64,000 bases of DNA from Lingula anatina (lineage: Eukaryota; Animalia; Brachiopoda), in assembly GCA_051362555.1 (NCBI GenBank), contig CM120645.1:15004001-15068000 (forward strand), given 5' to 3'. This document shows positions 1-64,000 of the stretch, piece by piece. The first letter of the stretch is position 1. Each line of letters starts with the position of its first letter. Below the pieces are notes generated by a model. That model saw nothing but the letters and a program-made list of their open reading frames with translations, was not told the DNA's origin and searched no databases. A program made the translations under genes and the position numbers.

Positions 1-2325
1 CCTGGGCCGCGTCATACTGTGCTCCGGTCTGCTCGGTAAGTTCTGTGTCCGCCATTCTTTCTTTCTTCTTCAATGATGTGTTTTCGTGGATTAAATGTAT
101 CCTACCGGACTTGCAGGTAGCTGGTAAGTTTTCACGAGTGCTTCTGCACTACATTAACCTAGCTCATATTGTCATTCTTACACAAAGCAGACTTAACCAA
201 TGACATGTAAGTAATCATAACCTGTTCTACCGGTAGGTTGGTAGGCCTACTATCATATAACGCTTCACATCCAAATAATATACTGGAAAAATAGTCGCCT
301 ACTTAAACCACCATTTAACTACAAATTGGAAATCACATTTTTTATCAAGAAATGATACAAAATTCATAATGTTTGGCTTTAAATCTATGATATGCCTTTC
401 AACTGTTGAAGACGCCTTTCCATCTTGTGTAAATATAGCACCTGAATAGACATTCTGTTTACAGTTCTTAACTATAGACCCGGAATGAACATACCTGAAC
501 GGTCCTCGTCCGTGCCATTTATTACCATTAGGTTCGATTTTTTTTTCTGGTTTACCAAGCCTGACTCGTTGCAAAACGACATATCACTCCGCCTGAACAG
601 TATATGTTCATCGAAGTCGCCCAGAGCGACAAAATTTGATCTTGCCAAAATCGTAACTTCATTTGGTCACTTCCCTCAACTCAAGAATGTGAGAGAAATT
701 CAAGATAAGGGATTACGTATTTTTCAATCATTATTGTTTGTATATAAAAAATCATAAAAATATATCCTTGGAAGCAAATGTTTCTGGAATTTTTGTACAA
801 AATCCAGGCTTTGACGTCACGCATGCCGTAAGACGAACCCGTTGTTTAGTCTATTTGTGAACAGTAGGCATGTTCTCCGGCAAATAGTACTCATTTTGTA
901 ACAAAAATGTTTCTTTATTACTAAGTAAAAGTGAATGCAGGGTGGTACCATAGTCTGCTACATTGCAAAATCGCAAATTCTGTTTGATTAATAATATTCT
1001 TATGAAAGTATCATTACTCGGTGGTTTTCCGGAATGGGGATCTTATTTAGACTCAAGCTTTTTTGTTTCAAATTAGAGGCATCTCAAGTCTTACCCACTC
1101 TTTATCATGCCACAAAAACTAATTAGAAATTGCTACACACGTATCTCTCATTAGAGAATGCGTGGGACCAGGCGGTTGACCTCGGCCGGCATTTTTACCT
1201 ATCGTCATCATTGTTTTCCTCTCCGCCATATTTCTCCTGGGCCGCGTCATACTGTGCTCCGGTCTGCTCGGTAAGTTCTGTGTCCGCCATTCTTTCTTTC
1301 TTCTTCAATGATGTGTTTTCGTGGATTAAATGTATCCTACCGGACTTGCAGGTAGCTGGTAAGTTTTCACGAGTGATTCTGCATTACATTAACCTAGCTC
1401 ATATTGTCATTCTTACACAAAGCAGACTTAACCAATGACCTGTAAGTAATCATAACCTGTTCTACCGGTAAGTTGGTAGGCCTACTATCATATAACGCTT
1501 CACATCCAAATAATATACTGGAAAAATAGTCGCCTACTTAAACCACCATTTAACTACAAATTGGAAATCACATTTTTTATCAAGAAATGATACAAAATTC
1601 ATAATGTTTGGCTTTAAATCTATGATATGCCTTTCAACTGTTGAAGACGCCTTTCCATCTTGTGTAAATAGCCTATAGCACCTGAATAGACATTCTGTTT
1701 ACAGTTCTTAACTATAGACCCGGAATGCCTACATAGCTGAACGGTCCTCGTCCGTGCCATTTATTACCATTTATAAGCCTGACTCGTTGCAAAACGACAT
1801 ATCACTCCGCCTGAACAGTATATGTTCATCGAAGTCGCCCAGAGCGACAAAATTTGATCTTGCCAAAATCGTAACTTCATTTGGTCGCTTCCCTCAACTC
1901 AAGAATGTGAGAGAAATTCAAGATAAGGGATTACGTATTTTTCAATCATTATTGTTTGTATATAAAAAATCATAAAAATATATCCTTGGAAGCAAATGTT
2001 TCTGGAATTTTTGTACAAAATCCAGGCTTTGACGTCACGCATGCCATAAGACGAACCCGTTGTTTAGTCTATTTGTGAACAGTAGGCATGTTCTCTGCCA
2101 AATAGTACTCATTTTGTAACAAAAATGTGTCTTTATTACTAAGTAAAAGTGAATGCAGGGTGGTACCATAGTCTGCTACATTGCAAAATCGCAAATTCTG
2201 TTTGATTAATAATATTCTTATGAAAGTATCATTACTCGGTGGTTTTCCGGAATGGGGCTCTTATTGAGACTCAAGCTTTTTTGTTTCAAATTAGAGGCAT
2301 CTTAAGTCTTACCCATTCTTAATCA
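1..2325. repeat. Tandem segmental duplication, 1235-bp period (about two copies, continuing off the left edge)
   Basis: CCTGGGCCGCGTCATAC at 1 recurs at 1236. The copies are nearly identical apart from SNPs and a ~20-bp indel near 528-550. A more diverged third copy lies at ~3340-3600 plus ~4690-5250. Confidence 0.95.
1199..1290 (-). CDS. Probable first coding exon (duplicated) of an off-window minus-strand gene: MADTELTEQTGAQYDAAQEKYGGEENNDDD(R)
   Basis: AGAATGGCGG start context, 30 open codons plus 2 nt, then a GTAAAA donor. Another copy has its ATG at 55. The acidic leader ending DDDR resembles the segment before RRM1 in hnRNP A/B/D (squid)-type proteins (inference only). Confidence 0.55.
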
Positions 2326-3220
2326 TGCCGTACAAAAATGACTGTTATCATATTTATCCTGTACATGAATATCAAATACGGCTATAAAGGCATTGGTTTT
2401 TCAATAAAAAATATGAGGTGAATATTGCGATTGTTTACATGTATGAGTAAAAAAACGGATGACGTTATTTCTCTTCTTTGAAGGCCAGAAAAGAATAAAG
2501 CTGAGGAGTGAAAATGGAAAGTCATCACCAAGATGCCGTCTCTCATGAAGCCACGCCCTCTGACAGAATCCATATTTTGTACTTCCTTGTCTGTGTGACC
2601 GTAAGTTCAATTCAATTTCCTGTAGAATGTTTGTTAAACTCCACTCGGACAAAAAAATAAAGCACCAATGTCACTGCTATTCAGATAAATTATTTAGGAA
2701 TTGGGCCATTCCGTGGTATGTTTGGGTCGTTTTGGAGAAATATTTGACACATCAAATATAAATTTAAAAAAAAAAGTAAAATAAAGTTGGGAGGCCCATT
2801 TTTGGTATGTTTATTCCTCTATTTTTGAATAATATTAGGCAAAAATAAGAATTAAAAAAAGTTTAAGTGTGGAGAAATAGAAAAAAATTGTAAGTGTCTG
2901 GGAAGGATGTGAAATGGCCATGGAATTCCAAAACGTTCAATTTTAACACCAAAACTATGCTCCGTCTGAGGAGATATTTAAAAAACCAAAACAAAATATA
3001 ATTATTTGATTATTTCACTTTTTAAATATGTGTAAAGTGTTTTTTTTTTTTTTTTTGAAAATTTTGCATATGTGAAAATCAAGTAGGCATCAGGGAAGGA
3101 TGTTTTGTCCGATGCTGAATGTGAAACAAGGCTAAATAGAAATATTTAAAGGGGCATACAAACCGAGGAAGAGTGTTATCATAGCTTTGAAATCAGTGGC
3201 TGATTTAGAGAAGGGGTTTT

Positions 3221-3255
<35 letters not shown>

Positions 3256-3477
3256 TGCCCCCTCCCCCTTCGGTTTCTGAAAAATATATCACGCCAATAT
3301 TCCCCTCTTGAAATTAGAATTTTAACTAGTTGGCTTGCATTTTACCTATCGTCATCGTTACATGTGTATCCATTGTCATCATTGTTCCCACAAAAACTAA
3401 TTAGAAATATTGCTACACACTATCTCTCATTAGGGAATGCTTGGGACCAGGCGGTTGACCCCGGCCGGCATTTTTAC

Positions 3478-3539
3478 CTTTCGTCATCATTGTTTTCCTC
3501 TTCGCCATAATTCTCCTGGGCAAGTTTTGTGTCCGCCAT
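3478..3539 (-). CDS. Diverged copy of the same first exon with an in-frame 30-nt deletion: MADTKLAQENYGEEENNDDE(R)
   Basis: Same ATG context and AG|GTAAAA donor; 62 nt, so the same phase 2 as the 1199-1290 copy. Confidence 0.5.
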
Positions 3540-3954
3540 TCTTTCTTTCTTCTTTAATGTGTTTTCAGGGATTGAATGTAGCATACAGGACTTACAGGTA
3601 AGAGCTACTTCATAAACATAATTCAAAATATTTAAAAGGTTATGATTGTCAATCTATGAAAACACGATGATTGTTGTCGTGGTTTCCAAGAGACACAACA
3701 TACAAGTTGTTCAAGTGGTGTCCTCTTATTTATATCCGTTAAATCAAATATCTTCACATATGAGCGAAAGTACCATCATTGTTGTTTGTGACTATTTTGG
3801 GTACTTTCTTTTTTGTATTTATTTAAAATGTACCAGGTATCATTAACGTTATAAAACAAAGCAACTGCTTGAATAATTTAAAAACTGATGGTAACGCTCT
3901 CGTGCTCTCGCCTTTGAAGAATAACGTAAAGCAATGGTGCGAAAAAAAAAAAAG

Positions 3955-5250
3955 CGATAGATAGATAATTTATTTATTCAAACGTGACCAGAACGTACAA
4001 GCCCAGAATATACATAATATATATATATACAATCTGCGTAGCAAAGACAAATTCATAATTATACTCATGTTGGTCGAGTCTTTAATAACAGATATTAATT
4101 TTATATATGTTAATAAAACGATAACATGATGTTAACGTTAGGAAAATAAAAAGTTTACAGCATAAATCAAATGACACAAATCGTACGTAGGCCCGCCTCT
4201 CCAAATATTTTCTACCGAGCTAAAATCTAACGCAGGATATTTCTTGCGTATTGAACTTGCCATAGGGCAAAAACACAAAACATGTTCTACTGTTTGCATT
4301 TCACCGGTACCACAGATACGTTTCCGATCCTCTAAGGGGACGTGAGACCAGCGGTCCTTCTCCACTGTCAGGTCGTGTGATGACAACCTGTACCGGGTTG
4401 TAATAATTCTCTCAAACCTCCTGTCGTCCATACCGGTATAAATGTCTGTGATAGATCCGGATTGAACTCTCTATACAATATAGCCTTACAATTTTGAAAC
4501 ACACCCACCCTTTCTTTTCAGTTCAATAAGTCAGATTCCCCATAATTATTGCGTTGCAAAATACCATAAAGGTATTTGAATGCGTTTGTATATTGGCCTG
4601 TTTATAGGTAGTCCATGTATTTAAAAATGGGCCATCATGCATCTCCTCTCGTTGTTCGAGAGCCTTTACCATGAATTTATGCTGGGCGGTTTTCACGAGG
4701 GCTTCTGCACTACATTAACCTAGCTCAACTAAACATAAATTGTTAGGTATTGTTACTCAAGCAGACTTAACCAGTGACCTGTAAGTGACCTGTTCTAGGT
4801 TGGCACTTTTATTTACCCAAGCTTCACATCCACAGAATTTACTGAAAAGATCTTAAAATCGAAAAAAAATCCTTAACCCGCCGTTTAACTACAAATGGGA
4901 AATCACGTTTTTTATCAAGAAATGATACAAAAGTCATAATGTTTGGCTTTTAATCAATGACATGCCTTTCAACTGCTGAAGACGCCTTTCCATCCTGAGT
5001 AAATATAGCACCTGAATAGACATACTCTTTACAGTTCTTAAGTATGAGACCCGGGATGTACATAGCTGAATGGTCCTCGTCCGTTTTCTGGTTGATTACC
5101 ATGCCTGACTCGTTGCAAAACGACATATTACTCCGCCTTAACAGTAGGGCCTATATGTTCATCGAAGTCGCCCAGAGTGACAATATTTGACCTTGACAAC
5201 ATCGCACAAAATCCAGGCTTTGACGTCAAGCATGCCCCAAGACGAACCCA
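3955..5250 (-). mobile_element. Decayed, internally deleted non-LTR retrotransposon (LINE) ORF2 remnant
   Basis: ORF 4138-4431 ends in the LINE C-terminal motif RICGTGEMQTVEHVLCFC. Upstream minus-strand fragments read PNNLCLVELG.CSAEALVKTAQHKF. An endonuclease-like ALGDFDEH motif lies near 5160-5180. The 3' end has AATAAA and a (TATC)n tail near 3955-3980. The 5' part is also present in the tandem units. Confidence 0.7.
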
Positions 5251-5400
5251 ACTCGATCGCTGTTTACGTACATTTGCAGGTATTTTAATCTTGGCGATAA
5301 TCAATTTGGGAAAGCTAAAACAAAGTTTTAGATAAATGCCTAGTCGATCTCTTTATTTACACAGGCAAGGCAGTTTTCTACAGTCAATATTTTACTGTGC

Positions 5401-5443
5401 AAAAAAAAAAAAAAAAAAAAAAAAATAATAATAATAATAATAA

Positions 5444-5490
<47 letters not shown>
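5401..5490. repeat. Poly(A) plus (TAA)n/(TAAA)n microsatellite
   Basis: Directly visible. Confidence 0.95.
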
Positions 5491-5494
<4 letters not shown>

Positions 5495-7384
5495 TTAAAA
5501 AATCTAATCAGTTAAGTAAATTAGAATCCCTTAATTTCACTGCACCAGGTTGGGCTTGGTAATGAATTTGTCTTCTATCTTTCTTTCTTTTTTTAGAAAC
5601 TTTCATACAAAATTTGTAGTCAAATACATTGCATTACGTGCAAACTTATTAGCTATAGCCTTTATGGATAAAAAAAGGAAAAAGGGAGACTGGTGAGAAA
5701 TGACGTCTTTATCCATTCAAAATATACAGTTTTCCATGCTATTATTTGTTGTCAAACAGTTGTCGATACGGCAGAAATTACATATATAGTTATTATTTTC
5801 ATTTTTTTCCACAATGTTCTTATGTTTATTTAGATTGTATTAGAGAAGAAACTACTAACACAGCTCAATTAGGTAACATCTGTTCAATTAGTCATGTGGT
5901 CAACTGTATAAAAGGCAATGTCGCATGTGCTCTGCGCGGTCATTCATTACTTTCTAGCAGAGTGAAGGCATGGTTTGATATTATATGTAGCTTGTGTGAA
6001 ATTTATGCATTTAATATGATGTTATTTATATTTCACTTTATATAGAAGTATTATGTGTAATTTTCATAAGTTTACATAAGTTTTTCATAATTATAATCAG
6101 TAATGTAAGCTATGGGCATTGGGTTTATTAAAGTCTATGTTGGTATGGGTGTGGCATTTTCATGAACTACACGTACATGCATTTTTACGTTATCAAATAA
6201 ATGTACAGTAACAGTTCAGGTTGTCATGACCGTCTCTAGGCAGCCAGTTGGCAGCGGAAAAGCGAGTATGGATATTGTTTTAGTGTAAGTGTTTGAAATT
6301 AAATAATTAGTGAAGTAAACTTACACGTATGTAAAGAATGGTTTTTTTTTTTTGATAAGATCACATAAATTAAGTTATTTAGTATACTTAGTTTATTTAT
6401 CTTGATATTTCAATGTATTGTTATTATTATATATATTTTTCTTTTCTTTTTATAGTTTTCACCACTTTCTGTTCAGTTCAATTCTGTTCACACTGCGTGA
6501 ATAAACAGCAGTCATGTCCAACGATGTTTCTTCGTTTTTACTCGTGGTCCGCTTCAAAAACTATAAAAATATTTAACTTGATTCCCGAAGGGTTAAGCTA
6601 TGCTTGTGAACATCGGGCATGGTACAAATAAATGTGGAGTGTAAATATCTACAAAACACCTCTTTTTTATTTCGTCATTCCACTCTTCTCTCTACATTTT
6701 TGCTTGGATGTGATAAGCAATCAACTAATAGTCCAATATTAGAAAAATGGATCCGTAACAAAAATTGTTTGCAAGTCTACAGACTTGACATTTAATATGG
6801 AATTATTTTTCTAAATCATTTTTCATCAGTTTTTTCTTATTTTGCTGACTGAAAAATGAAAAATAAGGATTAAAAGTGTTTTAATAACTTTTAATAATAT
6901 CTTTGACGTCATTGTGACATCGGTTCATTAATTGAATTCCCCAGTGAAGCAAACAAAAATACATTGCCTATTTTAAGTCATACGACAACCATTAAAAGCG
7001 ATATTTTGGATCTTCACATTTTCCAAAATTTTCACAGGTAAAAGAGTTGCATACCCAATAAAGAACCCTCATGTCAGTGTTTTGGCACAGTAACAGTCAT
7101 TGTTACGCCTGACTTCATCTGGTTGCTACCAGGGTTCTCAAGCTCCTAGGCATTCCTTGGGAAAGGTTTTTAGAGTTTAATCTGGAATAACATTTCAGGC
7201 ATTGGTCAAAACATGTCCAATTTGGTTCAGTTTTGTTGTAGGACATGTCAGCCGTTGATTCGGCGAGTAATGACCTACCCAAATATTGTCCATGTGGTTC
7301 AAATATGGAGGTTGGTAGCTGTTCATTCCCTTGATTCTGTAAGTTATCTGCTATTAAAAGTGCTCTTTGTTGACTAAAAATCTG

Positions 7385-7627
7385 GGCCCAGTTTTATAAA
7401 GGCCGTTTAGCACTAACCAGTGGATAAGCCTAACCAGTGGATAAATTCCCCTAACACCCATTAACTAAAAGATGGTTAAAATGTGTTTAATATACAGTCT
7501 TCTGACGGAAAACAGCCAATTAGTTAACTGGCCAGTGTTTAACTGGATTAAATAATTATTTAAAGGTCAGTTAATAACAGACTGTTTAGGTCTGGTTAGA
7601 GTAAAACCTCCTTTATAAAACTGGGCC
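7385..7627. mobile_element. PIF/Harbinger-type MITE
   Basis: TIRs GGCCCAGTTTTATAAAGG ... CCTTTATAAAACTGGGCC with a 3-bp CTG duplication on both sides; internal TAACCAGTGGATAA repeats. Confidence 0.8.
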
Positions 7628-8190
7628 CTGGTTGTGCAACCTAGAATTGTTTCTAAGGTGCCCCCAATCAAGTGATAGTCAGGTGGTTCCCAGATTATTC
7701 CTTTATTTGATGTGGTTCAGGTTTTCATCGATGACTACCATTGGTGTTGTGGCAACGATAGGTTATCATTTGCAGGAACTGACGTAGCAATGACCCTATT
7801 CACTTTAGACGCGGCACATGCTTCGTCGTAGCCACTTCAAGGTGTCTGTAAACTATTTGACAAGTTGAGCGGTACAGGTGAAATCTGACCTCAATAAAGA
7901 AAGTCACGCAGTTTCAGTCGTGGATGGATTGACTCTTCTTCCTGCGATCCCGCCATTGGAAGCGTTAATTAATCTTTTCCGAAGGGCGGCCAGATAATAA
8001 AGGAGTTATGTACATGTAACCATTATTAATATTGCTTTGTTATTTAAAATCAAAAGCCCCTTGGTGTCTCCTCACGTTTGTAGTGTCCGTACCCCCATCT
8101 GTTTTATTCAGGAATCACAGCATATTCTGTCTGGTTTTATTATTTATGTATGTTCATACTGACATTTATTTTGCAGGAAGAAAATAGTAT

Positions 8191-8525
8191 ACTAGTGGAT
8201 CAAAGAGGCGATACTGGAGATATACGGGCCGGAAAATTTCCGAAGTGCAGCTCATGCAGGGGCGGATTAAGGCCGTCTTCTGGGTCTTCCGGAAGACGGT
8301 CAGATTTTCAAGTTCACATTGAAAGGTATCCAATTTTTCCTGTTGGAAGACGGTCAAAATTTGAGGATGAATCAATAAAGATAATTCGGAAGACTGTCAA
8401 TAAATAGCTCTGGATCCGCCCCTGTCATGGTGAAAAGTAGGTCAAAAGTCATTTTCAAGGTCACAGTTAGATTGCCAGTACTTCCCATTCAAGTTCAAGA
8501 GTAACTATGAGCGTATCTCTACCAG

Positions 8526-8573
<48 letters not shown>

Positions 8574-8697
8574 GATGAAAATTTTGCAAAGTTCAGTTCA
8601 TGGTGAAGAGTAGGTCAAAAGTCACTTTCAAGGTCACAGTTAGATTGCCAGTACTTCCCATTCAAGTTCAAGAGTAACTATGAGCGTATCTCTACCA

Positions 8698-8756
<59 letters not shown>

Positions 8757-9175
8757 GATGAAAATTTTGCAAAGTTCAGTTCATGGTGAAAAGTAGGTCA
8801 AAAGTCACTTTCAAGGTCACAGTTAGATTGCCAGTATATGACTTTTTAGTCAAGTTCAAGAGTAACTATGGGCGTATCTCTACAAGTCTTGGGCATATAA
8901 GGGCCAGAAATTTTGCAAAGTGCAGTTCATGATTAAAGTAGATCAAAGGTCAACTTCAAGGACACAGACAGCTTGTCAGTATATGACTTGCTATTCAAGT
9001 TCATTAATAACCATGGGCATATCTACTCCAATTTAGGAATATTTCAGATTTTGAACAGTGAATATTGCGATGTTGTACTTTTTCATATGGTACAACTCTC
9101 CATTCGTATTAAAAATGAAAAAGTTGACACCACTTACAGTTTTGCACTTGACAAGCTCTACAAAATGCAATAAAT
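8191..9175 (+). mobile_element. Non-autonomous element with ~150-180-bp internal tandem repeats (AGGTCAAAAGTCA..CAAGGTCA motif) and (TA)n tracts; Helentron/HINE-like
   Basis: Units start near 8425, 8598, 8781 and 8927. The 5' end ACTAGTGGATCAAAGAGGCGATAC matches the inverted relative at 11118-11643. Family assignment is inferred. Confidence 0.6.
8257..8424. mobile_element. MITE with CAGGGGCGGAT termini and 5-bp TSD, nested in the preceding element
   Basis: CAGGGGCGGAT ... ATCCGCCCCTG flanked by TCATG/TCATG. Same family as 29670-29837. Confidence 0.85.
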
Positions 9176-9500
9176 AAATAAATAAATAAATAAATAAAAA
9201 TAAAAATCTCTAACATTTACGGTTCCAGAACTAGAGATCTTTTAGTTTGGGCATCTATAACGGCTGCTTCTCCCGTGAAGATGCTCCGATTGACCTCAAA
9301 CTCACTAAGATGAAAGATGATCCCAAGTGTAACACCTGTCCATAATATTATGGATTAAGTCCGTGTAGTTTTTGAAGATTGTCAGAAATAAAATTATTTG
9401 TGCAGATTTTCAGAAACTACACAGACCTAACCTAAATCTACCTAAACTGGGACAATTGATTTGGGTTTATTTGGCAGGTTGGGGTGCATTAAAAAAAGGA

Positions 9501-9587
9501 GGGGCATTAGCTCAGTGGTAGAGCACTTGCCTAGAATGTACATTTACCTAGCGCAAGAGGTCCTGGCTTCGATTCCTAGATTCTTCT
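9501..9587 (+). tRNA. tRNA-Ala-like sequence (probable pseudo-tRNA or SINE head) with AGA anticodon and a 15-nt insertion at the canonical intron site
   Basis: A box TAGCTCAGTGG; D arm GCTC/GAGC; anticodon stem CTTGC/GCAAG; loop CT-AGA-A followed by insert 9537-9551; T loop TTCGATT. There is one mismatch each in the acceptor and T stems. Confidence 0.6.
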
Positions 9588-10079
9588 CTAGACATGATCT
9601 TGACTCCTCTTATATAATAATCTGCCTTTGAACTCAGTCTACTTTGCAGGCCAAGAAAAAAATTGTTGGGTTTGTGCATTTGTTTGATTGGTAATTGCCA
9701 TGACTGACAACGCATTCATATGTATGCTAATCTTACTAACTTAGAACCATATATGAGAAAGTTGTACTTGTATATAATCACAATCAAAGTACTGTTTATC
9801 TCCTATATTTATCGTGGAATCTGACTTGACAATTGTCAGGATCCTGCGTAACGTCGGCCCACCAGTGACGTGCTATCTTACCAATGGCATTGGTAGCGTC
9901 AGGACCTTCAGCTTCTGATTTATGTTCTAAAAATCACTGTTACATCTAATACTCTGGACAATCAGTGATTAGATATGTATTTGCAAACTAATAAGCTTAT
10001 AATATCTTTATAACCAACCCTCTCTCATGTCATACAGAATAAATAATCTACATGCATGCATATATTATATATATGCTAT

Positions 10080-10960
10080 ATTCAGATTCATCGTTATGCC
10101 CCATGTAATGGAGTTACAGATGCATGCTCCCCGTCTCGATGAGTATCTCAAGTGGCAAGTGAAGATTGACCATCATGGTTACACTGTCAATGAGAACAGC
10201 AGAATTTGCAGTAATCACTCCAGGTGAGGTAATATGCCAGTCTTTCAGAAGTGAGGCACTTTGTGGGGGAATAAAAATTCCAGCATATTGACCAGTTGAG
10301 TAACTCTATAATTTTAATTGTATGATATTCTAATTACATGTGGTACTGTACCAGTACAAATACTTGTCTGATATGCAGGTATACCAGGTACACTTATGCT
10401 TTTGATATATTTTACCTGTTTTCAATACAACAGTTTATTGAAATGTTTAATGTGTGTAAAAAAAATTGTTTTAATTTTTATATATATATACATAGGAAAC
10501 CACCAGCAAAAGTCCAAATGCTTGAAAAAAAGGTGAAAGAGTTGTTACATCAAGTTAATGATCTGGTCATTGAGAAAACAAGTCTCCTAGGAAAAAAAAA
10601 AAAAAACAGTCTGCAATTTGATTTTGAAGAATCACAACAAAAAACAAACAACTTGAAGAAAAGTTGGTTCCACCTCATGTCAGCATATTAAATATCAAAG
10701 ATTCAGATAATATTGCATTACATACTGTCTTGCCATCTTACCAGCTGTTTTCATGGGTTCTTAAACAAGTTTCTCCAGCAGTAGAGACTATGACATAATG
10801 GAAAGGGAAGCAGACAGGTGAACATGGAGGAGACCAGGAAAAGGAAAGAGGACCAGCGAGATTACTATCAACAGAAAATGAGCTCCTCCTTACTTTGATG
10901 AAGTTGAAGCTGAATATTATTGAGGAATATCTTGGTTTCAAATGGAAATGTCAACATCAG
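10080..10960 (+). pseudogene. Decayed THAP-domain PIF/Harbinger-superfamily (ISL2EU-like) transposase
   Basis: THAP-like W..KID...TVNENSRICSNH at 10150-10220, a coiled-coil piece at 10500-10590, then HTH_Tnp_4-like HTVLPSYQLF...WKG...RGPARLLSTENELLLTLMKLKLNIIEEYLGFKW at 10720-10945. Interrupted by stops and frameshifts. Confidence 0.7.
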
Positions 10961-11117
10961 GTATACCCCAGAAAAAAAACATTATTCAGTAGTGTCTTCA
11001 GCAGTGCAAGGTTGCATTTCTCAATCATGGACCAGAGTGCATGATTGATGAGGTTATTCTCCATATTTGTTGTTACACGACAAGGTTGGCGTTACCCTCA
11101 TGGAATCATAGCAGACA

Positions 11118-11643
11118 ACCTGACGATTCGTAGGTTCGCTTGCCGTTTGCACTCCCCCCCCCCAAAAAAAATGCAATTTTCACACATGCGCGCATCGATT
11201 TTGTATCTGTAAAGTGGTGAATAATTACCATTGAACCTGAATAGGAAGTCATAAATGGGCAATCTGTGACCTTGAATTTGACCTTTGACCTACTTTTCAC
11301 CATGAACTGAACTTTGCAAGTTTTCCATCCCTTATATCTCCAAAACTGGCAGAGATATGCCCATATTCTAGCAATTGAACTGTGATCTTCAAATTGACCT
11401 TTGACATATTTTTTGCTACAAACCTCACTTCACAAATTTGGATTTTTACTTTTCCCCATGACTTTGTTTTAAATGGTAATTTTCAACAAAAATTTTTAGA
11501 ACTCGTTTACTGCATTTTGTAGAGCTTGTCAAGCACAACACTGGATGTGGTGTCCCCCTTTTTTTGTTTTCCATATGAATGCGCTTAATCCAGCTGTTGG
11601 TACAATACCTGGAGGCGGTATCGCCTCTCTGATCCTCTAGTTT
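11118..11643 (-). mobile_element. Inverted relative of the 8191-9175 element (TGACCTTG-rich, Helentron/HINE-like)
   Basis: Reverse-complement matches: TGACCTACTTTTCACCATGAACTGAACTTTGCAA, TGCATTTTGTAGAGCTTGTCAAG and GTATCGCCTCTCTGATCCTCTAG. Confidence 0.6.
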
Positions 11644-11894
11644 CAACACGTTTTAAAATGTTCATTAGCACCATGTGTTAACATCAAGAAGTCTCAAAAT
11701 TATTGTTCCATTGAACCCTCGTGTGAAAAATATGCCTCACAAATTTTAGTTCTATTTTCTCTCTTGTAAATCCCATTATCACATACTATATATGTGCTTA
11801 TCTTAAACATGTGGTAATGTTACTAAAAACATTTTTTGTGTCAACATGAATTCTTTTGACAGCTGTGAGAGACTGCTGGGAAAAAAGGCCGACA

Positions 11895-14250
11895 TCATCG
11901 CTTTGCCTTGGTAAAATACTGAGGTATTCTTTTCTTTTTTGAGGAAGCCTGCAGTTTGTTTCTTCTCAGTGCTTTTTTCCTTTTCATTCTGTATTCCTAC
12001 AAGAATAAAAAAACTATTACTAAGAAATTGGGATACAATTTGAAGAACTACTAATAAAGTACAGATTTACAAAGTACTGAAATCAATAGAAATTGTTTGT
12101 GATATATAGAGCAAAGTCTCAAAGAAGGTATTACAATTATAAAAACACTCTTCTACGCTTAGTTGACAAATTTTAATTTAATCATATTTAACCAATTGTT
12201 ATTTAATAAAACTAATCATTGATTATTAATTAATATTAAATTACAATTGGTTTAAATTTATTAAATTAAAACGTGTTAAGTATTTTGAAAGTACCTCTAC
12301 TAGATCTGGTTTCTGTTCATTCCACTTCTTTCTAATCTCCTCCAATCCCTCCTGTCTGTGGAAAAAAGCTATGCCCTCTGGAGAAACATTTACAAATCGC
12401 GTTATAGATGATGCTAACTGAATTTTTGAGTCAATGTGTAATTATTTTCACTTTTTTTGTTTTTGTTGGAATTCTGATGAATGATCTATCCAGACATAAT
12501 CAACTAAATTTTTTTTATGAACAATAAAAATTTTCATAATGGAAATAAAAAAACCTTTGCATCACCAATGCACTGTCTTTATTTATTCTTTCGTTACTTG
12601 TGGATATGCAAATAAAAGAAAAAATCTAAACATCTTCTGAAAAATTTTTCTCTCATTACCTTTAAGTCTATTGTCATCTTCCTTGAAAAAGAAAGTCTTT
12701 ACTGTGGTAGACTGTACAGGCATTGTTTCTGCACGACGCTCACTTATATTACTGAAATACAGAAGTCAAGTTTACTCATAACATTTACATAGAACCATGT
12801 CTAAACCAGAGATTCAGAAAATTACAGGGACAGTAGATAACTTTTGTCATATAACTCACATACTACCTCTTCTTTTCAACCATTGCTCAGTCAATCTTGC
12901 ACGACAACAAGTTAAACTATTAATTTTATTATAGTGGCAAGACAGCAAGTAATGCAGCCATTATGATTAAAGTAAATATCTTATCTTTACCCCTGTCTAA
13001 GGTTTTTGCAGTGGGTACTTATCTACTCCTAGACTGGGTTCCCATGAACAAAAACACAGGGTCAGTCTAACTCTATGAAGATTCACGCTAAATTGCTATC
13101 AACTCAAGAGGCTATCACACCTACTGATTTAGCTAGGGGATAATTAACTTTCATGCATGCTCGGGCCTCCAGTAATTAATTACCACCTAACAGCTTTTGT
13201 AGGCATGGCAGACATTTAAGCAGCTTAAGTTAATAGCAATTAAGTGAGAATCTCCTTGGAGATAGATCGATCCAAAGTTGGTACCAAAGTCTCTGGGAAT
13301 GGTCTCCTAGTCTCCGATTTCCTGGTCTTCCTTCAAACCTCACCTGTGTTTACTGGCCTTTTCTTCATCATCTTCATTATCCTCCCCATCATCACTGTTT
13401 GTGAAGCAGAAATTCTCCTGTTGCCATGGCAATGTGCTTGGCAGAGGGGAAGGTTTAGTTTTCAGTTCTGAAAATGTGAAGAAACAAACAACTTCTAGAA
13501 TCAACAAATTCACTTACAAGCCATTAAATTAATACGAACTTGTATATATTTCAATAAATTGTCTGGGCATTTTCTGCAAAATGATTTTTTTACCAAAAAG
13601 ATATTTTTCTTTAGATGAAGGGACAACATTAAAAAATCTTTACCAAAAATATATTTTTCTTTAGATGAAGGGGCAACATTAAAAAATCTATCATTTCTGC
13701 TACAGTACAAAACCTTTACATATTATCTTCAAATTCACATTATGATGAAACAACACACTACCTTTATCATTCATCTCTTCATCACTGCTACTGGTGCCTC
13801 CCTCTGGTGACTGTTTGCTGTTGCCAAGGAAACTAAAACCTTGATCACTTGCACCACCAAATATGTCCTTAAAAGATGTACTGACTTCATAGAATTTTTC
13901 TTTAGAAACTTCAGGCACAGGATCTATGTCTGTCTTTTCATCATCCGTTTTATTCTCAGTTTGTTTCTTTTTCCTAAAGCACAAGCAGCAAACTTATTAA
14001 ATAGATGCTTATTAAACCATTTTCAGTTAAAACATAGTAGAAGTCATATTAGCAAAACATTTTGTAGACCTCTGTATCTTATCAAAACAGCTAAACTGAC
14101 TACCTGTGAGAATATTAATGCTTTTAAACCTCAATTGAAATTATTCTCCTGTGACAAGTTTTAAAAAAGTTCTTGACTCACAGTTATAAGTTGTTTTTGC
14201 AATATCTTAAGAATGTTTAAGCTTTTTTTAAAATGATTTGGTGGGCAGAT

Positions 14251-14332
<82 letters not shown>

Positions 14333-17300
14333 CAGTTATCCAAGAGTACATGTTCTTTAAATAATCTTACTTTTCCTTTTTAGCAGGAACTGTTGACTCT
14401 ATCTTCAACTCAAACTGCTTGTGTTCTTCTCTGGTGGGATCATATCTTACACCACTGATATCTCTGCAATAAAAATAAATTTACTTCTGATGAGAAGTTA
14501 CGGAAAATATTAAAGTCACCAAAAAAAAAAAAAAAAAAAAAAATTATAAAAAAAATAATAATAATAAAATAAATAAATAAATAAATAAATAAATAAAATA
14601 AAATACAATAATAATAAAACATCTGCCAAAGGTGTTTTATATCTACAGAAAACAAAATCAAAATAGAAATCAATATAACCTTATGTCTGTCTTACTTCAA
14701 TGTGTCAAAATTTGCTAGACTCCAATTAAAATGCATGGAATGAAAATGTGAAAAGAAAATTATGTAGCTGTACTTACGTGAATGCAGATCGTCGTTTAAC
14801 CCGTTCACTTTCCCCAACCACTGTCTTTAAGATCTCAAGAGCTTTCTTCTTTTCTTTCTGCAAACTATTCTCATCTGCTGCCATTTCAGAATCCTGGTTG
14901 ATATCTTCTTATTGAAAATTTAAAAGTAGTGTAAGAATGTTGTCCTAACAATGAAACCATAACTGAAAGCATGCTATCTTTGTTCTATTTAATATAAAGT
15001 TCAGAACACATTAAATCTACTGCTTTGCTTTCTTTTCAATACAATTTGACACAAGATACGCACAATGTCAATCAAGCAAAGAATCATCTATAACATCTTT
15101 GACATACAATTTGAAACGAAAGAGAGATAATATAATTCAAATCATTAACCAGGGATGAGACTACCATTTTAATATAATTAGTGAAAACATGGGTTAGGGT
15201 CCAGGGGGCCACCTGCATCATTCTCAAAAATGATATTTTTGGCTCCCAAAAAGTCAGAAATCCACTGATAGTCAGAAGAATCTCACTGCCGTTTAACATA
15301 TTCAAAACATATAACTTGACACAAAATTATACAAAAACTCACCTTGTGTATCTCCTTCCTCTCCACTGTCACTCTCCTGGAACCTCTCGTCCAGCCTGAA
15401 ACGACTGTCACTTCCAAATCGTCCCTGCAGCTTCATTAACTGAAATGAAATTCCAACATGCCCTGTCAATCATATCAAATTACACCGTTCATTCTTTCAT
15501 GTATGAAAATAGCATTAAAAAATCCCTATCTGAATAAACTTAAAAGTAAGAACTAAAAATGCCTTTAAATATTTTATCTAATTTTTTTTCATTCAAGATT
15601 ATTTATATAAAGTTACTGGTTGGGTACAATATATTCAAACCAGTTACTTCATTTTATGCTACTGTTCTACTTGAATTAAGTTACTGTAAATCAATACAGT
15701 GTCAAATATCGCATCAAAAGCATGTATAATATAGCAGTTATATTTTGGGTTGTTATGCCAGTTTACAGGGATGAAAGCTTTACCTTCTGCCCTGCCTTGC
15801 CCTCGAATTGTGGTCGCAGTCTGAACATATCTGTCTCTTCATCTTCTTCTGCATCACTGTCATCACTGTCAAACAAAACTGAGGTCTTGGGGGCCTTCTT
15901 GGTTTGACTTTTCAAAGATTTTGAAACTGTCTGAAAGTGCAAAAATATTAAAAACTTATTTGGCTATCATAAAACAATCAGCTTCACAAAGAAATATATT
16001 CAAAAATAAAAGATGCTCGTTTCTTGTTAACTGTCTCAATATTACTGTTGCTTATGTGCGCAACTACTGATACTTTTAAATTTCAATCAAATTTTTGTCT
16101 TTTTCCTTTAACTTGAAATAAGACTCTTACAATTTCTTCTTTCTGGGTCTTGGTACTTGAACTGGGTACACTTTGTATAGGTTGCTGTTCCTCCTCAGAG
16201 TCTGAGTCAAACACAATGCGCTTATTCAACGTGCTGCCACTGTCCTGTAAAAGTTGAAACCGGCCTTGACACCATCACCAACATATAATTCTTAAGGCAG
16301 CAATAAGTGATTCACTTCCCCCCCCCCCCACATTTTAATGTTTAGAACTTCTTCACAGAACCAACATATCTTGATTATATTTTAGTTTGTACATATCCAA
16401 AAACCTATACTTTCCAGATTTTTTTGCCTAAATCAATGACAATTTATTAAATAAAATCTTATGTATTTTATGTTTCTTTATATGAAACCCATCATTTTCA
16501 ATGACCAACTTTGTTTATAATGCTACCATGCTTTATTCCTTTTCTTACCACTGCAGCCAGGGCCTGTTGTATGGCACGCTTTTGGTCCTGGGTTTCTTTC
16601 TGTCTCTGTTTCAATGCCTGTAATCTCTTCTCATTGTCACTCTGGTGTTTCTCCTCTGTCATTCTGCTTGCACTGCCACCTACTGGTATGTTTTTCTTTT
16701 TGCCTTCTTCACCTACTGGTGATTTGGGCTTTGTTACAGACATGCTCGTATGTCCCTGACCAGATTTAATTGGTGAACGCACACTAGTTCTGCTTTGAGA
16801 TGCAGCAGTAGAAATTTCTGTATTCAAGTTTGACAGATTTCTCTCTTTTTGGCCAGATTTCACACCTAGGCCACTTGAAGTCTTTTTGACTACTGTCTTG
16901 GCAACTGTTTTCTTAGATACTTTGCCATCCGAATCCGAGCTGGAAGAATCACTACTCTCACCATCAGAAAATTTGGCTAAACTGCTGTCTTCAGCTTCAC
17001 CATGTTTAGTTTTATTCTTGTCCTTATTTATGGCAACCTGGCCTCTGTTGATGGCACTGGAAGAAGACAAACCAACAGGAACAACTTCAAAATCATCATC
17101 ATCAGCATTATCAGTACCAGGTTTGTTTGTGCCTTGTCTCAACCTCTCTTTCTCCCTCTCTTGTCTGATCAATTCTTCAATATCACTTTCCTCATCTGAA
17201 CTAGATGGAGGACCGACTCCCCTTGGAGCTTGGGATTCTTTTACAGGATCATTCGCTAAACGCTGCTTAGGCTGTAATACAGTTTTCTTGGTAGATTTAA

Positions 17301-20300
17301 CATTATCAGAGTCTGCAGAGGAATCTCCATCCATATTGTTGTCCTTTCTTTGAATTTTTTCCTGTGGTTTGTCTCTCTCTGAACTCTTTTCGTTATCAGA
17401 ATCCATCTCCTTACTGTCATTGCAGTCATTTCGAGGTTCTAAATGAGACCTCCATCTTGTTAATGTGTTTATATTAGCAGGAGAGTCCGAGTTCGAAGAA
17501 GACTCCTCTTCACTGCTATTATTGTCATCACTTTCACTATTAACAGTTCCAGTTACTGACTTTGTCAATTGCTTTTGTTTGGTAATTGGTGCATGCTTAA
17601 CAGAAGTTCTTGACGAAATTTTTGAAGATTGATCTAATTGCATTTCACATGGCCTTACATTAGATTTCTCATTGTTCTGTTTCTTGATGCTTTCAGCATT
17701 ATTTTTCAACTTGGGTAAACTTTGGGTCAGAGGCGATTTTGATGACTTAGATTTTGATTTATTTGAAGTGAGCAGTTCATCTGTATCAGCAGAACTTGCA
17801 GACTCACTCCCAGATTCATCTCCCTGGTTTTGGATATTATTGCTCTCATTATTACTGTTTCCCTTTTTCTTCTTTTTAAAACTTTTTGTCAAATTAACTC
17901 TATCCTGTGATGGTTTTACTGCAGACATATGGCTTTCAGAAACAATTTCAAAGTCTGAGTTCATTGAGTTTTCTTTCAATTTAGAGCTAACAGTGCCATT
18001 CTGAATGGGGGTCACTTTTAAATCCATATTGGATTTGGTATTGTTGTTCTTCTGTGGTGATTTCAGATGAGTCCATTTCTCAAATTCCCCCTTTCTTTTC
18101 TTGGTGATTGCTGAATCATCCTGGTCCATTTCCCAGGTCAGGGACTGAACTGGACACTGGTCAAAGCTGTGGTCATCTTTAATTTTGGTTAGTTGGTGGC
18201 ACTGCTTGGAGGGGTCCACCCGAAGGAGCTTCAGGAAAATTAAGGGAAACGTTTAAATCATCAATTTATGTCAACGTGTTCTTTTATCAGGATGTTGACA
18301 AATATAGCAGTTATATCAAAAGGGATTAACTCTGTTTTTTTATTGACAGTATATTTACAAAAGAAAACAAATAATTATATAAACACAATTTCTACTAAAT
18401 CATGGTCAAATCACTACTAAATCATTCTACTGAACTGATTAATATTTTTATCACTGAAGTTCTCCAAAAGACAATAAAAAGTAACTCAAAAGAATACCTT
18501 CTTCTTATCTTTTTGCCTGATGTTTACAACTGGTAAAACTCTTCCATACTTTCCAACAACCCAGTCCTGAAGAAAATAAGTTTCAAATCACATGTCTTAT
18601 TTTATACATCTGTGCATGCCATCACAGTGCTATCAGAAAAAGGCCCTGGGTAATTTTTCAGTTTTTATTCTATCAAGAGTTTACTAGCCCAGTGTAAATC
18701 AATAACAATAACTTTGCAAAGGTGGACTTCTGCTTAGCTGATTACATCAGTTATAATGTTCAGAATCAATTTTAGTGGCTTAAATATGGTGGAAACAGGC
18801 GACTTAACTAAATTTAAAACTAACTTAAAGCCATATCATTTACACAGCAATCATAACTTGGTATTCATCTACTATTATCCAAGCCTCCTCATTTATGACA
18901 ACAAAAACATAGTATATAAAAGAGAGACTTGACTTTAAAAAAAAAAAAAAAGTGCAAGATTCAGACATGGACCAAAGGGTTTTTAAATCATGACGTGCAA
19001 AATGGTCACCTTTTCTCCAGTCAGCTCAGTCCCAGGGATGGCACCTTTCACTGTGAGAGTGTCTCTGTCCAAATTAGGCTGGTCTTTGAAGGGATCATGA
19101 AGCACCACTGAAGCAGACTTGGACTTTTTTGGTTTCACTTCCTCAGGCTCAATTTTCAGACTTTCTCGTTCTCGTTTCAACCTATTGATTTAAGACCACA
19201 TATGTTGTTTGACATAAGATATGAACTTGAAAGGTTTATCTTAACTGTGTGCTCACTCTAGGAAAATTTTTCCTATAGCCAAAGAACTGGATAACCTTAG
19301 CCAAATCAGAGTCCATGATAAATAAATCATAATAATCATAAATACAATCAACAACAACAACAATAATAATAATAAATTAAAACATGTTTACTATCTGGCT
19401 TAAATTTACTGTACTAGTGTGAGCCCAGATTTTACAATGAGAAAATCTCATCAAGTAAGAAACCTGAAAAATATGCATTACTCATTACTGCAACTTTTGA
19501 TGCTTCAGATTATAAAAGAGAGAGAGAGCAGAAAACAAAGCACATATCAGTGAAGGGCACAAATACATAGTCTCAAGACTCTGGCAGAACACTACTCCAC
19601 ATATTGAAACAATCCAGTTACCTGTCTAAGAAACTTTCCTTGGCCAGTTGTATCTTGACTTCTCTTCCTTTCCACTTTGTCTTGTTATACATATTAATAC
19701 CTGAAATAGGACGTTTATTATCCTAATGTGGTAAATGAAATCTCTTTGAGTATAATGCTTTAAAGTTCTAAAATATCATTATGTTTAAATACACTTCTCT
19801 GTCCTCTACGGAAAACACAACTGAATAATTATCTATATCACTGATGAATTAAACTACAAATAGAAAATGAAATACATTTTTAAGAACTTACACTTTTTCA
19901 GATCAGCATCAGTGATACTTATGTCTAGGTAAGCAAAGGTCTTGCTTCCAGCATTTACACCTGTCATAAAAAATAGTCTTATAGTCAAAAACATGCTTTT
20001 AAAGAGCAAGCTAGGATACAGAAACCACAGAAATGTGAAATGTTTCAAGGTAAATAAAATATTTGTGAAGAAATGATACACAGGCTATAAACAGTATTAT
20101 TACTTTTTATTCGTCAAAAACAGCCAAAATATTTTTTTTTTCACTGCAAGATAAGTGTCAGGTTCAACATTTACCTTATACTGAATCCATAAGAAATATG
20201 TACTTATAATGACTGCTGTAATTGCAAAACATCAGTTTCATTAAAATCATAGATTCATACCAATATTAACTTTAACTTACCAGTTAGATCCTTTTGTAAC

Positions 20301-20410
20301 CTGATATCAATGCCATTGATATTTCCAAACCTGGCAAACTTAGTCCGGAGGTCATCTTCAGTGACCTCCTCAAACAATCCCCCAACATACAGTCTCTTCC
20401 TTTCTGCCAT
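11895..20410 (-). CDS. NOL8: Nucleolar protein 8 (N-terminal RRM), ~1130 aa, 16 coding exons
   Basis: Exons: 20410-20281, 19960-19892, 19700-19622, 19181-19010, 18566-18498, 18228-16549, 16244-16131, 15930-15784, 15439-15343, 14907-14778, 14463-14371, 13973-13762, 13467-13344, 12751-12660, 12377-12295, 11996-11895. All are GT-AG and in phase. NOL8 motifs: KRLYVGGL, DLKKC..YNKTKWKG..IQLAKESFLDRL, WVVGKYGRVLPV, PQFEGKAGQKLMKLQGRFG.D.RF, YDPT, FFFKEDDNRL. A non-coding 5' exon has its donor at 21099. Confidence 0.95.
13030..13307. mobile_element. Old degenerate MITE in a NOL8 intron
   Basis: Shares TTCACGCTAAAT and GATAGATCGATC..CTCTGG blocks in inverted orientation with 29846-30059. Confidence 0.5.
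14254..14329. repeat. (GA)n microsatellite
   Basis: Directly visible. Confidence 0.95.
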
Positions 20411-21099
20411 CTTCCATATACTAAAACAGTAAATATTTTTAGTTTTTTTTAAGTGTTACCTGTCACATCACTGCCCCTCAGAAATATGAAAATATTGCAG
20501 CAGAAGAATTTGCAAGAAAATTTAGAATTGCTGCAAATATTCAATATTTGTTGAAGTTTGCACCAAGTTTTCAAGGAACTCTTCATTTGCATGTTTAATT
20601 TCTTTCTCCAAATTTTCAAGCTTGCAGAAGGTCTGAAAACACCTAAAATTAGAGTGTCGGGTGCTGAGGCTTTGGCGTTAAATTTACTTTTCGCAAAATT
20701 TCAATCTGCACTTAAATTCATACCTCTCAAAATTCAGGAATACTATATATATATATATACATATGATTTGTGAATTGACTTCTTCATTCTAGTGCCTCAG
20801 TGCCTGAGGCCTCTTTTCCTAATGTGATATATATATCAACACACCAACACTGGCAACAGTCAGTTAATTTTAATTATAATAACATTAAAATCTGTTTTTA
20901 AAATAAATAAAGTTTGTCTAAATATAAAATAAATAATAAAGCAGATGAATAATGAATGCATTTATTCTTGCAAATATTATATGCTGCACAGCTTCAGCCT
21001 CCACAAGTTCATCCAAAATTAAGTCGAAATAATACATTCAGCTGTGATCAGCAAAGACACGTCTTATTACAAAGGGCTCTGACTGGTTCTCCAACTTAC

Positions 21100-21400
21100 T
21101 TGACTTTTTTTAAACCATAGAAGAAGTGGTGTGGTTCGTGAAATCAACAGATGCCATGCTTTCGGAAATTAGGTCAGCAGGTGCTTGGTAAAATTGTCGA
21201 TAGGTGGCGATAAATTACCGCGAAATCAATTTTAATTTTTTTAATTTTTGGTAGAATATTTCAAAAAAATTAACTATTTCATATAAATTTTTGAAAATTG
21301 TTTTCGAAAATTAATAGTAATCAATTTTTAAAAATATTTTACTTAATAAACAATGCGCCCTCTAGCATACCATTATGAATCTCAAAATGGCGGGCAGTTC
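21100..21400. promoter_or_regulatory. Bidirectional promoter region shared by NOL8 and CENP-P
   Basis: The NOL8 5' exon (minus, from ~21165 to 21100) and the CENP-P ATG (21387) diverge about 220 bp apart. A YY1-like CAAAATGGCGG overlaps the CENP-P start. CpG-containing flanks surround an AT-rich core. Confidence 0.7.
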
Positions 21401-23721
21401 AGAGGGAGATATTCTGGCCCATGTTCAACGGACAATAACCGAGTAAGTCTTTGAAAAAAATCTAGAAAATTTCGAAAAAAATCATGTGTAAAAGGTAAGG
21501 ACTTTGCAGGATGAAAAGCGCTTATAGTGCGCTCAATAATTTTCTTAAACGTGGTAGAACAAAGGAGGTCCCGAAGCCCCATGCGGTCGGAGAACGCGTG
21601 ATGTCACACATTCGGTATTTTGAATTCGCGCTGATTAATTCAGAGCTAAAGAACTATCGTTCTGGGGCGTTGAAATTTATCGGAGACAAAATCTTTCGAT
21701 TTTATTAAGTCATTTGCTATTTTACCTTTCGATAAAGGGGTGACTAGAATATGATTCACTGCATTTCGATCAATATTGAGTACACACCACGTACCGAACA
21801 ATGAAGCGCGGGACAAAGCGTGCTTCCGAATGTTTACAGTTTGAGTAAATATCCACAAAAGATTAACCCTCGTCCTGGAATAAACTCCTTTGTTTACAGA
21901 TCCGGTAGGTAGTAGGGCAGGTAAACGTGAACATTTACGAAATTCATTTAAGATATTTTTTTTTTCAAAAAGAAAGGGAATACGTTTGGATAGGCAAACC
22001 CTTTGTCTGTTGTGAATTAACTGTGAGGAAATTTCAGTAAAAACTAGAAGTATTGGGAGTCCAACTTCCAAGATGTTTAACAAAGAGGGTAGGAACAAAG
22101 TGTTTAAGCAGAAATTTAAGATTAAATTAATTTAAATTTAAGAATACAGGAGATGAAATTGAAATTAAGAAGTCATTGAGGAAAAGTGCTTGGAAGGTAG
22201 ATTGAAAAAGAACAAAGAAAACTGTGAATTTTTAATCTTCAGCTGAAAATTCCAAAATAATGTAATCAGCAGTTATCCAAATGTTATGATCAATCAAGAA
22301 AATATTTCATTTCTGCAATATTCAAATATACAAATTTGAAAGTAAAGAAAAACATCTACTAGTATATAAATAAATATTTATGAAAAGCACTAGTTAATAT
22401 TGTACAGAAAATCATTAAAAACCTGTATACAGCTTCAGTAGTGATATTTAGTATTGAAATTGTCTGTAATTGCCACTGAATCATATTGTGTTATTTGAAA
22501 TACTCCATAATTTTTCTTTCCTTGTAAATAGGTTCCCAGAATCAAGTGAGCCTGATAATAATGATCATGATGAATCTGTTGAAAACCAGCCTCCCAGGGG
22601 CCTGGTTAATTTGGTGGAAACACAGGGGCAGATTTTTACCACAGATGATGGGGAGGATGGTCCTGGTGACCTGAAAGCAAAATATTTGAAAGAAGTAAGT
22701 AGACATAGGAGTAAGGATATTCAGTGAAATTTATGGATAAGAAGTAGGCAGAAAAGGTAGTTAAATTTTTCAGTAAAATGTGGAGGCAGAAGTATGTTCT
22801 TTAATTTTAAATAATTTTTTTGACTTCTGTAATGTGTGCGAACTTGGCAGATCAGATAAATTTTATTATTTTTTTTTTAGATTTAAAAATGACTTGTTTG
22901 AAGTACTTAAAAAATCTTTTGAGGGTGGGTAGCTTTTTGAGAAATATATTATAATGTGTCAAACATACTCACTTATGACAGTCAAAATGATTTGGTGTGG
23001 AATATTTTACCAGTACTGTTTGTATTATATTCTAGATAGCTGAACTGGAGCAAGAAGTGGCTTTATTAGAAGAGGAGTATATGTACAAACAGACAGTGGA
23101 AGGCCTTCAGCTAAGTTGGGACCAATTGGAGCTTATTTTGTAAGTGTCTTAAATTTCTAATTTTAAATTGATTTATTGTTTTTGAATATACACAACCAAT
23201 ATAACCTGTGCAGTCAAAGGTATTTTTCATCCACAGACAACTGTAGCAATTGAAAGCGCCATGATTGTGAAGGAGAAGTTTTCATAACTAATATTTGGTT
23301 ACATAAAGCCTGGTTATTACCCTAAATCCGTCTGTCTTTGTGGTTTGTTTCAGTTGATTTTTTTAAAGCAAGAACAAAGCATTTTAAACTTGTTACTAGC
23401 AAATGCTTTTTAGTCTAGATTTTGCTGAATATTTAAGGCAGAATTAGTTACATTTTAATAGCAGACATTTACTGAGCCTTTTGAATGGAGTTATATATCT
23501 GAAGCCAACATATTCACCCGCTGGAAGTAAATTATGGACTTTCATGTAATATCATGACTGGACCACCAGTTGAATCTAAGCAAGGCATAACCAGTCACTG
23601 AGCAGCGCAGGTGAAGGTGGTGACAGCATGCACTGAGCCATTAGCTAATGAGATTCCATGTAGGAAAAAGACATGCTCAGGAATATTGGGAAACTGGCAA
23701 TGGATGTGATATCACGGGGGT

Positions 23722-23752
<31 letters not shown>

Positions 23753-26700
23753 TATTTTATGATGGTTCATCTGGTTTGCCTTTGTTGATATGTGACTTAT
23801 GCAATGTCATGAATAATTGAAGATTTTGTGTAGCATGGTATTGTGGTGGAAATGCTGTCATCAGATTAGTTTTCGAATCAGTCCAGTTAAAATTGTGGAA
23901 AGTTAGAAATTGAAGTCCAAGTATTTTTTTACTGAATTTAGGTAGCCATAATCAAAATTGAGTCATGGTAAGAATGAACTAGCTTGCTATAATGTAACAC
24001 TTTTAATTAACTTCAGCTAATAACTTGCATTTTTAAGAATATTATGTTCAGTTTTATGATATTAACAAATATACATTGGATTTAAACAAACATTGAATTT
24101 TAGAAAACGCTTGTATTTTGAATGTAATTGTAGTTTAAACTTGCACTCAGTATTTCCTAAACAGTTGGTGATTTAAGAAGGCGCATAGGTGTTTTAGAAT
24201 AAAAATTTTTAATTTTTTATCTTCATATTGTACACAGTGCTGAAAAGAATGTAAACTGTGGTTTTAAAGAACTGAATTGTGTAAGCAGTTGATCAGAACG
24301 ATTTTAGCTTTATCATATATCAGAATCTAAAATTTCATTTGATGCCAAATTGTATGGATACTTAGTCAATCACTAGTTACTAGAGCAGCTACAATAATAA
24401 ATGTTACCTTTTTGTCCAACATCGGAATTGAAGATGTTTACCATATTAATTGTGTTCTTGGAAAAATTGAGTATTGGGGCATGTTTCATTTGCTAGCTTT
24501 CATATAATTGTAATTGAACGGGATTTCAATTATGTCTTTTGACGTAAGTAATTTACAAAAGGTGTGTTTGTGCTCAGTAGCTAATTAACACATTTTGAGT
24601 GGCTGGCAAGATTAAAAACATCCTTTTTGGGATTATCATAATTCTCCTGCTGTGAGTATTCCAAAGTTATTTCAGAGGTTGTCAGCATTATCAGATTAAT
24701 ATAGGTGTTAATTGAGACTTCACAAATTAGCAAAATGACTGATGAAGCAGAATTTTCATACAATGCTGTCTGGCAAGAGAAAACCTAAATTGCTTCAGTC
24801 CATCTGATTAAAAGTTCGCAATGACTGTTAGAATCTTTTTCTGTAAGAATATATTGCCTGAATCCTGTTCTGAGTGTGTTTACAACTTTATTCAAATATC
24901 TCGTTAAGTAAAAGTGAATCACCATCCTGAAAGCCTGTTCCTAGAACTGTAGCTAGGATGAATCAGGCCGTTTGGTTGCTGCAGTGTATTGATTTTTGCA
25001 TTGGTCGCAGTGCATTCTGCCCAAGCATAATGTGTCATTTTAAGGACGAGTGCAGCAACACTTTTGTTTACATCCATATTTTTCCCCCATCAGATTAAAA
25101 AAAAAAAAACGGAAGGGCAAGGTGTCTTTAAAACCAGAAAGACAACATAAATAGAAAAATGAATTGAAGTCTGAGGTTGCACTGGTTTGACATACGGACA
25201 GAAAATATGTTGCTTCTATGCCCTTGTGAAATGTACCATGCATTGGAAAAAAATGGCTAATTTGTCTCTGGGGATTAAAGCTGCAGAATGTATGTTTTTA
25301 GCCCTTTGACATAATTTATTTAATTTGTCTGTTTTTATTATTTCTGAGAGGGGAGTTCTGGTTTTTACACCTCTCTGATGCATCTTTTACAATTCTTTGT
25401 TTGACAATAAAATTTTAATCATCTACTTTTCAGACAGTGTGTTGAATCATCATCATCATCAAACTATGAAGAGGCCCGCAAGGAAAAAGCTGAAACTTTA
25501 AAAGAACAGGTAAAGGCCCATTTCCTTAAAAGTCCCTTTGTTCACCTTGGTTTTAATCCTAAAGACAATTGGAGAGGCCCAGCCCAGAACACACAATAGA
25601 AATACATATACAGTTGCTGTACAACCAAATGTTGACCAGAAGCTGTTATAGTTCAGTTTTTCAGCGAGGTGATTTGTGTTGTTCAGATTCTGATCGAGGT
25701 GTGTTTCTATTGAAAGCTTTTCACTGTGTTAACGGGGTGAATGAATCATTGTTTACACTGAGTACCCACTCAGGTCAGCACTGAGTGGGCTTCATAGCCA
25801 ATCGGCTGTTGACCCAAACATTGAACAATAAAACCAAACACTGCTCAAAAATATTTAAAATGTTTCTCTTAAGGAAAACCAAATCTTGATATAATAAATG
25901 ATTGTCACATTTTCAATAAAATGGTGTGGAGATGATAACAAAGAAAAGGGACAAAGAGTTCAACACGCGACAAAGAGAACAGTGATTGTAATATCTTTAA
26001 GGTAAACCAACAAATAAAAGAAGCCAAGGACAAAGAGCAATAACGGCAGGGTTTTTTTGTAAGGTCTTTTGTAGTGGTGCTTTTGTGTGGAAGTGGAGTC
26101 CGATTCACTGCAGGCAGGTGTTCCGGAGGTCACGGAGTAAGGAGCGACAAGATATGATCCTCTTTCTAGATAGGGATCATGCAGGTTACAATAGTAAATG
26201 GACTGCACAGTTAACACAGTTGTGTGTTTACTGGACTTGGTGATATGAAACTGGGGGGCACCTGCCTTCATGTTAATTTTTGCTTCTGCTGAACAATTAC
26301 GGAATTTTAGAAAATTGAGTGGGAAGTCATGTTTTGCCTAATTTGGCCTTTTTTTTGTTCAGTTGTACGAAAAATGCTGCACTAAATTAAGTACAGTTTT
26401 GTTTAAAAAAAAATCTAATGCCTGTTTGTGAAGTAATTCTGCAAGCTCGTGTTTTTCAGCCCTTGTAAAGGATTTCTCTAAAGGGACATTCTTGTATTGA
26501 TTTTGTATTACTTGAGGATAGAGTTAAATGTTCGAGTATTACTGGTAAAAAATAGAAATAAATCATACAGAAGTTTTGTCTATTTTGTTTTTAGGATGAG
26601 AATACCTTAAGGTAATTCAAGTTAAAAATAACACTACATATGAAACTCAACCTTCAATTATAGCAAGTAGCAATTCATACCATGCTCATGATAAAATAAG

Positions 26701-29700
26701 TGGCTCATGTTTTTAGACACTTAATTGCCAACCTTAGAGGGCTTCTGTGGAAAAGATTGTTAAAAAGAAAAGATGGATCTCTACCATGTACCAGCTTGCT
26801 TTCTGTTCGTTTAAGGGGCTGTGAAATGTTGAGTTGTTTTCATATCACAGCCCGCTTTGACGAGCTAGAGGGGAAGACCTGACCAACACTATTTCTAGCT
26901 GATTCAAATGTCTGATCTGCCTTTCAAGGTAGACACCCAACAATCAAAATAAATAGTTCGTGATTGGATAAAAAGAATACTAAATCAATGCAATAAATAA
27001 AAAATATTATATGTATTTAGTTAGAAAAAATGTTCAGATTTGAAATAAATGTAAAATGGCACAAAAGGGCATAAGAAAAAGGTGGATGTATTGCCTTTTT
27101 TTTTTCTGGTTATACCAGAGAAACAAATGTTTGGTCCCATTGGCTCCCTGTAGTGAGATCAATCAGGCTTCTCTGAGAGTTATCATTGAACCATCCCATT
27201 TGCTGTGTTCCCATTGGACAGGCCATTCACCACACTACGTAATTCACAATTAAATCCCTTAAAAGCTGTGCTTATAAGAAAATGTCTTCCAAATACTCCA
27301 TGTCAGCAATGATTATTGCCACTTTTCCTTTAAAAAAAAAAAATGGAATTTCATCATTTGTGTGAGGGGGGTGGGGATATGGTAGGGAGGGGGGGTCGGG
27401 CTTCATATCTGTGATAAAGTTGATCACATTGTGAGATTCTGTCTGAAGGATTCGAACTTGGTTAGGAATATGTAACCATATTGTAAGGAGTAGATACTCT
27501 CTCTTCTCCAGTACCCTTCAACAGAAAATGGTGAAGAAACCATAAATCTGAACAGGCCTGGTTAATTAGTTCAAGAGTAGACCTAAAGAGTATTGAACTG
27601 TTGTTGAGCCAGCTCTATAATTCATTAAAGTCGTTGGGTTCTGCATTGGCTAGGCATTGATACAGATTGCCGACTTAAGCAGTTTACATATGGGTATTCA
27701 TATTTGATTATGTATCATTTTTAAATGCCATTTTGTTTATATTACATATGATGAATAAAAAGCTGTGTATATCATTACTATATTTAATTTCTTCTTTGTT
27801 TTTGTTTGGGATTCACTACTGCTGCTTCACTCCATGGTTTTTCATAGATTGTTTCTTTGATAAGTGGAATAAGAGTGGGTCATCACTAAGTGCCTTTTTT
27901 ACACTTCAAAGTAAATGCTTCAAGGATAGGCACAAAATTGCTAGGTGCAATTTATTGAGTTAAATGTCATAAATGATCTAACCTCTCCAAGGCCTTCGTT
28001 TCTCAGATGTTGGCTCTGAATGCGGAGGTGTCCTAACTCGGTTTGGCAGAGGTCGTAACCACCACAGTGACCCTGATTAAATCTTTGGCCTCCGAATGGA
28101 GACTAATAATAGCAGTAGGAGGGCCATAGCCCCGTGACCCTGGGAATTAATTATGGGACTCACCCGGGCAGAAAATGTATCTGCATTTCCCCATTTTCTC
28201 TTATACTAAATTTGCATTTATGTAGAGCAAAGCTGTTCCTGGCTCAGTTCCAGTGTGATGTCCCAGGCACTCTTCTTTCTCCTATCTCTTAGTCTGATTT
28301 AAGGGAATACATATCTCTGACACCATCTGATCTTTTGAAGGCAGAAATATGGATATTATTTTGTGCTCAGTGGAGACGGAGCCTGCTTCCCTACTAGTTT
28401 AGAATGCTATATTTAGAGTGAGCCAGATATATTTACATGTTTATTTTGGTAAAAACTCTGGAATGTCCTTGTTTACGGTTTATTTTTTGTTTTGACTTAT
28501 GAGTTGTCTAGGAGTAACAGCATTTTAAAAGGTGAAGGAGTTAAAATATTATCGTGGCTAAATTTAGATGTAAATAAGCAGTCATAAAGTCTTCTTTCTA
28601 AATATTCCCTGAATGATTATCACTCAAGTGTCAATGAAAATAAATGTGTCTGTCATTGAAAATAATGCCAAGGATCAGTCAAAACTGCAATTCAAAATTA
28701 ATTACCTCTGAAACAATCAAAATTGTTTCTCACTGTGCCAAGAGGAAATTTTTGCGGAACTCAGAAGATGACATTTAGAGTGCTAGTGTCCCCGTGGGCA
28801 TCAAGGGGGCTGTGATGTGTAGTCTATTGTTCATATCACAGCCCGCTTTGATGAGCTATGATGACACTTCAACGCCATTGCTGCCTATTGATCAAAAGTT
28901 CTACTTAGGATGATTTTGTTGGAAGGGGTATATTTTGATTTTAAAACTCATCTTAATATTATTGCCAATAAGGAAGAATTGTTTTTGTCCTGTAAGCAAT
29001 CTGTGGACTGTTGGATATTTTTGACTGGTCAGAAGTGTGATGTTCTTTACAGTTATGAAATACAGAACATTTTTAGTAGGGGATAAGGGGGGGTGGGGTT
29101 TGTTAGGGTGTGATGGAAAAAAATTGACGGGTTTGCTGATACCATGCAGTCCTCATCCATCAAAGTGGCTGTGAAGCAATGATATTGTCTACTGTTGTAT
29201 CACAGCCCCGCTTTGATGAGCTGAGATTCTGCAGTCGTTCTACCATAACCCAGAAATCCCTTTGTAGTCAGTAGTAGCTACCATCATTGAAATTCTAGAA
29301 AAAAGAAAGAATATTGTACATATTCTCTTTATTTTTCTCTTTTCTTGATAGCAGAACACTTGTTACTGGTCTGGTTAATGAAGTGTTGATTATGTAGTAC
29401 ATAAATATTATAATAGGATGGTTAGGCAGTTGATCTATTATATCTGGTATTTCTAGGGCAATTGTTATGGGGTTATAATCAATGAAATTCCATCAATATC
29501 ATGATGAAGTAGAATCTCATATGTTAGAAAAGAATGTTTTTTTTTCTTACCCAGTCGATGTTGAAGCTAAATTTTCCAGACAGTTCTGTATGTCATTTTG
29601 TCAGTTAAAAAGGGAAAAACCCGAATCAATTTTGTAATCCAAATTATGATAATAATCCTTGTTTTTACTCAGGGGCAGATCCAGAGATATTTTCTGATGG

Positions 29701-32700
29701 CCCTCCAAATTGTCTTTGTTGATCCATCCTCCATTTTTGACTGTCTTCTGGCAGAAAAAAAGAGATAGCTGTCAATTTAAACTATAAAATCTGACCGTCT
29801 TCCGGAAGACCAAGAAGAGGGTTTTAATCCGCCCCTGTTACTTTGGCTGTATTCCAGAGCTTTTAGATCGATCTATCCCCGTGGGGAGTCTCGCTAGATT
29901 ACTGTCAGATAATCCAGCTTAAATGTCTGTCCCGCCTACTGCAAACTGTAAGGGGGTGATTAACTTTCGTGTCCGCTCGGCTGACAGCTATTTAGCGTGA
30001 ACCCCCAGGGAGTTAGGTCGATCTAAAGTAGATCGATCTAATCTCTGGAAATGGGGTCTTAGACATCAGTCTGAGCTGGTGAAAATGTACAAAGATGAAT
30101 AACAATAATAATACATTTTAGGTTTAACAGTTATACATATCCACACATTATCCATCTCCTTAATGTAAGAAGTAGAAGAAAGCTGTGAAAGTAATAATTT
30201 ATAAACACCACAGTGTGAAAGGTGCTAATTTGACCCTTGCAGAGCACAGGTAACAGCAGTGTGATTTGTTTTGAGCATATGGACTTTGTCCTGCACAGTG
30301 GTTGAAGAAGCATAAACAGGTAGTGAAAGATGGTGAACATTGATAGGTTCCAGGTTCTTACACTTAAAGCCTAATGATATTAGCTAGATCAAGGGCAAGT
30401 GTGCTAGAGAAATATGAATATCTTCCTAACTGGAGTATGATAATCCTGCTATTAAAGCAAGGATGATAGAGGCCTCTTTCCCTATTGGATATCTTGGTCT
30501 AGTCCCCGGGGACTGCTGAACATATAGCATATCACCATTAGTATGGCTAATATGTTTTTGCTTAGGTTTCCTGGGCTATCCACTTTTCCTTAATGTCCTG
30601 GATTAATTCAGATCTGCAGCATTTGTTATTGTGCAACCATGCCATTTCAAGGGATTTCCCTTGAGACTGGGTTATAATAAGTTCTAGGCAATGTGATCTC
30701 AGTGAGTCACCTGTCCTTTGTATGCATATTAGCTGTGTTTTTCTATACAGAACTGGGGCAGCATTGGCTAGAAATGTGGGAGGTTTTTAAGTAGGGAAAA
30801 GGAAAATTTATGACTGATGGTTTACTAGAAGGTGGCTTGGTTCCAAGAAGTGGACTTTGAAGGTCAGTGATTTTTTTGGGCATTTGTGTATAAATGCTCT
30901 TTTCTGGGTCCGGTTTTTTGGGGAAAGTGTTTAAGAAAAAAACGTGACGGCTCCTAAGATGGGTAAAGATAAGTGAAATATGTTAATTGAAGGAAATTAG
31001 GTCTGCCTAGCAATCATTATAGTAAGAATGAATTTGCATCAACATAATTGAGTAACTGATCTACAATGAGAGTCATAGGAATGCTCTACGTAGGATTTAG
31101 ACTCGAAGTAAGAAGAAAAGAAAAGGTTACAGGAACATTTTAACTAGATTTAGCTTCAGAATTGCTATCAGCATCACTTTTATTAACAGCATATTCTTGC
31201 ATTTAATCATTCTTTTAATCTTTTTTTTGTGCTCTGCCAAATTTTGAATGACTTATTTTTAGGTGGTAGCACAGTAGTGTGTGGACAGTTCTCCATGGAG
31301 AGAAAGTGAAGTCTAAAAATTCTAGCCTGAAGGCAATTTACTGGGAGACCTACAGAGTATTTGCAGTCCTCTTCAAGAAATCAGTGCTTGGTTTTTATCA
31401 ATCCCAGAAAATTCTATTCAGCCTCTTGTGGTTAATTAAGGGAGTGAGGTCAGGGTTTCCATGGCAACATTTAAAAAGGAAATGGTTGGAATATTATAAC
31501 TGGTCTTGTGTGAGCAGTATATGGATTCTGGGGATGTTAGCTATGTGAATATTTGCTCATCTGTCTTCAGTTGAAAGAGAATTACACGGATTTGTACAAA
31601 AGATGCTGACATGTTTAATTGATTGATTTCTGTTTTATGTTTCATTCAGTCGGCTCTGTACCATAGCTGAATGCTAGCTGTGAATACGAAGCACAAACAA
31701 AGAACAGTGGGCCCCCTTTGTTAGCATTCCTGTCTGCTGACAACATGATTGCATTTTGATTTATAAGCATAACCCAATGGAGCTGAAAGTTCAAATTATG
31801 TATCCTAGCAACATTGAGGGAGTCATAACTGACCTTTATGTGGTATCCTAGCAACGGGGAGGGAGTCATAACTGACCTTTATGTTGATGTTAGTCTGGGA
31901 GGAAAGCAGGCGTGAAGTGTGTTGCCAGGAATGAGAGTTTTGTTGCCGAGTTTCAAGCAGTTGACCTTCTCTCGGAAGACGGGATTCCTCTCTCAGCCTC
32001 AGGCATGCCCTGACGCATGTGCCAAGCAGTACTTTCTTGCCTAAAGTTTATGTGGAATATTTCCCCGGGTGTAATGTCAGGGCTTACCCTAATCCCATCA
32101 CAGGTGCTGAGGCATATTACACGAGATGATATCATATAATTACACAGGCGGTCTGCCATGCTGGTAGTATGGCTGTATAATAGGGGTTTGGGTTTGAGTA
32201 GTGCCAAATAGGTGTCCTGTACAATTTTGACACAGCATTGAGCCAAATGCATCTGAAGGCTGGACCATTTTAACTGAAACAAATTATCCAGATGTTCTGC
32301 AGTTTTTTGAATGTCAATTTCCTTTGTGTACAGGTGTAAAATAATGTTAATGTTATCAAAAATGATCTGTCCAACACATTACCACGCATGGAAAATGTCA
32401 TGATGTGTTGACTGTGGTGAGGAATAGAGTTTGCACCAGATAAAAGAAAGGGAAATGAGAAGAGAGGGGAAAATCCCTGCATCTTTAGTAACCTAAAATA
32501 ACCCTTGGTCATAAATCAAGAATAAGGTTTACTACATGGATGGGATAAGAAATCTCTGAAGTACCTTTCACGCAATTTACCAAATAATCAATGAATACAT
32601 CCAAAACAGCTGCCTAGTATTTTTGGCAAACTATTGTTTTTTTCTAATGACATTTCACCATACACTCAATACGTGCTCACCTAACATTTTAATTATAGCT

Positions 32701-35700
32701 TTTTGAAGAATGCCTGAGGAGCAGATTGATGGCGGTGGTGAAACTTGTATCCATGCCAATAAAAGAGTGTTGAAAAAACACAAAGGAGATTTATTTATAG
32801 CGTGTATTGGTTTTTATTCTGGTTTTGCAAAGGAAGCAACTCTGTGACCGAGTCTGGTTACTGTGGTGGAGTGTGGTAGCATGCAGATTAGGTGTGGTGG
32901 GAAAGGGGGGGAATGGGTGCATAGTTTACGAGTTGTGAGGTTTGATTTTTCCAGCTATTTGCTGATTTGTGACTTTTTGGGAGTCAAAATTATCATTGTT
33001 GAGATCTGTGCAGGCTGCTTCCTGCTGGACCCCGTGCTATATTGTCAGACTTTTTCACTGAAGGCTGGTCTTGTCTTTGGACGTAGCTTGGGCTGGAATG
33101 GGAGGCAGAAGGTTGTGGTCAAAGGCACAATTGCTATAGTTGTTCAGGGATTGGGCACAACAGTAGTGAGGTCTTTTGAAGTGCCTGATGATTAACTGAG
33201 TTCACTGTTACACTGTGAATCTATCCTGTTTTGCCTGTCTTCCTCCAATGGACTTTTCCAACTTGCTTTCCCAATGTTGTTTTTTTTTTTCAAATGTAGA
33301 AATGTGGGGATTTTTTTTCTTATTTTGAAAATTTCAGGATTAGGGTAAGATAAGAAGATTGCCAGTGAGTGAAGATTGCGATTGCTGAGCTGAGTTTGTC
33401 AAAGCGGCTGTGATTTGGTTGAAATTGACACATATCACAGCCCGCTTTGACGAGCTTACAGCAACACAACACAACCACCTGAGCTAGGCTCCATAGACTC
33501 TTGCTCACCTGGAGTTTTTTTTTTTTAAAAAGAGAAGACATTTTGATTGAGATTTAACACATGGTGTAGAATATACTTGCTACAGCTAGTGTATAGCTAG
33601 TACTTTAAGAGGTTAAATGAAAGAAGTTAGATTGTAGTAGCTGATTTAATGGGAAAATGTGATTTTACTTATATTTATTATATGTATTTAGACGTTTGTC
33701 TTGTCATCATTTCAACACCTTCATATTAAAAAAAAACTTATTTACTAAACAAATGAGAGAATGGTGATAAAAAGGATATAGAAAAAAAAAACAGTTTGAA
33801 ATATTTTCATTATTCTTTAATGAAAGTTATATCTTAATCTCATAGGTAAATTTATCTTCTGTAAGCTTAGTAATCATGTAAACTGTTTGTCATTCCAGTT
33901 AGAAAGGCAGTCAGCATTGACTGGGGTTGTCTTCACTGATACAACATGTCACATCAAAACTTTAGGTAAGACAAGAAAGAAAAAAAATGAAATGATGAAA
34001 ATGTTTTGTTTGGAAGGGCATTATCCAGTCTGGTACATTTTCAACTTGGATGTCAGAAATGGAACTTCAGTTTTGAAATTTAATTACTATGTGAGAGGAT
34101 AGAAATGACTGTTCTCTCCATTCATTTTTTTTTTTAATTTATTACTTAGTATATTTTGATCATCAACTTAAAAATGACATTTTAAAATAAGAGCTGAAGA
34201 ATGCTAAGCTTTCTTAAAAGAAGCAAATGAGATAATGATTATCATGTAATAAATATTGTGTCTTGACTTACAGGTCCAAACAGAATTGAAAAGCAGCAGA
34301 AAATATCCGGGACGTGCTATGGCTTCACTTTCCAGTTGGAAGTAGATGTGTTGGAAACTTCAGTACGTATGATTGATTGATCCAATAGTTATACAAGATA
34401 AATACTTCAACTAATTAGTGTGAAGTATTTATTTAAATATAGATATTTTTGTTTATTCAGGCATCCATCTTTACTTTAGTGACAAAGATGTAAGATTACA
34501 TGTTTTGTTGAAGGCAAATGTGGTAAAATTTTGAGGCACTTTAAGTTATCCTAAAGAGTTTTTGTTCCAGGTTTCGGAAACAGAGAACAAGGCCTGTTTA
34601 ACAAGGTTGAAAATAAATGTTGACAAACAAGTTGCTAATGACTTGGTGGAATTTATAGACAAGTATGTATAACAAATAGAATTCAAGCTTGTATGGTAAA
34701 AAAAGGGAAGAAAAAAAATAGAAGCACAATTTTAATACCCTTAAAGGAGCAAAGGAATTGTGCATTCAAGCATCATTACAAATTGTGTAGCTAAAATATT
34801 ATGATTAAGAAAAAATTAAAACCAAAAAAATAATTGTTAATGGGCTAAATGAAATTATGTTGATCAGCAAAGAAAGTTTTTTTGTTTTTGTTGTTGTGAT
34901 AGCAAAATAAAGAACGAGGAAGTGCCATTTTATTCTCTTTACAGTGTTATTGAGAACAAGAACATTAGACGCTTCTTTTCTGGGTTCAGTGCCTTTTGCA
35001 AGTGGAGGACTGTAATGAAGAAGACATTCCATCATTTTCAGCAGAAGTACCCCGAGGCAGTCAGTCTGCCTCATGGGTCAGAGGGAGCTTACTTACAGTT
35101 TAGACACCCTGATGCTGCCGGGTAGTGTACTGAATATACTTAAATAGCCATTTTGGAAAAAAAAAATGAAATTGAGATTTTTTTTTTTTTTTTTGCAGTA
35201 TCTGTTCATTGACAAATGAAGAAATCAATCACTATGTGTGCCCATATTTGAAGAAATAAAAACAAACTTTTTTTTTTTTTTTTTTTACCTGACTGTTATA
35301 CGTAACATGTCATTTCTGTTCTTCTGTTAAAAACTGACAGTGGAAAATTTATCTTTAACTGCATGTAGACGGTTCTACTTGACGGATTGGTTGATGTATT
35401 TCAGAGCTGTGTGGACAGTGCGGTGCTTCCTTGACGTCACCCAGCATGGGACTGTTGACCCCGATATACAACTCTATGTCAAGTCCCCGAAGCAACGTGA
35501 GTACATTTGTTGGTAATTCATTTTAGAATTAGACTGCACATTCTGTTATCTGTACCACTAGATTCTCTCAGTTGCGTGGTTTTGATAGATGGTATTTGTT
35601 TTTCAGTCTATTCAGGTGGTTTCTGTCACACAAGTAGGATATTTAATTAATTTGTGGTTTAAGTGAATAATTTGAAAAAGATTAATTTCCTGTAGGCTGT

Positions 35701-35879
35701 TGATGTACTATGAATTATAAATAAATATAATTGAATAGTGATATTGGTATTTGGTTTCAGTGCTTGAGCTGGATGAAAAGAACACCCTTGCCTCGGCACC
35801 AGAGCAGTTTAACAAGATGGTGCACACTTTGGGACTGGAGAAATCACTGGACATTATGATACAAGCCACATGCTGCTGA
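21387..35879 (+). CDS. CENPP: Centromere protein P (CENP-O/P/Q/U complex subunit), ~344 aa, 10 exons
   Basis: Exons: 21387-21442, 22532-22694, 23036-23139, 25434-25509, 33899-33965, 34274-34362, 34571-34662, 34945-35121, 35405-35496, 35761-35879. All are in phase. The translation has SALTGV, ISGTCYGFTFQLEVDVLE, KKTFHHFQQKYPEAVSLPHG and LELDEKNTLASAPEQF..MV.TLGLE, matching human CENP-P motifs as I recall them (LSGNCHMVTFQLEFQILE, TFKHLKEKYPDAV, LELDKNRAIETAPLSF). Confidence 0.9.
26799..26875 (+). ncRNA. mir-2: miR-2 family precursor 1 (mature 3p ~26843-26866 UAUCACAGCCCGCUUUGACGAGCU)
   Basis: The 5' arm TTCGTTTAAGGGGCTGTGAAATG pairs with CATATCACAGCCCGCTTTGACGAG. miR-2 seed AUCACAG; CNNC (CAAC) ~18 nt downstream. 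Confidence 0.93.
28785..28868 (+). ncRNA. mir-2: miR-2 family precursor 2 (mature 3p ~28834-28857 UAUCACAGCCCGCUUUGAUGAGCU)
   Basis: 5' arm CATCAAGGGGGCTGTGATGTG; basal stem AGTGTC/GACACT; apical UGUG; CNNC ~16 nt downstream. Confidence 0.93.
29145..29233 (+). ncRNA. mir-2: miR-2 family precursor 3 (mature 3p ~29198-29222 UAUCACAGCCCCGCUUUGAUGAGCU)
   Basis: 5' arm CATCAAAGTGGCTGTGA; basal stem TGCAG/CTGCA; CNNC (CTAC) ~18 nt downstream. Confidence 0.92.
29670..29837. mobile_element. MITE with CAGGGGC termini and 5-bp TSD (inverted copy of the 8257-8424 family)
   Basis: CAGGGGCAGAT ... ATCCGCCCCTG flanked by TTACT/TTACT. Internal AAAATCTGACCGTCTTCCGGAAGACC is the reverse complement of the 8257 copy. 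Confidence 0.85.
29846..30059. mobile_element. MITE with TTCCAGAG..TAGATCGATCTA subterminal inverted repeats
   Basis: TTCCAGAGCTTTTAGATCGATCTA ... TAGATCGATCTAATCTCTGGAA; related to 13030-13307. Confidence 0.6.
33382..33464 (+). ncRNA. mir-2: miR-2 family precursor 4 (mature 3p ~33433-33456 UAUCACAGCCCGCUUUGACGAGCU)
   Basis: The 5' arm AGTTTGTCAAAGCGGCTGTGATTTG pairs with CATATCACAGCCCGCTTTGACGAGCT. Basal stem TTGCTG/CAGCAA; CNNC (CAAC) ~16 nt downstream. Confidence 0.93.
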
Positions 35880-38259
35880 GCGTGAGCAACAACACAAGAG
35901 TACCAACATTATATATAGCTGGCTAACCTCCGTGATAGCTGGCTAACCTCCGTGACAGCTGGCCAAAGGAGGGTCGGTGTCACTGGCTAAATCTGGTCTG
36001 GATGTGTTGGAGGGCAACTTTTCAAACACTATGTGGCCATTTTCAGAGATGATAACTGAAGGAGATCATGAATAGCCTTTGTGACTTCACTTCTGATTCA
36101 ACAGCTTGGCACATTATCAAGCTTTTTTTTTTTTTTGTCATTTACAACTTTTTCAATTATTGAATGAAAAAATAGAAGAGAAAAATTGATTTCTTTTTTC
36201 ATTTCCTTTTGCCAATATCAATTATCATTTCTAGGACTGTAGTGTAATAATGTGCTTTGTGACTGCTTGCTTTATTCTCATTCTCAGATCTTATTAAGAA
36301 AATCCATTATTGTCATTTGGATTAAATTAAACAGCCAAGAATATTCAGGCACATTTAGAAAAACAAATTATCTTAACCAATATTATATGTTACATGAAAA
36401 GTTTTCATAAATTTTACATACATGGCTGGTCCTTGTGTAAATTAAAGTTGTTTGTCTCAGCTATTAGCTTTTTACTACCATTGTGGCAGTTATAAAATTC
36501 CTATATTCAGTTTTTGTTTTATCTCCACTGTGTCAAATTGAGTGATGGTATAAACATACTGAAGTTTGTGAACAATGAAGATACCTTTTATAATGAAATG
36601 TGTTAAGTTTATAATTTTAAGATTTTTGAAATGGAATGATGTGAAGAAATCTTTATGAAGGTATTGTAAGGAATTTGTTTGGGATAACCAACAAGGTATT
36701 ACTTCAGATATAACTTTTCTTGGCTTGGTACAGATATTCCTTCTTTATGGTAAATCTTGACATTGTCAGCACTTATTTGTCAAAAATCTTCTGCATTTGT
36801 GCACATGTCAAAATATCAGTCTGATTGAACTCCTAGCTGCCAAATGGTTATTGACTTGTCATCCAATATTGTTGTCAGCTGATTGACAATATGCATCTTT
36901 TTCTCTTATTGGTAAAAAGACCAGCATTTACATCATTGGTCAGTGTTGTCTCTGTGAGTTTTATCAGACCTCACTTTTCCAGATACAAGTTCTTATTATG
37001 TGCTTTCTGCATAATGTACAGTTATCATCATTGGCCAAGTTGTCATTATGGAGACCTCCAAAAAACAAAGTTAATATCACTTATCTGTGGTATGCAAAAC
37101 AAAAACCACAAGCAAAAGTCAATAAAATTAAATAAAATGAAACTATATAATTTAAATTTATATTCAAATGTCATTGTCCTGGAAGAGAATATCAAAAGTA
37201 GCAAGATTGCTATCAGCCAACATAGTTGAATTCTGATTGTTTCTTTTGTGATTGGTAAAAAAGGCGCCATTTATACCATGAGTTGGTATTTTGTTTGAAA
37301 AAGATGTCGTCAGCCAATTTGGCTTCAACCCAGATATGTTTTTACAAGCTATGCTTATTATATTATAAGAGATTATATATCATTAATTTAAGGTGCCATT
37401 TTCAGTGCACTATCTTGGGAATTTTTATTCGGTTGGGGAAAGATTAATATATTTGGCAGATTTACATCTAACAACCGAAAAGAATGGTGTTAGTGACCTT
37501 GTGGTATAACGTTTTCAGGTAAATAAAGCCATTTTTGTTCCAAAATGCAAGATAATAAATTGTTTTGCAAAGAACAACAAACACTTGTTATTCTTTACAT
37601 TTTGAATTCATGTTAACTAGTTAGACTACCATAAATAGCAGCTAATTGTAAGGAAAACTGGGTAATCTGCTTATTGACTTGGCGCGCCCGACTAAAGAAA
37701 ACTATGCGTTTGTCAACGCAAATTCTTGTCACTGTGTCAACTTTTAATATGCGCGCGCTTGCCGCGACCTTGGATAATTTATTGACTTATTCTTCCGTGT
37801 TTACTAGTGACATCATTCAACCCACAATGCACTGTAAAAGCTGACAAAGCGCTTTCTTTAGACAGGGATTTTTTCGGGTCACAAGCGCAATATCAGAAAG
37901 GTTTAACAACGTCATTAGGCAGTGTACTTCGTAAAACCATCAGGATAATTTCAACAAGCAATTTAGGACGTGACACAAGTGATTTTTTTTCTTCTCCAGT
38001 AATTTTTGGAATCGGAGCCGGGGATTGATTTTGGTCCGGTTTCGATCTTGGTGAGTAAGGGGTAGTGTTGGGAGAATCCAAATGTAGGTGGGTTAGGTTG
38101 GGTGTTTGGCGAAAATGTTGGGGAATGTTTGTATATTTTATGATTTGATTTTGCTGACAAAAATAAGTTCTTTCCAGTTAAGAAAAAACGTAGTATGAAT
38201 ATGTGAGGTCGAAGAGAAATTTGACATCAACTTATCTCATGACTCGAAAAATCTCCCAC

Positions 38260-38310
38260 TTCCCCCACGTGCACTATATTTCCACTGTGTTCCGCCATCT
38301 TGGAGGTGAT
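38260..38310 (+). promoter_or_regulatory. Probable UBA1 core promoter / 5' UTR exon region
   Basis: E-box CACGTG at 38266-38271 and YY1 motif CCGCCATCTTG at 38292-38302, upstream of the acceptor-adjacent ATG at 38481. Confidence 0.45.
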
Positions 38311-38480
38311 TGTATATTTCATTGTGAGAAGAAAGCCAACTTTGCATGCTAGATCTATTAATTTGGCTCTCGAAAAGGGTGACAGTCAATAATCAGCTTA
38401 TTCTTTAAAGCCAGCTGACTTCCTGTAAATTTTAGGTAGTGATCATTTCTTGTTTGATGTTATTTCACTGTTGCGTGTAG

Positions 38481-51690
<13,210 letters not shown>

Positions 51691-52436
51691 GTCACTGGGT
51701 CAAGTTCAAGGACAAAAGACTGAGGATTGTAAGATTCAGGATATAGTAAAAGCACTTGATAGACAAACTTATTTTGAGTAAAGAAAAGTTATTACAGAAA
51801 GGACAATACAGGACATGTACAAATTGAAAGAATATTTATTGTTATCTTAAGAAGGTATCAACCAACTGTGGCCCACAGCACGAAAAGATTCATTTTTGTT
51901 TGTTATAAGATATTTTAGACCCTGTTCAGTTATTATTTGACAATTGACCAATTCATGATTTGTTTATGCATAGTACTGTGTTTTGAAATGGACATCATTA
52001 AAATGGGTATTTCCAAGTTTGACCACAAAAGTTTTGCAGAAATATATTACAATGCATCAATGACAACATATCTATCATCACTCCCATAAAAGGAACCTGA
52101 TCAAAGTATTCCTCTTTTTGTTTTCAGTATGAGATTGAAAGATTGATAAATATTGGCTTGCCAGTAAATGGGATCAAACTGTTTGTATCATTATAAAGTT
52201 GTTGTCTAGGGTAAGGAAAAAAATGACTATCATTTAAGCAAGAATCTTATAACTTATTTGTGGTGAAACTTGAACACTCCTAGCAGTCCCTTCAGTCAAG
52301 TCAATTACTCCCGTTTGCCAAGCAAACTATGTTTTATACTGTACTAGGTTTGTATGTGTAGAATACAAAGTGCACTATATGTATGAGAACACCATTGGTG
52401 CATAAACATTTCCAAATCAAAAGGATTTGTATAACT

Positions 52437-52593
52437 GGGGCGTCTCGATAGTCCGAAGGTTCATTGGTCCGAAAAACGGTAATATTTTCTCCAGTTTTTC
52501 AGTCAAGGGTTCATTGGTCCGAAGGTTCCAAAGTGAACATTCGGACCAATGAACTTTCGGACTATTGAACCTTTGGACTATTGCTACAGCCCC
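52437..52593. mobile_element. MITE with 9-bp TSD (Mutator-like) in the probable UBA1 3' UTR
   Basis: GGGGCGTCTCGATAGTCCGAAGGTTCATTGGTCCGAA ... TTGGACTATTGCTACAGCCCC flanked by TGTATAACT twice. Confidence 0.85.
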
Positions 52594-52667
52594 TGTATAA
52601 CTACTGGTAAACTGATGTTTTGTTATTTTTGAATATACTAGAGCATTCTTTGAAGTAGTAGCATAAA

Positions 52668-52673
52668 AATAAA
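52668..52673 (+). terminator. Candidate UBA1 polyadenylation signal
   Basis: AATAAA followed by a T/GT-rich tract, ~1 kb after the stop codon. Confidence 0.4.
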
Positions 52674-53519
52674 ACTCAATTTTTGGTTGACTTTTGTTAA
52701 TAGTTTTTCATTTTCCTTTTATTTTTTTTGTCAAGCGATAAAACTTCTGTAATGTTGTGTTGCTATAGTCGATTGAAAGAACACACATAAGACTGTGTAT
52801 GACATGGACTATTACTCACTGATAATAAATGAATTTGCAAAATTACTTTCAATTTGTTTAGTATTTTTAAGTATTCAAGTTGTATTGAAATTTGTCTGCC
52901 CCAGCTGCTCTGAAGCTGTAACTTCAACCAGTGATAGTCGAGCTGACACCACAAGACAAACGTTTAACATGCGGACCCACATTACATCTTAACAAATTGA
53001 CCTGTTTTAGTGGACATATTTTACGCTATGGACTTGGCAAATTGTATTCAAAGTTTGCTAAATCTATCTTGCAAGCTAGACAGAAGGGTGACTGAAAATA
53101 TCTAAATCAAAATTGGTATTTGCCAGGAATGTTCTGTTTTTGAGGATTACCTCTCCGTATTTGAGGGATTTCAGAAACTTACATTTGTATAAAGTTCTCA
53201 AATGCAAAAAGTGGGGGTGGGGGTGGGCTACAATCACTCCCAACCTACACGCTAATGCATGCCCAAGTGGGGGGAAGGGAGCACAGTCTTACTCCTAAAA
53301 TTTGACTAAAAAATATTAGATAATAAGTGTCACCCAAAAAATTATCAAGAAAAAATTAATTACATTTTTCTTTCTCTGCATGCAATTGTAACTCAAATTC
53401 CCTGGACATTTTCCAACATAATTTTTGTTATCACAATCACGATAAAAAGTAAAATTAATAATAAAAATTTAGTGCGAGCTGCAGTCAGAGCAATGATTAT
53501 TCAAAATTTTGCCGGGAAA

Positions 53520-53795
53520 TTCTGATGACGTCTGAATCACCATAGCGAGAATTTTCATCCAATCAAAACAGGCCCGATTTGGCTGCGAGGCTTGTACACT
53601 TGGTCACGTGACACAGCAGACTTCAGTGCAGTATTCCTTGCACTGAAGATTTGGCGTTTCATTGCATCTTTGTCTACGGCTTTAATTCAGTCAGGGATTT
53701 GATATAATTTGGAAGTGGTCGATCTGGGTTCACCTACAGACGACTGAGAGGGCGAAATCATTCGACCGCATCGACACCCTCAATCCAGGCAGGTA
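53520..53795 (+). promoter_or_regulatory. Candidate promoter and non-coding first exon of an unidentified downstream gene
   Basis: CpG-enriched patch with TGACGTC (53526), CCAAT (53559), GTCACGTGAC (53603-53612) and a CAG|GTAGGT donor at 53793. Confidence 0.4.
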
Positions 53796-54266
53796 GGTGA
53801 TTGATAAGATCCGAACGCCGCAATTGAAAATGATTGAGACATAGCAGGGCAATCAGGCACATCGATCAATTCCGTTTAGGTAGTTGTTGCTAATCGTTTT
53901 GTTCAATTTGTATGCATCCATTAATAAGTGTTTAACAGTGTGGTTAGTCTAGCGTATTCTGAATACTTTGTACCCTTTCTTGTTGTGTAATACCCAGTGA
54001 ATTCTACACAGGTAGATTAGGTCCAGAATGCAGAAAATAAATGAAAGGCCAATATTCGGCGTTTCTATAAATTTCTAGGGTTAGATTACCCAAACTCAAG
54101 GGCATAGCATGTATGCCAGATAAAGAAATTTAATTATCGTATTTAGTCCCAAGGTCCACATCCCCACAGTCACTGCAACCAAGGAATTACAGTACATGTA
54201 GATCCTCTCAAATTCCTTGCTGTAACTTATTTATTGATCAAAAAACCAGTTTGTAAATGTAAACAG

Positions 54267-54953
54267 GGGCCGGTTTCACAAAGCAGTAGTTAGTTAGAAC
54301 AACTAACTACTGAACTACCTCGCTAACGAGCAAACTTAGCGATTTTCAAGGGGTGTTTCACGAAGCAGTAGTTAACTTATCGCTAAGTTCAGTCGTAAAG
54401 TTCGGTCGCTAGTTCTCTCGTTACTCACCGTAGTCTCGAAACCGTCTGCCGGAAGTGGAACTCTTGCGTAAAAGTGTCACGAAAGCACTAACTCTCCAAT
54501 TTTTGGTGGCTGGAAATGCATAAGAACGTCTGCTTGGAGGTCGTCGTAAAGAATCTCCACCACCTTTATGCCGCTCTTTTTGTCACAGCTAGGCGCAACC
54601 TCTCGCAAATTGCATCATCGTGTGTATATTCTAATAGATTCTGCCTTTCATGAAAACGTCGTAGTCTACGTTGCCGTCTGGCGGTACGGTTAGCAAGAAA
54701 GGTAGCCGCCATATTGGATACAAAGACAAACGACAGACAACGGTAACTAAGCAACCTTTTTATTTCGCTCATTACGCATGCGTACGATGAAACTCTAGAG
54801 TTAGCGACTGGTCTGACCAGTCGTTAAATATCCAAGGCAACAACGAGACAATAACGAGCGAGAGATCTAGCGACTGCTTCGTGAAACGGCACTCTAACTA
54901 GCGAGAGGCTAACTACCGATCGCTAACTAACTACTGCTTTGTGAAACCGGCCC
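54267..54953. mobile_element. Internally deleted Harbinger DNA transposon
   Basis: TIRs GGGCCGGTTTCACAAAGCAGTAGTTAGTTAG ... CTAACTAACTACTGCTTTGTGAAACCGGCCC. The minus-strand remnant MAATFLANRTARRQRRLRRFHERQNLLEYTHDDAICERLRL resembles the HARBI1-type transposase N-terminus. Confidence 0.85.
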
Positions 54954-54982
54954 TTGGTTCTCATTTTTTTGACATTGAAACA

Positions 54983-55138
54983 GGGCCGTGGCGATAGTCC
55001 GAAGGTTCAATAGTCCGAAGGTTCATTGGTCCGAATGTTCACTGTAGAACCTTCGGACCAATGAACCCTTGATTAAAAAATCGATAAAAATGTTACCACT
55101 TTTCGGACCAATGAACCTTCGCACTATCGAGACGCCCC
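54983..55138. mobile_element. Second, inverted copy of the 9-bp-TSD MITE family
   Basis: Reverse-complement match to 52437-52593; flanked by CATTGAAAC(A) twice. Confidence 0.85.
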
Positions 55139-55772
55139 CATTGAAACATGGGTTTAAAGTTTTATTTTTTGATGTTCATTTCTTCATTTGACACCAGCAA
55201 TTAAAAGAAAAAAAAGCTGTCAAAAGGCTGTCTTACTTAAATTATGTCTCTAAAGTCAAGTCAGATATCAGTTTGCAGTCTGTTGCATATGATATAGTCA
55301 TTAAAGCATTTGTTTTTCCATCATTAAGTTGACTTTCTTCCACCAGCCAGTCATAAACAGAGCATCCAAATCAATCAACCAGGTAAGAGGTTGGCTGGTT
55401 GTACTGAACGTACTAAATCATAGGAAGTTTTCACACACTATCGTTCACCTACGCTCACTTACACAAGTAACCTTTCACTCTCATGATCGATCCCAGATTT
55501 GATGGTCTAAAACTTCACGTAAGTGTGTGCGACAGAAACCAAGTCAACCACAAGGATAAATCAACGTAACGCTGCTTTATTCAACAACTGACCAAGATTC
55601 ATTACAAATATGATCTTTTATACAACTTTCTTTTTTCGCTACGATCTTATGCAGATTTTCTGCTGCAGGTCCGTGTCCAATCAGCGCACCAAAAGTTAAT
55701 GGATTCTAATCACATAAATACGTTGTCGGGAGCGTCTCTTCATCTCTGGGTGCTCCCGACATATTGAATATG

Positions 55773-55773
<1 letters not shown>

Positions 55774-55857
<84 letters not shown>
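55774..55857. repeat. (TA)n microsatellite
   Basis: Directly visible. Confidence 0.95.
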
Positions 55858-55861
<4 letters not shown>

Positions 55862-58800
55862 TTTTCATTACGTTTACTTGACATTTACATTATATTTTAT
55901 TTACGATAATCTTAAATATATTAATCTTAAATTAAAACTGTAACGTTTCATATTTAATAGTCTATATTTATTCAGGGGCTGGCGTCATCGGTCTCACCTA
56001 GATTCCACCCTTCTATTTGACCAATTTCTAACTTTGGAAGAGACCACAACAGGTTTCAGACAGTTTGTATGTTATCCATTCAAGACCAAAATTGATTGAC
56101 CTGTTACTGTAGGTCTTCACTTTCACAAGGAACTATTTTGGTCCAGTGTGGCTTTAGGCCTTCTTCTCCATGATGTCTCCTGCAGCAGCTTAGGTGTGCA
56201 AGTTTGTCTGATGTGACAACAATTCCTAAGCAAATCAGTGAGGAAATGGAACGAAAAAACTATAGATAATGAGTATTTTATAGATGCCAGAAAGGACATT
56301 TAAGTTTTACAGTTTAAAAGAAAGATCACTTATGTAAGGGAACTGTTATTTTTCATGTAACGTCAGTAGGATGCTCAGTCTCTTTCTCTCTCTCTCTCTT
56401 TCTCTCTCAAAACACACACACACAGACACACACACACATAACACTGATGCTGCACATATCCTTTATTTATATCAAGAAGTAGCAGAAGTAGAAGTCGGAA
56501 TCTAGCTTAAATGATTGTAGATCAGGCTTGAGAAGAAAAGCTTCAGAGATTGGTTCTGTCCAAACAGATAGTCTGTTAAAAATCAGTTTTAACCTATAAG
56601 CACTAATTCAGGCCTACCCAACTACCAGACTCGGCACCTAATGATCCTGAATTCACCGGTAGATCAGACCACACTACCCGTTTTCAAGGTGTGTGTCAGA
56701 TGGCATTACACAGTATCATACCCTGAACAAATTTTGGGTGGTGATGCAATGCTTTTCAACCCGCTGAGAATCGTCACTATCACATCGCGTACTAGGCAAG
56801 AGCAGTGTTGCTCAGTTTGATGTAAGACAGTTGCTGAAAGAAAATTTGATGCATTCCAACTGCTGTGTGAAGGGTATACTCCTTCTATACATTTAAATAT
56901 TCCGATGGTAATATATTATGTCTTAATATCCTGTAAAGCTTCTTATCTTTCCCAGTCCAGACCTGAAAATGATAAAAGCTTGATGCTGCTGTTTTTTTTC
57001 TGAAACGAAAGGAATCGTGATTTGTTAAGAATCAAGTTATTTACTTAGAAAATGCACAATTTACAAACCATTGAATCCAGGAGCTGTGACTTGTCAAGCA
57101 GTGATTTGAAAGTGGGAGAAAAAATATCCACAACATTTCACATGTCTGTATCATTGCATTCATCATTCATCAGTTTTATTTCAGGTGTTGAAATTTAGAG
57201 AAGTGATGTATAATGGCCTGACACATTGAGCTTGTTGTCAAATGTCAAAATGATTCCCATTTGACTTTAAAAGTTTGAGCTTGACGAATTTCAAAACAAA
57301 AATCAGGATTTATATGCTCTTTAATTTTTTATCAAAGACAGTTGCCTGTATAAAATATGTTGACTGTTTGGTGAGATCAACACAAAATACTTGCCACTGG
57401 CTAAAACAATTAAACAGTCTGTTTAAGATCTAGGATGATCATCAAATTCAGACAATTGCCCAGACTTTTAAAGGAAATGCATTTCCACCTTATTTATGTC
57501 TTCGTTATTATTATTATTATTATTATTTATTTTTTTATTGTTATTATTATTATTTTTAAATATGCACAGTATAAACAATTAGACATGAAATGAAATAGAT
57601 TGAATATAGACTTGATTTGACTGTAGTATAAGAACTTGCGGCAGCTCAACTCACCTGGCTTATTTTGACCCAAGGCACTTAACAGAGGGTGGCACCAAGT
57701 AGAGTTTGAACATTTCTTTCACTAGGTCAAGAACATCAGTAGGAAGCATTGGTATGTGAGAACAATTTAATTTTTTACTTTTTTGTTGTACACTTTCTGT
57801 GTCATTATTATATTATTGTTTTGGTTCCAGTTTTGATATATGAAATTAATATTTAGATTTTAAAGACCAAATAACTCCTTTTTCAATAGGGATGTTCAGT
57901 GTTAATGAAAAATAATTATTTTGCCAGTATGAATACTGTTATATTGGAAAATAAATTTGCAAAGCAATTTCAAAGTTCTTGCTGTCCATTTTCTAAATAC
58001 CATGTTGATTGCCCCTATTGTGAGAGTTCAACTGCTCCAGACTATACCAGAAGCTCCCAGACTGTCACTTCCTGTTGTAATCGATACAGAAATTATCAGC
58101 TTTTTGAAATCATGGAATGGAAAAAAAGTGCCAACATTCACATTTTTTCCAGCATATCATCCTGCCAACAGATGTGTTTTTTTTTTTTTTTTTATCTTAA
58201 CATAATTAGATTGTGCATTTAATGCTATGTATATACAGGTTGAACTGCTCTTCAGAATTGTACATATGAATTTAAGAAAAAATAGTCTTCTGATTGCATT
58301 ATTTGAAGATGATAGGCAAACTTTTGGTACTGTTGTAATTCTGACATTTAAAGTGAAAGCAGTGCCCCCTTTTTTACTACACCTCAGGCAAGTGCTTTCA
58401 CTCAATTTGAGACCAAGTTGGATCAATAATGATAGTACAGATTATGAATTTTTGATCATGATGGGACATATATAATCATTTACAGGAAAAGAAAAATGTA
58501 TGTCATATGACATTCATAAAAAATGAATAGTGATGTTAAAGCACATATAAGGAGAATGAAAGGCAAAGTTTAAAAAAAAGGATCTGTCCTTTAGAAGAAT
58601 TTCCTTTTTTTGCATTTAAAATGTTCCAAAATTTTGGTAAAATACAAGAAAGCAGTAAACCTTATATCTTTTTTAAAGCATTTTTGCTCCCATGGCAATA
58701 TAACCTTAAAATTTTAATAGTGGAATATTGAATGTACAATTTTAGATATGCTTTGTAGTCATGAGGATGAAACAACAGAAGAAGAAATTGGATCAATTTT

Positions 58801-61800
58801 TGTTGCTATTTGCAGGAACTTGCAAGGAGAAGGGAAATTTGAGATAAGAAGACACTTATCAAATCTAACTCATTTTAACCCTATGGGGGTTTTATCAATA
58901 GTAATCTGCAAAACTGATTTCAAATTGCCAACGGAATCAGATAAAAAGTCATTAGAACATGGCTTGCGCTTTTTCTGGACCAAATTTGAAAGTGTGTTGT
59001 ATGTATAATGTGTCTTTTTAGCTTAAGGTATAGGTCGTCATCAATCATGTGATAGATCTGGGTGTCTGGGGACAGGTTTTTACACCCACAGACTTGGAGA
59101 CCAACTTTATCAGAACAAGAAAAGAAAAGATAACAGAAACCAACTGCTTTCCAGTGGCAAATAATTTCTTAAGTAATGGAAATGTTTTAGAAGTTTGCTT
59201 AGGTTAGTGAAAATTGAAAATGCAATGATTATGGAATATAAGTCTAGATGCAAAATTAGTCATCTTTGTCATTTGAATGAATAAAAGAGAGACATGCAGC
59301 TACAGTGCTGCATGTCTCTCTTTGGTTGATGTTAAATTGAGCAACGATTGAAAATATTGACCAGTCACATTGTGAAGTTTTCAATGCCATGCTCCCAAGG
59401 CAATAGTAAGGGCACTGTCCACTTGCTATTAGTGACCACACTAAACAGGTTTTTCATCTATATATGATCGATTGCTGCATATTTTTAGTCTTAATGCTAT
59501 AGATTTGTGTGAAAAAATGGGCAATGTCGGTCCTCAAGAGGCGGGTATAATGTACAGATCCACTAGTTGCAATTCCCCTGACACTTGCACAAATAAGTCG
59601 CATTTGTAAGTGATGCTGATTGGAGAGATGGCAATTGAAAAATGGTGAAAGTTTGCTGCAATCAGAAGTTGGCATATAGAACGATTACGCCATAGCTTTT
59701 ATCAGATGTACTTTTCCTTGGCTTTGTGCCTGGGCTGTCAGGGGATTGAGTCGAGGATCTTCATGGAGGCTGTGATGGAAGTAATGGGACTCGGTGAATA
59801 GCCTAGCAGAGGTTCAATCGATGCTTTTAGATTTAGATTCCTTTCTTCAAAGGGGAATTGGAAGTAGGGTTGGTATTTAGATTCACCGCAGTGGACTTTA
59901 TAGCTTTGTTTTAAAGAGCTTAAGTGGTGTCAGGTTGTAGCACTTAATCGTATTGGGTAAATGTCTGATTGTGGAACTGAGGAGGTACAGGTAAGGTTTT
60001 GGCAGGTTTGAACACATGAGATTTATTACTAATAGAGAGAGATTGGGAAAGGGAAATGGAGGAAAAAACAGTTTGAAAATTTATACACCTGAATCTGACA
60101 ATGGCTCAAATGTCAGAGGGATAAGCTTGTATGGGCTACCACATTTGTGTACAGAGTGTGCAGGTGGAGCTCTAACCAACTGGAAAAAGCTGGTAGATTT
60201 TTTCCTCAATGGCTCAGACTCATAGTCAGAAAGGCCTTATCTGTCCTTCATTATTGTTTTTATCCTACTTATCTATACGTAACTTGACAAAAGATTCAGT
60301 TATAATATTTCTTGGGGAAAAATTATTGCAATGTTTTTTTTTTTTTTTTTTCATTTATTACTATATGAAAGTAAAGTGGGTGATGATGGTGCACTTTTTA
60401 GATGCTTTATTCATTCTTTCTCGTGGGAGGAAAATGACTAAGTCCAGTTGGGCATCTCTCTTCCGAGCTGATATTGTGTACTACATAGTTTTTTTGGTAT
60501 GTGACAAATGTTTTACATTTAACTCAATTTTTTTTATTGAATTCTCTACAGTATTGACCAAGCTTTTAATATTGGGAAGGTTCTGCTACTTTATCTTTCA
60601 AGGTGAGTAGATTGTAGCCTCTTCTTAGCATTATTCCAATCTCTAAAATTTCCGCTTTTATATCATGCCTGTGTGGGAGGTTTTTAATTCAGGTAGCAGG
60701 GGCCACCACAGAGTGTTTGACTCAGATGGATTTATTAACTAATATTACTCATTTCCATACCTGGTTGGAGGATTGCAGTGCTCTATAATTGTTGCTGTCC
60801 AAATTCTCCAATTCTTAAAAAAAGTCTACATCCGAGTGAATCACTTACCAGCACAAGAATTATAATGGTTTCTTCACTGATGAAATTCATGCAGATGAAT
60901 TGGTTGTAAAAATCATGATATTTTCTCAAATGATGAAGTTGATGAAATTCTTTCCCTGAATTAGTAAAAGATTAAAAGATAATGCCCTTTTGTACATTTG
61001 CACATTTTGTCAGCCTTTTGATTTAGACTTTACTTATGACTCAGATTTATCATTCCACTAGAATTTGACATTTGTGATGAGGAAAGAATACACAAGAGAT
61101 TGGCATTTGCTTGAATTTTCCATTTTTGCTCAATTAGTTATGTTGAAAAAAAAAAAAAAAGATATCTATTGCTTGGCGCATGTTTATGTCTGTAAATTTT
61201 CACCAAAAACAAATTTTACTTAAAGGTACATACGAACCGAGCATCGGTGGAGCGTGGATTCCCAGTAAGACATGTAAACCACTTCTACTAGTTTCTTATA
61301 CGACTCAAATAAATTCAACATGTCAAGGGATAAACTGAATAGATCACTCACTCAGCCATAAAAAAAAGCTTTAGACTGCTCCTTTCTTTAAATTTTTGGT
61401 CAGAAATTTAACCTACTTTCGTGACCTACTTTAATTCCCCATTGACATACAGCATAGAAGTCTAGCAGAAAAATCTGTTCAAACATCATTTTCGGGTAAC
61501 ATTAAACAATGCACTTTGGTAATTCTCTTAGCTATACTACTTGAAACTATATGCTGGCATTTGGTTGGTTTTTGTGACAAAAAATTGACTTAGTATGCAT
61601 CTTTAACATGTACATTGGATTCATATGAAATATTTGAAGATTATGCCAGTTTTTCATTAGTGAGACTAATAATACATCTTTGCCCAAAACTTTTTGGTAA
61701 TTATTTCGCTGAATCACACAGAGATATTACAGGTGGTTATTTTGAACGGCATCTACCCCAATCTTGGGAAAAGCCCTGCATAATATGGAAACAATACAGA

Positions 61801-64000
61801 GTTTATGAAATATTGCTTTCAAAGAGTCTACCTTTCTATAAGACTATACCTTTCATAAGGACTGATTTTCCAATAAAGTTTTTTAAGTCTGAATTCTTCA
61901 CTTTTAAACCTGAATACAACTGATCCATTTCCCTAGAAAGAGATGATATTACCATCATTACTTTTTGAAAATAGTGGTGCAATTTTCATCCTTCCTTCTG
62001 GGCTATCTCCTCAGAAGCAGTATAAATTGAAAGCACTGCATCTGTACTCTCCAAACAATAATGAAAAGCATCATGTCTTTCTGTTCATATCTAAATGCAA
62101 ATTTGAATCTGTCCAATAATGATCTCTAGCAAAAAAAATCCTTTTCTACTTTTTCCCCCTACAAAGCCTCTTCTGTGATCACCAACAAGATTAATTCGTT
62201 ATATCATTCAGAAATATGATTTGTGGTATGAAATGGTAATTCGGTCAATATCTCCCCCTATCACCTCCATTTGCTTGAAGGCATGGCTCAAGTCTATACT
62301 GGATCAGGGTTGATGAAAATGGGAGCGTGTGAATCCGCCATATATGTTATCGATATTCTGGCTCCACGCTGTACTTACAGGGCCCTCTAAGTGTTTTCCG
62401 AGGTATTCAACTTTTGAAGAAGAATTGAGATAGTGTTTAGCATTATCATTATTATTATAGTTGTTCAGTTTTAGCCTAGCATTCCTTTACTGTTGGAACT
62501 TGGAAGCATCCAGTTTGCAGACTTTGTTGATGTAGAGGTAATCTGTTCACATTATTAAATATAATACTAGTATATATATATAAGACAAACGTTTTCTGGA
62601 AGTGGCCAAAAATTATTTTGTCAATAAGTTCGATGTTTTCTGCACTAAATCATTTATTTAAATTCTTCAGGGAAAAACTGGGAAGCATCCTTTGTGTGTT
62701 GAGGTTGGACATTTTTATGGGATAAATAAACTAAGCATGGACTGATTCAAATAATGCAAGTTGAGGTGTTTTTATCCTTTTTCGATACTGTTGTCCTCAA
62801 AAAAGGACAATATGGTGTTTATACTTTTTACAGTCCTGATAGCTCCAGTATGTTCTATTTTAGGGATCAGTTCCCTGACAAACGAGATATTTATCAAAGA
62901 CAGTAAATTCAAAGTTGAGTACTAGTACGCACATGGAGATGAAACTTTTATTTGCTTTGATATGTGTGATAACTTTTTTTCATCTGAAGAGTCACACTGT
63001 ATTGTCATTTTGTCCTATGACCCAATTTTACCTGCCATACTATATGATGTGTTTTTGTATAATTTTTACAGACCTGGATATTGCGTGGATCTTGGTAACT
63101 AATGAGGCATTACTGATACAGACATATTATGATAACCAGTTGCATTTAGCCAGTACTTAAAGGAAGTATGGTCTGATATATGTTTTAACTATTTTAACTG
63201 CTGAACCATTGTAACCAGTGTGCATTGGATTACTGTCCAAAAATAGCTGGTGCCACTTAATGGTAGTTGGGTCTGGTAGGTAAAGTGGTTATGATACAGG
63301 TACTTGAAAAGACAAGGAATTTCATACAGAAATGAGTCATTTGTGCAGCAGTCATGCACAAAATGTTGTATAATGTATGCAACTTAGAAATACTGGAAAT
63401 TGGTGAAAACCAGAAGCTTTTTTGGCCAACTGTTGCCTTTGGTTGACATGATTAAAGGTTCTTCTTCAGTGCTGCAGGAAGAGGGAAGAAGGTAGCAGGT
63501 AAATGCAGTGATTAGCACATTACATAGTTGACTGTGTCTTTATAATTAGGCATTTAAGGCAAACTAAGATACTAGTAATTGAAACCAGCATATTGTCTTG
63601 GTATTAGTCTGTGATCAGGAGCTTATTCCATGTATGTTCTAGTGTTGTATTTTAGAATTGTCAGGAAAGCTGGATGAAATTTTATCTAAAGGAAGTGAAC
63701 TTGTTTCAAAGAAAATTTATAGGATATTCAATATTGTGACATTTGTGATGCATTGAAATAGAAATTTATAATATGGGGGATTATAACTGAAATACCCACC
63801 GTGACACGTAGGAATGGTAGCCTTTGAGGCTGGATAGAACAGTAGTCAAAGCTCCTTGCTTTTGACACTCACTGTATGATAGTTTGCTTTTTTGTAGGAG
63901 CCAAAATGGTTCTTCTCTATATTGTGTTTCTTAAGTGGTTGTATTACTTTGACTGTTCTAAAAGATTATGACAAAAAATATGTACTGTTTTTCAAAAAAA

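What the first reader, a model, noticed from the sequence alone, without database searches (positions are those of the whole stretch)
25510..33898. Four-member miR-2 cluster inside CENP-P intron 4, apparently without miR-71
Seen: four sense-strand hairpins (~26.8, 28.8, 29.2 and 33.4 kb) with near-identical 3p arms, divergent but compensating 5p arms, basal stems, and a CNNC motif 16-18 nt downstream in all four. This intron is by far the largest in the gene. I found no miR-71 (UGAAAGAC..) by eye. Established: miR-2 is protostome-specific and is typically described as a compact mir-71/mir-2 cluster in an intron of a protein phosphatase 4-like gene; in Drosophila it represses K-box and pro-apoptotic targets. 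Inference: a second or relocated, more dispersed cluster hosted by a kinetochore gene under a bidirectional promoter, possibly coupling miR-2 dosage to proliferation. This is the best candidate for an undescribed system in the window.
Basis: partly seen in the sequence, partly recalled or inferred. Interest (0 to 1): 0.85.

Follow-up and report, generated by a model that had tools for sequence, protein, structure and literature searches.

The report
Brachiopod miR-2 cluster inside CENP-P gene
Four copies of the invertebrate microRNA miR-2 lie, without their usual partner miR-71, in the largest intron of the kinetochore gene CENP-P of the lamp shell Lingula; three of them are very likely already catalogued, so only the host gene and possibly the fourth copy are new, and a link to cell division remains untested.

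Summary
Observation confirmed. Rfam finds four sense-strand mir-2 precursors above the family cut-off in an 8,389-nt intron that is spliced in 4 of 4 RNA runs. The host is a 10-exon CENP-P gene, head-to-head with NOL8. No miR-71 was found in the window. The organism is Lingula anatina. Novelty is much lower than claimed: hairpins 1-3 match MirGeneDB Lan-Mir-2-o75/o76/o79 in lengths and spacing (359 = 359 nt; 1,990 vs 1,982). Lingula keeps two miR-71/miR-2 clusters elsewhere. miR-71-free Mir-2 clusters are already tabulated for Platynereis, Capitella and oyster, and the oyster one lies in an SMC4 intron. Not found in my searches: that the host is CENP-P (RefSeq holds only a truncated 'uncharacterized' model) and hairpin 4. 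Most likely these are tandem paralogues cropped from CENP-P pre-mRNA that add seed-identical miR-2. Proliferation coupling is plausible by analogy only (oyster SMC4-hosted miR-2a is about 4.6-fold enriched in early embryos).

The parts
21387..35879 (+). CENP-P gene, 10 coding exons (21387-21442, 22532-22694, 23036-23139, 25434-25509, 33899-33965, 34274-34362, 34571-34662, 34945-35121, 35405-35496, 35761-35879), 344 aa; RefSeq starts 4 codons earlier (21375)
   Evidence: Open frame with GT-AG introns. Exon 8 matches Pfam CENP-P PF13096, E 5.9e-12. 8 of the 9 best homologues are named CENP-P. 8 of 9 junctions listed as RNA joints; the exon 6-7 junction is seen as loose ends.
25510..33898 (+). 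CENP-P intron 4, 8,389 nt, host of the cluster
   Evidence: Joint skipping 8389 nt, GT..AG, in 4 of 4 runs; exon 4 letters joined to exon 5 in 4 of 4 runs
26807..26865 (+). pre-miR-2 hairpin 1 (predicted 3p arm 26843-26865); likely Lan-Mir-2-o75
   Evidence: Rfam 62.7 bits; z -5.9; 59-nt length gives a 2-nt 3' overhang
28797..28856 (+). pre-miR-2 hairpin 2 (predicted 3p arm 28834-28856); likely Lan-Mir-2-o76
   Evidence: Rfam 61.8 bits; z -6.9; length 60 and spacing match
29156..29220 (+). pre-miR-2 hairpin 3 (predicted 3p arm from 29198, 1-nt insertion, longer loop); likely Lan-Mir-2-o79
   Evidence: Rfam 48.4 bits; z -5.3; 65-nt length and 359/364-nt offsets equal the MirGeneDB ones
33396..33455 (+). 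pre-miR-2 hairpin 4 (predicted 3p arm 33433-33455, identical to hairpin 1's); not in the MirGeneDB-derived cluster table
   Evidence: Rfam 58.4 bits; z -9.3; no fourth row for that scaffold
11898..20410 (-). NOL8 coding exons, divergent from CENP-P (start codons about 1 kb apart)
   Evidence: Lingula 'nucleolar protein 8 isoform X2', 93% over the largest exon; exons mapped by tblastn
25510..25599 (+). Read-through of exon 4 into intron 4 (29 codons, then a stop), which ends the RefSeq model XP_013383509.1; four AATAAA at 25827-26013
29670..30057 (.). Interspersed repeats in the intron (one shared with 8257-8424; a MITE-like element at about 29854-30057); not part of the microRNAs
   Evidence: self-blastn; thousands of partly fitting reads on both strands

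Best explanation
This is a cluster of four MIR-2 family hairpins in intron 4 of the Lingula CENP-P gene, three of them very likely already in MirGeneDB, that likely arose by duplication away from the miR-71 cluster and are likely cropped from the CENP-P pre-mRNA to give seed-identical miR-2. Steps: (1) Shown: CENP-P is transcribed and intron 4 is spliced; the hairpins are sense-strand, stable and carry the family 3p arm. (2) Inferred: Drosha/DGCR8 (helped by basal stems and CNNC) and then Dicer release 3p miRNAs with the canonical AUCACAG seed. MirGeneDB curation of three loci implies read support (criteria recalled). (3) Inferred: expression follows the NOL8/CENP-P divergent promoter, so these copies add miR-2 without miR-71. 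(4) Speculative: that biases the extra dose to dividing cells, where it would damp seed-matched targets (pro-apoptotic genes in flies). Odds: genuine processed Mir-2 genes about 0.95; mainly host-driven about 0.6; selected proliferation coupling about 0.25.
For: Rfam, folding and covariation. Splicing. In run X17, 16 of 26 bins of the intron's 3' half have low coverage, all on the sense strand, with no peak pointing to a separate start; one of these bins holds mis-laid reads. Species: RefSeq Lingula proteins match exons 1-4 letter for letter and NOL8 at 93%. MirGeneDB match. All four share the canonical seed, and most mir-2 loci give redundant products (PMC3384581). Oyster PPP4R1-hosted mir-2s track their host (r up to 0.93; PMC4138081). 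Oyster SMC4-hosted miR-2a-3p and 2b-3p are 4.6- and 2.0-fold higher in egg-to-D-larva than later, relative to three PPP4R1-hosted miR-2.
Against: No small-RNA reads were available, so processing was not observed here. Intron coverage is a few reads, and three of the four runs are poly(A) libraries, so an intronic promoter is not excluded. C. elegans mir-2 and mir-71 have their own promoters inside ppfr-1 (PMC2835999). In oyster only 21 of 76 intragenic miRNA-host pairs co-vary strongly. The spread over 6.6 kb and a possible early poly(A) isoform ending before hairpin 1 would also fit independent transcription. No miR-2 seed site in 1.3 kb after the CENP-P stop, so no direct feedback on the host.
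Confidence: 0.6

Rival explanations
1. The hairpins are real miR-2 genes with their own promoter(s) in intron 4; CENP-P is only the landing site, and expression is unrelated to proliferation.
For: C. elegans mir-2 and mir-71 have intronic promoters with patterns unlike ppfr-1. The intron is 3.7 times longer than the next largest, and hairpin 4 is 4.2 kb from the rest. Host genes of miR-71-free clusters differ (SMC4, spitz).
Against: No coverage peak or start pile-up inside the intron in 7 distinct runs; sparse sense-only coverage fits pre-mRNA. Depth is too low to exclude it.
Confidence: 0.3
2. Evolutionary rival (compatible with either mode of expression): the cluster is the orthologue of an ancestral lophotrochozoan second Mir-2 cluster that moved between hosts, not an independent brachiopod duplication.
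For: miR-71-free clusters exist in Platynereis, Capitella, oyster and Lingula. A C at mature position 11 marks 4 of 4 copies here, 3 of 5 versus 0 of 7 in Platynereis, and 2 of 2 versus 0 of 6 in oyster.
Against: In Capitella the mark is reversed: 0 of 3 in the miR-71-free cluster and 2 of 4 in the miR-71 cluster. The Lingula copies keep the canonical 3' end seen in miR-71-cluster copies, unlike the annelid second clusters. The oyster host is SMC4. Lottia and Nautilus lack a second cluster. MirGeneDB names these loci '-o', meaning paralogy uncertain.
Confidence: 0.25
3. Hairpin 4, or the whole cluster, is a decaying or unexpressed copy.
For: Hairpin 4 is absent from the MirGeneDB-derived table; no small-RNA data were seen here.
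Against: Hairpin 4 has the strongest fold (z -9.3), an intact arm identical to hairpin 1's, and a compensating 5p arm, while its flanks have diverged to background. That pattern implies selection. The RefSeq gene model also stops in this intron, which suggests the older assembly or annotation is faulty there.
Confidence: 0.06

Closest known systems
MirGeneDB Lan-Mir-2-o75, -o76, -o79 (Lingula anatina, LFEI01000806; seen in supplement 5 of PMC12257675)
   Same: Same species, strand order, precursor lengths (59, 60, 65) and spacing (359 and 364 exact; 1,990 vs 1,982). Listed without a Mir-71. Very likely the same loci as hairpins 1-3.
   Different: No fourth member is listed and no host gene is given in the table. 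Sequences were not seen, so identity rests on coordinates.
Oyster cgi-miR-2a/2b cluster in the SMC4 intron (PMC4138081)
   Same: miR-71-free, sense-intronic Mir-2 cluster in a mitotic-chromosome gene; C at position 11.
   Different: Two copies, a different host and different 3' ends; orthology not shown.
Ancestral mir-71/mir-2 cluster in PPP4R1/ppfr-1 introns (PMC3384581, PMC4138081)
   Same: Same family and seed, tandem array, sense-intronic.
   Different: No miR-71 here; host is CENP-P; spread over 6.6 kb rather than 1-3 kb.
Annelid miR-71-free Mir-2 clusters (Platynereis scaffold_3, Capitella scaffold_876)
   Same: Second cluster without miR-71.
   Different: Compact (0.35-1.1 kb), diverged 3' ends, host not stated in what I read.
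microRNAs hosted by proliferation genes: Drosophila miR-11 in E2F; vertebrate miR-15b/16-2 in SMC4 and miR-25 in MCM7
   Same: Intronic microRNA in a cell-cycle or chromosome gene. miR-11 shares the miR-2 seed and limits apoptosis (PMC3321623; hosts in PMC3675212).
   Different: Different families or hosts; function was shown there, not here.

Membership tests
MIR-2 microRNA family | Precursor matches the family covariance model above the curated cut-off | tested here: met
   4 of 4 at 48.4-62.7 bits vs 45.5
MIR-2 microRNA family | 3p arm with the AUCACAG seed and a stable hairpin with compensating 5p arm | tested here: met
MIR-2 microRNA family | Protostome host | tested here: met
   Lingula anatina by RefSeq protein identity
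Bona fide (MirGeneDB-type) microRNA gene | Mature and star reads with 2-nt 3' overhangs and homogeneous 5' ends | not testable with these tools
   No small-RNA run was offered. Three loci appear curated. Predicted ends give 2-nt overhangs.
Bona fide (MirGeneDB-type) microRNA gene | CNNC motif about 16-18 nt downstream of the Drosha cut | tested here: inconclusive
   +19, +17, +19/20, +17 from predicted cuts
Canonical mir-71/mir-2 cluster | miR-71 within the cluster | tested here: not met
Canonical mir-71/mir-2 cluster | PPP4R1-like host intron | tested here: not met
   Host is CENP-P
CENP-P | Pfam CENP-P domain and homology to named CENP-P proteins | tested here: met
   PF13096, E 5.9e-12 on exon 8, weaker hits on exons 6 and 10 in the right order
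Host-coupled intronic microRNA | Co-expression with the host and no own promoter | tested here: inconclusive
   Only sparse sense-strand intron reads
Shared lophotrochozoan second Mir-2 cluster | Same genomic context or diagnostic substitutions across phyla | tested here: inconclusive
   Position-11 mark holds in 3 species and fails in Capitella; oyster host differs; no relative's locus could be fetched

The most novel reading that the evidence does not exclude
Protostomes have repeatedly moved miR-71-free copies of the miR-2 seed into introns of cell-division genes (CENP-P in Lingula, SMC4 in oyster, E2F in flies), wiring an anti-apoptotic microRNA dose to the mitotic programme. In Lingula the cluster entered an ancient NOL8-CENP-P divergent gene pair that is also head-to-head in mouse.
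Probability: 0.2. Interest if true: 0.6.

Novelty: new member of a known kind. Interest (0 to 1): 0.27.

Why it matters
Modest. It gives a host gene and a possible fourth member for a catalogued brachiopod Mir-2 cluster, and it corrects a truncated, unnamed RefSeq model to a full CENP-P. Together with the oyster SMC4 case it makes one question testable: do miR-71-free Mir-2 clusters preferentially sit in, and follow, mitotic genes? If so, that would be convergent wiring of a conserved seed to proliferation. If not, it is ordinary birth-and-death of Mir-2 copies.

Tried and rejected
No whole genome is held for this window, so other Lingula Mir-2/Mir-71 loci come only from a published table. The one metagenome scan for a hairpin-shaped pattern gave 3 loci; none folds as a mir-2 hairpin, so all were treated as chance, and no relative's CENP-P intron could be inspected. 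A homologue search with exon 8 among longer proteins found nothing (weak evidence, but no Lingula record holding that exon came up). A profile search found 4 proteins and no mollusc or annelid CENP-P, so I could not test whether the oyster 'SMC4' model CGI_10009524 is correctly named. No RNA holder of the stretch was listed and no small-RNA run was offered; RNA runs came as same-species additions. A sense-strand pile at 33028-33062 looked like a hidden exon but is a 35-nt match inside reads from another transcript: rejected. A fifth seed match at 32097 and a miR-71 seed match at 25137 do not fold: rejected. Position-11 C as a marker of the second cluster: rejected as diagnostic (Capitella). 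The ESM Atlas gave only generic RRM names for the neighbour; one search named it. Earlier findings of this scan: none by words or by sequence. One bivalve miRNA paper was not held. PMC8915122 main text, PMC9679248, PMC12261956, PMC11701709 and PMC4595640 were searched by term and gave nothing on host genes of these loci.
Full report
Observation. An Rfam scan of the whole window gave 5 hits at the gathering score: four mir-2 precursors on the + strand (26803-26869, 28794-28860, 29153-29225, 33392-33459; E 6e-10 to 2e-6) and one tRNA-like hit at 9.5 kb. A permissive scan of 21-38 kb added no fifth copy and no mir-71. A miR-71 16-mer with up to three mismatches has 0 matches in the window, and two seed-only matches do not fold. 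That Rfam holds a mir-71 model is recalled. Each hairpin beats all 200 shuffles (z -5.3 to -9.3), and 5 of 23 consensus pairs show two-sided changes. Precursors are 71-78% alike and their flanks 37-60%: old copies whose arms were kept.

Host gene. Ten exons from 21387 to 35879 give a 344-aa frame with GT-AG introns; intron 4 is 25510-33898, 8,389 nt, against 2,294 for the next largest. Exon 8 hits Pfam CENP-P at E 5.9e-12, and 8 of its 9 best homologues are named CENP-P. The intron-4 junction is read in 4 of 4 RNA runs (22, 12, 4 and 3 reads) and again as exon 4-exon 5 loose ends in 4 of 4 runs, one of them shared. The divergent gene is NOL8; the downstream gene is UBA1-like by its translation (name recalled). 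In mouse, Nol8 is head-to-head with 1700022C02Rik at 347 bp (supplement rows of PMC1487180; that this is Cenpp is recalled). The gene pair therefore looks older than the cluster. A shared promoter is inferred from the arrangement, not measured.

Species and prior annotation. RefSeq XP_013383509.1 of Lingula anatina ('uncharacterized protein LOC106153907', 166 aa) matches exons 1-4 letter for letter and then reads on into intron 4. The host is thus truncated and unnamed in that record. Supplement 5 of PMC12257675, a table of MirGeneDB 2.1 clusters (parts 1 and 4 read, rows searched), lists Lan-Mir-2-o75, -o76 and -o79 on LFEI01000806, + strand, 59, 60 and 65 nt long, with start offsets 1,982 and 359 and end offsets 1,983 and 364. 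Hairpins 1-3 give 1,990 and 359, and 1,991 and 364. The 65-nt length fits hairpin 3's longer loop. I fitted the ends using the published lengths, so there is 1-2 nt of freedom, and I did not see the sequences. An 8-nt difference over 2 kb is unremarkable in a species with 1.6% heterozygosity (PMC4595640 passage). I put the identity at about 0.93. No fourth member is listed; numbers o73 and o74 do not appear in the rows I saw, so hairpin 4 may be one of them or be unannotated. The same table places Mir-71 with three Mir-2 on LFEI01002046, and Mir-71-P5 about 1.5 kb from three Mir-2 on LFEI01000138. The canonical cluster therefore exists elsewhere in this genome.

Comparison. The ancestral state is mir-71 plus mir-2, with copy number changing by birth and death and mostly redundant products (PMC3384581, abstract and first of four parts read). 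miR-71-free Mir-2 clusters are tabulated for Platynereis (5 copies), Capitella (3), oyster (2) and Drosophila, and are missing in Lottia and Nautilus. In oyster the main cluster is in PPP4R1 and the other in SMC4 (PMC4138081 passages and supplement rows). Relative to three PPP4R1-hosted miR-2, the SMC4-hosted miR-2a-3p is 4.6-fold and miR-2b-3p 2.0-fold higher in the five earliest stages than in 13 later samples (my ratio of medians). miR-11, with the same seed, lies in Drosophila E2F and limits pro-apoptotic genes (PMC3321623 passages); vertebrate miR-15b/16-2 lie in SMC4 and miR-25 in MCM7 (PMC3675212 passages). Against simple host coupling, C. elegans mir-2 and mir-71 have their own intronic promoters (PMC2835999 passages), and only 21 of 76 oyster host-miRNA pairs co-vary strongly.

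Orthology. A C at mature position 11 marks 4 of 4 copies here, 3 of 5 versus 0 of 7 in Platynereis and 2 of 2 versus 0 of 6 in oyster, but 0 of 3 versus 2 of 4 in Capitella (supplement rows of PMC8915122). The Lingula copies keep canonical 3' ends, and the oyster host differs. Independent duplication is therefore favoured, about 3 to 1. I could not inspect CENP-P introns of any relative.

Mechanism. Most likely Microprocessor crops the hairpins from CENP-P pre-mRNA and Dicer gives seed-identical miR-2-3p, adding dose without miR-71. Shown: transcription, splicing, orientation and structure. Inferred: processing and host dependence; in run X17, 16 of 26 bins of the intron's 3' half have sparse, sense-only coverage with no internal peak, which fits but does not prove it. 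Speculative: selection for expression in dividing cells. The CENP-P 3' region has no miR-2 site. The fly reaper/grim targets need not exist in a brachiopod (own knowledge), so the targets are open.

Print status. Searches combining CENPP or CENP-P, mir-2, Lingula or brachiopod, SMC4 and intron (listings only) showed no paper linking Mir-2 to CENP-P. The library lacks most subscription journals, MirGeneDB gene pages and bioRxiv supplements, any of which may state the host.

Verdict. A real, ordinary-kind microRNA cluster, three quarters of it very likely catalogued. The CENP-P host, hairpin 4 and the parallel with oyster SMC4 are the small new points. Interest 0.27.

Noticed in passing
window:25510-26013: The RefSeq model ends by reading 29 codons into intron 4, with four AATAAA within 420 nt after the stop; one of four runs shows raised sense coverage at 25737-26303. 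Either a short CENP-P isoform lacking the CENP-P domain and ending before hairpin 1, or an artefact of the older assembly.
   Followed up: partly
window:20410-21387: NOL8 and CENP-P are head-to-head here and apparently in mouse (gene identity partly recalled): a possible bilaterian-wide microsynteny. In vertebrates the large CENPP intron holds nested proteoglycan genes (recalled).
   Followed up: partly
window:29854-30057: MITE-like repeat with inverted ends, abundant in RNA reads from other loci; a related copy at 13176-13276.
   Followed up: partly
window:32964-33062: Short pieces of other sequence in the intron: 32964-33004 matches 15222-15262 inverted, and 33028-33062 matches an expressed transcript from elsewhere.
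   Followed up: partly
window:9501-9587: tRNA-like Rfam hit with an imperfect acceptor stem and an extended anticodon region; possibly a tRNA-derived SINE or pseudogene.
   Followed up: no
window:37900-53000: UBA1-like ubiquitin-activating enzyme gene directly downstream of CENP-P on the same strand (name recalled from the translation).
   Followed up: no
window:38812-38964: Long near-perfect inverted repeat in an early UBA1 intron, seen by eye; probably a foldback transposon.
   Followed up: no
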